Shown here in pieces: positions 1-64,000 of a stretch of 64,000 nucleotides of DNA (positions within the stretch are counted from its first letter, which is position 1; each line of letters begins with the position of its first letter). The notes beneath the pieces are model-generated. The model was not told where the DNA came from and made no database searches. It saw nothing but the letters and a program-made list of their open reading frames with translations. The stretch comes from an uncultured Candidatus Saccharibacteria bacterium. Its GTDB lineage: Bacteria; Patescibacteriota; Doudnabacteria; UBA920. A program made the translations under genes and the position numbers. The DNA lies in contig CAYQEU010000001.1 in the NCBI GenBank assembly GCA_964416765.1, positions 617,208 to 681,207 of the forward strand. Direction: 5' to 3'.

Positions 1-2905
1 CGTGCCAATAGTCGGAGCATCCGGCACGCTGTGTACAGTCGCGGTTCCATATACCAATACATCATCAAAAGTGCTGGCGGTGGTGGAATTTTCCATGAAG
101 ACCGGTTTGTTGGTAATAACCACCCCGGTATTCATAGTACAAAGCAAGGAATTATTCTTATAAACCTCAAACCCACCAGAAATTATTTTCATTTTGTAAG
201 TAGCGGCTCCTACATCAGCGGTACCGCAACTGGTCGAAGTGTAACTGCCATTTTGCCATACCAACGCAAGTATCTGTGAACCGGAAGCGGTTATATATAG
301 AAGATATGCGGTATTAGATGAGTCGCCAAATAGATAATCGCCATATCCCAGCAGAGGCGAAGAACCGGCGGTCATGGTTGCGGAAAATTCCAAGTTAGTG
401 GCGACAAAGCTGTCCTGTGATACTAAGGCGTTGGCTCCCCACACCCCGCCCACGTAACTGTTGGCAATGGTTAAGGATCCATTTTGCTGGATGCTTCCTG
501 AAGTTCCGCCCGCACCACCCGGATCAATCTCATTCCACTTTGAAGTATTAATAGTAGTTCCGGTAAAATCGTCTACCAATACATTCCCTATCGTGGCCGG
601 GGTAACTGAGTTAGAGGCGGAAGAAGGGCTGGATGTCCCGATTGCGTTGGTAGCGGTAACCGTGAAAGTATAGCTCTGGCCGTTAGTCAGGCCAGTAACG
701 GTAATTGGTGAGGAAGAACCGGTGCCCGTAAAGCCGCCCGGAGAAGATGTAACCGTGTAGGAAGTAATAGGGCTGCCTCCGCTGGCTGGCGCACTAAAGG
801 AAACTGTGGCCTGCGCATTGCCCGCGTTCGCGCTTACTCCTGTGGGAGCGCTAGGCGCGGTTGGTGCATGAGGAGTCGCGGTAGCCGTGCTGCTTGCCGT
901 ACCCGCACCAACACCATTAATGGCACTAACCCGGAAATCATAGCTAGTATTATTTGTAAGCCCTGTAACAGTCGCCGAAGTAGATGTGGAAGTGCCGTCA
1001 TTAAAAGTTGTCCAGGAAGAATCACTGTGGAGTTTGTATTCCACTTGATAGTCCGTTATGGACGAACCACCGTTGCTGCCGGGGGCTGACCAAGTCAAAG
1101 CGACTTGGGTATTGCCCGGATCGGCTGACAAACCAGTTGGTGCTCCTGGGGCAGAAGGGCCCGCCACAGTTATATTCCATTTTGTGGAAAGGTAGGCTTC
1201 AAGAGAAGTCCTTTGGTCAACCGTCAGGGTTGAGCTATACGCGATGACTTCCGCGATATCACCATTCCAATAACGACTGCCGCCGTTAATGAAACCAATC
1301 GAGCTGGTGGTGTTGGTGTTGGAAGCCGGGAGCTGGAACACTCCAATCCAATACTCGTTCAAAGGTGAAAAGTCGTGGCCACCCGACCCAGAAATCGAGG
1401 TGCCGTCACGGTACGCGCTAGTATAGCTTGAAGTGGCGCTGGCAATTTTTTCGGTACCAGCCACTCCATTAACTATGTGCCCGTTATTTGGTGATGACCC
1501 GGTTGGGTCTCCGACAATACCGTTATAGTCAGCGAAAGTGGTGCCGTTGTATTTGGCCACTACCACCACGGTACGGTAAGTAACTGAATTGGAAATGGTG
1601 AGGTAGTTACTGGTACCGTTAAAACGCATGACGCTTCGGCCATTCTGAGCGTTGCTAATTAAAGCAGGGGTAAAACCGCCGCTAGCGGTTGCGTTATGGT
1701 TGCCGCCACTTTTGTCATTTATTTGGGTGATGTTACCAGAACTCGTAGTTATAGAATTGGTATCGGAGCCATCCAGCCACAAAGAAAGGTTGGCAATGCT
1801 CGTCGGGACTTCGGTACTCGGAGTAACCGAATTGGAAGCGGAAGAAGCGCTGGAGGTGCCAACGGCATTGGTGGCGGTTACGGTAAAAGTGTATGCAGTA
1901 CCATTGGATAGCCCGGACACGGTGATCGGGGACGAAGACCCCGACCCGGTAAAACCGCCCGGGGAAGAAGTCACCGTGAAGGATGTAATGGCGGATCCCC
2001 CGTTTGAACCCGGGGTAAAGCTCACCGAAACCTGTCCGTTGCCGGCGGTTGCCGTCCCTATGGTTGGCGCCGCGGGAACAGTGGGAGGGCTCGGTGTCGC
2101 GGTGGCGGTGGAACTTGGGCTGCTAGTACCAATGGCGTTTGTCGCGCTAACCCGAAAATCATAGCTACTATTATTAGTGAGTCCAGTAACCGTAGCGGAA
2201 GTAGATGTAGAAGTCCCATCGTTAAAAGTGTTCCAAGAGCCGGAAGATGTCAGTTTATATTCAACTAGATAATCCGTAATGGCGGATCCGCCATTGTTGA
2301 CAGGTGCAGTCCAAGATAGTCCCACTTGAGTATCCCCGGCTGTTGCGGTCAGGCTAGTCGGAGCATCGGGCGCTGTATTATTTGAAACGCCGGTTACCAG
2401 CACATCATCATAAGTACTGGCGGCAGCCGAGCTTTCAAGATAAATAGGTTTATTGTTTATAACGGTGGATGTTGAAAGAGTCCCCTTCAATGTGCCGTTC
2501 GCATAAACCTCAAAGCCACCCGACACTAAACGCAATTCATAAGTGGCACCGGAAATATTAGAGCCGCAGCTGGTGTTGTTCGCAAGCGAACCATTGTCCC
2601 ATACGAGCATCAAACAGCCGCCGCTGGACAAATCAATAATGTAGGATTTCGTTCCTGCGGATTGGAAATTATAATCACCATAGCCCAACAGCTGGTCAGA
2701 CCCCCGAGTCATTACCGCTGAAATACTCAGGTTAGTATTGGAAAAACTATTCTGGGAAATCAATCCATTCTGCGCCCAGTTACCGCTGAAACTATTGGCA
2801 ATACTTAAGGAGCCGTTCTGCTGAATGTTACCTGAAGTACCTCCCGCCCCAGCCGGGTCAATTTCGTTCCACTTGGCTGTATCAATAGTAGTGCCCGTGA
2901 AATCG
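1..2905. repeat. Intragenic tandem duplication of a ~2.3-kb module (LamG-like / 2x FN3 / LamG-like / 2x FN3) inside the surface-protein gene
   Basis: DDFTGTTI(D/N)T(A/S)KWNEIDP(A/G)GAGGTSG(N/S)IQQNGSL is encoded at ~2830-2905 and again at ~497-570 on the minus strand, with ~75% nucleotide identity. FN3 pairs between them are likewise duplicated. Confidence 0.65.
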
Positions 2906-3012
2906 TCTGACAGCAAGGTCGCCGCTCCAGCCTTAGGATTATTAAAAGAAAAAGAACTCAGGACTAAAGCCAAAGTTATCAGCAAATATAGCTGCTTTCT
3001 ATATTTCACCAT
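1..3012 (-). CDS. Large secreted cell-surface protein, partial (3' end runs off the left edge). It has a signal peptide, LamG/ConA-like jelly-roll domains and repeated fibronectin type III domains.
   Basis: Reverse-complement translation from the ATG at 3012-3010, with an in-frame stop just upstream, reads open to position 1. N-terminus MVKYRKQLYLLITLALVLSSFSFNNPKAGA is a signal peptide. FN3-like units recur (e.g. APDAPTSLTATAGDTQVGLSWTAPVNNGGSAITDY..YDFRVSA). LamG-like segments (LWLDGSD...NGTSNYLTISN; DDFTGTTIDTAKWNEIDP) follow. Absent from the ORF track because no stop codon falls inside the window. Confidence 0.75.
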   Translation of the reverse strand, partial: MVKYRKQLYLLITLALVLSSFSFNNPKAGAATLLSDDFTGTTIDTAKWNEIDPAGAGGTSGNIQQNGSLSIANSFSGNWAQNGLISQNSFSNTNLSISAVMTRGSDQLLGYGDYNFQSAGTKSYIIDLSSGGCLMLVWDNGSLANNTSCGSNISGATYELRLVSGGFEVYANGTLKGTLSTSTVINNKPIYLESSAAASTYDDVLVTGVSNNTAPDAPTSLTATAGDTQVGLSWTAPVNNGGSAITDYLVEYKLTSSGSWNTFNDGTSTSTSATVTGLTNNSSYDFRVSATNAIGTSSPSSTATATPSPPTVPAAPTIGTATAGNGQVSVSFTPGSNGGSAITSFTVTSSPGGFTGSGSSSPITVSGLSNGTAYTFTVTATNAVGTSSASSASNSVTPSTEVPTSIANLSLWLDGSDTNSITTSSGNITQINDKSGGNHNATASGGFTPALISNAQNGRSVMRFNGTSNYLTISNSVTYRTVVVVAKYNGTTFADYNGIVGDPTGSSPNNGHIVNGVAGTEKIASATSSYTSAYRDGTSISGSGGHDFSPLNEYWIGVFQLPASNTNTTSSIGFINGGSRYWNGDIAEVIAYSSTLTVDQRTSLEAYLSTKWNITVAGPSAPGAPTGLSADPGNTQVALTWSAPGSNGGSSITDYQVEYKLHSDSSWTTFNDGTSTSTSATVTGLTNNTSYDFRVSAINGVGAGTASSTATATPHAPTAPSAPTGVSANAGNAQATVSFSAPASGGSPITSYTVTSSPGGFTGTGSSSPITVTGLTNGQSYTFTVTATNAIGTSSPSSASNSVTPATIGNVLVDDFTGTTINTSKWNEIDPGGAGGTSGSIQQNGSLTIANSYVGGVWGANALVSQDSFVATNLEFSATMTAGSSPLLGYGDYLFGDSSNTAYLLYITASGSQILALVWQNGSYTSTSCGTADVGAATYKMKIISGGFEVYKNNSLLCTMNTGVVITNKPVFMENSTTASTFDDVLVYGTATVHSVPDAPTIGT

Positions 3013-3146
3013 TTGTTATTTAAACTTAGTTTTGTTTTGGTTTCCAGAGGAAAAATCTACTATAAGTATAACATATATTCGCAAATTATGCAAGGTTATA
3101 GGGGAAATTTTAAAATAAGGCTATACTAAGGGAAGAAAGGGTTTGT

Positions 3147-4130
3147 ATGGCCCGCGAAGATGAATTGCTAATCAAGGCGATTGCCGAAAAAAACAGTCTT
3201 GGCGAGATAGCGTCGCTGAAACAGTTTAGTAATGGACGGGGAAATTTGGTTTACGAGCTGAACGGAAACTTTGTGGTCAAAATCCGTGGCAAGAAATATC
3301 CCGAACTTAACATGTTTGGGTCACAGCCTGAACTGCTACAGATCATGAAAGCCGCCGGCATGAAAGTCCCCGACCTCTATGAACATGCTACCCTGGATGA
3401 CCACGAATACATGCTGCTAAGAAAGATACCCGGCCACGACCTGTCGGTGGACTGGTGGGCGCTTGAAGAAACGACCAAGGAACGATTAATTGCCGAGATA
3501 GCAGAACAGTTAAAAATTATGCATTCTCTCTGCAGCCCCGAATACCGCTTGCCCATAGTAAGCAGTCACGGCCAACAAAACCTAAGAGAGGCAACCAAAC
3601 AAGCTGTAGATTTTGACTCGATCGATGTTACGAAACTGCCCGCGCAGTATCAAGGCACGATCGAGTTTTTGAAACAATACTTCGAGGAGCACTCTAAGTA
3701 CCTGGACGAAACCGACACCGCCGTTTTCGTGCACAATGACCTGAACCTGGAAAATATTATTTGGAACGGCGAACGAATTGTAGGACTCATTGATTTTGAT
3801 TGGCTTTGCTACAGCGCCAAGGATTCGGAGCTCAAACGCATCGTCCATTATACCTATACCGCCAAGGACTGGGTGGATAAAAGTGTTGCCCGGGATGACA
3901 TCCCCTACCTGGCTAACCAGGGGGTCAAATGGCTGAAGAAGCACTACCCGGAATTGTTCGCGGCTGATTACCTCTCGGAACGGGTTCGCTGTTACTTAAT
4001 GCAAAAAATCCTGCGCCCGCCCAAGCGCTACCTCGATGGTCAATATGACGAACAGCGGCTGGAAGATTGGGCGCGCCAGGTTGATACGTATTACCGAACC
4101 AACTGGCTGGAAAACCTACTGGAAGACTAG
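3147..4130 (+). CDS. Phosphotransferase-family protein (aminoglycoside phosphotransferase / choline kinase-like fold)
   Basis: Catalytic-loop motif HNDLNLENIIW (HxDxxxxN) and metal-binding IDFDW, matching the APH/ChoK kinase fold. 327 aa. Confidence 0.7.
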   Translation: MAREDELLIKAIAEKNSLGEIASLKQFSNGRGNLVYELNGNFVVKIRGKKYPELNMFGSQPELLQIMKAAGMKVPDLYEHATLDDHEYMLLRKIPGHDLSVDWWALEETTKERLIAEIAEQLKIMHSLCSPEYRLPIVSSHGQQNLREATKQAVDFDSIDVTKLPAQYQGTIEFLKQYFEEHSKYLDETDTAVFVHNDLNLENIIWNGERIVGLIDFDWLCYSAKDSELKRIVHYTYTAKDWVDKSVARDDIPYLANQGVKWLKKHYPELFAADYLSERVRCYLMQKILRPPKRYLDGQYDEQRLEDWARQVDTYYRTNWLENLLED

Positions 4131-4155
4131 CGCTTACCCGCGCCGTTACTTGACA

Positions 4156-4803
4156 TTACTGGGCCGACCTCTCAAACGACTGCACAATCTGCTCCGCGAT
4201 ATTGGTGTCGGTTAAGTCATCAGTTTGGGCTGTGTATGTAAACACGAACATATTTCCGTCCACTTTTATAAAAGTATTGACGACCGTGGTCCCTACTTCG
4301 CCAGTCGCAGTCAAACGAACCGCGGATAACCCGTTTATAGTAGTGGTTTCTTCTGAGCCGTTAACAAAATGGTTTTGCAGGATAAACTGGCCATAACTTA
4401 TGCTGGGGTCGACTTTCCAAACAACTAAGTGCAGGTTAAATATATCCCCTGGTGTATTATTGGCGCTAAAACCGGCGGGTTTGTCGTAATTAGAAAATAT
4501 GACATCTCCGCCCATGAATGTTTGGTCCTGCTCCAGGCCCCGCTGGATAAAGTCAGATTCGCCTAAAGTTGTGTCGGTAAACCAATAAGCAGGATAGCGC
4601 ACGGCGTACCCGTATCGCTTGTTGGTGTACGTTCGCCAGCTGGCAGTAGAATCAACATTGGTCTGTGGGGACGCGGTTGCGGTAGTCCCAGCCACACTAT
4701 TATTTCCCGAGGATGACGGTTTGCCGGTCAGCGAATAGATAACAACAATCAACAAGATCCCCAGCGCGACAGCAGCAGTAATGAACAGTTTACTGACTCT
4801 CAT
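4156..4803 (-). CDS. Hypothetical membrane-anchored protein (N-terminal TM, extracytoplasmic domain)
   Basis: The track ORF 4156..4968 is trimmed to the internal start MRVSKLFITAAVALGILLIVVIY (ATG at 4803), which abuts the stop of the upstream gene at 4805. Single N-terminal TM helix. Confidence 0.5.
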   Translation of the reverse strand: MRVSKLFITAAVALGILLIVVIYSLTGKPSSSGNNSVAGTTATASPQTNVDSTASWRTYTNKRYGYAVRYPAYWFTDTTLGESDFIQRGLEQDQTFMGGDVIFSNYDKPAGFSANNTPGDIFNLHLVVWKVDPSISYGQFILQNHFVNGSEETTTINGLSAVRLTATGEVGTTVVNTFIKVDGNMFVFTYTAQTDDLTDTNIAEQIVQSFERSAQ

Positions 4804-4804
4804 G

Positions 4805-5107
4805 CTATTTGCCTCTCCGGGCGTTGCGCTTGCGGGTAGCGGCAGCCTTTTTGCCAGCTTCGACACGCTTGGCGTGGCTCTGGCTAGAGCCGCCTTTGCG
4901 GCCGCCTTTTCTAGCCGGCTCCTTATTTTCCGTCTTACCGCGCCCGGAACCAGACTTTTTTCCACCACCGCTCATTTTATTCACGGTTGCCCAGGCGCGC
5001 TTTTCCGCTTCCTTTTTTCCCACTCCGCGTTTTTCATAACCTTCTTCAATATGCTCGGCTTGGCGGTCCTGTTTTGACGTGTACTTTTCTTTGCTTCCTC
5101 GTGGCAT
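4805..5107 (-). CDS. Small basic ChaB-like / 'plasmid stabilization protein'-like protein with Lys/Gly-rich tail
   Basis: MPRGSKEKYTSKQDRQAEHIEEGYEKRGVGKKEAEKRAWATVNK resembles the ChaB-family core (xAQxIxxxxY....EExAxRxAWAxVxK). C-terminal K/G/R-rich low-complexity tail. Confidence 0.45.
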   Translation of the reverse strand: MPRGSKEKYTSKQDRQAEHIEEGYEKRGVGKKEAEKRAWATVNKMSGGGKKSGSGRGKTENKEPARKGGRKGGSSQSHAKRVEAGKKAAATRKRNARRGK

Positions 5108-5340
5108 AAAACTCCCTAAATTATTTGGTCTTATGTAAGTCCTATCGCCACGTCTGGGGAAATGTTACAACTATATTTTGCCTTAACGATTTTGAATATT
5201 GAGCCGTTATAAGATCCCGCTTCTCATAATTCTATCCTAACTAAGCCAGAATTATTATGTAACCAAACTTGGGAAAAACCGATTAAATAAGTAACAGGCC
5301 GGGTGCCTTTATAAGCGAAATAAAAATTAAACAAAGAACT

Positions 5341-5901
5341 ATGCAAGCAGAGACAACCACACTAGACAAGGCCAAACTTCGTGCAAGTTTTGGTTTTCTT
5401 TATCGCACTTACTCAAATAAGCTCTATAACTACTTTTTGTATCGTGTCGGTTACCGCGAAGCAGTAGCTGAGGACCTTGTTCAGGAAACTTTTATTCGGG
5501 CTTATGAAAAATTTTCCGACTACGAAGATCGCGGGTTTTCTTACCTAACCTACCTCATGAAAATTGCCCACAACCTCTTGGTAAACTATTACCGAGCCAA
5601 GCAACCGGTCCCATTAGAAACGGTAGCCCAGGAAATCCCAATTCAGGTATTCAACGAGGTAGAAAAGGAAATAGAAGCCGAAGAAGTCTGGAAAGCGGTA
5701 GACAATCTTTCCCCTAATGAAGCCGACGTAATGTACATGAAGTACCAGCGGGAAATGTCCGTGCACGAAATTAGCGAAGCGATCGACAAGTCAGAAAACG
5801 CGGTTAAGCTGCTCCTGTCCCGTGCCCGCAAGAAACTGGCGCGCAGTTCTTTTCTACGCGAACTGAAACAGTTCCACAACACAAAAAGTTTCGGGGTTTA
5901 A
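5341..5901 (+). CDS. ECF-type RNA polymerase sigma factor (sigma-70 regions 2 and 4)
   Basis: Region 2 (YNYFLYRVGYREAVAEDLVQETFIRAYEKF) and region 4 HTH (MSVHEISEAIDKSENAVKLLLSRARKKL). Confidence 0.85.
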   Translation: MQAETTTLDKAKLRASFGFLYRTYSNKLYNYFLYRVGYREAVAEDLVQETFIRAYEKFSDYEDRGFSYLTYLMKIAHNLLVNYYRAKQPVPLETVAQEIPIQVFNEVEKEIEAEEVWKAVDNLSPNEADVMYMKYQREMSVHEISEAIDKSENAVKLLLSRARKKLARSSFLRELKQFHNTKSFGV

Positions 5902-6005
5902 GCCATAAAAAAACTGACACCTTTTGCCGCCCCTGAGTGTTAATACATACGGACATGGCTCACAAGCCTAATCCCCAAAATCATTAATCAACTTAGGAGG
6001 CAACT

Positions 6006-6056
6006 ATGTTCAACTACGAAGAGTTCCTCACTACGGATGTATATGACGATACTTAG
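6006..6056 (+). CDS. Candidate 16-aa sORF (MFNYEEFLTTDVYDDT) with a perfect Shine-Dalgarno site
   Basis: AGGAGG at 5995-6000, 5-nt spacer, ATG at 6006, stop TAG at 6054-6056. Lies between the ECF sigma gene and the intrinsic terminator at 6198-6238. Confidence 0.25.
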   Translation: MFNYEEFLTTDVYDDT

Positions 6057-6197
6057 TGAATGTCAGGTTTTGGAGGGTAAAAATTGAATACGCATATATC
6101 TTTGCTCGCTTGCCCAACTAGAAAGCGTTACCGTCCCACACACTCGGGACAATCCACTTTGGTGAATCGAAGGCACCAAAGAGGAATAGATACAACA

Positions 6198-6238
6198 AAC
6201 CGCCCATGAGACACATTCTCAAGAGGCGGTTTGTTTTT
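6198..6238 (+). terminator. Rho-independent terminator downstream of the ECF sigma gene and sORF
   Basis: Arms aaccgcc/ggcggtt plus inner tgaga/tctca, followed by tgtttttgg. Confidence 0.7.
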
Positions 6239-6249
6239 GGTTGAACTAC

Positions 6250-6579
6250 TTATCTATTGGAGTTGGTGGAGTTGGCCGGTGGTACGGCTTGTGTCGCGCC
6301 CGGGGCGGATTTCGCTGCGCCCTGCATCATGAGAGGGTAAGGCATTGGCTCAGGGGCATAATAGCCCCGTCCGTAACCGCCCATCATCATGCCATGGCGG
6401 CCATAGTCGGAACCAAATTCACCCTTGAACTCACCGATCTTCAAACCTATTAAGAACACTATAGCCAAAATGGCCAGCCCTAGGAGGAGCCGGATTGCCA
6501 TAAAACGACCATGACCATGGCCGTAACCACAGCACTGGTGCCATTTGTCGTTTTCATTATGTTCGTGGTTGTCTTCCAT
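6250..6579 (-). CDS. Small His/Gly- and Met-rich single-TM protein (possible metal-binding membrane protein)
   Basis: N-terminal HEHNENDKWHQCCGYGHGHG, one TM helix (AIRLLLGLAILAIVFLIGL), C-terminal HGMMMGGYGRGYY..MPYPLMMQG Met-rich motifs. Confidence 0.5.
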   Translation of the reverse strand: MEDNHEHNENDKWHQCCGYGHGHGRFMAIRLLLGLAILAIVFLIGLKIGEFKGEFGSDYGRHGMMMGGYGRGYYAPEPMPYPLMMQGAAKSAPGATQAVPPANSTNSNR

Positions 6580-6646
6580 ATGTTTGTTTAATTATTATGG
6601 ATCTTTACTTAATTGTAGCACTTTCTTCATGAAGCAATGATGAAGG

Positions 6647-7675
6647 CTAAACCGGCAGGATATCCATTTCCGGCTCGTATTTACCCAATTGGGCCAGGCT
6701 GTTCATATGGCAGCGGTGCAGAAAAACCTTTTGCGCGGCAGCAACTTTGCTGGCATCCCCTGCCCATGTGTGAAGCTCGGAATTTTGCAAAGCCCTCCCA
6801 TAGGAGTAAGTCAGATGCCATGGGTAATTTTTCCCCAAGCGCTGGATTAGGTTTAAACGCAGGGTCGCCTGCTCTTCACTCTGCCCACCGGACAGGAAGA
6901 CAATTCCACCCACCTCTGGCGGGACAACCGCCAACAATTCATTAGCGGTTGCTTCCGCAATCTCTTCGGAAGTGGATTGGATAGGATGCTGGAGACCAGC
7001 GCAAATCATGTTAGGCTTCAACAGAATTCCTTCTAGCAAAACGCCCTTTTCCTTGAGCTTCGCGAAAACGGTTTTATGAGCCTGCATAGTCACTTCCTCA
7101 CATCGGTCAATGCTATTATCTCCATCCATTAAGACTTCGGGTTCAACTATCGGCACGATCCCGACAGCCTGACACATTAAGGCATATTCGGCGAGACGCT
7201 CCGCATTTTCATCGAGGCACGCCTGGGTGGGAATGTCCTTGCCAATGGTAATAACAGCTCGCCACTTCGCGAAGCGGGCTCCCATCTCGTAATATTCCGC
7301 CAAACGCTTTGGCAGGCCTTCCAGCCCTTCAGTGACTTTTTCTTCTGGTGATTCCGGCATCGCGACCGGGCCTTCATCTACCTTAATTCCAGGGATAATG
7401 CCCTGCTCAGAAAGAAGCACGGGAAAGGGCTTGCCGGAATCTGCTTTCTGGCGAATTGTTTCATCGAACATGATGACCCCGCTAATGTACTGGTTTATCC
7501 CTTCGGTAGTAAACATGAGCTGGCGATAGAGCCTGTGGTTCTCATGGGTATCGTCTATACCCATGGCGGCAAATTTCTTGCCAATATTGCTGTAGCTTTC
7601 ATCGGCAGCCAAAATACCCTTGCCCGGCGCCACCAGGGCCTGGGCGATCTTCTTTAAGTCTTCTGCGTGGTCCAT
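6647..7675 (-). CDS. fba: Class I (Schiff-base) fructose-1,6-bisphosphate aldolase
   Basis: ILAADES signature near the N-terminus. Full-length class I aldolase pattern (LLKPNM..., IVFLSGGQS, YSYGRALQ). Confidence 0.9.
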   Translation of the reverse strand: MDHAEDLKKIAQALVAPGKGILAADESYSNIGKKFAAMGIDDTHENHRLYRQLMFTTEGINQYISGVIMFDETIRQKADSGKPFPVLLSEQGIIPGIKVDEGPVAMPESPEEKVTEGLEGLPKRLAEYYEMGARFAKWRAVITIGKDIPTQACLDENAERLAEYALMCQAVGIVPIVEPEVLMDGDNSIDRCEEVTMQAHKTVFAKLKEKGVLLEGILLKPNMICAGLQHPIQSTSEEIAEATANELLAVVPPEVGGIVFLSGGQSEEQATLRLNLIQRLGKNYPWHLTYSYGRALQNSELHTWAGDASKVAAAQKVFLHRCHMNSLAQLGKYEPEMDILPV

Positions 7676-7737
7676 TTGTTTCTGTTTCCTTTAGATAATG
7701 TTTTCTTAATCTTAGCATAAAAAACCCGGCTCAGGGC

Positions 7738-7765
7738 TTGACAAGATATAAGGATATGCTAATAT
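7738..7765 (+). promoter_or_regulatory. Sigma-70-type promoter for the ArsR-family gene. The predicted TSS coincides with the ATG, giving a leaderless mRNA.
   Basis: TTGACA (7738-7743), 16-nt spacer, TAATAT (7760-7765). ATG at 7772 lies 7 nt downstream of the -10. Confidence 0.5.
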
Positions 7766-7771
7766 ATTTAT

Positions 7772-8050
7772 ATGACAGACTTATGCGATGAAATTGAGAA
7801 ATTTGGCAAGGGCATTGGCAACGCGTCACGGTACCGCATTGTTGAAGCCCTTATCCCCGGCCGCAAAACCGTGGGCGAGCTCGTGAGGATAGTCAAACTT
7901 TCCCAGCCAGCAGTATCCCAGCATTTAAAGGTGCTAAAGGCCTGTAATTTGGTTGTTGACGAACGACGCGGGCAAGAAGTCTTTTACGCCGTTAATACTG
8001 AGCATACGCTGAGTCTACTCAAAAACTTAGTTAAAGATTTAAAGAAATAG
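7772..8050 (+). CDS. ArsR/SmtB-family metalloregulatory transcriptional repressor
   Basis: Winged HTH ELVRIVKLSQPAVSQHLKVLKACNLV. 92 aa. Confidence 0.85.
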   Translation: MTDLCDEIEKFGKGIGNASRYRIVEALIPGRKTVGELVRIVKLSQPAVSQHLKVLKACNLVVDERRGQEVFYAVNTEHTLSLLKNLVKDLKK

Positions 8051-8059
8051 GAGTAACCA

Positions 8060-8665
8060 ATGGAATACAATACCATACCTTCGGATGAAACCATCCGCAC
8101 TGTTGTTGCATCCCTGAAAGAAAACGGGATGGACGCCATAGTAGTTGAAAATGGCGCGGAAGCCAAAACGAAAGTTTTGGAAATGCTGCCGGAAGGCGCG
8201 GAAGTCATGAACATGACTTCCATCACCCTGACCACTACTGGTCTTGAGTCGGAAATACTGGAATCCGCAAAATTTAAGCCAGTTCGTTCAGTACTGAATG
8301 ATGAGAACGCGGAACCACGCTTAAAGCGGCAGTTGGGCGCCGGCCCTGACTACACAGTAGGGAGCGTTCACGCTCTGACCGAAAAAGGCCAGGCTGTAAT
8401 CGCATCCAATACCGGCAGTCAGCTCCCCGCTTACGCGTACGGAGCCGGGCAGGTTATTTGGGTGGTAGGAGCGCAAAAAATCGTGTCCGACCTGGATGGC
8501 GCAATGAAACGAATTTATGAACATGTCCTCCCTCTCGAATCGGAACGAGCCCATAAAGCTTATGGAGTGGAGGGAAGCAATGTTTCAAAATTGCTGATAG
8601 TGAACAAGGAGGTTAACCCGGAACGGATCAAAATAGTTATCGTAAAAGAAGTTCTAGGTTTCTAA
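8060..8665 (+). CDS. LUD-domain protein (LutC / YkgG-like, DUF162)
   Basis: Length and motifs (ASNTGSQ...VVGAQKIV) fit the LUD domain. AGGAG SD upstream. Confidence 0.55.
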   Translation: MEYNTIPSDETIRTVVASLKENGMDAIVVENGAEAKTKVLEMLPEGAEVMNMTSITLTTTGLESEILESAKFKPVRSVLNDENAEPRLKRQLGAGPDYTVGSVHALTEKGQAVIASNTGSQLPAYAYGAGQVIWVVGAQKIVSDLDGAMKRIYEHVLPLESERAHKAYGVEGSNVSKLLIVNKEVNPERIKIVIVKEVLGF

Positions 8666-8684
8666 TTTCCCTTAAAAAGACAAA

Positions 8685-8715
8685 AAGACGCTGGCTGTAG
8701 GGCTGGCGTCTTTTT
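8685..8715. terminator. Bidirectional hairpin terminator between convergent genes
   Basis: aagacgc/gcgtctt stem followed by ttttt. Confidence 0.5.
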
Positions 8716-8740
8716 GGTTAAAATTGTTTGGTTAGGCTCG

Positions 8741-9151
8741 CTAAGTGATGACACACATGGGAACATGCGTGATATCGAAGCCATTTTCGGCAAACAGCTC
8801 GTCTTTCATTAGCGTTGCCGCGTATTGATCCGAGCTACCGGCGAAAAAATTAGGCTGGAGCGCGGCGCACTTCTGTTTGACCTCGTTGGTCACGCAAAAC
8901 TTCAAGTGCAACCCCGGTCGGGTTTGGGCTTGAAGCAGACGGCAAACCTCCTCTATTCCCGCGATGAGCGTTTCCGCGCTATCCGAATGAAAAGGGAACT
9001 TGAAGAGGTCAACGATGACCGTATCGAAGTCCGTGTTCGCGCTAATGTCCTCCAGGATTGCTGGAAGCAAACCCTTGGTAAATTGGTCAATGACCAATAC
9101 GAGTGCCCCGTTTTCGGTACGGAGCAGACCGTAACCTGTTAATTTATGCAT
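8741..9151 (-). CDS. Hypothetical protein
   Basis: 136-aa ORF convergent with the LUD gene. No recognisable motif. Confidence 0.4.
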   Translation of the reverse strand: MHKLTGYGLLRTENGALVLVIDQFTKGLLPAILEDISANTDFDTVIVDLFKFPFHSDSAETLIAGIEEVCRLLQAQTRPGLHLKFCVTNEVKQKCAALQPNFFAGSSDQYAATLMKDELFAENGFDITHVPMCVIT

Positions 9152-9225
9152 ACTTCTCCTTCTAATTTTCTGTTTGTCTTCGTTTTAAACTTTTTCAACC
9201 CCTACTTAATAGAGGATTATAATCA

Positions 9226-9254
9226 AATTAAAACAGGCTGGCAAGGCCAGCCTG
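9226..9254 (-). terminator. Rho-independent terminator after mntH
   Basis: Perfect inverted repeat caggctggc-aag-gccagcctg preceded by an A-run on + strand, which is a T-run on the minus strand. Confidence 0.6.
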
Positions 9255-9269
9255 AGGACAGATTAGTAA

Positions 9270-10634
9270 CTAAAGCCAGATGGAAGCTATAGCCGCGACG
9301 GCTGATATAGCCATAACCCCAACCACTCCCCAACCGATACCGGTAACGAGCGGACGATTGGCATGCCGTCCCATAATTTTTTTATTACCACTAAGCTGTA
9401 CAATAAAGACCAACACAACGGGTGCGACTATTCCATTCGCAACAGCTGAATAAATCAAGGCACGAATAGGGTCTAAGCCAACGAAGTTCATTAAAAAACC
9501 CACCAGCATGGCAATGATGATTACGCCGTAAAAGGCGTGGGCATTTTTTAGTTTGCGGTAGAGCCCAAACGGCCACTTAAAGCTTTCCGCCATGGCATAC
9601 GCCCCGGAACCGGCTAGGACAGGAACTGCTAAAAACCCCGTGCCTATTATCCCCAAAGCAAACAAAGTGTATGCCGCCTCGCCGGCGATAGGACGAAGTG
9701 CCGATGCGGCATCAGCGGCCGTGTTGATTACCGTACCACTGGCAAAAAGTGTTCCCCCACACGCCACTATAATAAAGAACATAATCACATTGGAAAGCAA
9801 CATTCCCGAAATCACGTCTATCCTCATCTGCTTGATCTGCTTGGATTGCGGAGGAGTAGGTACGTGCTGTTGTTTGTGCAAAATTTCTTCTTCTACTTCC
9901 TGGGAAGTCTGCCAAAAGAACAGGTATGGCGAAATAGTAGTACCCAGGATGGCACAAATAATAAGAATTTGTTCGCGGCTGCCATCCAGATGCGGGATTA
10001 AAGTACTTTTTATGATATGACCCCAGTCCAGGCCGTTAATGCTGAGGGCAGCAAAGACGTATAATAGCAAAATGAGCGCCAAATATTTCAGGTAATGAGC
10101 GTACCTTTCGTAGGTTGTAAAAATTTGAAGGGCCAAGCTAAGCAGTGTAAACAAAACCAAAAGCACGGTAAAGTTAGCCGATGGTACAATCAGCTGGAAG
10201 CCCTGCGCCATGGCACCCAAATCAGCCCCCAAGTTAAAAATATTGGCTACCAACAATAAAATAGTACAGGCGACCAAAATTCTCCGGGAATAATGTTCCC
10301 TGATGTTGGCGGCCAGCCCCTTACCGGTTACCAGGCCAATCCGCGCGCACATTTCCTGTACCAAGGACATAAGCGGTAAGGTGAACAAGGACAACCATAA
10401 TAGGCTGAATCCATACTGAGCGCCGGTTTGGGAATAGGTGGCAATTCCAGAAGGATCATCATCCGCCGCGCCCGTAGTAAGACCGGGGCCTAAGATATGC
10501 CAAAATGACTGGGCGCGCTTGAGAGGTTTTTTGGTAATAACCTTGCCTGCGACTTTGCCGCCTTGCTCAACAATTTCATCGAGGGCCTGAGCGGGGGCTT
10601 CCGCGATGCGTTTTACGATGTCTTTTTCTTTCAT
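9270..10634 (-). CDS. mntH: NRAMP-family divalent metal (Mn2+/Fe2+) transporter
   Basis: 454 aa, ~11 TM helices. NRAMP motif DDDPSGIATYSQTGAQYGFSLLW (DPGN-like). Confidence 0.9.
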   Translation of the reverse strand: MKEKDIVKRIAEAPAQALDEIVEQGGKVAGKVITKKPLKRAQSFWHILGPGLTTGAADDDPSGIATYSQTGAQYGFSLLWLSLFTLPLMSLVQEMCARIGLVTGKGLAANIREHYSRRILVACTILLLVANIFNLGADLGAMAQGFQLIVPSANFTVLLVLFTLLSLALQIFTTYERYAHYLKYLALILLLYVFAALSINGLDWGHIIKSTLIPHLDGSREQILIICAILGTTISPYLFFWQTSQEVEEEILHKQQHVPTPPQSKQIKQMRIDVISGMLLSNVIMFFIIVACGGTLFASGTVINTAADAASALRPIAGEAAYTLFALGIIGTGFLAVPVLAGSGAYAMAESFKWPFGLYRKLKNAHAFYGVIIIAMLVGFLMNFVGLDPIRALIYSAVANGIVAPVVLVFIVQLSGNKKIMGRHANRPLVTGIGWGVVGVMAISAVAAIASIWL

Positions 10635-10676
10635 TGAGGTTTTAAACTATATATATTGTACCGAACGGGCCTAACT

Positions 10677-10705
10677 TTGACAAATTCCCCTATAAAAGCT
10701 ATAAT
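10677..10705 (+). promoter_or_regulatory. Consensus sigma-70 promoter for the infC-rpmI-rplT operon
   Basis: TTGACA (10677-10682), 17-nt spacer, TATAAT (10700-10705). A divergent TTGTCA-17-TACAAT promoter for mntH lies on the opposite strand of the same intergenic region. Confidence 0.7.
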
Positions 10706-10741
10706 TATACCCAGTTACGTTAATAAAAAGCTCCAATTAGC

Positions 10742-11311
10742 TTGCAACAAACCAGAGTTAACCAACAAATCCAAGCTCCCGAAGTTCGGGTAATTTCCGA
10801 AACCGGCGAGCAAATAGGCGTATTTAAACTGTCTGAAGCGCTAGCTTTGGCGGAAGAGCACGGCCTGGACTTGGTGGAGATCTCTCCGCAAGCGAAGCCT
10901 CCGGTCACGAAACTCATCCAATACGATAAGTTCCGCTACCAGCAAAAGAAGCAGGAGCAGCAGCAGAAAAAACGTACCAAAAAAGTTGAAGTTAAAACGG
11001 TTCGTTTAAGCGTCCGTATCGGCCAGCATGACTTGCAAACCAAGGCTCGCCATACAGACGGCTTTTTGCAAGACGGCGACATGATAAAGATCGAGCTCCG
11101 CATGCGGGGCCGCGAACAAGCCTTTGTTGATCTAGCCGAGAAGCAAATGAAAGCTTTCCAGGAACTTTTGACCGTCCCCTATCGAGTCGAGGTACCTGTT
11201 AAACGAATGGGCAACACCTTGAGCATGACTATTGCTCCGGGAAAACCTGCTGCCGGAACCCCCGCCCCTCAAGGGCAAACCACAGTTAATAATTCACCTA
11301 CCAATGCCTAA
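10742..11311 (+). CDS. infC: Translation initiation factor IF-3
   Basis: RVNQQIQAPEVRVISETGEQIGV...LVEISPQAKPPV is the IF-3 N- and C-domain pattern. No ATG: the track start is TTG at 10742, and an in-frame ATT at 10736 is possible, as in E. coli's AUU start. Confidence 0.9.
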   Translation: MQQTRVNQQIQAPEVRVISETGEQIGVFKLSEALALAEEHGLDLVEISPQAKPPVTKLIQYDKFRYQQKKQEQQQKKRTKKVEVKTVRLSVRIGQHDLQTKARHTDGFLQDGDMIKIELRMRGREQAFVDLAEKQMKAFQELLTVPYRVEVPVKRMGNTLSMTIAPGKPAAGTPAPQGQTTVNNSPTNA

Positions 11312-11498
11312 AGCTAAGACCCACCAGGGAGCTGCCAAGCGGCTCCGCGTTACCAAAACAGGAAAAATCATGCACCGCACTTCCGGCCAGGACCACTTTA
11401 ATTCCCGAGAAACCGGTAAAGTGTCCAAAAACAAGCGCCGCGATTCCGCACTTGCTGATAACAACAAGCATATCAAGACATTAATCCCCCACAAGTAA
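11304..11498 (+). CDS. rpmI: 50S ribosomal protein L35
   Basis: MPKAKTHQGAAKRLRVTKTGK... bL35 signature. ATG at 11304 overlaps the infC stop at 11309-11311. The N-terminal extension in the track ORF (from 11232) is rejected. Confidence 0.9.
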   Translation: MPKAKTHQGAAKRLRVTKTGKIMHRTSGQDHFNSRETGKVSKNKRRDSALADNNKHIKTLIPHK

Positions 11499-11502
11499 AC
11501 CG

Positions 11503-11850
11503 ATGACCAGAGTAAAACGAGGTGTGGCAACACACAAACGGAAAAAGAATATCCTGAAGCGAGCCAAGGGATTCGATAACCGCCGCTCAACCAACTTAGC
11601 TGCCGCCCGCCAGGCGTTACTGAAAGCCGACAGCTACGCCTACCGCGACCGCCGGAACAAAAAGCGCGACTTCCGCGCCATCTGGCTCATGCGGGTTAAC
11701 GCCGCTCTCCGCGAAAACGGCACCACTTGGAGCAAATTTGCGGCTATCTTGAAGAAAGACGAAATCAAGATCAACCGTAAAATGCTAGCAGAGCTTGCGG
11801 TACGCAGCCCCGAAAGTTTTGACGCACTGGTAAAAGACATCGCTAAATAG
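11503..11850 (+). CDS. rplT: 50S ribosomal protein L20
   Basis: MTRVKRGVATHKRKKNILKRAKGF..RNKKRDFRAIWLMRVNAA, bL20. Confidence 0.95.
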   Translation: MTRVKRGVATHKRKKNILKRAKGFDNRRSTNLAAARQALLKADSYAYRDRRNKKRDFRAIWLMRVNAALRENGTTWSKFAAILKKDEIKINRKMLAELAVRSPESFDALVKDIAK

Positions 11851-11864
11851 CGTTGTCTTTTTTT
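11834..11864 (+). terminator. Rho-independent terminator at the end of rplT
   Basis: aagacatcgc / gcgttgtctt with one mismatch, followed by ttttttt. Confidence 0.6.
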
Positions 11865-11900
11865 ATACTTACTTTTACCCAATAATTAACTAATAAACGT

Positions 11901-12524
11901 ATGAATAAAATCATAGCGGTAATTCTCGTGCTCCTTGTCCTCCTGGGAGGATGGTGGTTCCTGAGCCACAAGAAGGAATCCGCACCGACTAATAACAGCG
12001 TTGCCGGCACCACTGCCAGCACCTCTCTGAAGAGCCTGCTGGCGGCTGGTAGCAGCCAAAAATGCACCTTTCATTCCGATGAAAACGGTACCCAGGCCGA
12101 TGGCACTTTCTACGTGGCCAATGGCAAAAGCCGCGGGGACATCACCTCGACCGCCAACGGAAAACCGACCAAAACCCACATGATATATAGCGACAGTACC
12201 AGCTATGTATGGATGGACGATTCGACGGCAGGGTACAAAATGTCCGTGGATCCATCCACCCTTCAGGCCAAGGGAACAACTGATTCCAGCCAAAAGAGCA
12301 TGGACTACTCGAAAGATTACAATTACCAGTGCAGTCCCTGGTCCGCGGATGCCAGCATGTTCACCCCGCCCGCTTCCGTTAACTTTACGGAGATGAACAT
12401 TCCAGCCGCTCCCAGCGCCAACATCAATACCTCGGCCGGAGCCAACATGGACCATGTTTGCGATGCCCTAACGGGGTCGGCAAAGGCCCAGTGTGAAAGC
12501 GCTATCCAGGCACAGAAGAAATAG
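11901..12524 (+). CDS. Hypothetical membrane-anchored extracytoplasmic protein
   Basis: N-terminal TM IIAVILVLLVLLGGWWFL, Ser/Thr-rich exterior with conserved Cys. Preferred over the antisense ORF 11886..12455. Confidence 0.5.
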   Translation: MNKIIAVILVLLVLLGGWWFLSHKKESAPTNNSVAGTTASTSLKSLLAAGSSQKCTFHSDENGTQADGTFYVANGKSRGDITSTANGKPTKTHMIYSDSTSYVWMDDSTAGYKMSVDPSTLQAKGTTDSSQKSMDYSKDYNYQCSPWSADASMFTPPASVNFTEMNIPAAPSANINTSAGANMDHVCDALTGSAKAQCESAIQAQKK

Positions 12525-12537
12525 TTTAGATGCCAAA

Positions 12538-12569
12538 TAAAACTCCCCGCTTATGGCGGGGAGTTTTTT
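12538..12569. terminator. Bidirectional rho-independent terminator
   Basis: aactccccgc-ttat-ggcggggagtt followed by tttttt, between convergent genes. Confidence 0.85.
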
Positions 12570-12588
12570 ACTGCTTTGTTTTATATTT

Positions 12589-13188
12589 TTATTTGTTGGT
12601 GTTGGCAGGGGCATTATTAGCCGGTGCGTTGTTTGCCGGCGCCTGCTGGTTGGCGTTGGCAGGGGCATTAGCAGCATTTGGGTTAGCCTGGTACTGGCGG
12701 ATTGCTTTCATTACAGAGCCTTCTTCAGTAATTTCCTGGTAATAAAGTACCTGGTCGCGGTTAATCCGCATAACGTCAACTGGTCCATGCAATTCGCCGG
12801 ACTTGCCGAGTTTGCGCAAAGCGAGCTGTCCCTGCTGGTTGGCATTGGCAGCCTGCTGTTGTTGTCCCTGCAAATCGCTAGGTACTAACTGGAGGTAGTA
12901 GATGTCCTTCAAGGTCATATACTGGTCGTTCACATCAGAAAGCTTACCGAAGTAAACCTGTCCGTTGGTGAGGAAAACGGCATCATAGCCGGAAGCAGTC
13001 TGAGCCGAACTGTTATTGTTGTTGGCTGAGTTCTTCGGCATGATACGGTCGCGGAACATGACGGCGGCAATTAATACAGCCAGGATTACGATCAACAAAA
13101 TTGCCCACGGCAAAATTGAAGTTTTGCGAGGCGGCATTCCGTGTCCGTGATCGTCATGACCCATGGGATGATTCATTTCATCGGGCAT
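12589..13188 (-). CDS. Hypothetical membrane-anchored protein with Gln-rich and C-terminal (A)PAN(N) low-complexity repeats
   Basis: N-terminal His-rich segment HPMGHDDHGHGM, TM helix, C-terminal NAPANANQQAPANNAPANNAPAN repeats encoded by imperfect DNA tandem repeats at ~12597-12700. Confidence 0.55.
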   Translation of the reverse strand: MPDEMNHPMGHDDHGHGMPPRKTSILPWAILLIVILAVLIAAVMFRDRIMPKNSANNNNSSAQTASGYDAVFLTNGQVYFGKLSDVNDQYMTLKDIYYLQLVPSDLQGQQQQAANANQQGQLALRKLGKSGELHGPVDVMRINRDQVLYYQEITEEGSVMKAIRQYQANPNAANAPANANQQAPANNAPANNAPANTNK

Positions 13189-13302
13189 AAAACTAGAATC
13201 CTTTCTAATTTATTTTTATCTTAATGTTGTATATTTGTCTCAAAATGTTCGACTTGATGGACATATTATAGCATATTCCGCAAAACAAGGTACAATGATG
13301 TT

Positions 13303-13803
13303 ATGCCAAAGCCGCTATCACAATTTTCTTTGGTCATCCTTCGGGCGTTAAACAAACAAAAACGCCTGGCTTTTGATGAAATTAAGCGATTATACGACAA
13401 AACAGAGGATCCCAAACGAATATCAGCTACCCTCTACCGCTTGGAAAAACAGGAGCTAATGGTACGGAGTGGAAACATGGTCAATATCACCGAAGAAGGC
13501 GAAAGAGTTATCCACAATTATTTCCCAGAAAAGGATGGGATATGGAAACTCATAATTTTTGATATTCCCGAATCGGAACGATACGTACGCAATGTACTGC
13601 GTTCCAAGCTCCAGGCGCTTGGGTTCAAAAAGTGGCAGAACAGCATCTGGGCTTCCCCTTACGCGCTCGACCCCGAATTGGAAAAGGAGTTAAAGATCCT
13701 GGCCGCTAAGTACTTTGTGCGGTTAATCAAAACCACGGATATAAACGAAACTTCTGACCTGGAAGCTTTATTTTCTGACCAAATTGACAGCTCAGGCCGC
13801 TAG
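13303..13803 (+). CDS. PaaX-family-like transcriptional regulator (winged HTH plus PaaX C-terminal-like domain)
   Basis: C-terminal pattern GIWKLIIFDIPESERYVRNVLRSKLQALGFKKWQNSIWASPY fits the PaaX_C consensus (W..W.L..FD.P...R..LR..L...GF...Q.S.W..P). wHTH-like N-terminus. Confidence 0.55.
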   Translation: MPKPLSQFSLVILRALNKQKRLAFDEIKRLYDKTEDPKRISATLYRLEKQELMVRSGNMVNITEEGERVIHNYFPEKDGIWKLIIFDIPESERYVRNVLRSKLQALGFKKWQNSIWASPYALDPELEKELKILAAKYFVRLIKTTDINETSDLEALFSDQIDSSGR

Positions 13804-13837
13804 GCCTACAATGAACTTACCAATTAAATATTAATAC

Positions 13838-13935
13838 TTATTTAGGGAAGTCCGGTGTAATTCCGGCACTGTGCCGCAACTGTGACTGGCGCTGTTATAC
13901 AGCAAGCCAGAAGTCAGATCGCTAAATAAGCGTAA
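13838..13935 (+). promoter_or_regulatory. Candidate cobalamin (B12) riboswitch aptamer, short form
   Basis: AGGGAAGTCCGGTGTAATTCCGGCACTGTGCCGCAACTGTGA matches the B12-element core GGGAA..GGTG..AATCC....C.G..CCGC.ACTGT. Downstream ..AAGCCAGAAGTCAGATCGC is a divergent B12-box-like element (AAGCCAGGAGACCTGCC). Nested helices ctggc/gccag and gctgt/acagc. Confidence 0.45.
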
Positions 13936-13967
13936 TTCCCGAGCAGGATTTAAATCTTAATTTTTAA

Positions 13968-13992
13968 ACACCGCCCGGAGCGGTGATTTTTT
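13968..13992 (+). terminator. Intrinsic terminator / expression platform ending immediately before the ATG at 13993
   Basis: caccgc-ccgga-gcggtg hairpin followed by attttttat, then ATG. Confidence 0.6.
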
Positions 13993-15852
13993 ATGTCTGA
14001 AAGCGTAGATGATATCGAAATAGACGAAGAAGGCTTAGGCAGTGTTGAAGCTGTCGAGGAAGTCTTTGCGGAATTAGAGGCAGAATCGGAGCGCCACGCC
14101 CGTACAGTTGAGCAATATGAAGAGACTTCCCCGGAAACTGGAATGGACAGCAACTACGGCTCCTACGACCGGGAAACTGGTTCCATATATTTGGACGGCG
14201 TGGAACTGCAGGGCAGCGATGACAAGATTGAAGGGATCAAAGAAAAATTCAAAGAAGGATTCGAGGGTTTGGCAGACTGGTCGGAAGGAGAATGGAACGG
14301 TATTACCTATCGCACAGACTACCATATTGAAGGAAGCACACTTCGGTTGGACACCTATGTTATAGAAGTGAATGAACCCGGGGATTTGGATTCGGGCATT
14401 GAGTCCGACACCGGCAGCGAGGGCGGTGACGAAGACGAGCCAATAGCCGCTTCGAATATTTTGGACACAGAAAGGTCTATTGAAGAGGGCCAAGAGCTGG
14501 TTCACCAGGAGGAACAAGCGTTGGTCGAATCGGTACAAGAAGTGACAGCCTGGTCCAGCTGGTTGGAAGACCCGGGAGAAAGAATAGATGCGCGAACAGA
14601 AACCACAGAAGTTGCCCAAACCGAAAATCCACTAATAATAGAGCGTCCAATATTTGCCTTTGATAATCTGCTTAATGTGGAAGATGGAGGTACCGTTCCG
14701 GCAGAAAGAGTCGGTTCAGCCGACGAGAGTACGGCTGAGATAACAGACCAACCCGAACAGCAGCCCGCTGAGAGATCCGAAACAAATGAGGAAATTTCTG
14801 CCGAACTCAGCCTGCAGACTAACCATGAGAATGCTGAAAGCACCATTGAATCCACAACCGGAAGTACAGGCGCCGGCACTAAACCTGAAACATATAAGGA
14901 AATTCAGATTGAAGACTCTCATAGCTCGGTGGACGGGGCCCCGCAAGAGATGGATAACACTCGTTCCCCGATTAGCCTGAGACGCGAGAATGGCAGACAT
15001 GCTAAAGAACCAGCGCCCGCAGAAGCACGAGCAGTGGAAGCGCTGACGCAGGAAGTGCTGCCGGCAAAAAGTGCATTAGAGTTATCAAGAAAGCCCGACA
15101 CCAAAATTGTGGAGACGGAAAGCGCCCGGGCGGAAACTAAAAATTTAATATTTGAAACAGATTCCCCCATAGAGCAGGAAGACAATGCCGAGTTTGCCCG
15201 GACAGTCCAGCCCATTACTCTTACACGGAATATCAAACGGGGAGTAAAAGTTTCCCGGACCGAGGACATTCACACAACTGATTTTTCATTGGGGAATAAT
15301 CCTGAGCCGCAGGAAATAGCTGTTGAGCTAGCAGAAACTACAGAAACACCTGAAGAGGTTTCCGCTGAAACAGCAGTGATAGAAATTAATGAAATTACTG
15401 CAACTGAGGCGATAAGGATTGAACCAGCGCATCTAGAGAATCAGGAACCAACTATCCAAGAAGCCGCTGAATCGGTTCAAATAGAAGCGCGCACGGAGCA
15501 AATGGAAGCTAGGGAAACCATCCAAAAAACGACAAGCCAGGTTGAGAAAAAAATTACGGAAGTCCGTCGGGAAATCCGCCTGGTAAAAGCCGAAACCAAA
15601 AAAATAGAACAAGTAGCAAGAGAAAGAACCCAGGCCGAAAGAATTTACGAACCGATACGGGAAATCCGCCGGGTTATAATCAACGGTCCCCGCTTGGAAA
15701 CTGGTGGCATTATCCTGCGACGAAACCGGTCCGTCATTAGCACTGAAGAACGTGATCGCCTAGAAAATACTAATCGCATCGTGGAAATCCCCCGTTATAA
15801 TTCTCGCCGCCGGACGCCAACCCGGTCTGCCGCCATTAGACTAGCAGCTTAA
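13993..15852 (+). CDS. Hyper-acidic Glu/Thr/Ser-rich low-complexity (likely disordered) protein, 619 aa
   Basis: Longest ORF in a region full of antisense shadow ORFs. Strongly biased acidic composition. Basic C-terminus (RRNRSVISTEERDRLENTNRIVEIPRYNSRRRTPTRS). Stop lies 7 nt before the Clp-like gene. Confidence 0.55.
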   Translation: MSESVDDIEIDEEGLGSVEAVEEVFAELEAESERHARTVEQYEETSPETGMDSNYGSYDRETGSIYLDGVELQGSDDKIEGIKEKFKEGFEGLADWSEGEWNGITYRTDYHIEGSTLRLDTYVIEVNEPGDLDSGIESDTGSEGGDEDEPIAASNILDTERSIEEGQELVHQEEQALVESVQEVTAWSSWLEDPGERIDARTETTEVAQTENPLIIERPIFAFDNLLNVEDGGTVPAERVGSADESTAEITDQPEQQPAERSETNEEISAELSLQTNHENAESTIESTTGSTGAGTKPETYKEIQIEDSHSSVDGAPQEMDNTRSPISLRRENGRHAKEPAPAEARAVEALTQEVLPAKSALELSRKPDTKIVETESARAETKNLIFETDSPIEQEDNAEFARTVQPITLTRNIKRGVKVSRTEDIHTTDFSLGNNPEPQEIAVELAETTETPEEVSAETAVIEINEITATEAIRIEPAHLENQEPTIQEAAESVQIEARTEQMEARETIQKTTSQVEKKITEVRREIRLVKAETKKIEQVARERTQAERIYEPIREIRRVIINGPRLETGGIILRRNRSVISTEERDRLENTNRIVEIPRYNSRRRTPTRSAAIRLAA

Positions 15853-15858
15853 TAACAC

Positions 15859-17532
15859 ATGTCGACCGCTGAATTTAATAAAATTTCATATTTAGACTTG
15901 AAGTGGGAAGCCCGTAACCAACGGTTGCCCACCGTCATAGGCCGTCGGGAGGAAATAGCCCGCCTTAACCGCACTCTGCTGCGTACTACCACTAGCAGCT
16001 GTTTTGTGGTGGGAAAAACCGGGGTTGGGTCTACTACTTTCCTTCGTGGATGGGCCGGACAAGCCAACGACCTTCCGGTATTCAAAAATTATCGGATTGT
16101 GGAGCTTGGTTCGGAAAATTTTCATCATATTAACAGCGCGGGGACAGGATTTTCTTCCAAGTATGTTGAAGCTTTAGCCAGCATCCCCGCGCCTTCCATA
16201 ATAATAATGGATGGCTTTGGTTCTATCGTATACAACAAACCAGGACTGCTCCAAGCCATGACACGTTTACTGAGGCCGCTGGCTGAACACCCGCAAAATC
16301 GATTGGTTCTGGGAATGGAACCCCATGAGCATACATGGCTCTCAGATCAGGACCCAGGGTTTTGCCGGCTTTTTGAAACACTCTTTTTAAAAACCCAACC
16401 ATCGGAAGAATTGGAACAGATCCTAATCGAGGCGGGGTTGAAGCTCCAAAAGGAACGCAATGTTACCATCGCTCCTGATCTGCCGCGGCAAACTATTGCA
16501 TTGTGCCAGCGTTTTACCAGCCTGGGACAGCTGCCCGCGGCCGCGATACAGGTTCTGGATGAATCAATTGCCGAGAGCTTGGGGCAGGGCCACACTCAAG
16601 TTGGTTTGAAGGACGTCCAGCGGGTTGTCGCCGACAAAACGGGCGTTCCATTTTCCCAGCTGGCATCAAGTGAAACAGAACTACTGAAGAAATTGCTTCC
16701 CGAACTCCGCAAACAAATCGTGGGGCAGGACGAAGCACTGACTACAATTACCAATTTCATCCAGCGCGCCAAGCTAGGTCTTAAAAACCCGCACCGTCCT
16801 CTCGGTTCTTTCCTGGTACTGGGGCCCAGCGGCGTGGGCAAAACTGAAACTGCCAAAGCGCTTTCCAAGATCCTATATGGCAAGAATGAAAGTTTCCTGA
16901 GGATCGACATGTCGGAGTTTAACGAAGCCAACACTCTCCCACGGTTGCTCGGCGCCCCTCCCGGTTACGTGGGATATGAAGCAGGCGGCACCCTGACCAA
17001 CCATATTTCCGGCGAACCGCACAGCCTGATTTTGATGGACGAAATTGAAAAAGCCCACCCGAAAATTTTCGATGTATTCCTGCAAATTCTGGACGATGGA
17101 CGAGTTACATCAGGGCAAGGCCAGACGGTGGACATGACACAGACCGTGATAATCGCCACCTCCAACATTGCCGTAGATAAAATTATCGAACCGAAAAATC
17201 TCGATATTCAAAGCCCGGCGTTTTTGCGGGATGAAATACTTCCAGAACTTCAAAAACATTTTCGCACTGAATTTATCAACCGGTTTGACTCTATTGTTAT
17301 CTTTAACCCGCTTTCCACGGCTGACCTGCTCGATATCGCTATTTTGGAAATTGAGAAAATAGAAGAACGGGTGCGCGACCGGGAGCTAAGCTTTGACATT
17401 GACCGCAAAATTCTAGAAGAAAAGATCCAGGAGATTATTGATCCCCGCTTGGGAGCAAGGCCTATAAAAAGGTATGTCGAAAATACTTGTGAAACTTTAA
17501 TTGCAGAATCTCTGCTGGAGGAACAATCATGA
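15859..17532 (+). CDS. Clp/Hsp100-family two-domain AAA+ ATPase with degenerate D1 and no N or middle domain
   Basis: D2 is canonical: VGQDEAL, Walker A LGPSGVGKTE, Walker B LILMDEIEKAHPKIFDVFLQILDDGRVT. D1 P-loop reads VVGKTGVGSTT (Lys replaced) and Walker B IIIMDGF. 557 aa versus ~860 for ClpB. Confidence 0.8.
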   Translation: MSTAEFNKISYLDLKWEARNQRLPTVIGRREEIARLNRTLLRTTTSSCFVVGKTGVGSTTFLRGWAGQANDLPVFKNYRIVELGSENFHHINSAGTGFSSKYVEALASIPAPSIIIMDGFGSIVYNKPGLLQAMTRLLRPLAEHPQNRLVLGMEPHEHTWLSDQDPGFCRLFETLFLKTQPSEELEQILIEAGLKLQKERNVTIAPDLPRQTIALCQRFTSLGQLPAAAIQVLDESIAESLGQGHTQVGLKDVQRVVADKTGVPFSQLASSETELLKKLLPELRKQIVGQDEALTTITNFIQRAKLGLKNPHRPLGSFLVLGPSGVGKTETAKALSKILYGKNESFLRIDMSEFNEANTLPRLLGAPPGYVGYEAGGTLTNHISGEPHSLILMDEIEKAHPKIFDVFLQILDDGRVTSGQGQTVDMTQTVIIATSNIAVDKIIEPKNLDIQSPAFLRDEILPELQKHFRTEFINRFDSIVIFNPLSTADLLDIAILEIEKIEERVRDRELSFDIDRKILEEKIQEIIDPRLGARPIKRYVENTCETLIAESLLEEQS

Positions 17533-17831
17533 CAGAAAAATTGAAACCCATGGAAGCCGGTGCGGAAAGCAAAGCTATTGAGATAAAGCACAACGAAACA
17601 TCTCTGACTCCCCAAAACGCCCGGCAAATGTTTGAACAACGATTGGCCCAAACTGAGGCCATGCACCCCTTTGTGTCCCTTAAATTTTTCTATCAGGTAA
17701 AAGAAAAGATTATTCGTGAACAGGGCATGGCAAAAAAACTATTGAAGATTGAAGAAGAAAAACAGGAAAGATTGGACCAATTCAGTTTTGTGCTTAACCC
17801 CAGTTATTTTGAACAGAAACTAATATCCTAA
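17529..17831 (+). CDS. Hypothetical protein translationally coupled to the Clp-like gene (ATGA overlap)
   Basis: 100-aa ORF, 4-nt overlap with the upstream stop. Confidence 0.45.
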   Translation: MTEKLKPMEAGAESKAIEIKHNETSLTPQNARQMFEQRLAQTEAMHPFVSLKFFYQVKEKIIREQGMAKKLLKIEEEKQERLDQFSFVLNPSYFEQKLIS

Positions 17832-17832
17832 T

Positions 17833-19116
17833 ATGCCACAAGTTATCCTGGGCACAAATATATACCGGGGCAAGTCTACCCCCATCGCCTTCCAACAACA
17901 GGACCGGTTTCGGCACATGTACATGATTGGGAAAACGGGCGTGGGCAAATCCACGGTTTATGAAAACATGGCGCTGCAAGACATCCACAACGGCAACGGC
18001 GTTTGTTTTATTGACCCGCACGGTGAATCCATTGACTGGCTCCTGGACCGTATTCCGGCAAATCGCCTGGAAGATGTTATTTTGTTTGACCCGTCTGACC
18101 CCGCTTTCCCATTAGGCCTGAACTTGCTCGAAGCCCAAAACGAACAAGAACGCAATTTTTTGGTCAGCGAGCTGATCGAAATATTTTACAAACTATTCGA
18201 CCCCGACCGGACCGGTATTATCGGGCCACAGTTTGAACATTGGCTCCGCAACGCCGCGCTTACGGTAATGTCCGGGACGGAAGGCGGCAGTCTCATTGAA
18301 ATACCAAAGTTATTCGTTGATAAAAAGTACGAAGCGCAAAAACGAAAATCCCTGAAAGACCCCATTGTCCAGGAGTTTTGGAGCAAACAGATGAGCAACA
18401 CCGCTGAGTTTCATAAGTCAGAAATGCTGAACTATTTTTCTTCCAAATTTGGCTCGTTCCTCAACAATGGATTAATGCGTAACATCATTGGGCAAAGGCG
18501 TAGTTCTTTCTCATTTGAAAACGTTATTGCCCAGGAAAAGATTTTACTGGTTAACCTCTCAAAAGGGAAAATTGGCGAAATGAATGCCGCGATGCTTGGT
18601 TTGATTCTTATCGCAAAACTAGAGACCGCAGTTTTGAAACGCGCCGGAATTGCCCCGGACCGACGACACCCATTTTACCTCTACGTGGATGAGTTCCAGA
18701 ATATCACCACTTCTTCATTCGGCACCATGCTTTCTGAGGCTCGTAAATACGGACTGGGCATCCATCTGACCAACCAATATTTTTCCCAACTACAGGAGGA
18801 GATGCGAAATGCAATCCTCGGAAACGTGGGGACACTATTGGCTTTCGAAGTCAGCGCGGAAGACGCGGAAATCTTGGAAAAAGAGTTTGCCCCCTTTACC
18901 AGAGAGGACTTCTTTAACCTTCAAAAATATAACTTTTACATTCGCCTAATGATAGCCGGGAAGATGAGCACCGCTTTTTCCGGAGTTAGCCTGCCGCCTG
19001 CCGGGTATCCCAACCATGACATGGCCGAAAAAATAAAAACCCTTGGGCACCTGGCTTATGGTTACCCAAGGGTACTGGTCGAAGAACAAATCAAACAGGC
19101 GTTGTTTGCTACGTAA
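17833..19116 (+). CDS. Soluble TraG/TraD/VirD4-like (type IV coupling protein family) P-loop NTPase
   Basis: Walker A IGKTGVGKST, DPHGE, Walker B LYVDEFQN. TraG-D_C-like block RKYGLGIHLTNQYFSQLQEEMRNAILGNVGTLLAFEVSAEDAEILEKEF. No TM segment. Confidence 0.65.
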   Translation: MPQVILGTNIYRGKSTPIAFQQQDRFRHMYMIGKTGVGKSTVYENMALQDIHNGNGVCFIDPHGESIDWLLDRIPANRLEDVILFDPSDPAFPLGLNLLEAQNEQERNFLVSELIEIFYKLFDPDRTGIIGPQFEHWLRNAALTVMSGTEGGSLIEIPKLFVDKKYEAQKRKSLKDPIVQEFWSKQMSNTAEFHKSEMLNYFSSKFGSFLNNGLMRNIIGQRRSSFSFENVIAQEKILLVNLSKGKIGEMNAAMLGLILIAKLETAVLKRAGIAPDRRHPFYLYVDEFQNITTSSFGTMLSEARKYGLGIHLTNQYFSQLQEEMRNAILGNVGTLLAFEVSAEDAEILEKEFAPFTREDFFNLQKYNFYIRLMIAGKMSTAFSGVSLPPAGYPNHDMAEKIKTLGHLAYGYPRVLVEEQIKQALFAT

Positions 19117-20230
19117 GCTTTATCCCCAAAGTCCCCACATTGAATGTTGGGGCCTCAGGGGTAATTGAGTGCACATCCGCACTGCCAGCCACAATCAGCT
19201 TCCCGGCGGGTTCGCCATAGATACCGCTAGTGACGAATAGCTGCGTGGATGGGGATTGCGCCGGCACCAGCTCTTCTACGGGGATATGAGGCAACAAGGC
19301 AATCGCGTTTCGGGTTTGCTGCCAGACCGGGTTCTGTTCCAAACCCGCTCCCGCCGATACAAATACTTCGGGCGACAGATTGAACTCGGACGCAGCCAAC
19401 TTCATGTACTCATACCAGGTAAGCGGCGAGGCAAGCAATTCCGACCGGACGCCAGAATGCGGAGCAGAGATCTCGGAAGAAATAAACACGCACGAATCCA
19501 AGTTGCAATACACCAGAATGTCGTATTTCTCCACGATCTCCTTAGCTTCGTATAGCGAGCTGCCATGCCGCTGTAACGGACTGGTGGCCACCGGACGGCC
19601 GGAATCATCCAAGCGGTCGGTAATTATATAATTCAAGATTTGGGCTGGCTCCAGCACGCGAGCCAAATCACCTCCGCGGCCTTCAGCGAGATGGACTGCC
19701 ACTGTGACTATCTCTTCGTTAGTGGCGTGAAGTTCGCCCAATCCTTCCAGGATGGCGCGTTGTTGGTCCGGGGGCATAGAGGACCCCGCGTTTACAATGG
19801 AGTTGGCGGAACTATCGGTAATGGCAATCACCAAATCATCCTCGCTAAAAGGCCCGTACTTCAAAAGCTGGCGAGTGGCCTCCGCGTTATTCGCCGTGGG
19901 ATGATGGGTAACTGAATACACCCCTGCTTCAGGATTAAATTCCGCTTCCGGGTCCATGACCACTATTTTGATAGGCAGTCCGGGTAAAATACTTTTCAAA
20001 TAATCTATCGCGGCGGAAGTCCCAGCTCCTATACCGAGCAAGATAACCCTGTCATACTCATCCAAATCATAATAGGAACGGCCAAACTTAAACCGCTGTG
20101 TCGCCGAATTGTAGCTCACTTCCCGTTCCAGCATCACTCCCGGCTGGATAGATTTCAAGCCAGCTTCAGCAATGGCAATCACCTGCTCGACTTGCGGCTG
20201 AAATTTGTATGATTCTGAATTTTTTATCAT
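19109..20230 (-). CDS. Hypothetical protein with Rossmann-like G-rich loop (LLGIGAGTSAAIDYL)
   Basis: 373-aa ORF. 8-nt convergent overlap with the preceding gene. Family not recognised with confidence. Confidence 0.5.
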   Translation of the reverse strand: MIKNSESYKFQPQVEQVIAIAEAGLKSIQPGVMLEREVSYNSATQRFKFGRSYYDLDEYDRVILLGIGAGTSAAIDYLKSILPGLPIKIVVMDPEAEFNPEAGVYSVTHHPTANNAEATRQLLKYGPFSEDDLVIAITDSSANSIVNAGSSMPPDQQRAILEGLGELHATNEEIVTVAVHLAEGRGGDLARVLEPAQILNYIITDRLDDSGRPVATSPLQRHGSSLYEAKEIVEKYDILVYCNLDSCVFISSEISAPHSGVRSELLASPLTWYEYMKLAASEFNLSPEVFVSAGAGLEQNPVWQQTRNAIALLPHIPVEELVPAQSPSTQLFVTSGIYGEPAGKLIVAGSADVHSITPEAPTFNVGTLGIKLT

Positions 20231-20323
20231 TGATGAAATTGGATTTTTATTTCCGTACCGAACTATTTCTTTTATTATACCATTTTTCCTTAATTTTGCC
20301 CCATTTTTATTATCTTATAAGGG

Positions 20324-20352
20324 TTGAAAGAAAACGTTGTTTTTGTTACAAT
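20324..20352 (+). promoter_or_regulatory. Sigma-70-type promoter for tRNA-Asn
   Basis: TTGAAA (20324-20329), 17-nt spacer, TACAAT (20347-20352). tRNA 5' end at 20363. Confidence 0.6.
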
Positions 20353-20362
20353 ATCGCAGTAT

Positions 20363-20437
20363 TCGGGAGTAGCTCAGTGGTAGAGCTATCGGCTGTTAAC
20401 CGATCGGTCGTGGGTTCGAATCCCACCTCCCGAGCCA
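20363..20437 (+). tRNA. tRNA-Asn (anticodon GTT), CCA encoded
   Basis: Cloverleaf: acceptor tcgggag/ctcccga, D-arm gctc-agtggta-gagc, anticodon arm atcgg-ctGTTaa-ccgat, T-arm with GGTTCGAATCC, 3' GCCA. Confidence 0.9.
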
Positions 20438-20442
20438 ATATA

Positions 20443-20472
20443 AAACACCAACAAATGTTGGTGTTTTATATT
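20443..20472 (+). terminator. Rho-independent terminator after tRNA-Asn
   Basis: aaacaccaac-aaat-gttggtgttt followed by a T-rich tract. Confidence 0.8.
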
Positions 20473-20488
20473 TAGCAAATCCAGTTAT

Positions 20489-20914
20489 TTATCTATTCGG
20501 GCTGCATTCTACCATCCACTCGATACCGTACTTGTCTCTGAATGAACCAAAATAGGAACCCCAAGGGCTATCTCCCATCGGATATTCCTTCTCTCCACCA
20601 TCAGAGAGCCCATTAAACAAGCGGTCTGCCTCCTCGCGGCTTTCCGCCATTATCAAAATCTTGCTTCGGTTCTCCCGCTCATTTGTTTTCCCCATAAATT
20701 CTGGGACATCATTCCCCATTAGCATGGTCGGTCCAATAGGCAGTTCAATATGCATAATCTTATCTTTTTCCTGTTCAGGAACTTCAAATCCAGGATTCGC
20801 AATATCTTTGAAACGAGTGAGGTTTGCAAATTCGCCTCCAAATACTGACTTGTAAAATATAAACGCTTCCTCGGCGTTTCCGTTAAAATTAACGTGCGGG
20901 TGTATTGTGGGCAT
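20489..20914 (-). CDS. VOC-family (glyoxalase/PhnB-like) protein
   Basis: PhnB/3-demethylubiquinone-9 methyltransferase-like domain pattern (FYKSVFGGEF...MHIEL..G..LM). 141 aa. Confidence 0.75.
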   Translation of the reverse strand: MPTIHPHVNFNGNAEEAFIFYKSVFGGEFANLTRFKDIANPGFEVPEQEKDKIMHIELPIGPTMLMGNDVPEFMGKTNERENRSKILIMAESREEADRLFNGLSDGGEKEYPMGDSPWGSYFGSFRDKYGIEWMVECSPNR

Positions 20915-21040
20915 GAACTTTGTTTAATAGTAACGTTATTTTACCATTTTATATAAACTATTTCTAACTCAGCCAGTCGACAAAACGGGCAAGAAGTTGC
21001 GAGTTTTTGTTATACTATAGAAAAGAATTAACATAGCAAT

Positions 21041-21460
21041 ATGGAACTCAACTATTTGGCGATAACAGTCGCCGCAATCGCCCAATTCGTTTTTGGCGCA
21101 ATCTGGTACATGCCAATTTTTGGCAAAACTTGGGGTAAAATCCACGGCTTCGACCAAGTCGCTCCTGACAAGCAAAAAGATATGATGAAAGGTATGTGGA
21201 AATTCCTGGTATTGCAATTTATCCTTACCTTAGTGACGACCGTGGTTTTCGCGTTACTCCTAAAGGGCTTCCCGGTGGAATGGAACATTTACGGATTGGC
21301 GTTCTTCTTCTGGCTGGGCTTCATAATGCCAACCCAGGTAGCGGGGATAGTTTTCGGGGGAACCAAGCCCGAATGGATAATGACCAAAGTCGCCATTGCA
21401 GCGGGCGCGGGCCTGGGCTGCATGGAGATTATCGCGCTGGTCTTTAAATGGATGATGTAA
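21041..21460 (+). CDS. DUF1761-family membrane protein
   Basis: 4 TM helices. IAQFVFGAIWYMPIFGKTW motif typical of DUF1761. Confidence 0.65.
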   Translation: MELNYLAITVAAIAQFVFGAIWYMPIFGKTWGKIHGFDQVAPDKQKDMMKGMWKFLVLQFILTLVTTVVFALLLKGFPVEWNIYGLAFFFWLGFIMPTQVAGIVFGGTKPEWIMTKVAIAAGAGLGCMEIIALVFKWMM

Positions 21461-21464
21461 CCAT

Positions 21465-22073
21465 ATGCGAAAAATCATAGTACTCTCCTTTATTTCATTA
21501 GACGGGGTAATGCAGGCCCCGGGTGGCCCCGATGAAGACACTTCCGGAGGTTTCAAATACGGGGGTTGGACTTTCCCTTACTTTGATGACGCTTCCGGGC
21601 AAATTATGGGGGAACAGATAAAACCGCCTTTTGACTTACTGCTGGGCAGAAAGACTTATGATATATTTGCCGCTTACTGGCCAAAGCAATCGGAAGATAA
21701 CCCGGTAACCAAGCCCTTTAATGACGCGCGTAAGTATGTTGCCACCCACGAGCCCTTTGAGCCTACATGGGACAATACCACCGTCCTAACCAATGATGTG
21801 GCAAACCAACTGAAACAGTTAAAATCTGAAGAAGGCCCTGATTTCCAGGTCCATGGCAGCGGAAACTTCATCCAAACTCTTCTTCAAAATGATTTGGTGG
21901 ATGAAATGTGGTTAAAGATTTTCCCCGTTACTTTAGGCAGCGGTAAGAAACTATTCGCCGAGGGAACCATCCCCGCGGCTTTCTTTCTTGCCGATACAAA
22001 AATTACGCCCAGCGGCGTAATCTTTGCGAACTATAAACGTGGTGGCGAAGTTAAGACCGGTTCTTTCGTTTAA
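21465..22073 (+). CDS. Dihydrofolate reductase-like RibD C-terminal domain family protein
   Basis: MRKIIVLSFISLDGVMQAPGGP...LLGRKTYD, the RibD_C/DHFR-like family signature. Confidence 0.8.
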   Translation: MRKIIVLSFISLDGVMQAPGGPDEDTSGGFKYGGWTFPYFDDASGQIMGEQIKPPFDLLLGRKTYDIFAAYWPKQSEDNPVTKPFNDARKYVATHEPFEPTWDNTTVLTNDVANQLKQLKSEEGPDFQVHGSGNFIQTLLQNDLVDEMWLKIFPVTLGSGKKLFAEGTIPAAFFLADTKITPSGVIFANYKRGGEVKTGSFV

Positions 22074-22074
22074 G

Positions 22075-22647
22075 TTATTTCCCTTTCACAACAACCGTTA
22101 TGGCGTTAGCGCCAGCGCCTGAAGCACTATAATCATAATAGTTAGGTGGCGAACCACAATCATACCCATTAGGGCTTGGTATATCTTTATTTTCAAGCTT
22201 ATATACCAAAATATACCATTGCCCTCCGGAGCACCCTCCCCAATCTGAAGAAAAATACGCGTAGCCGTAATCAGCGGCATTGGTCCGTACATTTCCACCG
22301 ACGGTTTCCTTTGGGTCATGCGGTAACCTGGAAAGAGAGGCAGACATCGCGGTTTGGAGCGGAGTCCAAGTAGTTGAATCGGCACTGTTATCCCACTGGG
22401 TTGTGGCGCAGGAACTCGGAACTGAGCAAGGGTAGGTATTATTTAAGGTGTAGTAAAGTTCCAACGCTTTTTGCAATTGGGCCACATCGGCTTTCCTCCG
22501 GGCATCCCGCGACTTCGTGCGGGCCGAGTTCATGGCGGTTAAGACCACCGAAGCCAACAAGCCGATAATGGCAATAACAACTAGCAGTTCAATAAGGGTG
22601 AAACCTGCCTCGCTTGAATTTCTAATTTTTTGCCGTTTAAATCTCAT
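22075..22647 (-). CDS. Type IV pilin / pseudopilin with prepilin N-terminal cleavage-methylation domain
   Basis: GFTLIELLVVIAIIGLLASVV class III signal. C-terminal Cys pairs. Confidence 0.8.
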   Translation of the reverse strand: MRFKRQKIRNSSEAGFTLIELLVVIAIIGLLASVVLTAMNSARTKSRDARRKADVAQLQKALELYYTLNNTYPCSVPSSCATTQWDNSADSTTWTPLQTAMSASLSRLPHDPKETVGGNVRTNAADYGYAYFSSDWGGCSGGQWYILVYKLENKDIPSPNGYDCGSPPNYYDYSASGAGANAITVVVKGK

Positions 22648-22650
22648 TAT

Positions 22651-22938
22651 CTATTTATCCTTTTGAAAATACGCCGGACCATTCTCAGGAGTAACCAAAT
22701 GATACCCGGCAGGTCCGGGATTGGTCTTGGTGGAGTCAGTAGTCTGGTAAACGAAAACGAGCAGCCCAACTTCCACAAACAATAAAACGACGGCCACGCC
22801 GACTAAAATAAGTGTCCGTTTGTGTTTGTTTTGGGGTTTATTCACAGAAGCGGATTGGGCAGCCATTGTTGGTTGATTATCATTACTAAAGAAATTGCTA
22901 AAATCAACTTCTTTGTCTGGGGGTGGGATATCTGCCAT
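22651..22938 (-). CDS. Small single-TM hypothetical protein upstream of the pilin gene
   Basis: 95 aa, TM LILVGVAVVLLFVEVGLLVFVY. 3-nt gap to the pilin gene. Confidence 0.4.
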   Translation of the reverse strand: MADIPPPDKEVDFSNFFSNDNQPTMAAQSASVNKPQNKHKRTLILVGVAVVLLFVEVGLLVFVYQTTDSTKTNPGPAGYHLVTPENGPAYFQKDK

Positions 22939-23010
22939 AAATTCATTATATCATTTTCCTCGATTTTATCAGAAAAATAGCTCCGGCAGATTTGTTATAA
23001 TACAATTACT

Positions 23011-23313
23011 ATGCCTCAAACGTCTATTAGCGGTGGAACCGCCCATCAATTACCCACGGATTTAAAAAGAGCTCTCGACTCTAACAAAAAGGCTCTCACA
23101 GTGTGGGAGAATTTAACTCCCCTCGCGCGAAATGAGTGGATCTGTTGGACCACTTTCGTGAAGAAAGAAGAAACCAGAAAAAACCATGTTAAAAGAGTAG
23201 TATCGGAACTAAATGAAGGAATGCGCCGCCCCTGTTGCTGGCTCGGCTGCATTCATCGTAAAGACAAAAAGATTAGCCCTTCGGTAAGCTTTATCCTTAA
23301 GAAAAAACGTTAA
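23011..23313 (+). CDS. YdeI/OmpD-associated (OmdA) family protein
   Basis: LTPLARNEWICWTTFVKKEETRKNHVKRVVSELNEGMRRPCCW, the OmdA domain pattern. Confidence 0.7.
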   Translation: MPQTSISGGTAHQLPTDLKRALDSNKKALTVWENLTPLARNEWICWTTFVKKEETRKNHVKRVVSELNEGMRRPCCWLGCIHRKDKKISPSVSFILKKKR

Positions 23314-23317
23314 ACTT

Positions 23318-23683
23318 ATGAAAGCACGCAGGCCGGCCGCAACAGTTTCGTCTTACATATCGGCAGCGCCAAAAGCATTCCAACCCTACCTCAAGGAACT
23401 ACGCGCGCTCATCAAAAAACTTGCCCCCATGGCAACAGAGCGCATCAGTTACGCCATGCCCTCTTATGAATATAACGGACCGTTGGTTTATTTCGCGGCG
23501 ATGAAAGATTACGTGGGACTTTATGTTCCCCCGCCCATAATTGCAGAGTATAGATCGGAGTTGAAAGCATACAAGACTACCAAATCCTCGATCCATCTGC
23601 CCCTGGAAAAATTGCCCAAGACACTAATTAAGAAAATCATAAAAGCAAGGATCAGCCATAATAAATTAAAGAACCTTAAATAA
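23318..23683 (+). CDS. DUF1801 (YdhG-like) domain protein
   Basis: ISAAPKAFQPYLKELRALIKKLAPMATERISYAMPSY, the DUF1801 pattern. Confidence 0.7.
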   Translation: MKARRPAATVSSYISAAPKAFQPYLKELRALIKKLAPMATERISYAMPSYEYNGPLVYFAAMKDYVGLYVPPPIIAEYRSELKAYKTTKSSIHLPLEKLPKTLIKKIIKARISHNKLKNLK

Positions 23684-23688
23684 TCCTT

Positions 23689-24591
23689 ATGCAAAAAATC
23701 ATACCTCATCTTTGGTTCGACAAAGAGGCCAAACAGGCAGCAGACTTTTACGTTTCCATTTTCCCTGATGGTGTTATTAACCACTATAGCGTTATCAAGG
23801 ACACCCCCTCGGGTGACGCCGAAACCGTCTCCTTTTCCCTCAGGGGTTTCAGTTTTATGGCCATCAGTGCCGGCCCATATTTTAAAGTTAACCCGTCGGT
23901 TTCATTCATGGTTAATTTTGACCCTTCAAAGGATAGCGACGCCTCAGCACGCCTTGATGAAATTTGGGCCAAGCTTTCCGAAGGTGGCAAGGTGATGATG
24001 CCGCTACAAAAATACCCTTTCAGCGAACGCTATGGGTGGATAGAAGACCGCTTTGGGGTATCCTGGCAGCTCATACTTACGAATCCGGCGGGAGAAGAAC
24101 GACCGGCTATCATCCCCTCACTCATGTTCACCAAAGACGTCAGCGGCAAAGCCGAGGAAGCAACCGATTACTATATTTCCATCTTTAAAAATTCCAAACG
24201 CGGCCAACTGGCTAAGTACGGTCCCGGAAATGAACCGGAAGATCCAAACAACGTCATGTTTACCGACTTTATGCTCGAAGGACAATGGTTCGCAGCCATG
24301 GATAGCAGCAGGCAGCATGAATTTAACTTTACCGAGGGAGTATCACTTCTGGTCCAGTGCGAAAACCAGGAAGAGATTGACTACCTTTGGGATAAGCTAT
24401 CGGCGGTGCCCCAGGCAGAACAATGCGGATGGCTTAAAGACAAATATGGGCTCTCCTGGCAAATTGCCCCTAAACAAATGCAGGAATACATGAACGGAAA
24501 TCCGGAACAAGTAGCCCGGGTTACAAAGGCTTTCCTCGCCATGAAAAAATTCGACATTGCGGCTTTAGAACGCGCCTACAAAGGCGAGTAG
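23689..24591 (+). CDS. Tandem two-domain VOC/PhnB-like protein
   Basis: Two repeats of the PhnB-like fold (IPHLWFDKEAKQAADFY...; IIPSLMFTKDVSGKAEEATDYY...). Confidence 0.8.
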   Translation: MQKIIPHLWFDKEAKQAADFYVSIFPDGVINHYSVIKDTPSGDAETVSFSLRGFSFMAISAGPYFKVNPSVSFMVNFDPSKDSDASARLDEIWAKLSEGGKVMMPLQKYPFSERYGWIEDRFGVSWQLILTNPAGEERPAIIPSLMFTKDVSGKAEEATDYYISIFKNSKRGQLAKYGPGNEPEDPNNVMFTDFMLEGQWFAAMDSSRQHEFNFTEGVSLLVQCENQEEIDYLWDKLSAVPQAEQCGWLKDKYGLSWQIAPKQMQEYMNGNPEQVARVTKAFLAMKKFDIAALERAYKGE

Positions 24592-24680
24592 GCACGCAGT
24601 ATTATTATTCGTCGGTAACACAGCCCTCAAATAAGCGATTATTCTGTATAGGGCTTCGCCCAAAATATTAAGCAAGAAAT

Positions 24681-25034
24681 ATGAATGAAGCTATTTGGAT
24701 AATCAGGGCGTTCACCGCTTTCATCATGGTAGTCTTCGGGCTTCACCAGATGTTCAAACCACAAGCCTGGCAGGTTTATGTACCCGAATGGGTGCACAAA
24801 TTGTCACCAATGTCTCCCGACTTGCAAATGCGCATGCATGCCCTCGGCAATCTCGCCTTTGGAGTATTTCTTGTTGCCGGTAATTTCCACCCGCTCGTGG
24901 CTGCCTGGGTCGCCCTACTGTGGTGGCTTTCCATTTTGCCTTTCGCTTTCCGCGTTAAATGGGATATCGGACTGCGCGACCTCACGATAATCGGTTCCCT
25001 CATAGCACTAATAGTCTTGCTCTCGCAAAAATAA
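24681..25034 (+). CDS. Hypothetical 4-TM membrane protein
   Basis: 117 aa, hydrophobic helices. Stop overlaps the next start (TAATG). Confidence 0.5.
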   Translation: MNEAIWIIRAFTAFIMVVFGLHQMFKPQAWQVYVPEWVHKLSPMSPDLQMRMHALGNLAFGVFLVAGNFHPLVAAWVALLWWLSILPFAFRVKWDIGLRDLTIIGSLIALIVLLSQK

Positions 25035-25549
25035 TGCCTTCAAAGCTAGTCACTGTCAGTGACAAGATGCAACGCGGTTACAAGTACAAACTTGTAGCAC
25101 CAGTCGGTAAAAATTTTGACCCCACTTTCCACCCTGAACTGACTCCCAAACAAATGTTGGCATTGGGAGTTTTTGGCGGACGATACCTTAGGGATTGCAC
25201 GAAAGAATTTCCCAGGGATTGGTTTGCAAAAGCGAAATTGCTGCCAGAGGGAAAATTCGGCCACGACAAGGAGTTAAACTTTTTCCAGGTGGACGCCTCC
25301 CAGCCTTGGGAAATTTGGCAAAAAAAAGGATGGATCCACCCGCAGGACCCTCGCGGATGGTTCCAGTGGTATTGCCGCTACTACATGGGGCGGCGCAGTG
25401 ATGACGACGCCCGGCAAATCAAACGATGGCGCGCTATGACTAGGCATATTGCCCAAATCCGCAAAAACTGCCATCCGGGCGACTTAAGCTGCCACAAAAA
25501 ACAACGGCAAGCCTTACTCCACTGGGCCTATGACAGTCGCAATATTTAA
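25034..25549 (+). CDS. Conserved hypothetical Trp/Cys-rich protein
   Basis: Start trimmed to MPSKLVTVSDK at the TAATG overlap. GVFGGRYLRD..GWFQWYCRYYMGRR motifs. No family recognised. Confidence 0.45.
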   Translation: MPSKLVTVSDKMQRGYKYKLVAPVGKNFDPTFHPELTPKQMLALGVFGGRYLRDCTKEFPRDWFAKAKLLPEGKFGHDKELNFFQVDASQPWEIWQKKGWIHPQDPRGWFQWYCRYYMGRRSDDDARQIKRWRAMTRHIAQIRKNCHPGDLSCHKKQRQALLHWAYDSRNI

Positions 25550-25592
25550 GAATAAATCGCTCGCCTGAGCGATTTTTTGTTATACTAAGGGC

Positions 25593-26342
25593 ATGACTGA
25601 ATATAGAAACCCAATTTCCCATAACGACCAGGAAACGCACGAGCTATACAAGGACTCCAAGAAGATCAGTTCTTCTTCGAAGCTAAATTGGCTTCGCGCC
25701 GCGGTTCTTGGTGCCAATGATGGCATTGTTTCCATTTCGGCGATGATACTCGGGGTTGCCGGAGCATACAGCTCCACCGGTGTTATCCTAACAGCCGGCA
25801 TCGCTGGCACAGTAGCGGGCGCTTTGTCCATGGCGGTTGGCGAATACGTTTCCGTTAGCTCGCAAAGGGATGCCGAACGGGCTCTCCTCGCCAAAGAAAA
25901 ACAGGAGCTGATTGATTTTCCCGAAGAAGAACTAAAGGAACTGGTATACATATATGAGAGCAAAGGGCTTTCACACGAGACGGCGCAAAAAGTTGCCGAG
26001 GAATTGACCGCCAAAGATGCTTTTGCCGCGCACGTCGACGCCGAACTGAACATTGATCCCGACGACCTAACCAATCCGTGGCACGCCGCTTACGCGTCGG
26101 CCATTGCTTTTACTTGTGGGGCGCTAATCCCTCTTTTGGCATCAGTTATTTTCAGGGGGCAATTCCAGATACCGGGGATATTCGGCGCCGTTGTCGTAGC
26201 TCTTCTAATTACCGGAACTGTCAGCGCTCACATTGGCGGGGCGGGCAAACAACGGGCCGCGTTCCGGGTTGTAATAGGCGGCATTCTGGCCATGGTCATT
26301 ACTTATGCTATTGGCCGCTTATTCAAAGTTTCCGGGCTATAA
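25593..26342 (+). CDS. VIT1/CCC1-family iron/manganese transporter
   Basis: LNWLRAAVLGANDGIVSISAMILGVAGA plus a C-terminal TM bundle, characteristic of the VIT family. Confidence 0.85.
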   Translation: MTEYRNPISHNDQETHELYKDSKKISSSSKLNWLRAAVLGANDGIVSISAMILGVAGAYSSTGVILTAGIAGTVAGALSMAVGEYVSVSSQRDAERALLAKEKQELIDFPEEELKELVYIYESKGLSHETAQKVAEELTAKDAFAAHVDAELNIDPDDLTNPWHAAYASAIAFTCGALIPLLASVIFRGQFQIPGIFGAVVVALLITGTVSAHIGGAGKQRAAFRVVIGGILAMVITYAIGRLFKVSGL

Positions 26343-26344
26343 AT

Positions 26345-27088
26345 ATGAATATCGAGAGCGCTCTACAGAAGATGGGTTATCCAATCGGACAGGTCAAAAT
26401 CTACTTGGCGAGTTTGAAAATGGGTGAAGCGGTCATAGCGGAAATCGCCGAAGAGGTTAACATCCCCCGCACCACCGTGATTGACCTGGTCGCCGACATG
26501 CACAAGCATGGATTAATGAATTACTACACCAAGCGCGGCCGAAAATACTGGGTGGCCGAAGACCCCGAAAAACTCATGCTAATTATAAAAGAACGGGAGA
26601 GCACTCTTAAAGCTGTGCTTCCCCAGCTCCAGGCCATGAAGTTTGACAGCGGCAGCGGTAAACCGAGTATCCGGCTATATATTGGTCATGAGGAAGTCCG
26701 TACTATGCTGGACGACATGATAGAGCACGGCAAGCACATCAAATCGGTAGTGTCATGGGATGATTTTGAGGACTTTTTTGGTGATGACTTTGTCGAGGAC
26801 CTTATCGAACGCCGCTACTCGAGAAACATGCAAATGCGACTAGTAACCACGAGAACTAAACTTTCATCGGAACTAAAAAAGCGGGATGCTAAACAACTGC
26901 GACACACCCGGTTCCTGCCGGCTAACATAGAATTACGCCGCACGTCGACTTTCATATACGGCGACACAGTTACCCTGATATCTCTTAACCGCAAACAACC
27001 GACCGGAATTCTAATCCACGACCCGGACGTAGTACATGGACAAACACTATACTTTGAAAGTCTCTGGGCCCATAGCTCAGACCAGTGA
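26345..27088 (+). CDS. TrmB-family sugar-responsive transcriptional regulator
   Basis: N-terminal wHTH (IYLASLKMGEAVIAEIAEEVNIPRTTVIDLVADMHKHGLM) with TrmB-like C-domain. Start ATG at 26345. The track's upstream extension overlapping the VIT gene is rejected. Confidence 0.7.
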   Translation: MNIESALQKMGYPIGQVKIYLASLKMGEAVIAEIAEEVNIPRTTVIDLVADMHKHGLMNYYTKRGRKYWVAEDPEKLMLIIKERESTLKAVLPQLQAMKFDSGSGKPSIRLYIGHEEVRTMLDDMIEHGKHIKSVVSWDDFEDFFGDDFVEDLIERRYSRNMQMRLVTTRTKLSSELKKRDAKQLRHTRFLPANIELRRTSTFIYGDTVTLISLNRKQPTGILIHDPDVVHGQTLYFESLWAHSSDQ

Positions 27089-27145
27089 GATATGACGGCG
27101 AAACCGTCGTAAAAACTTCCCATAATCAGGCCAAAAAAACCCTCA

Positions 27146-27175
27146 GAAAATAGCCAATTGCGGCTATTTTCTTAC
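27146..27175 (+). terminator. Hairpin terminator after the TrmB gene
   Basis: gaaaatagcc-aattgc-ggctattttc followed by ttact. Confidence 0.55.
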
Positions 27176-27261
27176 TCGTCGGTCTATGTTTCTACAAAAC
27201 TATTCCTTTTTTCCATATGAGGTATATAACATAAGTAGAAAAGTAATCGAATGGGAACTAT

Positions 27262-28557
27262 ATGAAAAACTCACTCTTAAAACCCATTAAAGGGTATGGC
27301 TTATCCCTTTTGGCCGCCGCCATGGTACTGGGAGTATTTTCCCCGACGGTTCAAGCGGCGAACCCCTCGCTTCAAGTAACCAGTTACGATAACTATACTT
27401 ACCAAATTTCGGTAAGCGTGGCTGACAGCTATAAGATGGTCTACCTGTATTCCAGGCAGTCCGGAACCCTAAACTGGGAATCTTTCGGCACGATTGGCAG
27501 CACCGACGGCAGTGGCTCACTTAATGCAACCTTTTACGCGGGTTCCGGTGGATACTACAACTATCGGGAATTTTATGTCTTGGTGAACGGCATCCAATCA
27601 AATGTCACTTCGGCTAACAACTATGGCTACGGTGGCGTCACGTTCAGTCAGACTAACCCATCAATGTACGTGGGCCAAAGCCTTCAAATTTCGCTTTATG
27701 GCGGTACAGGAAATTACTACATTTCCAATAACTCCAATTCGTATGTGGTTTCGGCCAACCTCAGTGGCAGCACCCTTTACTTGTACGCCAACCAAAACGG
27801 AAGCAGTACCATTACCGTATGCGGCAACAACTATTACTACTCAGGGAGTAATTGCGGCACCCTCTACGTAACAGTAACCGGTAATAACTACGGCAGCGGC
27901 AACCTATGGTTTAGTCCGAGCAATCCCACGCTGAACGTAGGACAAAGCCTAGCTGTTTCAATAAATAGCAGTAGCGGTACCTATAGTCCCATTTACAATA
28001 ATCCTTATTACATCAGCTATAATTCCAACCCCAGCGTAGTTTCCGCCACGGTGTCAGGCACGGTCCTTAACTTATACGGCTATAGCAATGGAACGAGTAC
28101 TATAACAGTCGCCCACTCCACCATGGGTTGGACGGGAACGGTCTATGTAACGGTTCGGGGCGGGTCAGTCCTGGGTTCCACTACTTACGCCAATGGCCAA
28201 CTGGTGAACCAGGGCGGCACTATTTGCCTTATCTATAAAAATACCTATATCGCTTTCGGCAACAAAGCCGCGTTCCTGGGATTAGGTTATAGCTTTAATA
28301 ATACAATCCCTTCCTACAATAACTTTTCTTACAGCTACGTGGTTACCACCCAGTACGCTTCACACCCCTGGGGGTCATGGGTAAAAGGAGGCCAGACAGT
28401 ATACTTTGTTTCAGAAAATGGCCTTATACCCATTCCGTCCTATGACATCTTCCTAAATAATGGTGGTAAGGATTCCTATGTAGTTCCCATGAATTCTTAT
28501 GACTGGTCGCGCCCTATGCTCCAGCAAATGTCCTACAACGACCAGCGGTTATACTGA
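27262..28557 (+). CDS. Secreted Ser/Asn/Tyr/Gly-rich repeat protein (Ig-like/BIG-like repeats)
   Basis: Signal peptide MKNSLLKPIKGYGLSLLAAAMVLGVFSPTVQA. Repeated ..NPS..VGQSL..S...G..Y..NNS..VVSA..SG..L.LY....G.STITV.. units. Confidence 0.6.
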   Translation: MKNSLLKPIKGYGLSLLAAAMVLGVFSPTVQAANPSLQVTSYDNYTYQISVSVADSYKMVYLYSRQSGTLNWESFGTIGSTDGSGSLNATFYAGSGGYYNYREFYVLVNGIQSNVTSANNYGYGGVTFSQTNPSMYVGQSLQISLYGGTGNYYISNNSNSYVVSANLSGSTLYLYANQNGSSTITVCGNNYYYSGSNCGTLYVTVTGNNYGSGNLWFSPSNPTLNVGQSLAVSINSSSGTYSPIYNNPYYISYNSNPSVVSATVSGTVLNLYGYSNGTSTITVAHSTMGWTGTVYVTVRGGSVLGSTTYANGQLVNQGGTICLIYKNTYIAFGNKAAFLGLGYSFNNTIPSYNNFSYSYVVTTQYASHPWGSWVKGGQTVYFVSENGLIPIPSYDIFLNNGGKDSYVVPMNSYDWSRPMLQQMSYNDQRLY

Positions 28558-28562
28558 CCTTC

Positions 28563-28733
28563 ATGCCGAAACAATTAACCAAAACCAAAATGTCCAAGAC
28601 TTACCAGCGTCGCGGCCACAAACTGCGGCATGCCACCAAAAAGAGCACCAACAAGGAGTCCAAACCTAAGTTTAGCTATCCGGATGAGCCCTGGATTCCC
28701 GATTTTCCTCAGCTACGCCCTCATTACAAATAA
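28563..28733 (+). CDS. Candidate 56-aa small basic protein (MPKQLTKTKMSKTYQRRGHKLRHATKKSTNKESKPKF...), absent from the ORF track
   Basis: Intergenic ORF below the 60-aa cutoff. Highly basic N-terminal half. Confidence 0.3.
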   Translation: MPKQLTKTKMSKTYQRRGHKLRHATKKSTNKESKPKFSYPDEPWIPDFPQLRPHYK

Positions 28734-28759
28734 AGGTCGAATTAAGAAAGGATATTTAT

Positions 28760-29134
28760 ATGAACAACTTTTCAATCGCCAAGGGGTTCGGCTACGGAGC
28801 GCTCATTTGGGGAATTATGTTTATAGCCATAAGTATATTAGTCGGCTATCACTTCTCCATGGGCACTGGATGGAGTTTGGCGCTCGCGGCCCTCTCCGGC
28901 GTTTTGTCCTATGTATTTGCCCTAGCTACTAAAGCATCAAATGGCATGCAAGCCTTAGAATATGGTGTGTTTTGGGCTGTGGTGGGTATTTTGTTAGATT
29001 TGCTTATCAGTTACCAATTCCAGCACGGAATCTTTGCGACCTGGTCATACTGGCTGAGCTACGCGTTGGTTATAGGAGCACCTTGGCTGGAATACGAAAT
29101 CCAAGGTACCGGAACACATCCACGGGCAATATAA
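28760..29134 (+). CDS. Hypothetical 4-TM membrane protein
   Basis: 124 aa, hydrophobic. Confidence 0.5.
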   Translation: MNNFSIAKGFGYGALIWGIMFIAISILVGYHFSMGTGWSLALAALSGVLSYVFALATKASNGMQALEYGVFWAVVGILLDLLISYQFQHGIFATWSYWLSYALVIGAPWLEYEIQGTGTHPRAI

Positions 29135-29164
29135 TCTTAATCATGAGGGCGTAGCACTTAGGCG

Positions 29165-29584
29165 GTGATCAATATGAAATATACTAAAAAATTTCCTCAC
29201 TATTACGGAGATATAGTCCGCGCACTGTTCCTTGTGGCGGCCCTGATAATGCTAATAGAGTTGCCGGCCCTAAACAGACAGATCGGGGTTCCCGTTGCGG
29301 TGTCGGTGGTAAGCATCTTGGTCTTGGGACTGGCCGCAGGGTTGACCAACCCGGAATTAATTTGGGACGCGGGAATTAACATGGCAATATCAGTACTTTC
29401 ATTTGGCGTATTCGAAACTTACGCGGTAATAGCGTTTAGGGAAAACGGTGGTACTGACACCTTTTTCCTAACCAACTTAGCCCTGGGATTTGTATGCCTG
29501 TTGGCGGTCTACTTTAGCGTGAAGACCCTCCGGGGGCTAATGATGGGACAGCGGGGACATGACACTGATTCGAATCCTAAATAA
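29165..29584 (+). CDS. Hypothetical membrane protein
   Basis: 139 aa, 4 predicted TM helices. Confidence 0.5.
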   Translation: MINMKYTKKFPHYYGDIVRALFLVAALIMLIELPALNRQIGVPVAVSVVSILVLGLAAGLTNPELIWDAGINMAISVLSFGVFETYAVIAFRENGGTDTFFLTNLALGFVCLLAVYFSVKTLRGLMMGQRGHDTDSNPK

Positions 29585-29593
29585 CTCAACAAC

Positions 29594-30085
29594 ATGAGAA
29601 AACTGCAATACTCCTTAACAGCATTATTACTTGCCGGCGCAATTTTTGCTGGGTACAACGTGACGAAAAATTTCATAAGGTTCTACCATTTTGAAGGGAC
29701 TCTATTCAAGTTCAAAAACTGCGTGGTCCCCAACCCCGCAACTGAAGCCTGTTTCTACGGCGCGATTGCGTTTATAGTAGCTCTAGCGTGGTCAATTATG
29801 ATCTTGCGGTCGCAAGCCGACCACATAAGGAAGCTTCAACACTACTTGTGGTGGTTTTTGGGGGCAGGAACCATATTCGCTTGGTACAATGTGTCGAAAG
29901 AATTTATTCAATTCTATATTACCCGGCCCGGAGCGGCGCTTGGTTGCTCCGCCACCCCCATTACGAACCCCTTCCTAACGCCATGCTTTGCCGGGGCTTG
30001 TATATTCTTCCTTTCGACTATACTAGCGGGCCTAATCTATTCCAAAATGGCAAATAGGGCTTCTTTAAGCGACAAAGTGTTATAA
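29594..30085 (+). CDS. Membrane protein with internal duplication and a conserved Cys pair in each repeat
   Basis: Repeats: ..GYNVTKNFIRFYHF..C..NP..EACFYGAIAF.. and ..WYNVSKEFIQFYIT..C..NPFLTPCFAGACIFF.. Confidence 0.5.
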   Translation: MRKLQYSLTALLLAGAIFAGYNVTKNFIRFYHFEGTLFKFKNCVVPNPATEACFYGAIAFIVALAWSIMILRSQADHIRKLQHYLWWFLGAGTIFAWYNVSKEFIQFYITRPGAALGCSATPITNPFLTPCFAGACIFFLSTILAGLIYSKMANRASLSDKVL

Positions 30086-30116
30086 TGATAATGATTAAAG
30101 TAATTAAACGAAACAA

Positions 30117-30671
30117 ATGAGAATTCAATTTGATGAGCCGAACATCTCCAAGTTCCTCTTCGGCGACACCCGGACCGCGTGGCTATGGTTAATCATCCGC
30201 CTTTATGTGGGATGGGAGTGGCTCTACGCCGGATGTGAAAAATACCAAAGCCCTGTATGGATGGGCGACCAGGCCGGGACAGCCGTTAAAGGCTTTTTGA
30301 TGGGGGCCCTCCAGAAATCAGCCGGTATGCACCCTGATGTCCAGGGCTGGTATGCTTCTTTTATCCAAAACTTTGCCCTGCACCATACTGTCGGATTTTC
30401 TTATTTGGTAACCTTTGGTGAAATTGCGGTTGGGGCTGCTTTGATCCTTGGCCTCTTTACCGGCATTGCGGCTTTCTTTGGCAGCTTCATGAACTTGAAT
30501 TACCTGCTGGCTGGTACAGTGAGCACCAACCCTATTTTATTGCTCCTCCAACTGTTCCTTATCTTGGCTTGGCGCGTTGCCGGCTGGTGGGGGCTCGACC
30601 GCTACATGTTGCCAGCCCTAGGCACTCCGTGGCAAGCTGGTGAGATTAAAAAATCCCTATCAAGTAACTAA
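30117..30671 (+). CDS. DoxX-family membrane protein
   Basis: LIIRLYVGWEWLYAG and GIAAFFGSFMNLNYLLAG, the DoxX pattern. Confidence 0.7.
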   Translation: MRIQFDEPNISKFLFGDTRTAWLWLIIRLYVGWEWLYAGCEKYQSPVWMGDQAGTAVKGFLMGALQKSAGMHPDVQGWYASFIQNFALHHTVGFSYLVTFGEIAVGAALILGLFTGIAAFFGSFMNLNYLLAGTVSTNPILLLLQLFLILAWRVAGWWGLDRYMLPALGTPWQAGEIKKSLSSN

Positions 30672-30679
30672 CAATCTAT

Positions 30680-30844
30680 ATGAAAATTAAGGTTGAACAA
30701 CATACTTTTTCCGGGGCGCTCTGGGTAGCTTCATGGCTATTCACAATCGGCATTTTACATCTCTCCTTCTGGCGCGGTGTACTAGCCATAATTATTTGGC
30801 CATACTACCTTGGTACCCTAGTCGCAACATTCATTCATCACTAG
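30680..30844 (+). CDS. Candidate 54-aa two-TM small membrane protein, absent from the ORF track
   Basis: MKIKVEQHTFSGALWVASWLFTIGILHLSFWRGVLAIIIWPYYLGTLVATFIHH. Ends 3 nt before the cupin gene start. Confidence 0.3.
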   Translation: MKIKVEQHTFSGALWVASWLFTIGILHLSFWRGVLAIIIWPYYLGTLVATFIHH

Positions 30845-30847
30845 GCC

Positions 30848-31240
30848 ATGCGCGGATACATAGTAGAAATTGAACAGGCAGCGCGGGACAACTCTAATTT
30901 CCGGAAAGTCTTATACACCGCCAAAAACAGCCAACTAGTGGTCATGAGTCTTAATCCCGGCGAAGATATTGGGATGGAAGTCCACCAACTGGACCAATTT
31001 ATCCGCGTCGAAACGGGGAACGGCAAAGCTATCCTGGACAGTGTCGAACATGACATTACGGATGGTTTCGCGGTTGTAGTACCCGCCGGCACTGAACATA
31101 ACATCATAAACTCATCCGAAGGGATGATGAAGCTCTATACGGTATATTCCCCTCCCAACCATAGGGACGGGGTGATTCACGCCAGCAAAGCTGACGCGGA
31201 AGCTGACACCGAAAAGTTTGATGGCAAAACAACCGAATAG
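30848..31240 (+). CDS. Cupin-domain protein
   Basis: Small beta-barrel cupin_2-like pattern (MSLNPGEDIGMEVHQ..DQFIRVETG). Confidence 0.65.
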   Translation: MRGYIVEIEQAARDNSNFRKVLYTAKNSQLVVMSLNPGEDIGMEVHQLDQFIRVETGNGKAILDSVEHDITDGFAVVVPAGTEHNIINSSEGMMKLYTVYSPPNHRDGVIHASKADAEADTEKFDGKTTE

Positions 31241-31919
31241 CGCATTAATGATCAATCTTTTAAAAGGGATTTTTTACCGGGTAGATGATTCTGTCATTGC
31301 CATATTCACCGGATTTTCGTTGCTCGGCCATGGGGCGGCCATAGTTTTAACGTATTTTATTGTAACCTCCGGTTTTGATGGGTGGTATTTCGCCAAACTC
31401 GGCCATGGTATTACCTTAACCCTAGGACTCCCTGCAGCCCTGATTGGTTTCTTCGTTCCCATCTTGGTCCCCCTCTTCCTTTTGTACCGAGGCCGGCTCA
31501 AAGAAAGGGCATTGAACGCGGCTTACGCGATTGCCCAAGCCGAAATTGTCGCGTGGGTGGTTATTGCGCTTTATAAATTCTTTACAGGGCGGGCGCACCC
31601 GGAAATATTTACTGCTCTAGGGGCGGACATGAGCCAAGTCTTCAACTTCGGGTTTGGCCGGGGCGGTGTATTCTGGGGTTGGCCATCTACTCATACTGCC
31701 TGCGCCTTTGCCATGACCGCTTGCTTAGTCATGCTATATCCGGAATCAAAGAAAATCCGGTATTTTGGAATTCTATATGCCTTCTATATAGGTTGGGGTG
31801 TTTCTATTAGTATCCACTGGTTCTCGGATTTCGTGGCGGGAGCCATCATCGGGACGTTGGTGGGCATATGCGTAGCCCGGGTTTTTCGAGAACGACTGCT
31901 GCACCTGTCAGGACAGTAA
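31218..31919 (+). CDS. PAP2-superfamily phosphatase (membrane)
   Basis: PSTHTACAF and SRxxxxxH-like HWFSDFVAG motifs. 5-6 TM helices. Confidence 0.7.
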   Translation: MMAKQPNSALMINLLKGIFYRVDDSVIAIFTGFSLLGHGAAIVLTYFIVTSGFDGWYFAKLGHGITLTLGLPAALIGFFVPILVPLFLLYRGRLKERALNAAYAIAQAEIVAWVVIALYKFFTGRAHPEIFTALGADMSQVFNFGFGRGGVFWGWPSTHTACAFAMTACLVMLYPESKKIRYFGILYAFYIGWGVSISIHWFSDFVAGAIIGTLVGICVARVFRERLLHLSGQ

Positions 31920-31934
31920 CAAATAAAACAACCT

Positions 31935-31966
31935 AAAAGCCGACTCCATTTTCGGGTCGGCTTTTA
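31935..31966 (+). terminator. Rho-independent terminator
   Basis: aaaagccgac ... gtcggctttt, then T-run. Confidence 0.7.
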
Positions 31967-32192
31967 GCAAACATCGTGCTGTCTCATATTGTAGTATTTT
32001 TTAGAATGGCTTAGCGCCATAAGGCTTTGCATATGAGGCGTAGCACGTGTGCATTACGCTCTGTTGCATCCTTATATCTCTCCTTTCATATTAATCATAG
32101 ACCCGTCTTATTAGGCTGTAAAGAGGTTATCCACTTTTAGAGTGTTGTTTGTGCTACAATGCTTATATAAGCCAAATTATTAATGAAAATAT

Positions 32193-32573
32193 ATGTTAAG
32201 TGGCGCACCTATCGCCCCGACTCTGCCGGCAACAGATATCGAACGGGCAAAAAGATTTTATAAAGAAGTGATTGGCTTGGAAGAAGCCCCGAGCCAGGAA
32301 CCAGGCGGAGCCACGTTTCAGTGTGGCAATGGTACTCAGCTCTACATCTATCAAAGAGGTCCTGTTAAAGTTGAGCATACCCTTGCTTCATTCCAGGTTA
32401 AGGATTTGGAAGCAGAGATGGCGGAACTCCGAGGCCGTGGCCTGGTATTTGAAGATTACGACCTGCCGGGATTCAAAACGGAAAATGGTGTAATGGACAT
32501 GAATGGGTTTAAAGCCGCCTGGTTCAAAGATACAGAGGGAAATATTATTGGTATTGGGCAAAGCGCCAAATAG
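32193..32573 (+). CDS. VOC/glyoxalase-family protein
   Basis: 126 aa, glyoxalase-fold pattern. Confidence 0.7.
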   Translation: MLSGAPIAPTLPATDIERAKRFYKEVIGLEEAPSQEPGGATFQCGNGTQLYIYQRGPVKVEHTLASFQVKDLEAEMAELRGRGLVFEDYDLPGFKTENGVMDMNGFKAAWFKDTEGNIIGIGQSAK

Positions 32574-32606
32574 TATAGTACAATAAAGTATAATTAAAAT
32601 ATAAAC

Positions 32607-33095
32607 ATGGAAAACGAACACCATCATCACTCATCAGGGAAAAGCCATCTTCCGGGATTGGAAGGGTTTTTCGATACTTACTTGAGAATTAAGGCCCCGT
32701 TCCAATTACCGGCCCGCGCGAAAGAATTCATTGTCCAGTACGGTCCGTGGATTAGCTTGGTTCTCCTTATCCTCTCTGCCCTGGTCATTATCCCGCTTTT
32801 GGCTTTGGCTCTCGGCCTTACGGTTATCACCCTGCCTTTCCAGGCTGCAGCGGGTACCTTACACGCGAGCACCAACAGCATCATTCAGTTAATCATTACC
32901 GTTATCGTGCTGGTGCTGGAAGCAGCCGCCATTCCGGCTTTACTCAAAAGGAAGCTGTCGGGCTGGATGCTCATCTATTACGCTATTCTGCTTTCGGCCC
33001 TTGGAAGCATAATCCAGCTGCAAATTGTCAGCACAATCCTGAGTCTGCTGATCGGGATGTACATCCTGTTCCAAATTCGCGAATATTACCGCTAA
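32607..33095 (+). CDS. Hypothetical membrane protein with natural N-terminal His4 run (MENEHHHHSSGKSH)
   Basis: 162 aa, 3-4 TM helices. Confidence 0.5.
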   Translation: MENEHHHHSSGKSHLPGLEGFFDTYLRIKAPFQLPARAKEFIVQYGPWISLVLLILSALVIIPLLALALGLTVITLPFQAAAGTLHASTNSIIQLIITVIVLVLEAAAIPALLKRKLSGWMLIYYAILLSALGSIIQLQIVSTILSLLIGMYILFQIREYYR

Positions 33096-33099
33096 AATT

Positions 33100-33124
33100 A
33101 AGCCTCCTTCGGGAGGCTTTTTTG
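33100..33124 (+). terminator. Rho-independent terminator
   Basis: aagcctcc-ttcg-ggaggctt followed by tttttgtt. Confidence 0.9.
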
Positions 33125-33137
33125 TTATAATTAGTTT

Positions 33138-33407
33138 ATGAATATAACGGTATTTATCGCTATCATCGCTGCAGCAAATATCCTGTCTTTTGCCATGGTG
33201 GCATTCGACAAAAATAAAAGCATCGCTGGAAGCAATCGGGTGCCCGAAGTCTATTTTTTCTTTTGGTCGATTTTCTTTTCCTCGCTGGGGGTTCTTTTGG
33301 GAATGTACGCTTTCAGGCATAAAGTCCGTAAACCCTATTTCACCATTGGCATAACCCTTTTGCTCCTTGAGCAAGCACTATTAACTTACCTGCTTCTAAT
33401 CAGATGA
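33138..33407 (+). CDS. DUF1294-family small membrane protein
   Basis: FAMVAFDKNKSIAGSNRVPEVYFFFW pattern of DUF1294. Confidence 0.65.
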   Translation: MNITVFIAIIAAANILSFAMVAFDKNKSIAGSNRVPEVYFFFWSIFFSSLGVLLGMYAFRHKVRKPYFTIGITLLLLEQALLTYLLLIR

Positions 33408-34159
33408 AACTAATTAACCTGAACACTTGGCACGGCGGCAAAAACCTTTGGGATAATATTGTGGAGTATTTAAGAGCGGAAGACCCGGACATACTCATGC
33501 TGCAGGAGGCCTATGCCAGCAAGGAGCCGGGACAAGCTCCTTTTTTGAACACCGCAGAATCCATCAAAAAAATTATTGATTTGCCCTACAGCGAGTTCGC
33601 CCAGGAATTTATGCTGACCACGCCGGATGATTACGCCCCCATGGGAAATGCAATCCTTTCCCGCTTTCCCCTGGTGAATGCCAACACGGTATGGCTGCAT
33701 GGGGATGGGCCGACCGAAGTAAACGACCAGGATCGGGAGGCAATCCCCAACATCCCGCGGAACATGCTTCATTGCCAAGCCGAAATTAACGGACACACTT
33801 ACAATTTGCTTAACACTCATGGGGTATGGGCTCCCGATTCTGCGGAAACTGAATCCCAACAGGAAATGGGACGGATTATAAGCGAGTATGTCAGGAATAT
33901 GGCAAACGTGATACTGGCGGGTGACTTTAACACGAATGAAAACACCGCCACCATGTCAGCCATCCGGGAAGGACTTGTAGACGTATTTAGCGGCGAGCGC
34001 AAAAGCAGTTTCAACATGAAACATAAGACAAACCCGGGCTATGGCACCGCGGTGGTTGATTTTGTTTTTGTCAGCCCAAACATACAGGTGCTGGAACACA
34101 GGACCAGCGATCGGGATGTTTCTGACCACCAAAGCCAGATAGTAATCTTAGACTTATAA
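33404..34159 (+). CDS. Endonuclease/exonuclease/phosphatase (EEP) family protein
   Basis: LNTWHG..., ILMLQEA, GDFN, SDH, the conserved EEP catalytic motifs. Confidence 0.8.
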   Translation: MKLINLNTWHGGKNLWDNIVEYLRAEDPDILMLQEAYASKEPGQAPFLNTAESIKKIIDLPYSEFAQEFMLTTPDDYAPMGNAILSRFPLVNANTVWLHGDGPTEVNDQDREAIPNIPRNMLHCQAEINGHTYNLLNTHGVWAPDSAETESQQEMGRIISEYVRNMANVILAGDFNTNENTATMSAIREGLVDVFSGERKSSFNMKHKTNPGYGTAVVDFVFVSPNIQVLEHRTSDRDVSDHQSQIVILDL

Positions 34160-34828
34160 AGTCTTAATTTCCCCGGGCTGTGTTTCCTGGTACTCCTTAC
34201 GGAACAGGTTCGTGGCCATAACGAATATTCCAAAAGTCATGAAGGGGGCGGCGAAGACATCTATTGAGTAGTGGATATGGGAGGCAAGGACACCTGCTCC
34301 CATTACCACGGAATATGCAAAAAATAGATAACGCCAAAATCTTTCCCGGTAGAATATCAGCCCCATAAGAAACGGGATGCCGGTATGGCCGGAGAAGAAG
34401 AAGTCGCTTCTGCTGTTGAATAAGACGTTATATAGGCCAAAACCCACGGTGGTGGTATCCAGGGTCAGCTGGTGCGGGTTGGCCCCTAAATGGGTCAGGG
34501 AAATAAAGAAAGACCTGGTGACAATGAATACCGACAGGGCCGCGGCGGTAAAGAGCAGGTACCGCGGTTTCCAGATTACCAAACCAATAATCAAAAACAA
34601 CAGCAGCAACGCTCCCTGCACTACTATGAAATCAATATCGAGGGTCGGAATATGGTCAAAAATAAAATCACTAACAGCAACCCCTGACTGTCTTGCCACA
34701 TAGTTATTGGCAAAATGCTGGATTACCAGGGCCAAAGCAAAAAGAGCGAGGACTTTAACTAGCGCTTTCAGCCGGTCTCGCGTCCAATATTCCTTTTGTC
34801 TATTAACAAATACTCTAAAATACCGCAT
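34154..34828 (-). CDS. PAP2-like / phosphatidic acid phosphatase-related membrane protein
   Basis: FFSGHTG ... HYSIDV motifs. 5 TM helices. Confidence 0.65.
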   Translation of the reverse strand: MRYFRVFVNRQKEYWTRDRLKALVKVLALFALALVIQHFANNYVARQSGVAVSDFIFDHIPTLDIDFIVVQGALLLLFLIIGLVIWKPRYLLFTAAALSVFIVTRSFFISLTHLGANPHQLTLDTTTVGFGLYNVLFNSRSDFFFSGHTGIPFLMGLIFYRERFWRYLFFAYSVVMGAGVLASHIHYSIDVFAAPFMTFGIFVMATNLFRKEYQETQPGEIKTL

Positions 34829-34939
34829 ATTAATTTACTATAGCACTCAAAGGTATCAGGTCAAATAACACAAATCCCTCTTCATAATGTCTTCATTAAT
34901 GCTAAAATATAGTAATAGAGCAAATCATTAAACTGTCCT

Positions 34940-35521
34940 ATGGAAATAAACCCACAGAACACCAATAAGCTAGTTTTAGGAGGCGCGGTAATTTTAATCA
35001 TTGTCCTGATCTTTGTCGGTGTGGCATGGTACCGAGGCTCCCAGTCCACTACCCTGTCGGATGTTAACAATTCTGACAACGGCGCTGTCGCCAATAACGA
35101 CCAGCCCCTGCCCCAGAACGGTAATGTTGCCAATACCTCAAATGTTAACTCGCCGGTCAACTCAAATGTACCAGCTAACAATGGCAACTCTAATCTAAAT
35201 TCCAACACCGGCGGAAGCGCTTCGGCCTACAAAGATGGAACGTATACCACAACAGCGAGCTATAGCTCTCCAGGCGGCACCGAAAAAATCACCGTTTCCC
35301 TTACCCTCAAAGATGACAAAGTAGTCGCTTCCAACGTTACTACCACACCAGCTGACCATGACTCCCGATACTACCAGCAACAATTCATAGACAACTACAA
35401 GTCTGTTGTAATCGGTAAGGACATTTCCTCCTTACAGTTGGGAAGGATTGCCGGTTCATCCCTTACTCCAATTGGTTTTAACACGGCCGTAAAGCAAATT
35501 AAGGCCCAGGCGAAAGCTTAG
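34940..35521 (+). CDS. Membrane-anchored extracytoplasmic FMN-binding-domain (FMN_bind-like) protein
   Basis: N-terminal TM, Asn-rich linker, then YKDGTYTTTASYSSPGGTEKITVSLTLKDDKVVASNV fitting the FMN_bind domain. The flavinylation motif is only approximate (RIAGSSLT). Confidence 0.55.
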   Translation: MEINPQNTNKLVLGGAVILIIVLIFVGVAWYRGSQSTTLSDVNNSDNGAVANNDQPLPQNGNVANTSNVNSPVNSNVPANNGNSNLNSNTGGSASAYKDGTYTTTASYSSPGGTEKITVSLTLKDDKVVASNVTTTPADHDSRYYQQQFIDNYKSVVIGKDISSLQLGRIAGSSLTPIGFNTAVKQIKAQAKA

Positions 35522-36384
35522 TGCAGCTTTCTTTCCAGGCAATTGGCACCCAGTGGTTCATCGACATCCCTTCCCTGCCGGAAGGGATGTCTTCGGATTC
35601 GCTGCTAAAAAAAATCTTAGACCGCATTGAAGAGTTCGACAGGAACTATTCCCGTTTTCGTACTGACTCTCTGGTAACTCAAATGTCAAAACATGCGGGC
35701 ACCTACCAACTACCGGAAGACGGAAAAACACTTATGGATTCTTATGAGCAGTTCTACCAGGCCACTAACGGGGCGGTAACGCCGCTGATTGGCAACGTCA
35801 TGGAGCAAGCCGGGTATGACGCATCCTATTCCCTGGAACCGGGACAACTTAGCGCGCCGTTGTTTTGGGGTGAAGCCCTGCAATATAACTATCCAACTTT
35901 GGAAATAAAACAGGCCGTATTGTTAGATTTTGGAGCCGCGGGAAAAGGATATCTGGTAGATATAATATCGCGATTATTGGAATCAGAAATGATCACTCGC
36001 TACTGTGTAGATGCCAGTGGTGATATATTTTGTCGAGACTTGGAAATTAAAGTCGGTTTAGAAAACCCCACCGACCCCACCCAAGCGATTGGTATAGTAA
36101 AGCTGAACAACCGAAGCTTATGTGCTTCCAGCGGGAACCGCAGAAAATGGGCCGAATATAACCACATTATTGACCCGACCACCTTAAAGTCGCCGGACAA
36201 TATTTTGGGGACTTGGGCTATCGCGAATACTGGAATTATGGCCGACGGCTTGGCCACTTGCCTATATTTTTCCCCCGCGGAAAGGTTAAAATCGCAATTT
36301 GAGTTTGAATACCTTATACTATATAAAGGGCACCGGGTGGAAAAATCGCCTGGTTTTCCCGCCGAATTATTTTTTGCGCAATGA
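35521..36384 (+). CDS. apbE: ApbE-family FAD:protein FMN transferase
   Basis: QAIGTQWFIDIP...LLDFGAAGKGYLVD...GIMADGLAT, the ApbE fold. GTG start overlapping the upstream stop by 1 nt. Confidence 0.85.
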   Translation: MQLSFQAIGTQWFIDIPSLPEGMSSDSLLKKILDRIEEFDRNYSRFRTDSLVTQMSKHAGTYQLPEDGKTLMDSYEQFYQATNGAVTPLIGNVMEQAGYDASYSLEPGQLSAPLFWGEALQYNYPTLEIKQAVLLDFGAAGKGYLVDIISRLLESEMITRYCVDASGDIFCRDLEIKVGLENPTDPTQAIGIVKLNNRSLCASSGNRRKWAEYNHIIDPTTLKSPDNILGTWAIANTGIMADGLATCLYFSPAERLKSQFEFEYLILYKGHRVEKSPGFPAELFFAQ

Positions 36385-37892
36385 AGTACATAGATACTTT
36401 CCTCAACTCCATTACCATGTACCGGTTGGTCATGTGGGGTCTGGCCCTCGTTAACCTGTTGGCCATATTTTTCGGGTTCATTCACGTCATAGATTACGGC
36501 GGCTGGCAGATGCTCATCTCGTGGACGGTGCTTATGGCGGCCTGCTGGATTAGCAACACAATATTCGCCCGGGTACTCGGGATCCCAGAAAATATTGAAT
36601 CTTCTTTCATTACCGCTTTTATTCTCTTTTTCATACTGCCGCCGCCAGCCACAGCGGTAGATGGCGCCCTTCTAGTCGCCGCAGCCATTGCGGCCATGCT
36701 AAGCAAATACTTCATCAACATTAAGGGAAAACACATTTTTAACCCGGCCGCCTTTGGCGCGGTAGTGATAAGCCTGTCAGGGATGGGGGCCGTAAGCTGG
36801 TGGGTCGGAACACCCAGCCTCCTCATTCCAATCGCGATACTTGGGCTGCTCATGGTCCGAAAAATTCGTTGGTCATGGTTATTTTTCTCCTTCATCATTG
36901 CGGGTACTGTTTCTGTTTTTGCCAACTACTTACTGCGGGGGGTTGATTTTTACGAAATCATAAGAAGCACATATTTCTCGGGGCCTATTATATTCTTCGG
37001 AGCAATTATGTTGACCGAACCCATGACCACCCCGCCTACCCGAAAGCTCCAAATCATTTATGGGGTCATCGTGGGCGTGCTATATGGAACGCCTTTTCAC
37101 TTTGGGCCAATATCCAACAATCCCCAACTCACTTTGGTCTTGGGTAATATCTACTCCTACCTGGTCAGCCCAAAAGAACGGTTAATCTTAAAATTGAAAG
37201 AAAAAATTCAGTTAGCACCTTTAATTTATGATTTTGTATTCAGTCCAAACTACGCGCTTAAATTTATTCCTGGCCAGTACTTGGAATGGACGGTTGACCC
37301 GGCGGGTGCGGACACGCGCGGAAACCGTCGTTACTTTAGCCTGGCTTCAGCGCCTTCGGATGAGGAAATTCGTATCGGTGTAAAAATCCCGGGAAAATCC
37401 AGCACCTTTAAACAGAAACTTCTGGGGATGAAGCCGGGGGACCAAATTCTGGGCGGCCGTTTGGCGGGAGACTTTAGCCTACCTCAACGCCAGCAGGACA
37501 TTCCAATAGTGGGAATTGCCGGTGGGATTGGCATTACCCCGTTCCGCAGTATCATTAAAAACGCCGTTAACCAGAATACCAAACTAAACTTAGTTTTATT
37601 TTATTCAGCAGCAGATCCCGGCGAATTCGTGTATAAGGACCTGTTGGAAGAAGCTAAACAGATTGGGGTAAAAACTATTTTTATGGTTTCCGGCAAGGAA
37701 GCACCTTCGGGTTGGACGGGCAAAGTCGGCTATATTACACCCGAACTAATCAAACAGGAAGTCCCAGGGTGGGATAAACGGCATTATTATCTTTCCGGCC
37801 CTAACGCCATGGTGGACAACTATAAGCGATTACTTTCCGAATTAAGTATTTCAAAAATTCAAATTCACTCGGACTATTTTCCGGGATACTAA
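36381..37892 (+). CDS. Membrane oxidoreductase: NqrB/RnfD-like polytopic N-domain fused to FNR-like FAD/NAD(P)-binding C-domain
   Basis: GKHIFNPAAFG (NqrB/RnfD FNPA motif) in the membrane domain. C-terminal RRYFSLAS (RxYS FAD motif) and GIAGGIGITPF NAD(P)-binding motif. ATGA overlap with apbE. Confidence 0.7.
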   Translation: MKYIDTFLNSITMYRLVMWGLALVNLLAIFFGFIHVIDYGGWQMLISWTVLMAACWISNTIFARVLGIPENIESSFITAFILFFILPPPATAVDGALLVAAAIAAMLSKYFINIKGKHIFNPAAFGAVVISLSGMGAVSWWVGTPSLLIPIAILGLLMVRKIRWSWLFFSFIIAGTVSVFANYLLRGVDFYEIIRSTYFSGPIIFFGAIMLTEPMTTPPTRKLQIIYGVIVGVLYGTPFHFGPISNNPQLTLVLGNIYSYLVSPKERLILKLKEKIQLAPLIYDFVFSPNYALKFIPGQYLEWTVDPAGADTRGNRRYFSLASAPSDEEIRIGVKIPGKSSTFKQKLLGMKPGDQILGGRLAGDFSLPQRQQDIPIVGIAGGIGITPFRSIIKNAVNQNTKLNLVLFYSAADPGEFVYKDLLEEAKQIGVKTIFMVSGKEAPSGWTGKVGYITPELIKQEVPGWDKRHYYLSGPNAMVDNYKRLLSELSISKIQIHSDYFPGY

Positions 37893-37898
37893 CAAAAA

Positions 37899-39311
37899 AT
37901 GAAAATAAAATTTTACGGCGCCGATCAGGAAGTCACTGGCTCCAAACACTTAATCACTGTTCACAACTTTAACCTTTTGCTCGATTGCGGACTTTACCAG
38001 GGAGTTCCCCACGAACAATACGCGATAGCTAACAAACTGCCTTTTGATGCCCGAGATATTGGTGCCTGCGTTTTATCGCACGCGCACATTGACCATTGTG
38101 GCATGCTCCCTCTGTTGGTAAAGGAGGGTTTTCACGGCAACATTTACGCCACCACCGCGACCTGCGATATTTCCCGTTACCTCATGGTGGATGCCGCCAA
38201 AATTCAGGAGCACGACGCCATAAACAGGAACGACCGTATGGGGCCCGGTGAAGACCCGGTCTACCCATTGTTCACCGTAGAGGACGTGGAAGCCGTAATC
38301 CCTCACTTTAAGACCACCCCTTATTTCCACCAAAACAAGCAGTGGCAGCAAATTGCCCCCGGCGTAAAATTAAAATTTTATGACGCGGGACACGTCCTGG
38401 GCTCTGCCATTACCGTACTTGAACTATCTGAAAACGGCCGCACCGCTTATGTCGCCTATACGGGCGATATAGGCCAGCAAGTTGCTCCCATTTTGCCCCC
38501 TCCCGAACTTATCAGCGAGCCCGTGGAAACTCTGATCATGGAATGTACCTACGGTGACAAAACCCACGCCAGCCTTAAACGCACGCTCGAAGAGCTTGAG
38601 GAAGTCATCACCCGCACTTACGAACGTGGAGGCAAGCTGATTGTCCCAGCGTTCTCTCTTGGACGCACCCAGTCGCTAATCTACCTTCTGCACCAACTGT
38701 CAAAGCAGGGCAAACTGCCAAATCAAAAAATTTACATTGACAGCCCTCTAGCCGAAAAGCTTTTGGACGTTTACGTCCACCATCCGGAAGATTATGACAA
38801 AGAAACCTGGGAAGATTTTCCAAAGTCCATGAAGGAACCGCCTTTTGACTTCCCTAACCTGGTTTTGGTTCAAACAACAGACGAATCAAAACAGCTCAAC
38901 GACCTGGAAGGCCCAGCAATTATCATAGCGGCTTCCGGTATGATAGAAGGCGGACGCATTATGCACCATGTCGCCCACCATGCCAGCGATCCGGATAACA
39001 CAATAATGTTTTGCGGCTACCAGGCCGAACATACCACCGGTAGGAAAATCCAGGATGGTGTGAGCCCGGTACGGATCCATGGCCATGAAATCCGCGTGAA
39101 CGCCGAGCGTGTTAGTCTGTCAGGGCTATCAGCCCACGCTGACCGTGACGAGCTGCTGGCTTACGTGGGAAGCCTGGAAAAGACGCTCAGACGCGTGTAT
39201 CTTGTCCATACCGAGTTACCCCAGGCCACGGCCTTTAAAGCCCTGCTATACGACCGTTACCCGCATCTGGACGTCATTATACCGAAGTACGAAGAAGAAA
39301 TGCCGCTATAA
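37899..39311 (+). CDS. MBL-fold beta-CASP family ribonuclease (RNase J / CPSF-like)
   Basis: HAHIDHCG (HxHxDH) motif, beta-CASP region, C-terminal RNA-metabolising MBL domain. 470 aa. Confidence 0.8.
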   Translation: MKIKFYGADQEVTGSKHLITVHNFNLLLDCGLYQGVPHEQYAIANKLPFDARDIGACVLSHAHIDHCGMLPLLVKEGFHGNIYATTATCDISRYLMVDAAKIQEHDAINRNDRMGPGEDPVYPLFTVEDVEAVIPHFKTTPYFHQNKQWQQIAPGVKLKFYDAGHVLGSAITVLELSENGRTAYVAYTGDIGQQVAPILPPPELISEPVETLIMECTYGDKTHASLKRTLEELEEVITRTYERGGKLIVPAFSLGRTQSLIYLLHQLSKQGKLPNQKIYIDSPLAEKLLDVYVHHPEDYDKETWEDFPKSMKEPPFDFPNLVLVQTTDESKQLNDLEGPAIIIAASGMIEGGRIMHHVAHHASDPDNTIMFCGYQAEHTTGRKIQDGVSPVRIHGHEIRVNAERVSLSGLSAHADRDELLAYVGSLEKTLRRVYLVHTELPQATAFKALLYDRYPHLDVIIPKYEEEMPL

Positions 39312-39322
39312 TCGCTCAAATC

Positions 39323-39355
39323 AAAATCCCCGCTGCAGAAGGCGGGGATTTTTTC
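39323..39355. terminator. Bidirectional rho-independent terminator
   Basis: aaaatccccgc ... gcggggatttttt between convergent genes. Confidence 0.85.
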
Positions 39356-39359
39356 AGCT

Positions 39360-42300
39360 TTATTGGTTGATTTGAATGTCGGCCGCTGGACCCAGGCCGA
39401 AGTCGGCTGGACTTTCCAGCGAAGTAATTACCGTCGGATCGGCATGGAATGTGCCAACCCCAACTACCCGGGCAAAGTACACGACGCGCATGGCGCTTGC
39501 CGCAGGACACTTCGGACTCACCGATGTCCCAATAGTAAACTTGATCTTACGTCCATCGACAATGTCAGGATAATTGAATAGCGGATTACATGGATCCTGG
39601 TTTCCTGGAATATACGTATTCTGGATGTCAAAGTAATACGTTGGAGTTATCGGCATCAGCCCAGCTGGGGTTACATCAGTAAGGGTAAATACTTTACTGA
39701 TCCCAACCGCGGTCTTGGGCTGGACTGAAATGGAAACTTTTACCAGATCGCCGTCCTTAAAGGTATTGGTGGTTTTACCATTAACCGAATACGTCCTTTG
39801 GATTGGAATGTTTAAGGTTGGTTTAGTTGAACTGTCAGCCGGTCCTTCATACCAGGTCAGCAACTGCAAGTCCCCGCTTACACCGCTGAATTCCAGTGAA
39901 GACAACTCGCTCGAAAGCAGTTCAAGGTTAAACCGGTTGCCGTTCTTTAATTCAACCGTACCGCTCCGCTGGTTGGTCTTGTAGCTGAATTTCCCGTTCT
40001 CGTGAGGGGCATAAGACAGCGCGGATTTGATAATGAAAGCTTCTTCCAGCGCCGCGGTGTCTTTTTTAGGCTCATGGGAATTGAGATATTCCACAATCTG
40101 GTCGCGGTCTGTGGGGTAGTTAAGCTGGGCCGCGAGCATGCCAGCCAAAGCGGTCAGCTTGCTCTGGCGGGTTTCATCTGGATCGGCAATATAGAGCTGG
40201 CCGTTATCGGCAGTCAATTTTGGCTTAACCTGTTCACTGTAAATTTTGCGCGCGCTTTCCTTGTCGCCGATTACGCCCAAAGCGTTAGCCACGAACATCT
40301 TGTCTTCCAAATCCAATGCCGGTTCGTCTTTAAAGAGCTGGAGTTTGTTAAGGACCGGTTCTTTGTAAGCCGCGAGTCCCAACAATGCTTGTGATATGCG
40401 GTGAGCATCCGCTTTCTGGTCTTTCAGTGATTTATTGAAGTAGAAAACCATGTCGGACTTTGGCAAGCTCTCCGGCACCAAAGCGGCGCCCAAAGCAGAG
40501 ACTTTCAGGTCACTGCTACTGTAAGGGAACAGGCTCATGCCCACCGGGTCAACCCGGTTATCGTCGGTTTTAACCTGGAATATGGAAGCGTCGAAATGAG
40601 GAGCATCACCCGGCATGCCAAATTGGTCATGCAAGACAGACTGCGCGTAAAAACTGGCCGCGCGTTGGTCAAACCTGGTTCCACCCTGCCACGCCAGCCA
40701 GCTGGCGGCACGGAACTGGGAACCTCGCCCTTTATCAGTGACTACAACCTGTGTTAAGCCATTAGCGTTTCCTGGAACGTTCTTGGTATCACCATTTAGG
40801 GTAGATGCGGAAGTCTTCGGGACTGATAAAGCCGAATCCAATACGGTCACGTTACGCTGTAAGTCATCGCTTAGGTTTCCCTGCTGGACTTTTACTTCCA
40901 CGGGATATACACCACTGGAAAGTTTACCTACCGGGACATAGGTAGTATTGCCTTTTATGTCCTGCTCATACTTCAGGTTAATCTGTGGAGCGGATACGGT
41001 AACATGGGCGGGCTTGTTTGGGTCATAGTCTCGCCCGAACACGCGCACGCGGAATTGGGGCTGGTCGCCCTTGTTGTAAGTCTGACCCAAGGTTACATCG
41101 GCAAACAGGGGCAAGCTGGTTGAGATATGGGATAGGGAGTCGCCCGCTTTGATGGCTTTCGGATCGAATGCCTCAGTTGTAATGCGCCAAGAAGTTAAGT
41201 TGTCCGGCAGCTTAAAGCTAAAGCTGGCCTGGCCTCCGCTCAAGTCAGCGCTGCGCGCCAACACGGTGTCCTGGAACTTCACGCGCGGGGTGCCCGCACC
41301 GCCGCCTCCACCACCGCCATCACCATTTCGCCCAGCATACTGGGTTAGTGATACGGCAGGGGTTTCGGTAACGTCTTTGTACAGGTCCACGAGAGTGTTC
41401 GCCGACGGTTCGTACCCGTTCGCGTCGAACACCGCCTGGTCGACCACGTACATATGCACAGTACCGGACGCCGATTTGTTGGAAGCGTCGGTCGCTTTAA
41501 CGGTTGCGTTAACGGTTTCGCCGGGGCGGTACTGGTCCTTATCGGTTTTCACTTCAACCTTCAGCTGCTGGGGCTTGATGTCCTGGGAAACAAACACGCT
41601 GTTTGTTTCTTCAAAACCAACTGGACCCAACACCACCGCCCGGTAGGCAATCCCCGGGCTCATTGGCTGGGAGAAAGTATCGCCGAAAGTCAGCGAGTCG
41701 GAGCTCGATGCTTTGAGGATGTCACGCTGGTACGCGTAGTACAAAATTTTCGTCGGTTTAGATTTGGTTGCGCGCTCCTGGTTGCCAAAAGTAACATTCA
41801 TTTGGAAGTTGTCGCCAACGTTAACCGGGCGCGGGTTGTCCCCTCCGGACAAGGTCAGGGTTGGCTGCAGGCCATATGGATCGGGGTTTCCGCCATTGTA
41901 GAAGCTGGTACCAGCTGAAGTGTAGTAACCCAGGGCGCGGGCAATCTTGCCATCGCCATCGGCCGCTTCCAGCAACAGGGAATAACTGACATTCTCCTCA
42001 ACGGGATATTTCTTGTCGAATTTCCACTGGCCGCCTTTATCGGTACTGCCTGAGAACGTTTCTATGATCTGGTCGGACTTGTCATAAGTGAAAACCGGAC
42101 GGGTGACCTTGTCTATATAATCATAGTATTCACCGGTCTGGCGCGGGGTATAAGTAGTTTTCTTTACGGATACGGTAACCTTTTGATTAACCGCGGGCGG
42201 TGCCTGCTGGTAAACCGGGTCACGGTAGCTATCCGTGTTTTGCTCAAATAAGTTAGTGCTTAATGCACGAGCCGTTACCGTGTAATGGTTGGTTCCTTCC

Positions 42301-44492
42301 TGGGCGGGCTGGTCCTCGAGCGACAAGGAAACCTTAGGGCCGATTATAGTGACATTAGTTGTCGCGGTAATAAAGGCTTCTTCCGCCCGTGCCGGAGTCA
42401 GGGACACGTAGAACCCGCGGGGCCAATAGGCCATGTTTTCGGGGGTGTCTTGGTGGTATGGAAGCTTAACCTTGAATGTCGCTTCACCGGCGCTATTGGT
42501 GGTAACGGTTCCTTCCATGTTGGTGTCGAAGTAACCGCTGTACTTCAAGGTTAGGTTTGGCAGCGGGGTGCCGTCATAAAACTTCGCCGCGACATGGTAA
42601 ACAATATCTTGATCGGTATAGTAGGCTTTCTTGTCAGTGGTTACGGACAATTGGTAGGAAGGTTTGCTGTAGTCGGTAACATTAACCGTATTCTGGCTAA
42701 CTAACTTGCCATCAGCGATGGCCATGATGGTATAGGTATCAGCCGGGAGTCCCGCGAAATCAATCTTCGCTTCGTAGGTGTACATACTGGATACTGGCAC
42801 TTCAGTCGAAGTGACAGGCTGTTTGTCGGTTGGAAGGGCCACGTTACTGCTGGAGTAGGGGCTAAACACCCAGCCGCGGTAAAGGTAAACCTTAACCTTG
42901 CCGGAAGTTTTGATGTCATCACGGGGCTTGGCAATCCCCCAAAACTGGATGGAGTCGGTTGGCTGGTAAAGCGGACGGTCAACCGTGAGGTGCTCCCAGT
43001 ACAGGCTGCCTTCCCGGATGGTGTTCTGGTAGTAGTTTTGGTTGCCCTGTATAACATAGTAAGTTTGGTACCCCTGCGCTTTTACCTGGGTGATGTTAGG
43101 GGCCGCGCCAGCATAGCCACTGCTATCGGTCTGGTGGCGGAATTCTTGCGGAGTGTTAAATTGTGCCAACCCATCGCTGTTGGTGGCCCCCAGCACGCGG
43201 CCGTCGGTCATTTGCAGTGAAACATCCCCTAGCGGTTTTTTCTTATTGAAATCGTAAAGCCAGACCAAACTGCGGTTATAGCTGAATGAAGCGTAGTGTG
43301 CCAACGGGGTTTTTTGGAACCAGACATAAGAATGCTGGGTGCCTGTAGTGGCATCGAGTAAGTAATAACCATCGTCCATGTCCTGAGGTACTTCCGAATA
43401 GGTCTGGTATTCAACTCCCTGAAACACCATGTCATAATCCAAAACTTTACGCGCGCCGTTTATCGATTTCGGCTTGCGCATGGCGTTATAGTACGACCAG
43501 TCAAACTTCCAGTTATCGCTGTCGCGATAGCTGGCAATAAAGTTTTCGCCGCTATCAAACTTATATATAGTGGCCTTGGCTTTTTCGGTTTGATTTACGT
43601 TGGCCTGGAAAACAGGGCGCTTCTGGTAAACATCAGCAAAATCACTCGTGAAGTAAACGCCGCTGTCTTTTGGTCCGTTTTGGCGGGAGGTTTCAAAGCT
43701 AAAGACATAGTCTTTAGCCAGGGTTTCACCGGTAGCGGAAGCTTTCAGTCCTTGCTTTAAGGTGACAGTGTAGACTTTGCCTTCGGCCAAAGCCTGCGCC
43801 GGCTTGAAAATCAAAGTAGCCCCATGCTGTTCAAAGCTCCCCTTTACAGCAGGTTCGATGCTAAAGAACTGATCAGGGTTTTCCACCCCTTCGCGGTTGA
43901 AGTTGATCTCAATCCCGGTGTTAACCGGTACCTCATGGCCGTGGTTAGCAGGCACGCTTTCCAATACTTGGAAATCAGCCTTAATCTGGTAAGCCCAGGA
44001 ATAGTCATGGTCGCCGGGGCCTTCCGCGATGCTAACTGTGTAAATCTGATTTTGCGCCAACGGCCCTTTCGGCACCAGGCGATAACGGTTGTCTCCGGCT
44101 CCCTCTACGGAGTAGTCAACTTCGGGATCAAACTTCACAATCTGGTGTACCTGATACACGGACAGTTTGGCCGAGCTCTTCAAAATAAAGCCGGAACCCG
44201 GTTCAACGCCGGCCGGGCCGGACTGTTCCGCGGTCAATTCAAATGAGGCGTGCGCCAGCGGCACTTTGTAGTATTGGAAGTAGAAGAAGCTGCCGGCAAT
44301 AAGAATCAAGACCAAAGCGGGAACGGCAAACTTCAGCCAGGTGGCAATGTGGCGGCGGCCAGTCGCGCCGGAAGCGCCGGCAAACCCTGGAGCCGATGAC
44401 GGCTTTTCCGCAATGCGCAAAACCTGGTCGCGTAAAGTAAACGGCGCCTTTTCCTTTTGAAACTTATTAAAGATTTTGTCGATTATATCCAT
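39360..44492 (-). CDS. Giant (1710 aa) membrane-anchored alpha-2-macroglobulin-like (MG-domain) protein. The thioester motif is not seen. The short cytoplasmic N-terminus plus TM are anti-sigma-like.
   Basis: A2M-family signature PRVKFQDTVLAR...FKLPDNLTSWRITTEAFD (compare R.DFPETWLW...VPDSITTWR). 50-aa N-terminal cytoplasmic segment then TM (WLKFAVPALVLILIAGSFFYF). Starts 9 nt downstream of the ECF sigma gene. No CxEQ found. Confidence 0.7.
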   Translation of the reverse strand: MDIIDKIFNKFQKEKAPFTLRDQVLRIAEKPSSAPGFAGASGATGRRHIATWLKFAVPALVLILIAGSFFYFQYYKVPLAHASFELTAEQSGPAGVEPGSGFILKSSAKLSVYQVHQIVKFDPEVDYSVEGAGDNRYRLVPKGPLAQNQIYTVSIAEGPGDHDYSWAYQIKADFQVLESVPANHGHEVPVNTGIEINFNREGVENPDQFFSIEPAVKGSFEQHGATLIFKPAQALAEGKVYTVTLKQGLKASATGETLAKDYVFSFETSRQNGPKDSGVYFTSDFADVYQKRPVFQANVNQTEKAKATIYKFDSGENFIASYRDSDNWKFDWSYYNAMRKPKSINGARKVLDYDMVFQGVEYQTYSEVPQDMDDGYYLLDATTGTQHSYVWFQKTPLAHYASFSYNRSLVWLYDFNKKKPLGDVSLQMTDGRVLGATNSDGLAQFNTPQEFRHQTDSSGYAGAAPNITQVKAQGYQTYYVIQGNQNYYQNTIREGSLYWEHLTVDRPLYQPTDSIQFWGIAKPRDDIKTSGKVKVYLYRGWVFSPYSSSNVALPTDKQPVTSTEVPVSSMYTYEAKIDFAGLPADTYTIMAIADGKLVSQNTVNVTDYSKPSYQLSVTTDKKAYYTDQDIVYHVAAKFYDGTPLPNLTLKYSGYFDTNMEGTVTTNSAGEATFKVKLPYHQDTPENMAYWPRGFYVSLTPARAEEAFITATTNVTIIGPKVSLSLEDQPAQEGTNHYTVTARALSTNLFEQNTDSYRDPVYQQAPPAVNQKVTVSVKKTTYTPRQTGEYYDYIDKVTRPVFTYDKSDQIIETFSGSTDKGGQWKFDKKYPVEENVSYSLLLEAADGDGKIARALGYYTSAGTSFYNGGNPDPYGLQPTLTLSGGDNPRPVNVGDNFQMNVTFGNQERATKSKPTKILYYAYQRDILKASSSDSLTFGDTFSQPMSPGIAYRAVVLGPVGFEETNSVFVSQDIKPQQLKVEVKTDKDQYRPGETVNATVKATDASNKSASGTVHMYVVDQAVFDANGYEPSANTLVDLYKDVTETPAVSLTQYAGRNGDGGGGGGGAGTPRVKFQDTVLARSADLSGGQASFSFKLPDNLTSWRITTEAFDPKAIKAGDSLSHISTSLPLFADVTLGQTYNKGDQPQFRVRVFGRDYDPNKPAHVTVSAPQINLKYEQDIKGNTTYVPVGKLSSGVYPVEVKVQQGNLSDDLQRNVTVLDSALSVPKTSASTLNGDTKNVPGNANGLTQVVVTDKGRGSQFRAASWLAWQGGTRFDQRAASFYAQSVLHDQFGMPGDAPHFDASIFQVKTDDNRVDPVGMSLFPYSSSDLKVSALGAALVPESLPKSDMVFYFNKSLKDQKADAHRISQALLGLAAYKEPVLNKLQLFKDEPALDLEDKMFVANALGVIGDKESARKIYSEQVKPKLTADNGQLYIADPDETRQSKLTALAGMLAAQLNYPTDRDQIVEYLNSHEPKKDTAALEEAFIIKSALSYAPHENGKFSYKTNQRSGTVELKNGNRFNLELLSSELSSLEFSGVSGDLQLLTWYEGPADSSTKPTLNIPIQRTYSVNGKTTNTFKDGDLVKVSISVQPKTAVGISKVFTLTDVTPAGLMPITPTYYFDIQNTYIPGNQDPCNPLFNYPDIVDGRKIKFTIGTSVSPKCPAASAMRVVYFARVVGVGTFHADPTVITSLESPADFGLGPAADIQINQ

Positions 44493-44500
44493 ATACCTAT

Positions 44501-45031
44501 TTATACAGCTTCAATATTAGCGGTCTGCGGCAGCGCTTTGAACAACATTGTCTTGCCGCGGTAAAAATTGCTTTTGGCGGTGTTGGGAGAAATGTCCAGT
44601 ACCTCGCCGATCTGCTCAAAAGTCATGTCCTCAAAATATTTCAGTACCATAACTTCACTATATTGGGGTGGGAGGTTACTTATTTCACGCTTCACCTGGT
44701 CCAAAAGTTCCGAATTGTCCAGTTGGGTTTCGATTGCGGGCAGGTCGGCCGGGACATCAAAGGTTTCGTCGTCTTCCACCAGGGAAGAAAAGGCGGTAGC
44801 TTTCTTGCGCTTGATGTGATCCAGGCAGTTATTCCGCGCCACTTTAAAAAGCCAGGGTTTTACCGGCTTGGACATATCGAGCTTGGTCATGTTGTGGTAA
44901 AAGCTCAAAAAGGTTTTTTGTACGATATCATCCGCTTCATCAGCGTCAAAAAGCATATATTTGGCGAAGTTGTAAATTTCGTCTATATGCGCGTTCACGA
45001 TATCGGTGTATGCCTGTTCTTGTCGATCCAT
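44501..45031 (-). CDS. ECF-type RNA polymerase sigma factor
   Basis: Region 2 (DIVQKTFLSFYHNMTKL...PWLFKVARNNCLDHIKRKK) and region 4 (MTFEQIGEVLDISPNTAKSNFYRGKTML). Confidence 0.85.
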   Translation of the reverse strand: MDRQEQAYTDIVNAHIDEIYNFAKYMLFDADEADDIVQKTFLSFYHNMTKLDMSKPVKPWLFKVARNNCLDHIKRKKATAFSSLVEDDETFDVPADLPAIETQLDNSELLDQVKREISNLPPQYSEVMVLKYFEDMTFEQIGEVLDISPNTAKSNFYRGKTMLFKALPQTANIEAV

Positions 45032-45258
45032 GTACGGAGGTTAGCCACTAATCTGTTAGTTCTATTATATCACGCCATCTTTAAATGTAGCGCAAAATAA
45101 AGGCGATTTTCGTCTATGAGTACCACGACCACCCGAGCCAAAAAGTTTCATAAATCCTTCATATTTCACATATGATATATAATTTGACAAAACCGCCCGA
45201 AAGACATAAAATTCAGCTGAATTTAGCCCATGCTATATATCATATAAGTAATATCACT

Positions 45259-46776
45259 ATGTCTACTTTAACCGACCAAAAGAAGATAGGGGCCTCCATT
45301 ACTGAGATCCGCGAACTCCAGGGCATGACCCAAAAACAGCTTGCTACTGCCCTTAAAACCAGCCAAAGCGCCGTGGCGCGCATGGAAAATGGCCAGCAGA
45401 ACTTTACCACCGAGATGCTGAACAAAATCTCCAAAGTCCTGCGCCAGCAGATCATAACCCTGGGCGAATCCCAGAGCGTTAAGATCGAAGGTGGGGCTCC
45501 CCTGTCCGGCAGCATTACCGTTAACACTTCCAAGAACGCGGCGGTGGCTTTGTTGTGCGCGTCCCTCCTGAACCGCGGAAAAACCACTTTGCGCCACGTT
45601 CCGAAAATTGAGGAAGTTCACCGCATCATTGAAGTGCTTACTTCCATTGGCGTATCGGTGAAATGGGATGGGAGTGACCTGGAAATCCAGCGCCCGGCTA
45701 AACTCAACCTCGACAACATAGACAAAGAAGCCGCGGTAAAGACCCGCAGTGTCCTCTTAATGCTTGGCCCGCTGAGCCACCTGTTTACGGAATTCCGCCT
45801 GCCTTTAGCCGGTGGCTGTAAACTCGGTGAGCGCACCGTGCGCCCGCATTTGTTCGCCCTGGAAAAGATGGGCGTAAAGATTAAAGCACACCATGACTAC
45901 TACCAAGTCAGCCGCAAGCGAATGAAGGCCGCGGAAATTGTCCTTTATGAATCAGGTGATACCGTAACCGAAAACGCCATTATGGCTGCCGCGCGCATTC
46001 CGGGCAAAACCACTATCAAAATGGCTTCCTCCAACTACATGGTCCAGGACCTGTGCCACTTCCTGCAGCTGCTGGGCGTAAAAATCGAAGGCATCGGCAG
46101 CAATACTTTGACCATTACCGGAAAGTCTAAACTCGAAAAGAACGTAATTTACTCCCTGAGCGAAGACCCGATTGAAGCCATGATGTTCCTGTCCCTGGCT
46201 GCAACCACCAACTCTGCTTTAACCATTAAACGCTGCCCGATTGATTTCCTGGAACTGGAACTTCTGAAGCTGGAAAAGATGGGCTGGAAGTTTAAGGTGG
46301 GCAAAAGCTACAAGAGCCGGAACAACTTTACGAACCTTGTGGATATTCAGACATTCAAGTCGCCCCGACTGAAAGCTCTGGAAGAAAAAATCTACGCCCG
46401 TCCCTTCCCTGGCTTAAATATAGACAATCTGCCATTCTTCGTGCCGGTTGCCACCCGAGCCAAGGGAACTACCCTTATCCACGACTGGGTTTACGAAACC
46501 CGCGCCCTCTACTATATGGAACTTGAGAAGCTGCGCGCTAACATAATCTTGGCGGACCCGCACCGGGTTTACATTGAAGGACCCACTGAACTCCGCGCCG
46601 CTGACATTGTTTGCCCGCCAGCCCTTCGCCCCGCTTCTATCATTCTAATTGCAATGATAGCCGCACGAGGAACATCCACCCTCTCCAACATCTATTCGAT
46701 AAATCGGGGTTACGAAAACCTTATTGAACGGTTGAAGTCCATTGGGGCAAAGATTGAAGTAGTGTACGGATTGTAA
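45259..46776 (+). CDS. murA: UDP-N-acetylglucosamine 1-carboxyvinyltransferase fused to an N-terminal XRE-family HTH domain
   Basis: N-terminus ITEIRELQGMTQKQLATALKTSQSAVARMENGQQNFTTEMLNKISKVL (HTH_XRE). MurA core: KIEGGAPLSGSITVNTSKNAAVALLCASLL, catalytic Cys in LAGGCKLGERTVRPH, C-terminal NRGYENLIERLKSIGAKIEVV. The alternative upstream ATG at 45172 would add 29 aa. Confidence 0.8.
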   Translation: MSTLTDQKKIGASITEIRELQGMTQKQLATALKTSQSAVARMENGQQNFTTEMLNKISKVLRQQIITLGESQSVKIEGGAPLSGSITVNTSKNAAVALLCASLLNRGKTTLRHVPKIEEVHRIIEVLTSIGVSVKWDGSDLEIQRPAKLNLDNIDKEAAVKTRSVLLMLGPLSHLFTEFRLPLAGGCKLGERTVRPHLFALEKMGVKIKAHHDYYQVSRKRMKAAEIVLYESGDTVTENAIMAAARIPGKTTIKMASSNYMVQDLCHFLQLLGVKIEGIGSNTLTITGKSKLEKNVIYSLSEDPIEAMMFLSLAATTNSALTIKRCPIDFLELELLKLEKMGWKFKVGKSYKSRNNFTNLVDIQTFKSPRLKALEEKIYARPFPGLNIDNLPFFVPVATRAKGTTLIHDWVYETRALYYMELEKLRANIILADPHRVYIEGPTELRAADIVCPPALRPASIILIAMIAARGTSTLSNIYSINRGYENLIERLKSIGAKIEVVYGL

Positions 46777-46791
46777 ACTGAATTGTTAGTT

Positions 46792-46818
46792 AAAGCGCGC
46801 CAGAACGGCGCGCTTTTT
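46792..46818. terminator. Bidirectional rho-independent terminator
   Basis: aaagcgcgcc-agaac-ggcgcgcttt followed by tt. Confidence 0.85.
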
Positions 46819-46820
46819 GA

Positions 46821-47009
46821 CTACTTGCAAATATCTTCCAAGGCCGATCTTCGGAAGCGGCGGTCTTTCCGCGTCCCAATCCGTACCGCTTGGATTTTTC
46901 CCTCCCTTTCCCAATTCCTGAGGGTATTTGGGTGAACATTAATCATCATTGCCGCTTGCCTGAGGGTGAGGAGGGAGGAAATTTGGCTTGCCGTGTCTGT
47001 TTTTGTCAT
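46821..47009 (-). CDS. Small excisionase/MerR-like HTH DNA-binding protein
   Basis: LLTLRQAAMMINVHPNTLRNWEREGKIQAVRIGTRKDRRFRRSALE, the HTH_17/excisionase-family pattern. 62 aa. Confidence 0.6.
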   Translation of the reverse strand: MTKTDTASQISSLLTLRQAAMMINVHPNTLRNWEREGKIQAVRIGTRKDRRFRRSALEDICK

Positions 47010-47097
47010 GCGATATGGCAGTTAATAATCTGAAAATAGCTTACTACTAAGTTAGTTAAGTAAAATCAAATAAATTCTAAAATTTTTATAAATTTTG

Positions 47098-47125
47098 TTG
47101 ATATATTGATGATTTAAGCTATAAT
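47098..47125 (+). promoter_or_regulatory. Sigma-70-type promoter for the response regulator / histidine kinase operon
   Basis: TTGATA (47098-47103), 16-nt spacer, TATAAT (47120-47125). Confidence 0.55.
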
Positions 47126-47154
47126 GATTTTGTTGTCATTCATTAACACCAATT

Positions 47155-47829
47155 ATGAGATTACTGGTAATAGAGGATCACCCCGAACTGCAGTTAATGC
47201 TCAAGCATAATTTGGAGGATTTAGGGTTTTCCGTGGATGCTACAGATTTGGGAAAGAAGGGCTCTTTTATGGCAAGGACCACTGACTATGATGCCATAGT
47301 CCTCGACTATATTTTGCCGGATCAGCAGGGCAATGAAATATGCCGGGAGATAAGAAAGTCCGGCACAGGATCCCCTATCCTAGTGGTTTCGGCCAAGTCA
47401 TCCACCCAGGACAAGTTGGAACTGTTTAACGCTGGCGCGGATGACTATATCACCAAGCCATTTTCCTTTGAGGAACTGACCGCGCGGATTCACGCCCTAT
47501 TACGCAGACCCAGCCATTGGCAGGGTCAAATATTAAAAATCGATAACCTCGAACTGGATGCTAAAAAATATAAAGTTACCCGGGGAGGAAAAAATATTAA
47601 CTTAACCCGCAAGGAATTTGGTTTGCTGGAATTCTTGCTTAGTAACCAAGGCTCGGTTATGCCGCGAGGAGCTATCCTAGAGCATGTGTGGGACATCAAC
47701 GTAAACATATTCTCCAATACCATTGAAACCCATATTTTGAACTTAAGGAGAAAAATAGACGTTCCCGGAGAGACCAAGCTCATTCATACTTTCTCGGGAC
47801 GTGGGTACAAAATTGACATAAAGAGATGA
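47155..47829 (+). CDS. OmpR-family two-component response regulator
   Basis: Receiver (LLVIEDHPEL..IVLDYILPD..K) plus winged-helix trans_reg_C (LTRKEFGLLEFLLSNQGSVMPRGAILEHVW). Confidence 0.9.
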   Translation: MRLLVIEDHPELQLMLKHNLEDLGFSVDATDLGKKGSFMARTTDYDAIVLDYILPDQQGNEICREIRKSGTGSPILVVSAKSSTQDKLELFNAGADDYITKPFSFEELTARIHALLRRPSHWQGQILKIDNLELDAKKYKVTRGGKNINLTRKEFGLLEFLLSNQGSVMPRGAILEHVWDINVNIFSNTIETHILNLRRKIDVPGETKLIHTFSGRGYKIDIKR

Positions 47830-48944
47830 TAATTAGCCAGGCTTTTGCACATTTGAAATGGATGTGGCCCGCCATTAGGGAAGAAAGGCTCCGCCTGGCG
47901 TCATACCTAATAATTGCCATTTATTTTGGTGTGATTATCTATGGTGCTGTTACCAGCCCATTGAATTTCCCAATTGTGTGGTTAAACTACTTTTTGCTGA
48001 TTGTCCTGAGCGGTGCCCTAATCGGTCCCCGTTTTGGTGTTATCATGTCATGCTTTCTGAACTTGTCGTTGGCTGGACTTTCCTACTTTGAATACGGAAC
48101 GGAAAGAGCATTGCCCCTCATGGCTACGGGGACAATAATTGCCGCCGTGGCCTGGATAACCAACAAGGAAATCAGAGAAGAGCGTGACCGGCTTGAAGAA
48201 AAAGTTTTGCAAAGGACCGAGGAGCTCCGCAATCTTCAAATAGTGAGGATAGCGGAATTACACCAGGCCGCGGAGAATGGCAAGATTGCAGCCGGATACT
48301 TCCATGATCTGATGAGCCCTCTGACCGCCCTTTCACTGGCAATACAAAACCTGGCCCGACAAAAAGTCATGGATACAGAGCCTCTGAACCATAGCTTATG
48401 GGAAGCGCTCGCGGTTAGTAAAAAGATGCAGGAATTTATTAATCTCATGCGAAGACAATTGGAACGACGGCAGCCAAAACTATTCTGCGCAAACCATGAA
48501 ATTAAGCAAATTATTGATCTTTTGTCCTACCGCGCGAAAAGGCACGGTATCGAAATAAAATTTGAACCAAATGAAGAAATTAACTGTGAAGGAAATATTT
48601 TGCAATTCCAGCAGGTAACCAGCAATTTGGTAAATAACGCGATCGACGCGTTAGAAAACCTGCCTAAAAATAACAAAACAGTAACAATAAAACTGGAGAA
48701 AGAGGAGGGCCAACTCGTACTCCAAGTTGAAGATAATGGTAGTGGAATACCTAAGAAGATTAAAAATAAGATTTTTAAAAATTTTGTTTCCTCAAAGACT
48801 AATGGGATGGGATTAGGGTTGGCTATAACAAAAAATATCGTGGAATTTGAATGGGGCGGAGCAATCAGCTTTAATACATCAGAAACCGGTACGCAGTTTA
48901 TAGTACGCGCCCACTACACTTCCAACTTCCATTTGACCCCATAG
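47826..48944 (+). CDS. Sensor histidine kinase (membrane)
   Basis: H-box YFHDLMSPLTAL. N, G1 and G2 boxes (NLVNNAIDA, DNGSGIP, GMGLGL). 2 N-terminal TM helices. 4-nt overlap with the RR gene. Confidence 0.85.
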   Translation: MIISQAFAHLKWMWPAIREERLRLASYLIIAIYFGVIIYGAVTSPLNFPIVWLNYFLLIVLSGALIGPRFGVIMSCFLNLSLAGLSYFEYGTERALPLMATGTIIAAVAWITNKEIREERDRLEEKVLQRTEELRNLQIVRIAELHQAAENGKIAAGYFHDLMSPLTALSLAIQNLARQKVMDTEPLNHSLWEALAVSKKMQEFINLMRRQLERRQPKLFCANHEIKQIIDLLSYRAKRHGIEIKFEPNEEINCEGNILQFQQVTSNLVNNAIDALENLPKNNKTVTIKLEKEEGQLVLQVEDNGSGIPKKIKNKIFKNFVSSKTNGMGLGLAITKNIVEFEWGGAISFNTSETGTQFIVRAHYTSNFHLTP

Positions 48945-49002
48945 CTTGTATTATCCTTCCTCAGGCGTATAATTAACCTATTATTGGCTTAAATATACGC
49001 AT

Positions 49003-49293
49003 ATGGCAGACCAAGCGTACCACAACCAGGAATATTACCGGAACCAACTGGAAAGAGAGGGGTTTTCGGATATCCGTGTGCGTACGGACGGCCCTGACAC
49101 CCACTATAAGCCTCATACCCACGACAATATAGTCGCTCACATTATCCTCGAGGGCCACATGCGGGTTGAGTGGGATAACAAAGTCCTTATCCTCCACCCG
49201 GGCGACCGCTGGGATGTCCCGGCAAGCGTAGTCCACGAAGCTGAAATCGGCGGCAATGGCTGCATGTATATGATCGGAGAAAAAGCACCGTGA
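49003..49293 (+). CDS. Cupin-domain protein
   Basis: 96 aa, cupin_2-like His-containing barrel motifs (HTHDNIVAHIILEGHMRVEWD). Confidence 0.6.
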   Translation: MADQAYHNQEYYRNQLEREGFSDIRVRTDGPDTHYKPHTHDNIVAHIILEGHMRVEWDNKVLILHPGDRWDVPASVVHEAEIGGNGCMYMIGEKAP

Positions 49294-50036
49294 GGTTAGC
49301 CCGAACCCGTTTCGCCAAAGATATAGTTGCCGAATACTACCAACCGAAAAAACCAAGTACCGAGGTAATAATAATTTGCAGTGGCATGCCCGGCATGCCG
49401 ACCAGCCAAAGGCTCGTTGAATTCTACGGTAAGAAAGGTTACTGGGTCTTTTACCCGCGCTACCGCGGCAGTTGGGAAAGCGGTGGCAAATTCCTCAGAC
49501 TATCACCGCACCAGGATATCCTGGACATCATTGACCAGCTCCCGCGCGGGTTTGCCGACAGTTTTACCAGAAAAAAATACAAAGTTAAGCCCTCTCAAAT
49601 TTATTTGATTGGGGGCAGCTTCGGCGGTCCCGCCATGATCCTGGCCTCACTGGACAAACGGGTTACCAAAGTAGTTGCGCGGGCAGCCGTGGTGGACTGG
49701 CTTGCCCCCAGCAAGGACGAGCCGCTCGACTGGCTGGAAAAATTCGTTATCGAGGCATTTGGGCAAGCCTACCGTTTTGACCACAAGGACTGGCTAAAAC
49801 TTTCCAACGGCAAGTTCTATAACCCGGCGGCGTACCAAAATAAAATAGACGGCAAAAAACTGCTACTAATCCACGCCAAAGACGACCGCATAGTGCACTA
49901 CAAAGAAGTTAAGCAGTTTGCCGCCAAAACTGGCGCCAAGCTCATCACTCTTGCCAAAGGCGGCCATCTTTCCTCCGACCTGCTCATGAAGCCGCGCTAC
50001 CATAAGATTGTTACCAGATTTTTGAAAGCAAAATAA
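49290..50036 (+). CDS. Alpha/beta-hydrolase fold protein
   Basis: Nucleophile elbow GGSFGG (GxSxG). C-terminal His in HAKDDRIVH. Confidence 0.7.
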   Translation: MRLARTRFAKDIVAEYYQPKKPSTEVIIICSGMPGMPTSQRLVEFYGKKGYWVFYPRYRGSWESGGKFLRLSPHQDILDIIDQLPRGFADSFTRKKYKVKPSQIYLIGGSFGGPAMILASLDKRVTKVVARAAVVDWLAPSKDEPLDWLEKFVIEAFGQAYRFDHKDWLKLSNGKFYNPAAYQNKIDGKKLLLIHAKDDRIVHYKEVKQFAAKTGAKLITLAKGGHLSSDLLMKPRYHKIVTRFLKAK

Positions 50037-50060
50037 AACCCGCCGGTTAGACGGGTTTTT
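50034..50060. terminator. Bidirectional hairpin terminator
   Basis: aaacccg-ccggttaga-cgggttt followed by tt. Convergent with the rpoD stop. Confidence 0.65.
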
Positions 50061-50063
50061 GAT

Positions 50064-51431
50064 TTAGTAATCGCGTAGCTTGTGGATGTCTACGTGTTCC
50101 TTGATGCGTTCCAAAGCCTTGGCTTCAATTTGACGGATGCGTTCGCGGGTAACCCCGAACTCTTCGCCCACTTCTTCCAAAGTGTGGGTCACCCCGTCTT
50201 CGAGACCAAAGCGCAGCTTCAGAATCTTTTGTTCACGGGGGTCGAGGTCTCGCAAGATGTCCTGGACATACTCTTTAAGCAACTGGCGGCCAGCCATTTC
50301 GGTCGGCTTCGGTCGGTCATCATCCTCAATGAAATCAGCCAGGTAGGAGCCTTCTTCGTCACTCTCTTCGCCTACCGGCGCGTCAATGGAAACGGTTTCC
50401 TGGGAAATCTTCTTCAAGTGATAGACCTTTTCAACATCCACGCCCATCTCAGCGGCAATTTCTTCCGGCAACGGTTCACGGCCCAAATCCTGGACGAGCT
50501 GGCGTTCCGCCTGAGCGTACTTATTCAACGTTTCAACCATGTGCACTGGAATACGGATGGTGCGGGATTGGTCAGCCAAAGCGCGGGTTATGGCCTGGCG
50601 GATCCACCAGGTCGCGTAAGTGGAAAACTTGTAGCCTTTGCGCCAATCAAATTTTTCGACGGCGCGGAACAACCCCAGGTTCCCTTCCTGAATAAGGTCG
50701 AGGAGGCCCAGGTTACGGCCCATGTACTTTTTGGCAATGGATACAACCAAACGAAGGTTGGCTTCGGTCAGCTTCTTGCGGGCAGCTTCATCGCCTTTGC
50801 CAATGCGCTTGGCCAGTTCAATTTCTTCGGCTCCGGTAATAAGGGCGACCTTACCGATTTCACGGAGGTACATCTGGATGGAGTCATCATAGATATCCTG
50901 CAGGTCAAAACCGCCCATGGTTTCTTCCTTCTTCTTCCGACCTTCGTCAGTTTCTTCGGCGGCAATGCGCCCCTGCTCCCAAACACTGGAAACTTCCTGG
51001 TCAACAATTTCAATACCGGATTTTTCAAGGTCATCCATTACGCTTTCAAGCGCATCAATATCATCTTCCAGGTGCGGGAAGGTATGCAAAATTTCGGCTT
51101 CCGTGACAAAGCCACGAGCCTTACCTTTTTTGATGAGCTCCTTTAAAGCGGCGCGGGTTTCTTCAGAATGCTCAACCGGAGCGGCCTTCTTTCTTCCCGG
51201 TCGGCCCTTGCCGGACTTGGCGGCGCGCTCGGAAGCTTTTGCCGCTATTTTTTTACGGGAACTAATTCCCGGCTTTGGAGCGGGTTTGGTTGCTTTAGCC
51301 TTAGCCTTTGGTTTAGCCGCAGGCTTGGTTTTGACAGTTTTCTTGGCCTTGGTTGGCGCCTTAGCGGCCTTTTTCGGGGCAGCTTTTTTGGCCGGTCTTC
51401 CGGCCGTTTTTTTCTTCAATTTGGTTGCCAT
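50064..51431 (-). CDS. rpoD: Primary RNA polymerase sigma factor (sigma-70) with Lys/Ala/Pro-rich histone-H1-like N-terminal extension
   Basis: [29 protein letters not shown] (region 2.4/3), region 4 HTH. N-terminus [30 protein letters not shown]... Confidence 0.95.
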
Positions 51432-51441
51432 GCGTTAAAAA

Positions 51442-53205
51442 TTAAAGTTGGTTCTCCAACTGGATTCTTTGGTTGGTTAAAGCGGCAAACTGGCGATTCA
51501 AATCATTCAGCAGATTTGCATCACCTGAGCTTTGCGCCTTATTAATGTGTACTGTAAGGTCTTGTAGCTGACGTTTGAGGTGCGTAAGTTTTATGAGGTT
51601 AGCGCTTTTTTCGAGATCGCGCAGATAAACGTTACGGTCGTTAGCTACTTCATCTAGTCCTGATTCTACCATAAAAATGGCTTCTTTGGCTAGGGTATCG
51701 GTGGCATTATCATAGGTCATTTCCCCGGCCAAAACCTGGGCCACTAGGGGGCGCAAATCCTCCCCAAAAGCCTCGGCCGGGAGGCCCTCGGTGCGCACGG
51801 TGCCCAGAAATTCAGGAAAAGTCAGCATTCCACCCAAAATCTGCTTTTCGGTCAAAAGCTGGGGATTCGCGGGGGCGGTTATAATTGTCGCCGGGGCGGT
51901 CTTAGGAGTATCCCCCTGCTGGGGTTTGCTGGCGGCGTCTCTAACCACGCGCTCGGAAATACCAAACTTTTCGCTCAGCTTCTTTACGTAGTGATCCTGC
52001 TCCACGGGATTGGAAATATAGTAGAGCAGTGGAATTACCAGTTCATTCAAATACTGCTTCTGTTCCAGAGAGCCTGATTCAAAATTGTCCGCGGCTTGGT
52101 TGAGGTAAAAATCAACAAACCATACCGCTTCCTTCACTGCTTTCTGCCACATACCGGGTGAGCTGCGAATCAAGTCATCCGGGTCTTTTGCTTTGCCTTC
52201 GCCCCGCTCGAGTATTATTACCTTTACGGCGAATCCCATTTGCAGGGCCAGCTTGCCTGCGCGCTGGGTGGCCGCAATTCCGGCGGAGTCCGCGTCAAAG
52301 CAAAACTTCAATTGCTTGGTAAGACGGGATAGCAACCGCAAATGGTCTTCTGTCAGAGCGGTGCCCGATGTAGCCACAGTATTGGTAAACCCTGCCTGGT
52401 GGGCCTGGATGACGTCCATTTGCCCCTCAACAATAACTACTTCATTAGCCTTACGGATTGCCTCTTTGGCGAAGTTCAGGCCGAACATTACCTTGCTCTT
52501 GTTGTAGATCGCGGTTTCGGGAGAATTTACGTATTTAGCGGCGTCGGTTTCACCTCCCGGCAAGATGCGGGCGGAGAACCCCACCACGTCACCGCGGTAA
52601 TTGAAGATCGGAAAGGTAATCCGGTTCCGGAAACGGTCAAAAGTTTGGCCGCGTTCGGACTTTGACGCTACCCCCGCCGCCTGCATCCGCTCAAAACTGA
52701 TTTTCTTTTCCGACAACAACTTTTGCAGGAAATCAAACTGGTTAGGCGCGAAACCGATTCGCCACAACTCGATGGTCTGCTCCGACAACCCCCGGTCTTT
52801 TAGGTATTGGCGGGCGTTTTCGGCCCCTGGTTGCGTATTTAGAAAGCGGTGGTAAACTTCCGCCGCGAAGGAGTTTACACGTAATAAATCGTCTGTGACG
52901 TCAGCTTGTTTCGGTTGGTAGACGGGCAATTGCACTCCAGCGCGGTCGGCCAGCAATTCCAGGGTTTCGCGGAAATCCAAATTTTCATAGCGCATGACAA
53001 ACCCGAACACATCCCCGCCTTCGCCGCAGCCAAAGCAGTGCCAGATTTGTTTCTGGGGCGACACCATCAAGCTTGCCGTGCGCTCACCATGAAAAGGGCA
53101 GACAGCCTTGTAGTTGGTGCCGCTTTTTTTCAACTCTATATAACCGCCGATAACCTCAGTGAGATTCAACCGGTCTTTAATGTCATTTATTACCTGGTCC
53201 GCCAT
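51442..53205 (-). CDS. dnaG: DNA primase
   Basis: Zinc ribbon CPFHGERTASLMVSPQKQIWHCFGCGEGGDVFGF, TOPRIM domain. Immediately upstream of rpoD. Confidence 0.95.
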   Translation of the reverse strand: MADQVINDIKDRLNLTEVIGGYIELKKSGTNYKAVCPFHGERTASLMVSPQKQIWHCFGCGEGGDVFGFVMRYENLDFRETLELLADRAGVQLPVYQPKQADVTDDLLRVNSFAAEVYHRFLNTQPGAENARQYLKDRGLSEQTIELWRIGFAPNQFDFLQKLLSEKKISFERMQAAGVASKSERGQTFDRFRNRITFPIFNYRGDVVGFSARILPGGETDAAKYVNSPETAIYNKSKVMFGLNFAKEAIRKANEVVIVEGQMDVIQAHQAGFTNTVATSGTALTEDHLRLLSRLTKQLKFCFDADSAGIAATQRAGKLALQMGFAVKVIILERGEGKAKDPDDLIRSSPGMWQKAVKEAVWFVDFYLNQAADNFESGSLEQKQYLNELVIPLLYYISNPVEQDHYVKKLSEKFGISERVVRDAASKPQQGDTPKTAPATIITAPANPQLLTEKQILGGMLTFPEFLGTVRTEGLPAEAFGEDLRPLVAQVLAGEMTYDNATDTLAKEAIFMVESGLDEVANDRNVYLRDLEKSANLIKLTHLKRQLQDLTVHINKAQSSGDANLLNDLNRQFAALTNQRIQLENQL

Positions 53206-53746
53206 CTCGGTAAAATTCGTGTGCTTTCTTAGTTACTTGGCTTAGCTCATCAAAAAAAGGAAGGTTGGCCGTCGAGAGAATAGACAGACGCCGCAAGTCG
53301 AATTCAATCTGCCGTTCCCACAATTTCCATAAACGAAAACCGTTGCGTTCTTCTTCAATCATGCTGTAGCGGTTAGCCAAAAGGTCTGCCCCGCTAACCG
53401 CCTTGGCCTCTTCGGGCGCGGTTTCCAAATGGTCCAAATAAGCAATCTTCTTCTGTTCGTAAGGCAAATCTGCGTTTTCAGAAACATCCTGAACCCAATC
53501 AGCGATCTGCTCTCCAAACTTCTCTTTGATATCGTCGTAACCGAATTCCGTGTCTTCTATTACATCATGGAGTATCCCTGTTGTGGCAACATCCTCGCTG
53601 TAACCGGCCTTCCACAAAATCATCCCGACCGCGGCCGGATGGGAAATGTAAGGGATATTGCTCGGTCCCTTGCGCAGCTGGTTGCGGTGGGCAATGCTGG
53701 CGAAATGCAGGGCCGAGAGTAGTTTTTCTCCCAAAAATAGCTCCAT
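53183..53746 (-). CDS. HD-domain phosphohydrolase of the RelA/SpoT type (small alarmone hydrolase-like)
   Basis: HRNQLRKG...YISHPAAVGMIL...ILHDVIEDT, the HD_4 motif set. 23-nt overlap with the dnaG start. Confidence 0.7.
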   Translation of the reverse strand: MELFLGEKLLSALHFASIAHRNQLRKGPSNIPYISHPAAVGMILWKAGYSEDVATTGILHDVIEDTEFGYDDIKEKFGEQIADWVQDVSENADLPYEQKKIAYLDHLETAPEEAKAVSGADLLANRYSMIEEERNGFRLWKLWERQIEFDLRRLSILSTANLPFFDELSQVTKKAHEFYRDGGPGNK

Positions 53747-53783
53747 ATCACTGTTATCTTAGCAAAGTTTAACTATATTAAAC

Positions 53784-53815
53784 AAAGCGCCCCAAGTGGG
53801 GCGCAGTACAATTTT
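53784..53815 (-). terminator. Terminator downstream of tRNA-Ser (minus strand)
   Basis: gcgcccc-aagt-ggggcgc. The minus-strand reading gives the hairpin then tttgttt. Confidence 0.6.
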
Positions 53816-53818
53816 TCA

Positions 53819-53908
53819 TGGCGGAGAAGGGGGGATTCGAACCCCCGAACCCTTTGACAGGTTACTCGCTTTCCAAGCGAGCGCACTAGACCACTATGCG
53901 ACCTCTCC
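53819..53908 (-). tRNA. tRNA-Ser (anticodon GGA), long variable arm, CCA encoded
   Basis: Reverse complement GGAGAGGTCGCATAGTGGTCTAGTGCGCTCGCTTGGAAAGCGAG..GGGGGTTCGAATCCCCCTTCTCCGCCA. Anticodon loop ttGGAaa. Confidence 0.85.
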
Positions 53909-53986
53909 AAGTCGGTTTATTTTAACATTTCCGGGGATTTTTTTCCAGGCCTGAATCAGCTATAATTAGGCTAATAAACCCCAAAT

Positions 53987-54394
53987 ATGGCAAACGAAAT
54001 CACCCTTCAGGTTGGCGTAAAAGCCCTTCTGAAAAACAGCCAAGGCAAGTACCTCCTCCGCCGGAACCCGGAAAAATACCCCGAAGTCGGCGCCAAGTGG
54101 GATATTGTCGGCGGCCGTATATCCCCCACTCACCCGCTAATGGACAACCTGCAAAGGGAAATCCGGGAAGAGACCGGCCTCGAGCTCACCAGCATTCCCA
54201 CCCTCATCGCCGCCCAAGACATTATAAAACCGGACAAGCATGTCGTACGGCTGACTTACCTCGGTGAAATTGACGGGGAACCGGTTCTGGATGATGAGCA
54301 CGTGGAGTATGGCTGGTTCACCCCGGAAGAAATCCGCGGCATGGAAAACCTCGACCGCTACCTCAACGAAGCAATTACAAACTTGGACCTTTAA
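53987..54394 (+). CDS. NUDIX hydrolase
   Basis: Nudix box GGRISPTHPLMDNLQREIREETGLE (Gx5Ex7REUxEExGU). Confidence 0.85.
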   Translation: MANEITLQVGVKALLKNSQGKYLLRRNPEKYPEVGAKWDIVGGRISPTHPLMDNLQREIREETGLELTSIPTLIAAQDIIKPDKHVVRLTYLGEIDGEPVLDDEHVEYGWFTPEEIRGMENLDRYLNEAITNLDL

Positions 54395-55656
54395 AATAAA
54401 GCTGGCTGTGCCGGCTTTTTTCGTAGCTTCTCCTTTTCCTTGCTGGAATAGATTTGGATTTTGCCAAATACTCCGTCATAACCCGGTTCGATATTCACTT
54501 TGCCTTGGCGAACTCTCATAATGCTTTCCGCCAGGTTCGCTCCAACCAGATTCGCTAACTCAGGCAAGGGCAAATCGAGAAGTATGGGAAACTCAGGAAC
54601 CTGGGTGACATATTTTTCATATTGTTCACTCACCTTTTTGCTGGTTACTCCTACATCTAAAGTTTCCGCAATTATTTCCTCTAGTGGGATCACGCTCTTA
54701 AAGGGGATCGCACCTGCTGGCTTGTCACCGGATTCCCTCCCTGCCAAGTCATCTACTCGGCTCAGTACCCCGCGTAATAGTTTCTTTCCGCAGACCGGGC
54801 AAATGCCACTAAAATTTCTGGTTTCTTCCGGAGTGCAACTGAAGCCATGGTCCCGGTGGCCATCCAAATGGTACTTTCCCTCTTCCGGGAAGAATTCTAT
54901 GGTATACAAAAATTTTGCATTGTTGCGCTCCCTGATGGCACCAATAACCCCGTCATAGCTAAATTCTTGTTCGGACAATTCAAACACGTTAGCCTCGCGT
55001 CCAATTTTCTTGAGCGAGTGGGCGTCTGAATTGGAGATCAGGCTAATAGCATCCAAATCCCGCACCCGCCAGTTCATGGCCGGGTCGCTCGACAACCCGG
55101 TTTCCACGGCAAAGATATGCTTGACCTGGTCACCAAACGCTTCCTGTAATGAATCAAACCCGGACATGGAACCGAACACGCCAAAATGCGGCGTCCAAGC
55201 ATGCGCGGGCACAAGCTCCATCCGCTCGTCCGCTTCCTTGCATAATTTCATGAGCTCAGGAGCAGGCACTCCCATAATCGGGCGGCCATCTGACTTCAAG
55301 TTGGCACCCCGAGCTTCCAGGAGGCCGACCAGTTTTTCAGCCGCCACAAAGTTGGGCGCGAATACCAAATTATGGATGCGGCGCACTTTGTCCCCTTGTT
55401 TATATATAGAAGCAAGCTCAACAGTGAGCATAAACCGGGCGGCGGCGGCCCCGTTTTTCAGTTTGTACAAACCTGGTTGGTCTTCCGTCAGTGCTTCCTT
55501 AAGATCGCGGCGCCACCCCGGATGGGTAAAATCGCCACTCCCGATAACCTGGATCCCTTTTTTATCGGCCCAGGCCGCGATATTTTCTGGCACTAAATCC
55601 CGACTGCAGGCGCGGGCATATTTGGAATGGATATGTAAATCAGCAATGACCCTCAT
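54391..55656 (-). CDS. Endonuclease Q (EndoQ)-like PHP-related nuclease with C-terminal zinc ribbon
   Basis: IADLHIHSKYARACS, VIGSGDFTHPGW, PAHAWTPHFG, SNSDAHS, GKYHLDGH, CPVCGKK align block by block with the archaeal EndoQ motifs. Confidence 0.75.
   Translation of the reverse strand: MRVIADLHIHSKYARACSRDLVPENIAAWADKKGIQVIGSGDFTHPGWRRDLKEALTEDQPGLYKLKNGAAAARFMLTVELASIYKQGDKVRRIHNLVFAPNFVAAEKLVGLLEARGANLKSDGRPIMGVPAPELMKLCKEADERMELVPAHAWTPHFGVFGSMSGFDSLQEAFGDQVKHIFAVETGLSSDPAMNWRVRDLDAISLISNSDAHSLKKIGREANVFELSEQEFSYDGVIGAIRERNNAKFLYTIEFFPEEGKYHLDGHRDHGFSCTPEETRNFSGICPVCGKKLLRGVLSRVDDLAGRESGDKPAGAIPFKSVIPLEEIIAETLDVGVTSKKVSEQYEKYVTQVPEFPILLDLPLPELANLVGANLAESIMRVRQGKVNIEPGYDGVFGKIQIYSSKEKEKLRKKPAQPALF
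54401..54421. terminator. Hairpin terminator between convergent genes
   Basis: gctggc-tgtg-gccggc (one G-U pair) followed by tttttt. Confidence 0.55.
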
Positions 55657-56213
55657 TAGACCTCGTATATAAAGAAAGCATGCTGGGCGTAAGTGTTGAT
55701 GCGTTTAACTAACTTCAGCGACTCTATCCGAAAATCCCTTGAGATAACCCTAGTCCCAGGTTTACAGCTGGATTTAATTTTTTCACCAACATTGGTCATA
55801 AGGAAAGGGTAGAGATAAGTGTAAACCACAGTAGCGTCGCTCAGGTCAGCATCAAAAAAATTTCCCCATACCACCTCGATGTTTGAGTGGGTCAAAATTT
55901 TTCTGATCCAGGCAAAAGCACAAGCCCACAATGCTACCTCGTAGCCACGTCCACGGCAGCCCACAATTTTTTCGGTGGCAAACAGGACCTGGCCGGTGCT
56001 GCACCCGAGGTCGATAAGCGTATCGTCGCTCCGGAGAAGCCCCTCTTCAGCCATCCGCCGGATATCCCGCGCCGCGGTGGGCAGCTGGGGAACCTTAGTC
56101 CGCACAAACCCAATAAAAGAAGAAACTGTAACAAACAGGATTACCAAACTGGCGATTGCGAAGAAGCCCAGGAATATTGTTAGTACAGCCATAGTGACTA
56201 TAGTATAATACAA
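55656..56213 (-). CDS. Class I SAM-dependent methyltransferase with N-terminal TM anchor
   Basis: Motif I LIDLGCSTGQV. N-terminal TM helices. Confidence 0.65.
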   Translation of the reverse strand: MYYTIVTMAVLTIFLGFFAIASLVILFVTVSSFIGFVRTKVPQLPTAARDIRRMAEEGLLRSDDTLIDLGCSTGQVLFATEKIVGCRGRGYEVALWACAFAWIRKILTHSNIEVVWGNFFDADLSDATVVYTYLYPFLMTNVGEKIKSSCKPGTRVISRDFRIESLKLVKRINTYAQHAFFIYEV

Positions 56214-56215
56214 TT

Positions 56216-56989
56216 ATGGACAAAAAACTTATTACCACGGCTGTTAAGGCCGGCAAAAAAGCGAGTGAGATTTTAGCGAAAGGTTTCGGAAAAGAAGTTG
56301 CCTACATATATAAAGAGTCGGGCATCAACGGAGATGTAGTGACTAAATACGACTTAGCCGCCCAGAAAGCAATTCTTAAAATTATCACCGACGAGTTCCC
56401 TGACCATTCCCTGTTGGCTGAGGAAGGGATGAACCGGGTAACCACTTCTCCTTACCAATGGATTATTGACCCGCTTGATGGCACCGGAAACTTCAGCCGT
56501 GGTATCGCGCACTTTTCCAGCTCGATTGGTTTGGCATACAAAAACAAACTAATTTTAGGAGTTATCGCTGTTCCGGCCATGAATGAACTGTTTGTCGCCG
56601 CCAAAGGACAGGGAGCTTACCGCAACAACAAGCGCATTCATGTAAGTAAAGCGAATGACCTGCGCAAATCCATGGTAACTGTCTGCTTTATCCGTTCCGG
56701 TGAAGGTTCCCAAAAAGGGCTAAAAACCTTTACTAAACTGGTACAGGCCCCAACCAAAGTTAGGGTGACGGGAAGTGTGGCCACGGACTTAGCCCGGCTG
56801 GCCATGGGCGCCAACGACGCAGTTGTATTTAACCACATGAACCCCTGGGATATCGCCGCGGGTACGGTGTTGGTCCAGGAAGCTGGCGGCAAAGTATCAG
56901 GAATAGGTGGCAAGCCATTCTCCTTCGACAACAAACAAATGGTTGCCTCGAATAAAGGGCTGCACAATAAACTGCTGAAGCTCATATAA
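56216..56989 (+). CDS. Inositol monophosphatase family (SuhB/IMPase-like) phosphatase
   Basis: EEG...WIIDPLDGTGNF and WDIAAG motifs. Confidence 0.85.
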   Translation: MDKKLITTAVKAGKKASEILAKGFGKEVAYIYKESGINGDVVTKYDLAAQKAILKIITDEFPDHSLLAEEGMNRVTTSPYQWIIDPLDGTGNFSRGIAHFSSSIGLAYKNKLILGVIAVPAMNELFVAAKGQGAYRNNKRIHVSKANDLRKSMVTVCFIRSGEGSQKGLKTFTKLVQAPTKVRVTGSVATDLARLAMGANDAVVFNHMNPWDIAAGTVLVQEAGGKVSGIGGKPFSFDNKQMVASNKGLHNKLLKLI

Positions 56990-57000
56990 TCAATCCAATT

Positions 57001-57036
57001 AAAAGAACGGTCTACCATAGGGTAAACCGTTCTTTC
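57001..57036. terminator. Bidirectional hairpin between convergent IMPase and PfkB genes
   Basis: agaacggt ... accgttct (8-bp stem, 14-nt loop) then ttcgtttt. Confidence 0.5.
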
Positions 57037-57044
57037 GTTTTGTG

Positions 57045-58076
57045 TTACTGAAGGACTTCAGCAACCTGTTCATAGGTAGGCATCCCGCCGTAACCGCCGA
57101 ACCCCTCAATATTCCGCGCGGCGACGAACGCTCCCACTTTAAGGGATTTAGCCGTGGAATGTCCTTGCCGTAAGGCATAGACGAACCCGACCGCGAAAGC
57201 ATCGCCTGCCCCGTCGTTGTCGACAGGGTCGGCTGTGAACGCTTTCTGTTCGTGGCGTTTGAGGTTTCCGCTCGAAGAGCTGAGGCGTCCGAGGTAAGCC
57301 CCGTTCTCCGCCAAGGTAATGATTACCTTTTTGGGACCGAGGGCGAGAATTTTGTGCGCCATCTTGTCCAAATCCCCGTCCACGCAGTTCGAGAGAACTT
57401 GCGCTTCATCAAAGTTGACTTGGATGATGTTGGTCAACTTGAGCATCGTTGCGATGCTCGTCTCTTCTGCCTGGCAGCAGACCGACTGGTTGGGGATGAG
57501 CATATTGTCGTTCTGGGCGGTGAACAGGCGAATCATCAGTTCGACTTCCGAACTTCTGACGCCTGTTGCCAAAACGAAGTCAAAGGTTTTCCCCCGAAGC
57601 TGTTCGATAGCGTGACGCATCGACAGGACATAAGGGGGCTTAAAGTTAAACAGCGTCGTTACACCGCTGTCTTCCACGCACGACAGCGTTATCGGCGTGC
57701 CTTTTCCTCTCGGAATTGCCAACAAGGGAATCCCCTCGTTTTTGAGGCTGTCCTCAAGCTGTTCCGAAAAGAAGTCGTTTCCGAGCGTTCCCATGATGCC
57801 GGGATTCATTCCCAGCTTCTTGAGCCCGTGAACTACGTTATACGAAGACCCCGCCGACTGGGGGAAAACTCCCTCAGACATGTCGACGAGCAAGTCGTCC
57901 GTATAATCGTCAATATGCACAACGCACTGTCTCCCATCATGATGGGGAGCAAGGTGTTGTACTTCCACTTTCCGCCCCCGAAACTTCTCGGGGATTTTAC
58001 CTGCGTCAACCCGCGTCATTAAAGACGCCGCCAGCGACGATGCCGCCAGCACATCAAAATGGTTGTTTGGTGCCAT
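57045..58076 (-). CDS. PfkB-family carbohydrate kinase (start uncertain; possible internal start)
   Basis: GG motif SYNVVHGLKKLG. C-terminal DPVDNDGAGDAF anion-hole/catalytic motif. Confidence 0.75.
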   Translation of the reverse strand: MAPNNHFDVLAASSLAASLMTRVDAGKIPEKFRGRKVEVQHLAPHHDGRQCVVHIDDYTDDLLVDMSEGVFPQSAGSSYNVVHGLKKLGMNPGIMGTLGNDFFSEQLEDSLKNEGIPLLAIPRGKGTPITLSCVEDSGVTTLFNFKPPYVLSMRHAIEQLRGKTFDFVLATGVRSSEVELMIRLFTAQNDNMLIPNQSVCCQAEETSIATMLKLTNIIQVNFDEAQVLSNCVDGDLDKMAHKILALGPKKVIITLAENGAYLGRLSSSSGNLKRHEQKAFTADPVDNDGAGDAFAVGFVYALRQGHSTAKSLKVGAFVAARNIEGFGGYGGMPTYEQVAEVLQ

Positions 58077-58151
58077 ACTAAAACTAAGTCCTCCTGCTAA
58101 AACTGAAAATTGCCAACTGCTCTGTAAAAAAACAAGTCCATAATGGACTTG

Positions 58152-58934
58152 TTATTCTACCATCTTTTTGAGGTTTTGTCCAGCCCTTTTCACCCACCCC
58201 ACTAACTCATGGGCACGGGCTAAATGCTCTTTAGTATTGATCCCGAAGACTTCTTCAGGGGTAATTTCCAGGGAATAAATATCTTCTCCGGTCCGCATGG
58301 CTACCTCAATAATATCCGTCAGATAGTACTCGTGCTGGGCGTTATTGTTCGTGATCGCGGTCATGTGCTGCCACAGCCACTCGGTATTAAACATATAAAT
58401 GCCGGGGTTTACTTCCCGGATTTTTTGCTCTTCAGGGAGTGCGTCTTTAAATTCGGTAATTTTTACAATATCACCGGACTCACTGCGGATAATTCGGCCG
58501 TAGTGCTGCATTGCTTCATATGGCCCTTCAAATGACGGCACTTTCGTGGTAAACATGGAGAGTTTGGCGTGGGTGGAACTGTGCAGGTCAATGAGGCGCT
58601 GAATGCTGTCCGCTTTGATCATCGGCATGTCGCCATATAACACGATAATATCAGTTCCAGTAATCGCCGGTTTAGCGCACTGCAAAGCATGAGCACTTCC
58701 CAGCTGTTCCTCCTGGATCGCATACCGGTAGTCCAACCCGGCCACCTCCCGCACCTTTTCCTGCTTGTAGCCCACTACTAAAACAGTCGGCTCCAAGCCG
58801 CGCAATTTCCTGGTCTCTTCCAACAAATAACTAATTACCGGTTTTTCGTGTAAAGGGGCTAATACCTTGGGGATTTCCATTTCGCCCATTCTAGTACCCT
58901 TGCCGGCAGCCAATATAACAATCTGGGTTTTCAT
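58152..58934 (-). CDS. GlmU-N-terminal-like sugar-1-phosphate nucleotidyltransferase (no acetyltransferase domain)
   Basis: IVILAAGKGTRM...PKVL signature identical in style to the GlmU/RmlA NTP-transferase loop. 260 aa. Confidence 0.75.
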   Translation of the reverse strand: MKTQIVILAAGKGTRMGEMEIPKVLAPLHEKPVISYLLEETRKLRGLEPTVLVVGYKQEKVREVAGLDYRYAIQEEQLGSAHALQCAKPAITGTDIIVLYGDMPMIKADSIQRLIDLHSSTHAKLSMFTTKVPSFEGPYEAMQHYGRIIRSESGDIVKITEFKDALPEEQKIREVNPGIYMFNTEWLWQHMTAITNNNAQHEYYLTDIIEVAMRTGEDIYSLEITPEEVFGINTKEHLARAHELVGWVKRAGQNLKKMVE

Positions 58935-58989
58935 ACTAGAGGAATTATACTATTTCTCGCAAAAAAAGAAAGCTGGAATAAGACGGGTC

Positions 58990-59931
58990 TCATTCCAGCA
59001 ATTCTTGGATAACGCGAGCCAAACGACCGGGGTCGTGGCGCGCAAATGAAGATTTCGGGGCAACGAGCTGCCTCGTGATAACGTGGCGCCTATTCCATAC
59101 GGTCGGCAGGTCTATCTTGACCGCGCTGGAATGCTCTTCCACGTATTTCTGCTGCAATTCGGCGGGGATGCCGCGGTTGCAGACGACTATATCAACCCGC
59201 CGCCTTATCTGTTGCTCCAGCTCCTTTACGAAGTCGCTGGAGCGCCAGTAGGGCGTTTCTTTGGGGTGGGTCGTGACGTTGACCACGAACGCCAGGTTTT
59301 TACCAACCAGGGCTTCCGTCATCCCCTCCACTTGCAAGCAAGCAATGAGGGAAGTATAAAAGCTGCCCGGTCCGATAACTATCAGGTCGGCTTCCTCGAT
59401 AGCCGCGCGAGCTTCCGGCAAAATCTGACAAGCGGGCTGTAGATAAACTCCGAGAAGTTTTTCTTTGTCCCAGTCCTTCACCTTTTGGGCATAGAACCAT
59501 TCTTCGATATTGCCTTCACCTTCAATTATGCGCCGGTTCGTTTCGGCACAAAGATTCGCGTCGTCGAGGGACGCCGGTAGCACGCTGCCCGAACACTGGA
59601 GGTACTCCTCCATGTCGCGGACTGCGTTCAGAAAGCCGTTCCGTTTGGCTCGCGCGGTCAAAATATCGTGACCGGGAACGCTGCCGTCAGGAAAACGGTA
59701 GTATAGGAGTTTTTCGGCAAGCTCTGGCAGCGTCGAAAACGCCAGCAGGAGCTTCATAATGTCGCCCGGAGGCAACACCCCGGCTTCGTTGCGCAGAAAG
59801 CCGCTGAAACCACCGGAGTCAGCCATACCGACCACAGCGGTAACCTGGTGTCTTTTGGTGACACCAATCCGGCGTAACCCACGCGCGAGCGTGGACAACC
59901 CTGTGCCGCCACCAATAATGACTAGTTTCAT
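58990..59931 (-). CDS. YvcK/GlmR (UPF0052; CofD-like 2-phospho-L-lactate transferase superfamily) protein
   Basis: KLVIIGGGTGLSTLARGL N-terminal signature of the YvcK/CofD fold. 313 aa. Confidence 0.75.
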   Translation of the reverse strand: MKLVIIGGGTGLSTLARGLRRIGVTKRHQVTAVVGMADSGGFSGFLRNEAGVLPPGDIMKLLLAFSTLPELAEKLLYYRFPDGSVPGHDILTARAKRNGFLNAVRDMEEYLQCSGSVLPASLDDANLCAETNRRIIEGEGNIEEWFYAQKVKDWDKEKLLGVYLQPACQILPEARAAIEEADLIVIGPGSFYTSLIACLQVEGMTEALVGKNLAFVVNVTTHPKETPYWRSSDFVKELEQQIRRRVDIVVCNRGIPAELQQKYVEEHSSAVKIDLPTVWNRRHVITRQLVAPKSSFARHDPGRLARVIQELLE

Positions 59932-60010
59932 AACCCTCCACGGATGAAAGAAAGACGGTCCTGCATGATCGTCTTGCCATTGTTTAGCAACAGGTAGCGG
60001 ATTGCAGCCG

Positions 60011-60343
60011 CTAATTATCCTGTGCCCTGACTTCCTGAATGTAAGCCACCCGGTTGTTAACCATGGCGATTAAGCCTTCGTCATCGGCGGGAATTCCGAC
60101 GGGGAAGATGAGACCGCAATGGGCCCACTTCTCTTCATTGGAATCCGCCTGGCAAAACCACCACCGCACGCCGTGAATGTCTTCACGTTGGGACATGAAG
60201 TGGGTGCGTTTCAGCAGAAGACAACCCGGGCATATCTGCGTCGGGGAATCTTCCACCAAAAACGTCAGCTCAATGCAGAACGTGTGGTTGCGGTAGAGGA
60301 CGCGCTTCGTGAATTGGTCGAGCGATGTTGTTGGTACGCTCAT
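60011..60343 (-). CDS. Cys-rich small hypothetical protein, paralog of the upstream gene
   Basis: ICPGCLLL ... HCGLIFPVG. Parallels CPACCIG ... ACGFRYPGD in the adjacent ORF. 4-nt overlap with it. Confidence 0.45.
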   Translation of the reverse strand: MSVPTTSLDQFTKRVLYRNHTFCIELTFLVEDSPTQICPGCLLLKRTHFMSQREDIHGVRWWFCQADSNEEKWAHCGLIFPVGIPADDEGLIAMVNNRVAYIQEVRAQDN

Positions 60344-60660
60344 GCCGCCACCTCCTGCCGAAGCGAACTCAGGAAGGCGCGGTGAATTTTTGCGAGAGCC
60401 TCAATGCGAGGGTCGTCGCTTTCCCAGTCTCCCGGGTAGCGAAAACCGCAGGCTTCGGTCTCGTTGTAAACGAAGCCGCACTCATAGTAATACAGTTGGT
60501 GCGTTTCGTTGTAGATTAATTCCACATCGCCGTCGCGGCAATATGGTCCGATGCAGCACGCCGGGCAGTCGCGAAACTTGCCTTGACGCACCTCTTTACC
60601 GATGACAGGCTTTAACGCCCCATTCTCGAATAGTTTGGGGTCAAACTGATATTCCTGCAT
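60340..60660 (-). CDS. Cys-rich small hypothetical protein (start trimmed to MQEYQF, 20-nt overlap with the upstream pfkB stop)
   Basis: Track ORF 60340..60840 overlaps the PfkB gene. Internal ATG at 60660 gives a 106-aa protein with CPACCIGPYC and ECGF..ACGF motifs. Confidence 0.45.
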   Translation of the reverse strand: MQEYQFDPKLFENGALKPVIGKEVRQGKFRDCPACCIGPYCRDGDVELIYNETHQLYYYECGFVYNETEACGFRYPGDWESDDPRIEALAKIHRAFLSSLRQEVAA

Positions 60661-61591
60661 ACACTTTCTCCTCTGAAAAATTTCCCATTTCCGCGGCGGT
60701 AACAGTATTGCTACCACCGACCTTCGTGACGGCAATGCCAGCCACAAAGGATCCATATTGTGCCGCTTCCACAGCCGTATCTCCGAGGAGATATCGGACC
60801 AGGAAAGTAGCCAAGAACGCGTCACCGGCTCCTGTAGCATCTATTTCGTCACCGCTGATGCAGGCGGGTATTTCGTGGCGTTTGCCGTTTTTGTCCACAA
60901 GCAGCAAGCCTTCGCTGCCCTTGGTGACTATAACGACCCGTCCGCCGAATGCCCGGTGAAGCAGGCTGAACGCCTGTTCCGGGTCACCGCCGTCCACATA
61001 AGCTGAGAATTCCTTCTCGTTCATGCACAGGATATCGGTGTCCGCGAGGACATTCAAGAAAGCGTTTTTATCCGCTGTGAGTTCGGCTCTGGGGTTCAGA
61101 ACCTTAATCCCTCTGGCGTGGCGAAATGCCGTCACCACCAAAGGAGCCTCATCCACGGTAACGCCGGTCATGACGACCGCATTAAAATTGTCGCTTTCCA
61201 CCAATTCCTTAACTTTATCGTGAGGGAAAGCATTATACTTGCCCTTGCATGAGTCCAGTGTCCGGTTGTTGCCTTGCTCCGTTTCCTCAATTACCACGTG
61301 GGCAAATGAGGTTGCTTCGCGGCACTTTAATAGAACCACGCCATCGTAATCCAGTTCCGTGTTGTAAAAACGGTCCAAGATTAAGTCGCGCAGAGTCTTC
61401 GCCATAGGGTCGTCGCCGACGGTCAAAGCCAAGCGTATGTTCGCCCCAAGCTCCTTGGCCTGGAGGGCGAAGTTAACGCTTGTGCCACCGATGCCGTGAG
61501 TAACTCGTTCGAGTTGCCTTTTTTCTCGGGAAGAATCCCTCGTAAAGGCTGTGGTCTCCGGATTGCCGGAGAAGCCAATCAAAATCTTCAT
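60641..61591 (-). CDS. PfkB-family carbohydrate kinase
   Basis: GG motif (GGTSVNFALQAKELG) and C-terminal DATGAGDAF motif. Confidence 0.8.
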   Translation of the reverse strand: MKILIGFSGNPETTAFTRDSSREKRQLERVTHGIGGTSVNFALQAKELGANIRLALTVGDDPMAKTLRDLILDRFYNTELDYDGVVLLKCREATSFAHVVIEETEQGNNRTLDSCKGKYNAFPHDKVKELVESDNFNAVVMTGVTVDEAPLVVTAFRHARGIKVLNPRAELTADKNAFLNVLADTDILCMNEKEFSAYVDGGDPEQAFSLLHRAFGGRVVIVTKGSEGLLLVDKNGKRHEIPACISGDEIDATGAGDAFLATFLVRYLLGDTAVEAAQYGSFVAGIAVTKVGGSNTVTAAEMGNFSEEKVYAGISV

Positions 61592-61643
61592 AACATCTCT
61601 CCTCCCGAGATTTGAATTTGAAAAGAACTATATGTATTGCTGC

Positions 61644-61664
61644 TGAAGGGAACGCTTCCCTTCA
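61644..61664. promoter_or_regulatory. Perfect 9-3-9 palindrome (tgaagggaa-cgc-ttcccttca). Candidate TrmB-family operator upstream of the pfkB operon.
   Basis: Located in the 116-nt gap between the TrmB-family gene and the pfkB start. No T-run on either strand, so it is not a terminator. Confidence 0.35.
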
Positions 61665-61707
61665 TGGTTCCAGTGGCAATTGCTTGTCACCGGATTCATA
61701 AAGGGAA

Positions 61708-62478
61708 TTAGATTTTGTCCCAGAGCGCCCGGAACACCGTGGTTTGGGTTTCGTATACCCCCTGGTTGTCGATGACTACCCCAACCGGTTTCCCAAAATC
61801 GTCCAAGCTAATGTGGGCGACTTTGCCGCCGTAAAGCAAGTCGTATGTCGCACGGGTCTCTTTGTTTTCGGCGGAGAGCCACTTGCGCTCATCCAATCCC
61901 GCGGTATCGCCGCCCTTGCCTAAGGCAATAGTCTGGACCTTAATGCCCAGCTTTACCCGCTTCTTTGAAAAGTCGGGCATGGCTTCATGCACATCATCCC
62001 TGAGGCTCAGGGAAGAATAAACAAAGTAGTGTTTCTCATCAGCTGCCGACATTGTGGTAAGGACGTCTTCCAAAATCTGCCGAATTCCTTTCAGTCCTTC
62101 ATATAGCCGGACTTGAGGGCGCCCGCCTTCCCGTTCGAACATGCTTTTTAATTCCGGGAGATTGTCAGCAATCTCCTGCTGCAAGTACCCAAGCTCACGG
62201 CGTTTCTCGGCTAAGCCAGCAATCAGCTTTTCAGGGGACTCAGCGGTAAAATACTGATGAGTGTCGGTGTTGTAATAGCTAACCAAGCCCTGGTCCATGA
62301 GAGAACGAAGTATGTCGTAAGTGGTCCCGCGGTTTACTTTGGACTTTTGCGACAATGTGCGTACCGGGGAAGGGCCCAATTCAATTAAAGCGGTGTAGAC
62401 CGCTATTTCCTTGTCACTGAGTCCGTAATTTTTCAACAAGCTTTGGATTTGCATATATTTTTGCTGGGTTATTAGCAT
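61708..62478 (-). CDS. TrmB-family sugar-responsive transcriptional regulator
   Basis: N-terminal wHTH (IAVYTALIELGPSPVRTLSQKSKVNRGTTYDILRSLMDQGLV) plus TrmB C-domain. Confidence 0.75.
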   Translation of the reverse strand: MLITQQKYMQIQSLLKNYGLSDKEIAVYTALIELGPSPVRTLSQKSKVNRGTTYDILRSLMDQGLVSYYNTDTHQYFTAESPEKLIAGLAEKRRELGYLQQEIADNLPELKSMFEREGGRPQVRLYEGLKGIRQILEDVLTTMSAADEKHYFVYSSLSLRDDVHEAMPDFSKKRVKLGIKVQTIALGKGGDTAGLDERKWLSAENKETRATYDLLYGGKVAHISLDDFGKPVGVVIDNQGVYETQTTVFRALWDKI

Positions 62479-62603
62479 CCGTATGATACCTTTTTTGATA
62501 CCTTTTTGTCAATTTTTTTTCTACAGTTTTTGTATATAGTATAATAATCGCTTATATAAGAGGTAATTTAGTCATTTATTGTATAATAAATTTCTGCATA
62601 CGA

Positions 62604-62631
62604 AAAAACTCCCCGGTGAAGGAGAGTTTTT
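62604..62631 (-). terminator. Terminator downstream of 5S rRNA (minus strand)
   Basis: Minus-strand reading: aaaaactctcc-ttcacc-ggggagtttttt. Confidence 0.55.
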
Positions 62632-62638
62632 CCATAAA

Positions 62639-62751
62639 TGGGCGACTACCTACTTTTCCACCCGCATGCACGGGAGTATCATCGGCACAAGCACGTTTTA
62701 CTTCTGAGTTCGGGAAGGGATCAGGTAGGACCGCGCCGTAAATGCCACCCA
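62639..62751 (-). rRNA. rrf: 5S ribosomal RNA
   Basis: Reverse complement matches 5S conserved blocks (..TTACTTCTGAGTTCGG.AGGGATCAGGTAGGACCGCGCC..). Helix I closes with G-U pairs. Ends are approximate. Confidence 0.8.
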
Positions 62752-62977
62752 AATCTTACCGGGAATTACTTCCCCGCAAAATCCGGGCGACATTAAGTCA
62801 CTAGGGCTTAATGTAAGCTACTAAACCGTTGCTGAGGACAAAGAATACCGCGCCAAGCGCGAGTATCGACAGAGTCACGGCAACGATTGTTACACGTCGT
62901 TTTAACATTGTACAAGAACAAATTAGTTTTAAATAAAACTAGAAAAGATAATCCTAAAAGGAAAATCAAAACTTTCG

Positions 62978-64000
<1,023 letters not shown>

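What the first reader, a model, noticed from the sequence alone, without database searches (positions are those of the whole stretch)
13838..19116. Riboswitch-led four-gene module: hyper-acidic disordered protein, D1-degenerate Clp-like AAA+ ATPase, small protein, soluble VirD4/TraG-like ATPase
A cobalamin-riboswitch-like leader with an intrinsic terminator ends exactly at the ATG of a tightly packed co-directional gene set. Gaps are 7 nt, then a 4-nt overlap, then 1 nt. The set encodes a 619-aa Glu/Thr-rich, low-complexity protein with a basic C-terminus. It also encodes a 557-aa Clp/Hsp100-like protein with a canonical D2 but mutated D1 Walker A (GKTGVGST) and Walker B (IIIMDGF), and no N or M domain. 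A 100-aa protein and a TM-less TraG/VirD4-family coupling-type ATPase complete the set. No VirB4, relaxase, ClpP or adaptor genes are nearby. This combination does not correspond to any characterised chaperone, secretion or defence system that I know of. The acidic protein may be a substrate or partner of the two ATPases.
Basis: partly seen in the sequence, partly recalled or inferred. Interest (0 to 1): 0.78.

Follow-up and report, generated by a model that had tools for sequence, protein, structure and literature searches.

The report
B12-riboswitch-controlled two-ATPase operon of Patescibacteria
A vitamin-B12-sensing RNA switch controls a four-gene set (an acidic floppy protein, a Clp-type unfolding motor, a small helical protein and a soluble conjugation-type motor) that is kept together in dozens of ultra-small CPR/Patescibacteria lineages, matches no described system, and so is a candidate new B12-starvation machine.

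Summary
Window 13784-19116 holds a promoter-like site, a cobalamin riboswitch (Rfam 61.4 bits, cutoff 50), a terminator hairpin abutting the ATG, and four tightly packed genes.

The same order (acidic protein, ~550-aa Clp-like ATPase, ~100-aa protein, ~425-aa VirD4/TrwB-fold ATPase) occurs in all 66 related Patescibacteria loci that retain upstream DNA. Flanking genes differ between loci. A cobalamin riboswitch sits in front in 53 of 55 loci where that region is present, with strong covariation.

- **Acidic protein:** it evolves very fast and varies from 237 to 1134 aa. It keeps an N-terminal domain and a C-terminal ...AA tail (38/59 versus 11/930 background ORFs), which resembles an ssrA-type tag.
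- **Clp-like protein:** it lacks the N domain, the M domain and the ClpP-binding loop. Its D1 lacks the catalytic Glu family-wide. Loss of the Walker A lysine is specific to the window's clade.

No paper in the searched library describes this operon. One 2025 paper notes that orphan T4CP homologues are abundant and unexplained in Patescibacteria.

The function is inferred, not shown. I propose a B12-repressed module in which the unfoldase and translocase act on the acidic client.

The parts
13784..13812 (+). Promoter-like sigma-70 site (TTGACA-17-TACAAT) inside the 3' end of the upstream PaaX-like gene. It would start the transcript at about the first base of the riboswitch.
   Evidence: 11 of 12 consensus matches, the best site in 13100-19400. 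This is a consensus match only.
13818..13965 (+). Cobalamin (AdoCbl-type) riboswitch aptamer.
   Evidence: RF01482, 61.4 bits against a cutoff of 50; custom model R1 scores 110.9 bits; in 52 distinct homologous leaders, 91.8% of cells are paired, with 151 double-sided changes against 43 in shuffles.
13969..13992 (+). Expression platform: a GC-rich hairpin plus U-tract (intrinsic-terminator-like). An SD-like GGAG (13977-13980) lies in the loop and 3' arm. The element ends one base before the ATG.
   Evidence: An equivalent hairpin plus T-run directly upstream of the start codon occurs in 42 of 52 homologous loci.
13993..15852 (+). Acidic, low-complexity 619-aa protein. It is a new family with no Pfam, NCBIfam, PADLOC or PHROG hit. 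It is the proposed client or partner of the ATPases.
   Evidence: Positional homologues are present in every complete locus (D+E fraction 0.13-0.29, length 237-1134 aa). Only one detectable relative exists in 5.8 billion proteins (58% identity), although a Clp-like homologue with 94% identity exists; I did not check that the two come from the same genome.
14140..14397 (+). Approximate conserved N-terminal domain of the acidic protein (residues ~50-135). It is reduced in this clade.
   Evidence: a recurring W/H/Y-containing block (..EDW..Y.G..F.G...LH.EM..W..G..F.LPDY....YV..L....G.V.YEI). There is no Pfam hit (0 of 40 members) and no PDB sequence hit.
15826..15849 (+). C-terminal tail ...SAAIRLAA-COOH of the acidic protein (ssrA-like ...h-x-A-A end).
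   Evidence: 38 of 59 homologues end in AA against 11 of 930 background ORFs. The common motif is G-I-T-L/M-R/K-R/I-A-A.
15859..17532 (+). Clp/Hsp100-type double AAA+ protein of 557 aa. D1 is degenerate and D2 is canonical. It has no N domain, no M domain and no ClpP-binding loop.
17529..17831 (+). 100-aa helical protein. It is a new family with a conserved C-terminal motif YSF-VL(D/N)PxYFEQKF. It is a possible adaptor.
   Evidence: 57 cluster representatives, all 73-111 aa; AF2 pLDDT 77: disordered residues 1-27, helices 28-48 and 51-86, C-terminal motif 91-98; no significant fold or Pfam match. The 4-nt ATGA overlap with the Clp-like gene suggests translational coupling.
17833..19116 (+). 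Soluble TrwB/VirD4-fold (T4CP-like) P-loop ATPase of 427 aa, with intact Walker A (GKTGVGKS) and Walker B (LYVDEFQN).
   Evidence: Identity is 62-84% across Patescibacteria lineages. The Foldseek top hits are TrwB (TM 0.60-0.63) and Cag-beta (TMq 0.67).
13303..13803 (+). PaaX_M/Cas2-like 166-aa putative regulator directly upstream. It is a loosely associated fifth gene.
   Evidence: PF20803 at 7.7e-18. The same family lies directly upstream of the riboswitch in 12 module loci from several sub-clades.

Best explanation
**What it is.** This is a chromosomal, vertically inherited operon that is widespread in Patescibacteria (CPR). It has its own promoter and a cobalamin riboswitch whose expression platform is a terminator hairpin containing the Shine-Dalgarno sequence.

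**How it is regulated (inferred).** I infer this from the architecture and from the general behaviour of cobalamin riboswitches. Bound B12 stabilises the terminator and switches the operon off. The four proteins are therefore made when B12 is scarce.

**What the proteins are (shown by sequence and fold).**
1. A fast-evolving acidic protein, probably disordered. It has a small conserved N-terminal domain and a conserved C-terminal tail of the form hydrophobic-(R/K/hydrophobic)-Ala-Ala-COOH.
2. A stand-alone ClpB/ClpV-type double-ring AAA+ unfoldase. It has no N domain, no M domain and no ClpP-docking loop. D1 still has its pore-loop Tyr but cannot hydrolyse ATP. D2 is an intact motor.
3. A roughly 100-aa helical hairpin with a conserved C-terminal peptide motif.
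4. A very highly conserved soluble hexamer-type ATPase with the TrwB/VirD4 coupling-protein fold.

**Working model (inferred, not shown).**
- The acidic protein is the dedicated client.
- Its ssrA-like AA tail is engaged directly by the pore of the N-domain-less Clp-like ring and threaded by D2.
- The small protein bridges or regulates the two rings through its C-terminal motif.
- The T4CP-like ring receives or translocates the unfolded polyanionic chain. It may work with the membrane-anchored TraG-like paralogues encoded elsewhere in these genomes.
- The physiological output is a response to B12 starvation. Its nature (B12-sparing, scavenging or host-directed) is not resolved.
For: **Gene order**
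- The four-gene order is conserved with unrelated flanks.
- It holds in 66 of 66 short-form loci with upstream DNA.
- No other gene family is conserved around it.
- Identities of the Clp-like and VirD4-like proteins co-vary across 63 loci (Spearman 0.59).

**Riboswitch**
- Rfam hits above the gathering cutoff occur in the window and in 10 other loci.
- The custom model finds exactly one hit per locus, always in front of the acidic ORF, in 53 of 55 loci. It finds none in the 16 long-paralogue loci.
- The two remaining loci have weak matches at the expected place.
- Covariation is strong.
- A hairpin plus U-tract abuts the start codon in 42 of 52 loci.
- Elsewhere, the same 30-nt core precedes classical B12 genes: CbiC, a precorrin methylase, a TonB receptor and DUF4430.

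**Acidic protein**
- An AA terminus occurs in 38 of 59 homologues against 11 of 930 background ORFs.
- Short 237-335-aa forms keep only the N-terminal domain, an ILRALGIP-like motif and the tail.

**Clp-like protein**
- The IGF/IGL tripeptide is absent (3 of 121).
- D1 Walker B is D(D/N)FG, and the D1 pore-loop (R/K)Y is conserved.
- D2 motifs are invariant.

**T4CP-like protein**
- The AF2 model has pLDDT 86, and the Foldseek top hits are TrwB, Cag-beta, HerA and DotL.
- Walker motifs are invariant.

**Established knowledge used**
- The C-terminal LAA-COOH and the basic MuA-like tail are ClpX recognition classes.
- T4CPs recognise C-terminal, often basic, signals, and their substrates must be unfolded.
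- Nearly all cobalamin riboswitches are OFF switches.

**Literature**
Against: - No physical interaction, B12 binding or B12-dependent expression has been shown. All mechanistic steps rest on gene linkage and motif analogy.
- The AA tail is absent from about one third of homologues. Some of these cases may be start, stop or frameshift artefacts in MAGs.
- The basic character of the C-terminal region is not universal. The median net charge of the last 100 residues is +1.
- The operon encodes no membrane component, so any export role needs partners that have not been identified.
- T4CP-fold and HerA-fold ATPases usually act on DNA, which favours the DNA-centred rival explanation.
- Why B12 in particular should control such a machine is unexplained.
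- In the one CPR lineage with Tn-seq data, the T4CP homologue was reported as non-essential (PMC12102498). I did not check whether that homologue belongs to this operon type.
Confidence: 0.45

Rival explanations
1. DNA-centred module for deoxynucleotide supply. The T4CP/HerA-fold ring translocates or processes DNA, for example imported DNA, when the B12-dependent class II ribonucleotide reductase is starved of AdoCbl. The polyanionic acidic protein is a DNA mimic or regulator, and the Clp-like unfoldase removes it. This would parallel the known B12-riboswitch repression of B12-independent RNR isozymes.
For: - The fold matches include the DNA translocases HerA and TrwB.
- There is a weak NCBIfam hit to CedD, a DNA-translocating ATPase.
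- The acidic body carries a net charge of -86 over 500 residues.
- A class II-like RNR (Ribonuc_red_lgN/lgC plus TSCPD) with NrdR lies 3-6 kb upstream in L003.
- B12-independent isozymes are classical riboswitch targets (established knowledge).
Against: - RNR linkage is seen in one locus only and does not recur in the 66 loci.
- The operon contains no nuclease, SSB, ComEC or DprA genes.
- The RNR class content of these genomes was not testable here.
- The model gives no role to the conserved AA tail or the N-terminal domain.
Confidence: 0.17
2. Corrinoid acquisition. The operon exports or deploys the acidic protein, whose conserved N-terminal domain would capture B12 or extract it from host material. 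Alternatively, the unfoldase strips B12 from imported B12-proteins. This would fit the rule that riboswitch-controlled non-enzyme genes in B12 auxotrophs are uptake genes.
For: - B12 regulons in non-producers are dominated by uptake genes (established knowledge).
- Elsewhere, the same riboswitch core precedes a TonB receptor and a DUF4430 B12-binding surface protein.
- The N-terminal domain has conserved His, Trp and Tyr residues.
- Fast evolution of the acidic protein is typical of extracellular or host-facing proteins.
Against: - The four proteins have no signal peptide, transmembrane segment, permease or known B12-binding motif or domain.
- No route is apparent for bringing captured B12 back into the cell.
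Confidence: 0.15
3. General proteostasis. The Clp-like protein is simply the CPR disaggregase or unfoldase and the other genes are accessory. The riboswitch only couples the operon loosely to growth state.
For: - D2 is about 50% identical to ClpB and ClpC D2.
- The family is widespread in CPR.
Against: - A housekeeping chaperone would not be expected to sit behind a ligand-specific OFF switch in 53 of 55 lineages.
- It would not be expected to stay fused in an operon with a T4CP-like ATPase that is more conserved than the chaperone itself.
- It lacks the M domain needed for DnaK cooperation.
Confidence: 0.08
4. Anti-phage defence system, or a remnant of a mobile element or T4SS.
For: - PADLOC gives weak hits: mads_8 at 1.4e-12 for the VirD4-like protein, and PDC-M37B/DolB for the D2 domain of the Clp-like protein.
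- PHROG families match: phrog_5156 and phrog_4871.
Against: - The module is single-copy and the two ATPases co-diverge.
- Identity of 62-84% across lineages is core-gene-like.
- GC content shows no anomaly.
- No relatives occur in IMG/VR, and cultured phages give only 20-26% identity hits.
- No conserved neighbouring defence, relaxase or MPF genes are present.
- B12 control has no precedent in defence systems.
Confidence: 0.04

Closest known systems
Type IV coupling proteins (TrwB/VirD4/TraG, Cag-beta, DotL)
   Same: - The fold of gene 4 (nucleotide-binding domain plus all-alpha insertion) matches TrwB with TM 0.60-0.63 and Cag-beta with TMq 0.67.
- Pfam TrwB_AAD_bind and TraG-D_C score above their cutoffs.
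- Walker A and B are intact.
- T4CPs recognise C-terminal signals on substrates that must be unfolded (established knowledge).
   Different: - Gene 4 has no N-terminal transmembrane anchor.
- Identity to solved T4CPs is only 13-15%, and a sequence profile finds no PDB hit.
- No VirB4, relaxase or MPF genes are linked.
- The gene sits in an operon with a Clp-type unfoldase, under a B12 riboswitch.
- Membrane-anchored paralogues (~850 and ~1000 aa) exist elsewhere in these lineages, in loci without a riboswitch.
ClpB/Hsp104 and ClpV (TssH), the stand-alone class-1 Clp/Hsp100 unfoldases
   Same: - There are two AAA+ modules.
- D2 has the canonical Walker A and B, the GYVG pore loop and the D2-small domain.
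- There is no ClpP-docking tripeptide, as in ClpB and ClpV.
   Different: - The N domain is missing. In ClpV the N domain binds VipB, and in ClpB it binds substrate.
- The M domain, which couples ClpB to DnaK, is missing.
- D1 Walker B lacks the Glu family-wide, and in this clade the Walker A Lys is also lost.
- Scores are far below the NCBIfam equivalog cutoffs (382.7 against 1232 for ClpB, and 323 against 885 for TssH).
- No T6SS genes are present.
ssrA/tmRNA-type C-terminal degrons and the dedicated AAA+ client pair Pup-Mpa
   Same: - A disordered protein carries a conserved extreme C-terminal recognition element (...LAA, IAA, MAA, RAA) and is encoded next to a ring unfoldase.
- In L040 the tmRNA tag ends ...PALA and the acidic protein ends ...VAFA (a single case).
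   Different: - The tail is genetically encoded on a large acidic protein.
- The partner ATPase has no protease-docking loop, so the outcome is probably unfolding or translocation rather than degradation.
- Recognition has not been tested.
Classical cobalamin-riboswitch regulon (btuB/btuFCD, cob/cbi, metE, nrdAB/nrdDG)
   Same: - The aptamer belongs to Rfam clan CL00101 and has a terminator-type expression platform.
- In other phyla, the identical 30-nt core precedes cob genes, a TonB receptor and DUF4430.
   Different: - None of the four regulated proteins is a transporter, a corrin enzyme or a B12-independent isozyme.
- A ClpB-like ATPase, a T4CP-like ATPase and an acidic disordered protein are, to my knowledge and in the searched literature, not reported members of any B12 regulon.
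Type VII secretion soluble components (EccA AAA+, EssC/EccC FtsK-like ATPase, WXG100 hairpins)
   Same: - By analogy only, an AAA+ ATPase, a roughly 100-aa helical hairpin with a C-terminal peptide motif, a P-loop translocase of the FtsK/HerA/VirD4 superfamily and a large substrate are encoded together.
   Different: - The small protein has no WXG motif, and its Foldseek hits to EsxB are not significant (E about 8).
- The translocase has a single domain and is soluble.
- The AAA+ protein is Clp-type rather than CbxX-type.

Membership tests
Cobalamin riboswitch (Rfam clan CL00101: RF01482/RF00174/RF01689) | Covariance-model score at or above the curated gathering score | tested here: met
   Window: 61.4 bits against 50. 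Ten homologous loci also pass.
Cobalamin riboswitch (Rfam clan CL00101: RF01482/RF00174/RF01689) | Conserved core helices supported by compensatory changes | tested here: met
   91.8% of cells are paired. There are 151 double-sided change cells against 43±6 in shuffles and at most 39 in slid controls. Ten of 15 pairs show both-side changes.
Cobalamin riboswitch (Rfam clan CL00101: RF01482/RF00174/RF01689) | 5'-leader position with an expression platform (terminator or RBS sequestration) | tested here: met
   Window hairpin plus U6 at 13969-13992, abutting the ATG. An equivalent element occurs in 42 of 52 loci.
Cobalamin riboswitch (Rfam clan CL00101: RF01482/RF00174/RF01689) | Binds a cobalamin and represses expression | not testable with these tools
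   This needs in-line probing or ITC and transcription assays.
ClpB/Hsp104 disaggregase | Coiled-coil M domain between D1 and D2, plus an N domain | tested here: not met
   The protein is 557 aa. D1 is contiguous with D2, and the ClpB model matches only its positions 526-834 for D2. The score is 382.7 against a cutoff of 1232.
ClpB/Hsp104 disaggregase | Two catalytically competent AAA+ modules | tested here: not met
   D1 Walker B is D(D/N/G)FG with no Glu in all 121 family members. Walker A Lys is lost in the window's clade. D2 is intact.
ClpA/ClpC/ClpE (ClpP-partner unfoldases) | ClpP-docking IG(F/L) loop in D2 | tested here: not met
   Only 3 of 121 family members have any hydrophobic-G-F/L tripeptide in the region. 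The window protein has none.
ClpA/ClpC/ClpE (ClpP-partner unfoldases) | N-terminal adaptor-binding domain and equivalog-level score | tested here: not met
   The ClpA model aligns from its position 174. The score is 329 against a cutoff of 993.
ClpV/TssH (T6SS) | VipB-binding N domain and linked T6SS genes | tested here: not met
   There is no N domain. The TIGR03345 score is 323 against 885. No conserved neighbours exist beyond the four genes.
Type IV coupling protein (VirD4/TrwB/TraG) | RecA-like nucleotide-binding domain with an all-alpha domain and intact Walker motifs | tested here: met
   The AF2 model has pLDDT 86. Foldseek gives TrwB at E 5e-12 with TM 0.60-0.63 and Cag-beta with TMq 0.67. 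PF10412 and PF12696 score above cutoff. GKTGVGKS and DEFQN are invariant.
Type IV coupling protein (VirD4/TrwB/TraG) | N-terminal transmembrane anchor | tested here: not met
   The 427-aa protein starts directly at the nucleotide-binding domain, with a beta-strand from residue 4. The ~840-aa paralogue has an N-terminal hydrophobic helix and a ~400-aa extension.
Type IV coupling protein (VirD4/TrwB/TraG) | Genetic linkage to VirB4, MPF or relaxase genes | tested here: not met
   No gene family other than the four is shared by more than 12 of 66 loci within ±9 kb. The literature reports only 148 of 5,713 CPR T4CP homologues near virB4 (PMC12102498). VirB4 and relaxase genes were not searched for individually with profiles.
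HerA/FtsK translocases | HerA HAS-barrel or FtsK alpha/gamma domains, and a Pfam DUF87 hit above cutoff | tested here: not met
   DUF87 scores 19.9 against a cutoff of 23.2 and covers only the P-loop region. HerA structures match less well than TrwB (TMq 0.45-0.56).
ClpS-type adaptor (for the 100-aa protein) | ClpS alpha/beta fold binding the ClpA N domain | tested here: not met
   The AF2 model is all-helical. There is no Pfam or PDB match. The partner lacks an N domain.
WXG100/T7SS substrate (for the 100-aa protein) | WXG motif in a helix-turn-helix hairpin, and significant fold similarity | tested here: not met
   The alignment has no WXG motif. The best Foldseek hits, to EsxB, have E of about 8 and probability of at most 0.2.
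ssrA-like C-terminal degron (for the acidic protein) | Extreme C-terminal hydrophobic-Ala-Ala-COOH | tested here: met
   The window protein ends in ...IRLAA. Homologues end in AA in 38 of 59 cases against 11 of 930 background ORFs.
ssrA-like C-terminal degron (for the acidic protein) | Recognition by a AAA+ unfoldase through that tail | not testable with these tools
   This needs binding or unfolding assays with tail mutants, or multimer structure prediction.

The most novel reading that the evidence does not exclude
The operon encodes a previously unrecognised minimal protein-translocation system that is induced by B12 starvation. A Clp-type unfoldase grips the ssrA-like tail of a rapidly evolving polyanionic protein, which resembles a protein version of a relaxase-ssDNA substrate. 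The unfoldase feeds it through a soluble T4CP-like ring. The chain then reaches the cell surface or the host through the membrane-anchored TraG-like paralogues. In this reading, vitamin availability from the host controls a host-directed or scavenging effector in epibiotic ultra-small bacteria. It would also explain the thousands of orphan T4CP genes in Patescibacteria.
Probability: 0.2. Interest if true: 0.92.

Novelty: categorically new. Interest (0 to 1): 0.8.

Why it matters
- **Few testable handles exist for these organisms.** Patescibacteria make up a large share of bacterial diversity. Most of their conserved genes have no known function and there are few regulatory clues. This operon comes with a defined ligand, B12, that should switch it.
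- **It gives context to a published puzzle.** About two VirD4-type T4CP homologues occur per Patescibacteria genome, and almost none lie near a T4SS (PMC12102498). This operon places one such paralogue class in a genetic and regulatory setting.
- **It would extend the cobalamin regulon.** The regulated genes include AAA+ and coupling-protein machinery, well outside the known set of transporters, biosynthesis genes and isozymes.
- **It offers a new example of a dedicated client-unfoldase pair.** An unfoldase lacking every usual targeting domain is paired with a co-encoded client that carries a built-in ssrA-like tail.
- **If the output is host-directed or scavenging, it would link vitamin dependence to the epibiotic lifestyle.**

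Tried and rejected
**Searches that returned nothing useful**
- A sequence-profile search of the VirD4-like family against PDB sequences gave no hit at E ≤ 0.01. Only fold comparison placed the protein.
- PDB profile searches for the small protein and for the acidic N-terminal domain gave only chance-level hits.
- Pfam scans of 40 N-terminal regions and 49 small proteins found nothing.
- The homologue search for the acidic protein returned only itself and one 58%-identity relative. No alignment deep enough for structure prediction was available, and its fold stays unknown.
- The Foldseek search with the small-protein model gave no significant match.
- Tandem Repeats Finder found no repeats in the acidic ORF, so it is not a repeat array.
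- The IMG/VR scan found no viral relatives. The cultured-phage search gave only 20-26% identity hits. A phage origin is rejected.
- Seven literature searches found no description of this operon. One apparent hit (PMC10409787) was irrelevant.

**Metagenome scan with the riboswitch core**
- I scanned metagenomes with the 30-nt riboswitch core, hoping to find other CPR targets.
- The pattern is not specific to CPR. Only 7 of 37 matches with enough downstream DNA are this module (an eighth locus, L121, may be one cut off by the contig end).
- The scan served only as a control showing that the same core precedes classical B12 genes elsewhere.

**Ideas considered and rejected**
- The CobS/CobT or BchI/BchD chelatase idea (an AAA+ protein plus an acidic protein) was rejected. 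The AAA+ protein is Clp-type, and no vWA domain or MoxR-like hits were found.
- Treating the small protein as a ClpS-like adaptor was rejected, because the model is all-helical.

**Not testable here**
- The RNR class and B12-enzyme content of the host genomes could not be examined. Only one genome-collection scan was allowed, and whole genomes cannot be read.

Full report
**1. What is in the window**

The region is laid out as follows.

| Feature | Coordinates | Evidence |
|---|---|---|
| Promoter-like site, TTGACA-17-TACAAT (11 of 12) | 13784-13812 | |
| AdoCbl riboswitch RF01482, 61.4 bits (cutoff 50) | 13818-13965 (+) | |
| Hairpin CACCGC/GCGGTG plus A-T6 | 13969-13992 | |
| Acidic protein gene, 619 aa | 13993-15852 | |
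| Clp-like gene, 557 aa | 15859-17532 | |
| Small protein gene, 100 aa | 17529-17831 | |
| VirD4-like gene, 427 aa | 17833-19116 | |

- The promoter-like site lies in the last bases of the upstream PaaX-like gene, which spans 13303-13803.
- The hairpin carries a GGAG in its loop and 3' arm. The ATG of the first gene follows at 13993.
- The four genes are co-directional, with a 6-nt gap, a 4-nt overlap and a 1-nt gap.
- The first protein is 17.6% Glu and 9.2% Thr, with pI 4.4. Residues 1-500 carry a net charge of -86. The last 119 residues have pI 11.1.
- The acidic protein has no hit in Pfam, NCBIfam, PADLOC or PHROGs.

**2. The two ATPases**

*The 557-aa Clp-like protein*
- It is a class-1 Clp/Hsp100 protein. 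Its D2 is canonical (AAA_2 at 1.9e-54, ClpB_D2-small; GPSGVGKT, LILMDEIEKA, GYVG).
- The ClpA model aligns only from its position 174, and the ClpB M-domain region has no counterpart. There is therefore no N or M domain.
- Scores are far below every equivalog cutoff.
- D1 reads GKTGVGST and IIIMDGF.
- In an alignment with 120 homologues, D1 Walker B is D(D/N/G)FG everywhere, with no catalytic Glu. Walker A is an intact GxxGxGKT except in the window's own clade (77-94% identity), which has lost the Lys.
- The D1 pore-loop (R/K)Y is conserved.
- The ClpP-docking IG(F/L) tripeptide is absent (3 of 121).
- The protein is therefore a stand-alone, D2-driven unfoldase of the ClpB/ClpV kind, without any of the usual targeting domains.

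*The 427-aa VirD4-like protein*
- It hits TrwB_AAD_bind and TraG-D_C above their cutoffs.
- A family profile finds nothing in PDB by sequence.
- An AF2 model (pLDDT 86) matches TrwB (E 5e-12, TM 0.60-0.63), Cag-beta (TMq 0.67), then HerA, DotL and VirB4.
- It starts directly at the nucleotide-binding domain, so it has no membrane anchor.

**3. The module is conserved across Patescibacteria**

- Homologues of both ATPases come from Doudna-, Falkow-, Magasanik-, Kaiser-, Nomura- and Wolfebacteria, Paceibacterota and Parcubacteria.
- Three distant homologous loci have the same four-gene order with unrelated flanks.
- A scan of GTDB species representatives found 221 relatives. I fetched the best 80.
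- In every locus where the VirD4-like gene is the ~425-aa form and upstream DNA exists (66 loci), three things hold:
  - a ~545-563-aa Clp-like gene lies directly upstream;
  - in nearly all of them (60 by the ORF scan) a 75-120-aa ORF lies between the two;
  - an acidic ORF (D+E fraction 0.13-0.29) sits 3-30 nt upstream of the Clp-like gene.
- No other gene family recurs in more than 12 loci. The larger clusters are antisense ORFs inside the conserved genes.
- Identities of the two ATPases to the window's proteins co-vary (Spearman 0.59, n = 63).
- The VirD4-like protein is markedly more conserved than the Clp-like protein (median 65% against 46%).
- A second clade (52-55% identity, 16 loci) consists of ~850-aa proteins with an N-terminal hydrophobic helix and a ~400-aa extension.
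  - These sit next to a second ~1000-aa TraG-like ATPase and a Sigma70_r4/HARE-HTH protein.
  - These loci have neither a Clp-like gene nor a riboswitch.

**4. The riboswitch link is conserved**

- Rfam gathering-score hits to the cobalamin clan lie just upstream of the acidic ORF in L001-L004 and in 6 of 10 further loci.
- I built a covariance model from ten of these leaders. It found 53 matches in 1.3 Mb. There was one per locus, all on the coding strand, and all between the upstream gene and the acidic ORF.
- That covers 53 of the 55 module loci in which the region is present, and none of the 16 long-paralogue loci.
- The two exceptions have weak matches at the expected place when the speed filters are turned off (13 and 8 bits).
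- Covariation is strong. 91.8% of cells are paired. There are 151 double-sided changes against 43±6 in shuffles and at most 39 with slid partners.
- A stable hairpin followed by at least five T residues lies between the aptamer and the start codon in 42 of 52 loci. Its loop often reads CGGGAG.
- As a control on ligand class, I scanned metagenomes with the 30-nt core. It matches 87 contigs. Where the downstream genes are not this module, they include a CobG-like/CbiC/precorrin-methylase operon, a TonB-receptor Plug protein and a DUF4430 surface protein.
- I conclude that this is a true cobalamin sensor. Its polarity (OFF when B12 is bound) is inferred from the terminator architecture and from the general behaviour of this riboswitch class.

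**5. The two unknown proteins are real genes**

*The acidic protein*
- It is extremely divergent. Among 5.8 billion proteins, only itself and one 58%-identity relative were found. A Clp-like homologue with 94% identity exists. I did not verify that the two relatives come from the same genome.
- Its length ranges from 237 to 1134 aa, with a median of 682.
- Alignments of positional homologues show three features:
  - an acidic N-terminal stretch;
  - a ~100-aa block with conserved W, H and Y positions, followed in many lineages by an ILRALGIP-like motif;
  - a conserved extreme C-terminus, commonly G-I-T-L/M-R/K-R/I-A-A, otherwise ...LAA, IAA, MAA or QAA.
- The protein ends in Ala-Ala in 38 of 59 homologues, against 11 of 930 other ORFs of at least 150 aa from the same loci.
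- Short forms retain only the N-terminal domain, the motif and the tail. The acidic middle therefore behaves as an expandable spacer.
- No tandem repeats are present.

*The small protein*
- It forms a family of stand-alone proteins of 73-111 aa, with 57 cluster representatives.
- It has a conserved YSF-VL(D/N)PxYFEQKF C-terminus.
- AF2 (pLDDT 77) predicts a disordered N-terminus, two long helices and a short C-terminal element.
- Nothing significant matches it by fold or profile.

**6. Interpretation**

*Shown*
- The operon is a conserved unit.
- The riboswitch is conserved and its structure is supported by covariation.
- The domain make-up and motif states of the ATPases are as described above.
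- The tail and the N-terminal domain of the acidic protein are conserved.

*Inferred*
- B12 represses the operon.
- The N-domain-less unfoldase engages the acidic protein through its ssrA-like or MuA-like tail. LAA-COOH and basic C-terminal tails are established ClpX recognition classes.
- The small protein links the two rings through its C-terminal motif.
- The T4CP-like ring takes the unfolded polyanionic chain. T4CPs read C-terminal signals and need unfolded substrates.

*Not resolved*
- The link to B12 physiology is the weakest step.
- The alternatives are a DNA or deoxynucleotide-salvage role when class II RNR lacks AdoCbl, and corrinoid scavenging.
- A class II-like RNR with NrdR lies near the module in L003, but that linkage does not recur.
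- Defence or mobile-element explanations fit poorly, for these reasons:
  - conservation is core-gene-like;
  - there are no viral relatives;
  - GC content is normal;
  - there are no conserved accessory genes.

**7. Comparison with what is known**

- Each protein belongs to a known superfamily, and the riboswitch belongs to a known class. As a system, however, it fails the defining features of every candidate family. The tests are listed in the membership table:
  - ClpB: no M or N domain, dead D1.
  - ClpA/C: no ClpP loop.
  - ClpV/T6SS: no N domain and no T6SS genes.
  - T4CP/T4SS: no membrane anchor and no linked VirB4, MPF or relaxase genes.
  - T7SS: no WXG motif.
  - ClpS: wrong fold.
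- Seven full-text searches found no description of the operon or of B12 control of such genes.
- The closest statement in the literature is in PMC12102498.
  - It notes that the homologue in Ca. Southlakia epibionticum is non-essential.
  - It says exaptation to other functions cannot be excluded.
  - It does not mention Clp or riboswitches.

**8. Verdict**

- This is a widespread, previously undescribed, B12-riboswitch-controlled two-ATPase operon of Patescibacteria with a dedicated acidic client or partner.
- The existence and conservation of the unit are very secure (about 0.95).
- B12-dependent repression is likely (about 0.8).
- The client-threading model is a reasoned hypothesis (about 0.45).
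- The physiological output is open.

Noticed in passing
window 13303-13803 (+): A 166-aa PaaX_M/Cas2-like putative regulator ends 14 nt before the riboswitch and contains the operon's promoter-like site. The same family sits directly upstream of the riboswitch in 12 module loci from several sub-clades.
   Followed up: partly
L066, L069-L084 (e.g. L080 7786-15215): A paralogous cluster widespread in CPR. It has two tandem TraG/TrwB-like ATPases (~850 and ~1000 aa; the ~850-aa one has an N-terminal hydrophobic helix). A ~170-aa ORF and a Sigma70_r4+HARE-HTH protein lie between them. There is no riboswitch and no Clp-like gene.
   Followed up: partly
L040 16280-16670 (-) and L040 3156-5558 (+): The only tmRNA in the fetched loci encodes a tag ending ...FVPALA. 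The acidic protein of the same locus ends ...EVAFA rather than ...AA. This hints that the tail may track the lineage's own ssrA tag, but it is a single case.
   Followed up: no
window 39360-44492 (-): A 1710-aa alpha-2-macroglobulin-like protein (Big_5, A2M_BRD, A2M and MG domains) in a very small-genome bacterium.
   Followed up: no
window 45172-46776 (+): An unusual fusion of an N-terminal HTH_3 (Cro/C1-type) domain to a full EPSP_synthase/MurA-type domain.
   Followed up: no
window 36381-37892 (+): A 503-aa protein that combines an RnfD/NQR2-like membrane domain with an NAD_binding_1 oxidoreductase domain.
   Followed up: no
L001 17229-17534 (+): A group I catalytic intron (RF00028, 72.8 bits) in a close relative's contig, about 6 kb downstream of the module.
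   Followed up: no
L102, L146 (metagenome contigs): The same 30-nt cobalamin-riboswitch core precedes secreted ~520-590-aa proteins with prenyltransferase-like repeats and a DUF4430 (transcobalamin-like) domain. These are probably surface B12-capture proteins. Their taxonomic origin was not determined.
   Followed up: partly
window 19109-19116: The 3' end of the VirD4-like gene overlaps the convergent DUF4147/glycerate-kinase-like gene (19109-20230, -) by 8 nt. The scan reports no + strand terminator-like hairpin between the VirD4-like stop and 19400 other than a weak one at 19313.
   Followed up: no
window 62637-64000 (-): A 5S rRNA (62637-62752) and the 3' part of the 23S rRNA (62962-64000, cut by the window end) lie at the window end. 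tRNAs lie at 20363-20434 (+) and 53822-53908 (-).
   Followed up: no

Follow-up and report, generated by a model that had tools for sequence, protein, structure and literature searches.

A predicted cobalamin riboswitch ahead of a conserved patescibacterial operon encoding Hsp100-like and coupling-protein-like ATPases

The leader RNA and the four genes behind it

The window analysed here, a stretch of DNA of 64 kb from an ultra-small bacterium of the Patescibacteria, carries on its forward strand a leader RNA followed directly by four genes. An Rfam cmscan of the whole window returned a single cobalamin riboswitch and no second copy: a full-length match to RF01482 (AdoCbl riboswitch) at 13818–13965 (+), covering model positions 1–149 of 149, with 61.4 bits against a gathering score of 50 bits (E = 7.6e-9). 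With our own covariance model, R1, the element scores 112 bits. It comprises, all on the + strand, an outer stem (13837–13845 with 13922–13930), P4 (13850–13867), P5 (13870–13878) with the L5 loop GCC at 13873–13875, and P6 (13880–13917). The core AGGGAAGTCCGGTGTAATTCCGGCACTGTGCCGCAACTGTGA lies at 13844–13885 (+), the B12-box-like segment GCCAGAAGTCAG at 13906–13917 (+) and the B12 box AAGTCAGATCGC at 13911–13922 (+). Further downstream, at 13937–13948 (+), stands the P13 hairpin UCC-CGAGCA-GGA, the proposed kissing-loop partner of L5. The conserved core, made up of the GGGAA junction, the GGUG..AAUYCC of L4, GCCGC-ACUGU and the AGUCAG of the B12 box, aligns to the RF01482 consensus with high posterior probability and is invariant, or nearly so, among 20 related copies. 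Judged by its sequence, the window RNA is a cobalamin riboswitch of the compact RF01482 type. The RNA itself is an ordinary one from a family already known; the new member of the regulon is the operon that it targets. Its ligand may be AdoCbl, MeCbl or HyCbl.

The element shares with clan CL00101, which includes RF01482 and RF01689 (AdoCbl-II), the four-way junction and the B12 box, the predicted L5–L13 kissing loop as the regulatory link, and an intrinsic terminator as the expression platform. It differs in that the P13 hairpin is almost invariant within the lineage, in that P13 lies at least 20 nt 5' of the terminator and does not contain a ribosome-binding site, and in that the operon lacks the usual targets, i.e. 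genes for B12 synthesis, B12 transport or B12-independent isozymes. A sequence-only reading of this locus had named the core, the B12-box-like element and a hairpin with a U-run at the start codon, all of which were recovered in place. It had also taken the element to be about 100 nt long, which is an underestimate: with the outer stem and P13 it measures about 112 nt, and about 175 nt once the leader and the terminator are included. Of the two characters proposed for it, that of a class-II-like minimal aptamer is reasonable, since the element lacks a large peripheral extension on P6, has RF01482 as its best family and has orthologous leaders in other genomes that score as RF01689; that of a degenerate or repurposed aptamer finds no support, with core, terminator and kissing-loop partner all intact and conserved.

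A sigma-70-like promoter, TTGACA-17 nt-TACAAT, was found by a consensus scan at 13784–13812 (+), with 11 of 12 positions matching. On this consensus match, the putative promoter would likely start transcription at about 13819, and comparable TTGACA...TAnAAT pairs were seen by eye at the same place in five other loci (L039, L009, L006, L019 and L029). At the other end of the leader, a terminator scan located an intrinsic terminator, CACCGC-CCGGA-GCGGTG followed by A and U6 (hairpin 13969–13985, T6 13987–13992, +). Its stem has 6 bp, 5 of them G-C pairs, its loop is CCGGA, and it abuts the start codon of gene 1, whose ATG is at 13993.

Gene 1 (13993–15852, +) encodes an acidic protein of 619 aa, largely of low complexity, with a pI of 4.4 and 23% Asp+Glu, for which Pfam, NCBIfam and PADLOC gave no match. 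An N-terminal domain of about 80 aa is weakly conserved, and the C-terminal end, ...G-I-x-L/M-R-x-A-A, is conserved. All related loci have a counterpart at the same position, of 237–1021 aa and pI 4.1–6.3, with AA as the last two residues in about 25 of 31. Database relatives number only two, the protein itself and one at 58% identity, and a profile of the N-terminal domain found no match among 5.8 billion proteins; with homologues so scarce, the alignment is too shallow for structure prediction. An analogy between the ...RxAA tail and the ssrA tag was considered, but no tmRNA gene was found in the 50 loci searched and the analogy is unsupported, there being no tmRNA tag to compare.

Gene 2 (15859–17532, +) encodes a 557-aa Clp/Hsp100-type AAA+ ATPase (Pfam AAA_2, 184.6 bits, and ClpB_D2-small). 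It has the two-ring architecture of the class-1 Clp/Hsp100 proteins (ClpB, ClpA, ClpC, ClpV), and its D2 module, with Walker A, Walker B, the GYVG pore loop and a D2-small domain, is intact in 32/32 orthologues and about 50% identical to that of ClpB. D1, by contrast, is degenerate. The Walker B motif reads D[N/D/G] instead of DE in 32/32 orthologues, so that the glutamate is missing, and in the lineage of the window Walker A reads GST instead of GKT, so that the lysine is lost as well. The protein thus does not share the two active AAA+ modules that define ClpB, ClpA and ClpC. Alignment to ClpB (1qvr) and ClpC (3j3t) further showed that it has no N-domain, no M-domain and no ClpP-docking loop. 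The alignment to 1qvr begins at ClpB residue 158 and skips about 396–495 (557 versus 854 aa), a six-residue gap falls exactly at ...KYVGFNV... of ClpC, and no IGF/VGF tripeptide occurs among the gene 2 orthologues. The score against NCBIfam ClpB is 382.7 bits for a cut-off of 1232, and all scores are far under the equivalog cut-offs.

Gene 3 (17529–17831, +) encodes a 100-aa protein that ends in ...SFVLNPSYFEQKLIS and has no family match; at most loci, the TraD-like gene, whether for a soluble or a membrane-anchored protein, comes after a small ORF whose C-terminal end bears the motif [YF]F-x-EQ-[EK]. Gene 4 (17833–19116, +) closes the operon and is followed by a convergent gene. Its product is a soluble TrwB/VirD4/TraD-like P-loop ATPase of 427 aa, matched by Pfam TrwB_AAD_bind (40 bits, cut-off 20.5) and TraG-D_C (31.8 bits, cut-off 22) and, weakly, by the NCBIfam model of the DNA-importing CedD. 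These assignments agree with the sequence-only reading, which had placed ATPases after an acidic protein. A sequence search of gene 4 against the PDB gave no match. An AlphaFold2 model (pLDDT 85, pTM 0.87) has TrwBdeltaN70, HerA, Cag-beta, DotL and VirB4 as its best PDB matches, with TM scores of 0.5–0.65, and superposes on TrwBdeltaN70 over its whole length (TM 0.57–0.61, E = 1.7e-9). The predicted placement within the superfamily is loose, with HerA and VirB4 scoring nearly equal. The protein has in common with the type IV coupling proteins (TrwB, VirD4/Cag-beta, TraD, DotL) and with HerA/FtsK a nucleotide-binding domain and an all-alpha domain. Unlike the coupling proteins, it has no N-terminal membrane anchor: it starts at the nucleotide-binding domain and aligns to about 354–780 of membrane-anchored relatives of 782 aa. 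It also has no relaxase or type IV secretion system (T4SS) genes alongside, and it is always paired with a protein of about 100 aa and, in this clade, with the Hsp100-like ATPase.

The cassette proteins show no likeness to known enzymes, binders or transporters of B12. Searches of the operon proteins against Pfam, NCBIfam and PADLOC gave no family of B12 synthesis, transport or isozyme replacement, and no signal peptide, membrane segment or known B12-binding domain was detected in them. A reading of the operon as a defence system was discarded, PADLOC having returned generic AAA+ and HerA-like matches and no system.

Conservation of the riboswitch and of its linkage to the cassette

The riboswitch–cassette link is strictly conserved in Patescibacteria. 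A cobalamin riboswitch lies just 5' of the cassette in 31/31 loci with sufficient upstream DNA, from several patescibacterial groups; these are the window, 27 species-representative genomes and 3 loci chosen later. The suspicion of a non-canonical target, raised by the sequence-only reading from this one locus, thus extends to every locus that could be evaluated. Among the species-representative genomes, model R1 found 26 of the riboswitches, and the copy at locus L017 was recognized by eye. There Rfam gave no match, and the leader holds a copy of the RF01689 type with an insertion in L4, which makes it a failure of detection and not an exception. The 3 later loci served as a test of prediction: they were selected solely via their TraD-like homologues (annotated Magasanikbacteria, Falkowbacteria and Parcubacteria), and all have both the cassette and a riboswitch, at 84–90 bits. 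The aptamer subtype varies among cassette loci, RF01482 at some and RF01689 at others, and the link persists. TraD-like genes of at most 53% identity that have no ClpB-like neighbour were found to have no riboswitch. The flanking genes differ among the four Pfam-annotated loci, so that the neighbourhood gives no pointer to function. In the literature searched, we found no description of cobalamin riboswitches in Patescibacteria or of a link with Clp-like or TraD-like genes, which is no proof that none exists.

The structure itself is supported by compensatory change. In 28 related copies, standard pairs fill 90.6% of the pair cells, compared with 65.1% in shuffles and 36–44% with slid partners, in an alignment that was fitted to the model and therefore favours the structure. 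Both sides have changed at 25 of the 30 pairs, none of 500 shuffles reaches any of these measures, and covariation is seen in every helix of the riboswitch. The proposal of a cobalamin riboswitch had been made with a refuting outcome attached, namely a cmsearch score below threshold together with an absence of covariation; the score above the gathering threshold and the covarying pairs contradict that outcome on both counts.

The proposed L5–L13 pairs are G13873:C13944, C13874:G13943 and C13875:G13941, with A13942 bulged. Among the RF01482-type copies, P13 either does not vary or varies with compensation: an L5 of GCC goes with an L13 of G(A)GC in 18 copies and an L5 of ACC with G(A)GU in 3 (GC:18, AU:3 at the variable pair). 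In the RF01689-type copies, read by eye and outside the alignment, an L5 of CGC goes with the loop CGCGCCA, which contains GCG. Complementarity is preserved in these three L5/L13 combinations, which supports the kissing loop as a predicted pairing.

A proposed B12-responsive terminator

Taken together, the leader features make it highly probable that a functional B12 OFF switch controls the four-gene operon. From the sequence we infer ligand binding, the OFF direction and the antiterminator pairing. RNA polymerase would begin at the promoter just 5' of the aptamer. With cobalamin bound, L5 (GCC) would kiss the P13 loop (CGAGCA) and hold P13 closed; with P13 closed, the terminator hairpin could form and transcription would end one base 5' of the ATG. 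Without B12, the CCCGAG of P13 would be released and could base-pair with the terminator in its 5' arm and loop, and this antiterminator would let the polymerase read on into the four genes.

Several features of the leaders bear on this scheme. A terminator finder detected an equivalent hairpin and U-run in 26/31 leaders, and no clear terminator in 5 leaders of the RF01689 type; in most loci, the start codon is 0–30 nt past the terminator. The P13 segment CCCGAG is complementary to the terminator over the 5' arm and the loop, a complementarity that fits the OFF logic. Across loci, the P13 12-mer pairs with the terminator 5' arm and loop better than shuffles do (mean z −1.50; p<0.05 at 11/26 loci; Fisher p = 2e-9), the shuffles being mononucleotide ones and the loci phylogenetically non-independent. 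The exact CUCGGG is present in L005, L007, L205, L206 and L207, and the match in the window itself has one mismatch. A broader antiterminator test, in which the 5' arm was compared with any part of the 75 nt upstream against dinucleotide shuffles, was not significant (Fisher p = 0.31). In the minimum-free-energy fold of the window, L5/P5 (GCCGC) is also paired with the 3' arm of the terminator; this pairing recurs by eye at about 5/21 loci and was dropped as a general feature.

That the element might instead be a decaying relic, or an ON switch, is suggested by the window, in whose 64 kb no B12-related gene was found. However, conservation of the core and the kissing loop is accompanied by compensatory changes, two aptamer subtypes have been retained ahead of orthologous operons, and the P13–terminator complementarity agrees with OFF logic; to our knowledge, characterized cobalamin riboswitches are OFF switches acting in cis. 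We consider a relic or an ON switch very improbable.

A regulatory RNA has also to be weighed, because cobalamin riboswitches are known to control RNAs with non-canonical outputs, namely Rli55 and AspocR in Listeria and EutX in Enterococcus. These act through trans-acting or antisense RNA, whereas the terminator of this leader runs up to the start of a protein-coding operon, which makes ordinary cis attenuation the simplest reading. Hardly any credence is left for a stand-alone trans-acting small RNA beside an independently transcribed operon: the strong terminator right after the aptamer does imply that a terminated RNA of about 175 nt must accumulate with B12, but a U-run one base from the ATG leaves no space for a separate promoter, and the tie to one operon is preserved at 31/31 loci.

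If the leader is an OFF switch, it says when four genes without an assigned role are needed, i.e. upon cobalamin exhaustion. Such functional information is rare for Patescibacteria, whose genes are in large part without an assigned function and of which few members have been cultured. The known B12 regulon would be broadened past synthesis, transport and isozyme replacement. The leader is also a natural, compact, ligand-controlled terminator, and a 2024 perspective described riboswitches as promising for inducible expression in these bacteria, with development still needed (PMC11665869).

What the cassette may do

We take the cassette to belong to the B12-starvation regulon of B12-auxotrophic, AdoCbl-dependent organisms. 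The same aptamer subtype, identified by a pattern in which L5 and P13 were included, occurs elsewhere in these lineages, in most cases ahead of DUF4430 or DUF6580 genes. DUF4430, a transcobalamin-like domain, is encoded by the first gene at 33 of 72 metagenome loci, and its genes are plausible B12 binders. The subtype is also found ahead of DUF6580 genes, whose putative role as uptake partners is read from neighbourhood alone, and sometimes ahead of operons that end in a membrane-anchored TrwB-like relative. At L095, L101, L112, L128 and L159, it is followed by further proteins without a Pfam match. These loci point to a family of coupling-protein-like ATPases that is tied to B12 control repeatedly, in two operon designs. 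Compared with the riboswitch–DUF4430/DUF6580 loci, the window has the identical aptamer subtype and an operon with neither domain. Genes for the PduO adenosyltransferase and for the AdoCbl-dependent NrdJ neighbour some of the loci, and the NrdJ of related organisms with this subtype scores 528 bits against TIGR02504 (cut-off 400).

As to its biochemical role, the cassette may tentatively be seen as a machine driven by ATP, with the acidic protein as a client or adaptor that is recognized by its conserved ...RxAA tail. In a fuller form of this hypothesis, itself speculative, B12 would govern a new machine acting on macromolecules, composed of a fast-evolving acidic client or effector with a conserved C-terminal tag, an Hsp100 unfoldase with a dead D1, a small regulator and a translocase without an anchor, and starvation would turn it to scavenging from the host or to a bypass of AdoCbl-dependent DNA-precursor synthesis. 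If true, such a machine would add a new functional class to the B12 regulon and open a way into the physiology of these episymbionts.

Another possibility is cobalamin acquisition, in which the ATPases, in concert with proteins of the DUF4430/DUF6580 type encoded at other places in the genome, would energize or assist the import or capture of either B12 itself or a macromolecule that carries it. Uptake genes repressed by B12 riboswitches are standard regulon logic, and a TraD-like gene lies downstream at 5/20 riboswitch loci (4 independent) with at least 4 kb of downstream sequence. At the metagenome locus L159, DUF4430 and DUF6580 are inside a riboswitch operon that ends in a small protein and a membrane-anchored TraD-like ATPase, and at L101, PduO, DUF4430 and DUF6580 are immediately 5' of a riboswitch operon ending in such an ATPase. 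Near the cassette itself, L017 has two DUF4430-domain genes right after it and L014 one before the riboswitch. Yet these are the only 2 of 31 loci at which DUF4430 adjoins the cassette, whose proteins, as noted above, carry no signal peptide, membrane segment or known B12-binding domain and whose TraD-like member is without a membrane anchor. Nor are coupling-protein or Hsp100 ATPases known for importing small molecules. An acquisition role for the cassette seems unlikely.

The cassette could also serve to bypass B12-dependent metabolism: cells whose ribonucleotide reduction relies on the AdoCbl-dependent NrdJ would, when starved of B12, turn on a DNA or nucleoprotein machine, in which a translocase of the FtsK/HerA/TrwB superfamily is joined by an unfoldase, and would thereby gain or recycle deoxynucleotides. 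The repression of B12-independent isozymes by B12 riboswitches would be a parallel case. It draws on the NrdJ (TIGR02504) and PduO genes of related organisms with this aptamer subtype, on the fold of gene 4, which matches the DNA-translocating and DNA-coupling ATPases TrwB, HerA and Cag-beta beside the weak CedD match, and on the possibility that an extremely acidic protein mimics nucleic acid. The idea is wholly inferential, however; the operon contains no nuclease, nucleotidase or competence gene, and NrdJ genes are missing from the 10 kb around every cassette locus. We regard such a bypass as unlikely.

Finally, the operon might be a module for host interaction or secretion, with an acidic effector carrying a C-terminal export signal, unfolded by the Hsp100-like protein and passed by the coupling-protein-like ATPase to a type IV-like channel, B12 being a proxy for host supply. 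Coupling proteins such as VirD4 and TrwB recognize C-terminal signals on their substrates, and the tail of gene 1 is conserved while the remainder evolves fast. A predicted T4SS has been reported to be essential in a Saccharibacterium (PMC11665869). At L206, a TrbL_3 (VirB6-like) gene is divergent from the cassette; it is the sole such neighbour, neither the window nor L205 and L207, the remaining annotated loci with the cassette, having relaxase or T4SS channel genes. This absence and the missing membrane anchor of gene 4 argue against secretion, which appears quite improbable, and so does the setting of the membrane-anchored TraD-like relatives. These proteins, of 820–850 aa, occur widely in Patescibacteria, and the genes of those examined lie between housekeeping genes (cysS and dnaX), outside T4SS clusters.

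The riboswitch and its variants

A scan of the whole window with Rfam identified a sole cobalamin riboswitch, an RF01482 match at 13818-13965 (+) that covers the entire model (61.4 bits against a gathering score of 50, E = 7.6e-9). The sequence-only reading had placed a riboswitch-like element at 13838-13992 in front of a non-canonical target; every sequence feature that it quoted is found in the window, and the family match bears out its assignment. Mapping of the Rfam alignment back onto the window sequence places the outer stem at 13837-13845/13922-13930, P4 at 13850-13867, P5 at 13870-13878 with its loop GCC at 13873-13875, a short P6 at 13880-13917, the B12 box at 13911-13922, and the 3' regulatory hairpin P13 (UCC-CGAGCA-GGA) at 13937-13948, all on the (+) strand. 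With a score above the curated threshold and the defining structural features present, the RNA falls into a known riboswitch family. It is flanked by a promoter-like site (TTGACA-17-TACAAT, a sequence match at 13784-13812 (+)) and by a terminator-like hairpin (13969-13985 (+)) followed by an A, six U residues and, without a gap, the ATG at 13993; these flanks are consistent with an operon leader. The promoter-like site overlaps the final codons of a PaaX_M/Cas2-like gene (13303-13803 (+)), which stops 15 nt short of the riboswitch match. Such a gene also lies within about 1.2 kb upstream of the riboswitch in 9 related loci (L003, L006, L009, L013, L028-L030, L039 and others; three-digit L numbers denote related genome or metagenome loci), which may be mere synteny between close relatives.

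The helices of the proposed element also hold up to covariation analysis. In an alignment of 28 sequences, with the caveat that it was fitted to the model structure, standard pairs fill 90.6% of pair cells, against 65.1% in shuffles and 36-44% with slid partners; 25 of the 30 pairs show changes on both sides, and 0/500 shuffles reached any measure. A predicted kissing loop between L5 and L13, the loops of P5 and P13, is supported separately. L5 GCC faces L13 CGAGCA, giving the pairs G:C, C:G and C:G with the A bulged, and L010, L012 and L015 combine ACC with CGAGUA (GC in 18 and AU in 3 at that pair). Read by eye, the leaders of the RF01689 (AdoCbl-II) type combine L5 CGC with the P13 loop CGCGCCA, which has GCG inside. 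Leaders L016, L025 and L026 match RF01689 above its gathering score, and L024 matches RF01482. In the RF01689-type leaders, P6 consists of only 3 bp and a 6-nt loop (CCG-UAUAGU-CGG). Both leader types can carry additional hairpins inserted in L4 (L005, L007, L013, L019, L017, L021, L205), and such copies escape the Rfam models fully or nearly so (no match for L017, 24 bits for L021). These remarks on leader variants refer to L016 3318-3382, L023, L025, L026, L027, L010 5509-5626 and L017 6120-6260.

Association with a four-gene cassette

The genes behind the riboswitch occupy 13993-19116 (+); neighbours overlap or are spaced by a few bases, and the next gene is convergent. Gene 1 encodes an acidic protein of 619 aa (pI 4.4, 23% Asp+Glu) and gene 3 a protein of 100 aa, both without a family match; gene 2 encodes a 557-aa ATPase with AAA_2 and ClpB_D2-small Pfam domains, and gene 4 a 427-aa TraD-like ATPase with TrwB_AAD_bind and TraG-D_C domains above the Pfam cut-offs. 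Public assemblies of a metagenome contain an identical contig. A set of 80 species-representative loci was collected via the TraD-like protein, the relatives being MAGs labelled Doudnabacteria, Kaiserbacteria, Paceibacterota and other Patescibacteria. At a TraD-like gene identity of 60% or more, a ClpB-like gene lies immediately upstream (31/31 loci); none of the loci below 60% in this set has such a neighbour. Of the 27 loci whose upstream DNA reaches far enough, 26 yield a (+) strand riboswitch with a custom covariance model, R1, built from 20 riboswitch copies; it lies 0.8-3 kb ahead of the ClpB-like gene, and 7 of these 26 matches lie outside the training set. The 27th locus, L017, was missed by R1 and by Rfam, and an RF01689-type copy with an L4 insertion is plain in its sequence.

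The association was also put to a prediction test on three extra loci (L205, L206 and L207), chosen solely from TraD-like homologues named Magasanikbacteria, Falkowbacteria and Parcubacteria. All three show the same gene order (a large acidic protein without a Pfam match, then the ClpB-like, small and TraD-like proteins), with a riboswitch in the intergenic region directly upstream of the cassette (84-90 bits with R1; 52.7 bits with RF01689 for L206). In total, 31/31 cassette loci with sufficient upstream DNA have a cobalamin riboswitch upstream. Flanking genes vary among the annotated loci, and the cassette with its leader therefore behaves as a self-contained unit. In the Falkowbacteria-like L206 (357-2783 (-) and 9378-17042 (-)), a TrbL_3 (VirB6-like) gene is divergent from the cassette; downstream, a bAvd-like gene adjoining a 2419-aa ORF hints at a diversity-generating retroelement.

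Every locus has a long acidic protein (237-1021 aa, pI 4.1-6.3) in the position of gene 1. It evolves fast, having only two database relatives. It contains a weakly conserved N-terminal domain of about 80 aa (G.E....G..W....H.EML..W..G...F.LPDY.E..GE.L.VT.L....G.V.YEI) and short C-terminal motifs; at about 25 of 31 loci it ends in N-G-I-T/S-L/M-R-R/K-A-A. Alignment of gene 2 to Thermus ClpB and Bacillus ClpC showed that it lacks the N-domain, the M-domain and six ClpP-loop residues. In 32/32 orthologues, D2 retains Walker A, Walker B and the GYVG pore loop, and the D1 Walker B glutamate is absent; loss of the D1 Walker A lysine is confined to the lineage of the window. Gene 2 belongs to the Hsp100 superfamily but lacks defining features of ClpB, ClpA and ClpC. 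Similarly, gene 4 belongs to the coupling-protein superfamily but lacks defining features of bona fide coupling proteins, corresponding to their cytoplasmic part without the anchor. Its confident AlphaFold2 model (pLDDT 85, pTM 0.87) has TrwBdeltaN70, HerA, Cag-beta, DotL and VirB4 as its best PDB matches. Gene 3 is one of a set of small proteins marked by a [YF]F.EQ[EK] motif at the C-terminus; they are encoded upstream both of these soluble ATPases and of the membrane-anchored relatives (820-850 aa) that occur across Patescibacteria. At the two loci with identified flanking genes, the anchored relatives lie between cysS and dnaX, and no riboswitch was found there.

Expression platform

In 26 of 31 leaders, P13 is followed by a G+C-rich hairpin and a U-run, with the start codon mostly 0-30 nt beyond. 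P13 is, through its CCCGAG, complementary to the 5' arm and loop of the terminator, and exact CUCGGG is present in L005, L007, L205, L206 and L207. A targeted test of the P13 12-mer against the terminator arm and loop, with 500 mononucleotide shuffles, gave a mean z of -1.50, with p<0.05 in 11/26 loci (Fisher p = 2e-9). A broader test of the terminator arm against any of the 75 upstream nucleotides was not significant (p = 0.31), P13 being the best partner in 15/24 loci. Because only the targeted test was significant, an antiterminator formed by P13 and the terminator arm is graded as moderately supported, short of demonstration. In the proposed mechanism, bound cobalamin would promote the L5-L13 kiss and keep P13 closed, letting the terminator form and shutting the operon off; when cobalamin is lacking, P13 would open and pair with the terminator arm, and transcription would read through. 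The known behaviour of characterised cobalamin riboswitches also backs this OFF direction. Almost all window genes lack an upstream Shine-Dalgarno sequence (e.g. those starting at 15859, 17833, 11503 and 51431), so its absence between terminator and ATG is normal for this genome, whose translation initiation seems largely independent of such pairing. Several start codons directly follow A/U-rich stretches.

Metagenomic distribution and possible roles

The cassette is, with high confidence, a predicted B12-repressed operon and a member of a B12-starvation regulon. No recognisable B12 gene was found within the 64-kb window, and the neighbourhood of the cassette held no further functional pointer. 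The biochemical roles are ranked. The working guess is an ATP-driven module that processes or translocates a client, namely the acidic protein. Next comes a role in B12 acquisition, which draws some support from a metagenome survey of the riboswitch subtype; the cassette proteins show no likeness to B12 enzymes or to proteins that bind or transport B12. A bypass of the AdoCbl-dependent supply of deoxynucleotides ranks third, and host-directed secretion last.

For the survey, metagenome contigs were scanned with an RNA-only pattern (GTGCCGCAACNGTRA, 40-70 nt, then CCCGAGCAGGA), which matched at least 120 stretches. Among the matches listed, the first downstream gene was readable in 72 loci: it encodes a small membrane-anchored DUF4430 protein in 33, a DUF4430 protein of a second cluster in 2, a DUF6580 protein in 2, a 250-710-aa protein without a Pfam match in about 25, and the acidic protein of the cassette in one (L086, with an N-terminus as in L205). 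A second design, found in 5 of the matches listed (4 independent), consists of the riboswitch, a large uncharacterised protein, a small protein and a membrane-anchored TraD-like ATPase (782 aa; L159 757-6477, L101 3965-10105, L114 and L131). DUF4430 and DUF6580 genes lie inside this operon in L159, and PduO, DUF4430 and DUF6580 genes immediately upstream of it in L101. Three conclusions follow from the survey: organisms with this aptamer subtype rely on imported cobalamin; they place the switch before DUF4430 genes (a transcobalamin-like domain) with DUF6580 neighbours; and TraD-like ATPases are tied to the subtype more than once. In L032, a Berkelbacteria locus with a membrane-anchored TraD-like gene, a cobalamin riboswitch (17320-17457 (-), L5 = CCC) lies about 9 kb off and precedes DUF4430 and DUF6580 genes in the canonical arrangement.

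The 250-710-aa first-gene proteins comprise, among the matches listed, at least nine unrelated families with no Pfam or NCBIfam match directly behind the riboswitch (L092, L095, L098, L099, L101, L104, L112, L114, L120, L122, L128, L129, L131, L149, L153, L159, L160, L161), and several end in paired CxxC motifs. They represent a pool of unexplained predicted B12-regulated genes in Patescibacteria. In L129, the riboswitch, a 532-aa uncharacterised protein, NrdR and the neighbouring AdoCbl-dependent NrdJ share one strand (6125-9819, oriented). If co-transcribed, these genes would present the paradox of a B12 OFF switch upstream of a B12-dependent enzyme; a separate promoter is likely.

A full-text literature search turned up no account of this operon, nor of any cobalamin riboswitch in Patescibacteria. 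The riboswitch is real and ordinary; the regulon member that it precedes is new, strictly conserved and unexplained, and therefore a worthwhile experimental lead. Elsewhere, the window carries a 5S rRNA gene (62637-62752 (-)), the 3' 980 positions of a 23S rRNA gene that runs past the window end (62962-64000 (-)), two tRNA genes (20363-20434 (+) and 53822-53908 (-), the second of 87 nt with a long extra arm), and a gene (39360-44492 (-)) whose 1710-aa product contains Big_5 and alpha-2-macroglobulin domains and is unusually large for so small a genome.

Follow-up and report, generated by a model that had tools for sequence, protein, structure and literature searches.

Much of the transmembrane signalling in bacteria passes through pairs of an ECF sigma factor and its anti-sigma factor, and only a minority of these pairs have an identified signal. 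RsiW undergoes extracytoplasmic proteolysis and is then cut by RasP, which destroys it, and SigW promoters conform to a consensus of the TGAAAC-N16-CGTA type. In the sigma-V/RsiV pair of B. subtilis and C. difficile, and in the sigma-P/RsiP pair of B. thuringiensis, the gene of an ECF sigma factor is followed by that of a single-pass anti-sigma factor. RsiV and RsiP share a short cytoplasmic N-terminus, a signal-anchor, an AxA-type site outside the membrane and an autoregulated operon (PMC4183432, PMC6066255, PMC8844934). Signal peptidase is the site-1 protease of both RsiV (PMC4183432, PMC6066255) and RsiP (PMC8844934). Their ectodomains are small and ligand-binding, and serve in lysozyme or beta-lactam sensing.

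Among bacterial alpha-2-macroglobulins (A2Ms), ECAM (YfhM) and the Salmonella A2M are anchored to the cytoplasmic membrane. ECAM carries a CxEQ thioester and is a lipoprotein of diderm bacteria, its gene lying beside that of PBP1C. A2Ms of the P. aeruginosa MagD and E. coli YfaS type lack the CxEQ thioester; the gene of MagD belongs to the six-gene mag operon in a diderm bacterium and is not known to be linked to a sigma factor.

The locus described here brings the two kinds of system together. In the window, i.e. the whole 64-kb stretch of DNA analysed, an ECF sigma gene precedes, as in the RsiV and RsiP operons, the gene of a predicted single-pass membrane protein. The exterior of the latter, about 1630 residues long, is A2M-like, and in a whole-protein Pfam scan yielded solely Big_5 and A2M-type domains, with no homology to the RsiV and RsiP ectodomains. 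An anti-sigma factor with an entire A2M as sensor would offer a concrete and testable candidate for the signal, namely attack by proteases at the cell surface. A eukaryote-like innate-defence module would then be linked directly to transcription.

Organization of the locus

The sigma gene encodes 176 residues and the giant ORF downstream 1710; both lie where the earlier note had placed them (Table 1), and the spacer, reported there as 9 nt, measures 8 nt. The sigma protein matches the Pfam models Sigma70_r2 (2.9e-15) and Sigma70_r4_2 (6.7e-14), has no Pfam match to the r3 or r1 regions, and scores 98.2 bits against TIGR02937 (ECF superfamily, cut-off 42.9). By these profiles it is an ECF (group IV) sigma-70 factor. 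B. subtilis SigW is the closest solved relative (5wuq, E=5.8e-24). Identity with SigW itself was rejected, because the NCBIfam SigW equivalog model scores far under its cut-offs (118.6 bits vs 209 needed).

Table 1. Features of the sigma/A2M-like locus in window coordinates; residue numbers refer to the giant protein
Feature	Positions	Strand	Remarks
Candidate ECF-type promoter TGAAAC-N17-CGT	45125..45150	-	94 nt upstream of sigma start codon
ECF sigma factor gene	44501..45031	-	sigma-2 and sigma-4 regions only; Pfam, TIGR02937
Intergenic spacer	44493..44500	-	8 nt, ATAGGTAT, sigma stop codon to A2M-like start codon
Giant A2M-like ORF	39360..44492	-	
Residues 1-26, motif MDIIDKIFxKxxKExAPxxLRxxVL	44415..44492	-	ortholog conservation; proposed sigma-binding module
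Residues 27-48, cytoplasmic linker ending in basic GRRH	44349..44414	-	pLDDT below 50, disordered
Residues 49-75, single TM helix (signal-anchor)	44268..44348	-	hydropathy and AF2 helix
Residues 80-82 A-H-A, signal-peptidase-I-type small-x-small motif	44247..44255	-	motif only
Residues 174-268, Big_5 bacterial Ig-like domain	43689..43973	-	Pfam 8.8e-16; confident AF2 beta-domain
Residues 887-1023, A2M bait-region domain (BRD)	41424..41834	-	PF07703, 30.8 bits vs cut-off 22.7
Residues 1046-1067, disordered Gly-rich loop …GRNGDGGGGGGGAGTP	41292..41357	-	bait position, BRD to MG7
Residues 1086-1155, A2M (MG7) domain with LPDNLTSWRI	41028..41237	-	PF00207, 29.3 bits vs cut-off 21
Residues 1254-1494, helical TED-like domain without thioester	40011..40733	-	all-helical, AF2 model residues 555-795
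Residues 1500-1710, C-terminal beta-sandwich (MG10 / receptor-binding-domain-like)	39363..39995	-	AF2 strands

The spacer is too short to leave room for a separate promoter of the A2M-like gene, and a scan of 39000-45400 revealed no terminator-like or sigma-70 promoter signal above shuffled expectation. Upstream of sigma, in turn, the pattern [TC]G[CA]AAC-N17/18-CGT was found in 10 of 10 orthologous loci with DNA (strict form in eight, N18 variant in L086, CGCAAC variant in L088), over a background of 0.0033 matches per 250 nt. A -35 AAC and a -10 CGT are kept in the 10 loci at near-constant spacing (N17/18), and the element resembles the SigW promoter type. In the window alone the pattern has 2 matches, which is within chance; the second (27935-27960, minus strand) resides inside a plus-strand ORF and was discarded as a regulon member. 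From the comparison we infer that the element is the autoregulatory promoter of sigma, and the sigma and A2M-like genes probably make up a small self-activating two-gene operon. Keeping a 5.1-kb gene and a sigma factor dedicated to it is costly for a small CPR genome.

The neighbours of the pair are genes for a beta-CASP RNase, an HTH-EPSP-synthase-like protein and a two-component system. Neither PBP1C-like nor mag-like genes were found near the pair.

Pairing with sigma and the cytoplasmic N-terminus

Sigma adjoins the A2M-like gene in the window and in 12 of 12 further orthologous loci, several of them with unrelated flanks; where DNA is available for the orthologous loci, the two genes are separated by gaps of -14 to +9 nt. 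The same association emerges from whichever side it is approached. Three homologs found from the A2M side (P0005, P0006, P0007) each have an ECF sigma gene directly upstream, and the flanking genes of the P0006 and P0007 loci are unrelated; sigma lies 4 nt upstream in a Doudnabacteria ortholog (L012), and upstream in all four loci retrieved from metagenomes by means of the N-terminal motif. Conversely, each of four sigma homologs (48-78% identity) is directly followed by a large A2M-like gene, 1676-1831 aa long or ended by the contig edge. The nearest named relatives belong to Candidatus Doudnabacteria and other Patescibacteria, and the family as a whole is hosted by Patescibacteria, Bacillota and Chloroflexota.

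The earlier note read the giant protein as an anti-sigma factor by layout, with about 50 cytoplasmic residues and one TM helix. Hydropathy and AF2 agree on a 48-aa segment ahead of the helix; basic residues R46 and R47 just before the latter point to an N-in orientation, and a single-pass protein with a cytoplasmic N-terminal segment is predicted. Two short helices (3-9 and 18-25) are predicted with low confidence by AF2 within residues 1-26, and M1, I4, D5, K6, F8, P17, L20 and L25 are invariant in 11 orthologs, the N-terminal segments of which share only 31-60% identity. The linker that follows varies among orthologs in length and sequence.

Homology to known anti-sigma families was not found. 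The ordered part of the segment, only about 26 residues, falls short of the length of a class I anti-sigma domain; no anti-sigma domain was matched in the window's N-terminus by Pfam at E up to 10, a PDB sequence search with the same segment returned merely TM-helix noise (PsbJ) and no anti-sigma chain, and no NCBIfam model matches the giant protein. The zinc-binding zf-HC2 of RsiW is missing as well. Against its own reading the earlier note had set an N-terminus devoid of such homology together with separate transcription of the two genes; the former is what the window presents, and of the latter there is no sign. The anti-sigma reading is favoured by the pairing, the promoter, the conserved N-terminus and the family survey reported below.

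Relatives were retrieved with the pattern F[KTQ][LV]PDN[LIV]T[SAT]W (525 confirmed), and 80 relatives (76 loci) were drawn into a survey, as the earlier note had suggested. Sigma lies immediately upstream, on the same strand, in 10 loci. The first TM helix starts at residue 35 or later in 10/10 sigma-adjacent loci, compared with 9/59 sigma-less ones (Fisher p=2.7e-7). Since the 10 sigma-linked relatives are spread over at least five ectodomain clades and have differing N-terminal types, the fusion must have arisen repeatedly. Repeated fusion, in Patescibacteria as in Bacillota, speaks for a general functional logic and against accident. In one relative (L053) the N-terminus holds a zf-HC2 anti-sigma domain (5.9e-7, above cut-off) and is matched best, among PDB sequences, by the anti-sigma factors RsiW (5wuq_C first), DdvA and RsrA.

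The A2M-like protein could instead be simply the main product of the sigma regulon, its N-terminus a mere anchor, with sigma controlled by other means. The lack of homology just described fits this view. So does the occurrence of TGAAAC-N17-CGTC 31-48 nt upstream of the gene in several sigma-less Firmicutes relatives, which implies that members of the family can be ECF targets without being anti-sigma factors. Yet eight invariant cytoplasmic residues in segments so divergent are unexpected for a plain anchor, cytoplasmic extensions go with sigma adjacency in the survey, a classical zf-HC2 occupies the same position in L053, and no other anti-sigma candidate resides between or beside the two genes. 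Mere co-expression appears very unlikely. The giant protein is very probably the cognate anti-sigma factor of sigma, and its short inner tail probably holds sigma.

The combination of an ECF sigma factor, a membrane anti-sigma layout and a thioester-less A2M-like exterior is well supported by comparison among loci. It also seems to be new, as the earlier note had surmised: literature searches for a sigma/A2M-like pairing found no paper or annotation, those joining anti-sigma, ECF or sigma factor with macroglobulin gave irrelevant papers only, and A2M goes unmentioned in the main text of the paper that reclassified the ECF factors.

The A2M-like exterior

The exterior is that of a bacterial A2M without thioester, as Pfam, PDB profile searches and AF2 modelling with Foldseek concur. 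Both parts of the motif on which the assignment had originally been based are present, RVKFQDT beginning at residue 1070 and LPDNLTSWRI, and the assignment withstood profile searches, the A2M_BRD and A2M models scoring above their cut-offs (Table 1). The family profile matches E. coli YfhM/ECAM (E about 4e-24), the Salmonella A2M, TEP1, human A2M and C3/C4 in the PDB; the C-terminal part is the best profile stretch against YfhM, and bMG10 Pfam matches occur in orthologs. The AF2 model of residues 700-1710 (pLDDT 80.4) has ECAM (5a42, E=4.7e-40) as top Foldseek match, followed by Salmonella A2M (4u48), A2ML1, TEP1 and C5. The Pfam TED model has no match in the giant protein. The N-terminal 720 residues are modelled as a chain of beta-domains. 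At the bait position, pLDDT drops below 50 (model residues 347-368), and a GGxGxGG consensus is kept across the family.

In fold, domain order and predicted attachment to the cytoplasmic membrane the protein resembles ECAM and the Salmonella A2M. It differs from ECAM in the missing thioester, in the N-terminal TM anchor (a 48-aa segment plus helix with no cysteine, in place of an ECAM-type anchor), in having a sigma partner and no PBP1C nearby, and in its hosts. The only cysteines are C1635 and C1662, both in the C-terminal beta-sandwich, and the CxEQ motif is absent, as previously noticed. The motif is equally absent from all family homologs (P0001-P0056), and is present in four of the more distant matches P0057-P0063 (P0057, P0061, P0062 and P0063). 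The missing thioester is shared with A2Ms of the MagD/YfaS type, a likeness by description, with no mag-like surroundings here. Bacterial A2Ms are in this way extended beyond the studied diderm, lipoprotein, PBP1C-linked and mag-operon forms, to a new clade of large, thioester-less proteins in monoderm and CPR lineages.

A homolog from a cellulolytic Clostridium (P0040) bears a dockerin; it is evident that some relatives leave the cell or are anchored in another place.

What such an exterior may sense is a separate question. Sensing of protease attack is plausible, and protease attack as the actual trigger is a tentative reading, to which we give rather less than an even chance. According to a different view, a CPR cell living as an episymbiont would have put the A2M scaffold to new use as a large surface receptor or adhesin, and the anti-sigma factor would respond to contact, adhesion or envelope state (host surface, mechanical pull, cell wall). 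Patescibacteria, to which the nearest named relatives belong, are thought to live attached to hosts; the N-terminal half includes a Big_5 Ig-like domain, of a kind common in surface proteins; and with no CxEQ in P0001-P0056 the classical covalent trap is missing from the family. The A2M domain order, however, is intact (BRD, flexible bait-position loop, MG7, TED-like, MG10), the best fold match is a protease trap, ECAM, and a dockerin-bearing homolog suits a protective inhibitor role. We regard the sensing of contact or envelope state as quite unlikely.

Membrane anchor and proposed activation

The hydrophobic core of the anchor spans about 18 residues and is followed by a Pro-containing c-region. 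Pro78 precedes A80-H81-A82, and SFELTAE, the conserved first motif of the ectodomain, comes directly after. Orthologs show an equivalent AxA-type motif in the corresponding position, as do 9 of the 10 sigma-linked relatives and many sigma-less relatives bearing plain signal peptides. A conserved AxA site beside the membrane suggests shedding of the RsiV/RsiP kind, cleavage here being putative.

Under the reading we favour, sigma would drive its own promoter and be co-translated with its single-pass partner, the conserved 26-residue N-terminus of which would sequester it at the membrane, while the exterior would act as a thioester-less A2M-type protease trap on the surface of a probable Patescibacteria (CPR) cell. 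Activation would most likely follow the regulated intramembrane proteolysis of RsiV, RsiP and RsiW. A foreign protease would attack or engage the exposed Gly-rich loop at the bait position, setting off the large conformational change typical of A2Ms; the conserved AxA site would become exposed to signal peptidase (site 1); a site-2 protease would cut the remaining stub; and freed sigma would transcribe more sigma and more A2M-like protein, so that the shield replenishes itself. A cut in the bait loop alone would not yield a site-2 substrate, because the loop is some 970 residues from the membrane and the stub would be far too large. The AxA site at 80-82 is a better candidate for the membrane-proximal second cut needed. 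That the N-terminus binds sigma, what kind of signal is sensed, and that the AxA site is used and a site-2 cut follows are all steps that we infer. The account as a whole, i.e. an autoregulated ECF operon and a cognate A2M-type anti-sigma factor triggered by protease attack through intramembrane proteolysis, has in our judgement an even chance of being correct.

No site-2 protease gene was found within the window. In one ortholog locus (L081) the gene after the A2M-like one encodes a Peptidase_M50; phmmer detected no such gene in the window or in any of the 82 other loci, and the linkage is anecdotal, as it concerns a single locus.

The AxA motif also lends itself to a reading in which nothing outside the cell is sensed. 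As this motif serves the family as its ordinary site of signal-peptide cleavage, cutting may be constitutive, and the anti-sigma module may be the long n-region of a cleavable signal peptide. Sigma would be held until translocation and the signal-peptidase cut at AHA|S, the leftover peptide would be degraded and sigma released, and synthesis of a 1710-aa protein would be matched to secretion capacity. The logic recalls that of FlgM, an export-coupled anti-sigma factor, as a conceptual parallel without homology. Sigma-less relatives have an ordinary cleavage site at the corresponding place, before the same ectodomain motif (e.g. VYA|EEYRNGF), the hydrophobic core and c-region resemble a monoderm-type signal peptide, and relatives such as the dockerin-bearing P0040 are evidently not retained in the same manner. 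Nevertheless, a self-activating promoter would turn such a circuit into positive feedback with no obvious off-state, and AF2 predicts a helix of 27 residues, more in keeping with a stable anchor than with a typical h-region. Moreover, RsiV and RsiP are cut by signal peptidase under ligand gating and not constitutively (PMC4183432, PMC8844934). Export-coupled release is, all considered, unlikely.

In relatives a Hint domain is inserted exactly at the bait-position loop. It had first looked like a C-terminal replacement, given BLAST coverage of about 60%, and the alignment shows an insertion in the loop with the C-terminal domains kept. Hint domains being self-cleaving, with a thioester at Cys1, those of the sister lineages could pre-process the receptor or restore covalent chemistry. 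The fullest version of the protease-attack reading is a protease-activated receptor in which cleavage or engagement of the bait loop unmasks the AxA site, frees sigma and has the shield rebuilt, with Hint providing pre-processing or covalent chemistry; it is doubtful in this complete form. The putative self-cleavage of the Hint-containing orthologs has a conceptual parallel, with no homology, in the autoproteolytic ectodomains of RsgI-type factors, and the Hint insertion in the sister genes provides an unexpected lead on the processing or reactivity of such proteins.

A conserved sigma/A2M-like gene unit

An 8-nt spacer (ATAGGTAT) separates the ECF sigma gene from the giant ORF encoding the alpha-2-macroglobulin (A2M)-like protein. 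The earlier note counted one nucleotide more; the rest of its description of the two ORFs is accurate. The sigma protein carries Sigma70_r2 and Sigma70_r4_2 domains only and passes TIGR02937, the ECF superfamily model (98.2 bits vs a cut-off of 42.9). It falls far under every equivalog cut-off, the top one being SigW (118.6 vs 209), and the nearest solved structure is B. subtilis SigW (5wuq, E=5.8e-24). It is an ordinary ECF sigma factor.

Sigma and A2M-like genes form a conserved unit. An ECF sigma gene lies directly upstream of the genes encoding the homologs P0005, P0006 and P0007, which are 53%, 42% and 35% identical to the giant protein, and the flanking genes of the P0006 and P0007 loci are unrelated. 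In the Doudnabacteria locus L012 the sigma gene resides 4 nt upstream of the A2M-like gene. Scanning metagenomes with the N-terminal motif retrieved four loci, all with sigma directly upstream; conversely, sigma homologs (48-78% identity) are directly followed by a large A2M-like gene in 4/4 loci checked, coding for 1676-1831 aa unless truncated at the contig end. Where DNA is available, the two genes are spaced by -14 to +9 nt. Judging by named relatives, the window probably belongs to a member of the Patescibacteria close to Doudnabacteria.

The genes flanking the pair in the window are functionally unrelated to it, no PBP1C-like gene is found among its neighbours, and terminator-like sites over the sigma/A2M-like region do not exceed the number expected from shuffling. 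The divergent 534-aa protein combines HTH_3 (Cro/C1-type) at its N-terminus with an enolpyruvyl transferase domain of EPSP-synthase/MurA type, and the fusion is syntenic in the related loci L082/L083 and in the P0070 locus. The presence of rRNA genes at the window end on the minus strand (5S rRNA, 62637-62752; 3' part of 23S rRNA, 62962-64000), and of the housekeeping rpoD and dnaG genes (50064-53205), indicates that the locus is chromosomal, and not part of a mobile element. An AdoCbl (cobalamin) riboswitch (13818-13965, plus strand; 61.4 bits, above the gathering score) is located immediately upstream of a 619-aa ORF (13993-15852).

Features of the sigma/A2M-like locus and of related loci
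Feature	Location	Strand	Remarks
ECF sigma gene, 176 aa	44501-45031	minus	
Giant A2M-like ORF, 1710 aa	39360-44492	minus	downstream of sigma gene
ECF-type promoter candidate	45125-45150	minus	motif conserved upstream of sigma
beta-CASP RNase gene			downstream of the pair, convergent
HTH-EPSP-synthase-like gene, 534 aa	45172-46776	plus	upstream, divergent from sigma gene
Response regulator, then histidine kinase			beyond HTH-EPSP-synthase-like gene
TG[AC]AAC-N17-CGTC sites	L024:5816-5841, L037:5749-5774, L054:5823-5848, L062:2449-2474, L067:5737-5762		
Hint insertion	L012:2224-7707, protein residues ~1063-1194		also L088, L089, P0010-P0020, P0035

The motif [TC]G[CA]AAC-T[AT]TTT…-CGT is found upstream of sigma in all 10 loci with DNA, AAC and CGT being spaced by 17 nt (18 nt in L086); the strict pattern has a background of 0.0033 per 250 nt. 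The combination of -35 AAC and -10 CGT, the signature of SigW/SigM/SigX-type ECF promoters, implies autoregulation, and the conserved element plausibly functions as the promoter of the sigma operon. Similar sites (TG[AC]AAC-N17-CGTC) occur 31-48 nt upstream of the start codon in five sigma-less A2M-like genes of Bacillota and Symbiobacteriaceae; across all the upstream regions surveyed, about 0.9 matches to the relaxed pattern would be expected. Members of the A2M-like family may thus often be targets of an ECF regulon even where no sigma gene is adjacent.

The ectodomain is an A2M lacking the thioester

The A2M assignment, whose failure in profile searches the earlier note had listed as refuting its reading, survives Pfam, structure-profile and Foldseek searches. 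Pfam identifies Big_5 (residues 174-268, 8.8e-16), the bait-region domain A2M_BRD (887-1023) and A2M (1086-1155), the latter two over cut-off, along with weaker MG2, MG4 and bMG3 matches. A profile built from 32 family members matches, among solved structures, E. coli YfhM/ECAM (E about 4e-24), Salmonella A2M (3.6e-19), insect TEP1, human A2M, C4, CVF and C3. In the AlphaFold2 model of residues 700-1710 (mean pLDDT 80.4) beta-sandwich domains, a disordered loop (1046-1067), an all-helical domain (1254-1494) and a C-terminal beta-domain can be discerned; Foldseek ranks ECAM first (5a42, E=4.7e-40), followed by Salmonella A2M, human A2ML1, TEP1 and C5. The thioester motif CxEQ is missing from the giant protein, as previously noted, and the only two cysteines are both near the C-terminus. 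The motif is likewise absent from all the family homologs (P0001-P0056), and is found in four of the more distant homologs P0057-P0063. The ectodomain is thus a genuine, thioester-less A2M. Clostridial members of the family carry plain signal peptides; one, P0040 from Acetivibrio clariflavus, has a type I dockerin domain and relatives at loci L031, L041, L046, L054 and L061, which suggests that a form of the family may be attached to the cellulosome.

The cytoplasmic N-terminus as a putative anti-sigma module

A single TM helix is predicted at residues 49-75, with the ectodomain beginning near residue 84. By the positive-inside rule, the GRRH ahead of the helix predicts a cytoplasmic location for residues 1-48. 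AlphaFold2 predicts with low confidence two short helices (3-9 and 18-25), followed by a disordered linker. The N-terminal segments of 11 orthologs share only 31-60% identity, with strong conservation over the first 26 residues: M1, I4, D5, K6, F8, P17, L20 and L25 are invariant, and the linker varies freely. The segment matches no Pfam family and no solved anti-sigma chain, and by homology falls outside known anti-sigma domain families. By eye, many N-terminal extensions, including that of the window (APFTLRDQVLRI), share a P-x(2-3)-[FL]-x3-[LIV]-x3-[LI] helix just ahead of linker and TM helix; this shared helix may resemble the one that closes class I anti-sigma domains.

Recurrent fusions offer the strongest indirect evidence for N-terminal extensions in this A2M family being anti-sigma modules. 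The relatives number at least 525 in GTDB representatives; the survey covered 80 of them, all in species-representative genomes (Patescibacteria, Bacillota, Chloroflexota, others), and a callable A2M-like ORF is present in 76. In 10 loci of the survey an ECF sigma gene lies immediately upstream on the same strand. The first TM helix is found at residue 35 or later in 10/10 sigma-adjacent vs 9/59 sigma-less loci (Fisher p=2.7e-7), ORF starts being longest-ORF calls that may be over-extended in some sigma-less loci; most of the sigma-less loci open with a plain signal peptide or anchor. Compared by ectodomain identity, the ten sigma-adjacent loci make up at least five groups with differing N-terminal types, and several have sigma-less nearest neighbours (L074 and L071, for example, are 71% identical), so that the fusion has been gained or lost repeatedly. 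In one of the ten, the Bacillota locus L053, the N-terminus contains a zf-HC2 domain (5.9e-7, over cut-off); RsiW, DdvA and RsrA, all of them anti-sigma factors, head its PDB matches. A rival view is that sigma and A2M-like protein are merely co-expressed, and do not bind each other. We consider it quite probable that the two are anti-sigma/sigma partners. P0015-P0017, P0019 and L007 carry another conserved module at their cytoplasmic N-terminus, MAQDIFSYIREAYASGMTK…GW…D…F.EYE; no adjacent sigma gene was detected for these relatives.

ECAM/YfhM is a thioester-bearing lipoprotein partnered by PBP1C, and MagD is encoded in the mag operon. The giant protein differs from the former in lacking the thioester and in not sharing its lipoprotein, PBP1C-partnered form, and from the latter in its sigma-paired setting. 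Full-text literature, incompletely covered, yielded nothing relevant on anti-sigma, ECF or sigma factors together with macroglobulin, and A2M goes unmentioned in the main text of the 2021 ECF reclassification. Homologs are named in databases “hypothetical”, “alpha-2-macroglobulin”, “Ig-like domain-containing” or “dockerin…”, never “anti-sigma”.

A plausible route to sigma release

The A2M exterior had been proposed to be a protease-sensing receptor. The disordered Gly-rich loop (1046-1067) sits where A2Ms canonically carry the bait, between BRD and MG7. Some 970 residues separate it from the membrane, and a cut there alone would therefore make no substrate for a site-2 protease. A second candidate site is a conserved small-x-small motif, A80-H81-A82 with P78 ahead, wedged between the TM helix and the first conserved ectodomain motif. 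At this position, equivalent AxA-type motifs can be seen in the orthologs and in 9/10 sigma-linked relatives, and many sigma-less ones have them too, evidently as ordinary signal-peptide cleavage sites. For RsiV (lysozyme-gated) and RsiP (beta-lactam-gated), the site-1 cut is known to be made by signal peptidase (PMC4183432, PMC6066255, PMC8844934). The layout of the giant protein would work as theirs does, though the protein is not homologous to them.

Given this precedent and the conserved AxA site, a shedding model is preferred. The ectodomain would be attacked or engaged by a protease and undergo an A2M-type rearrangement; the AxA site, once exposed, would be cut by signal peptidase, and the leftover stub by a site-2 protease; sigma would be freed, and the operon made anew. 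The main rival view has the AxA site cut constitutively: the anti-sigma would then amount to a long signal peptide, and what the circuit gauges would be export, by FlgM-like logic. Alternatively, the ectodomain may sense contact or adhesion instead of proteases. In one ortholog, the A2M-like gene is directly followed by a gene for a 207-aa protein of the site-2 protease family Peptidase_M50 (L081:11425-12048); no homolog of it was found in the window or the other loci.

In a set of relatives, including three sigma-linked Doudnabacteria-type orthologs, a Hint/bacterial-intein-like domain of ~130 aa interrupts precisely the Gly-rich loop at the bait position, and MG7, the TED-like domain and MG10 still follow on its C-terminal side. 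The domain starts with GG|CF…, providing Cys1, and ends with …YxHN followed by A/E/Q/D, hence with no +1 nucleophile. Such a domain could cut its own chain at the bait site, or supply a reactive thioester to a family in which that of A2M is missing.
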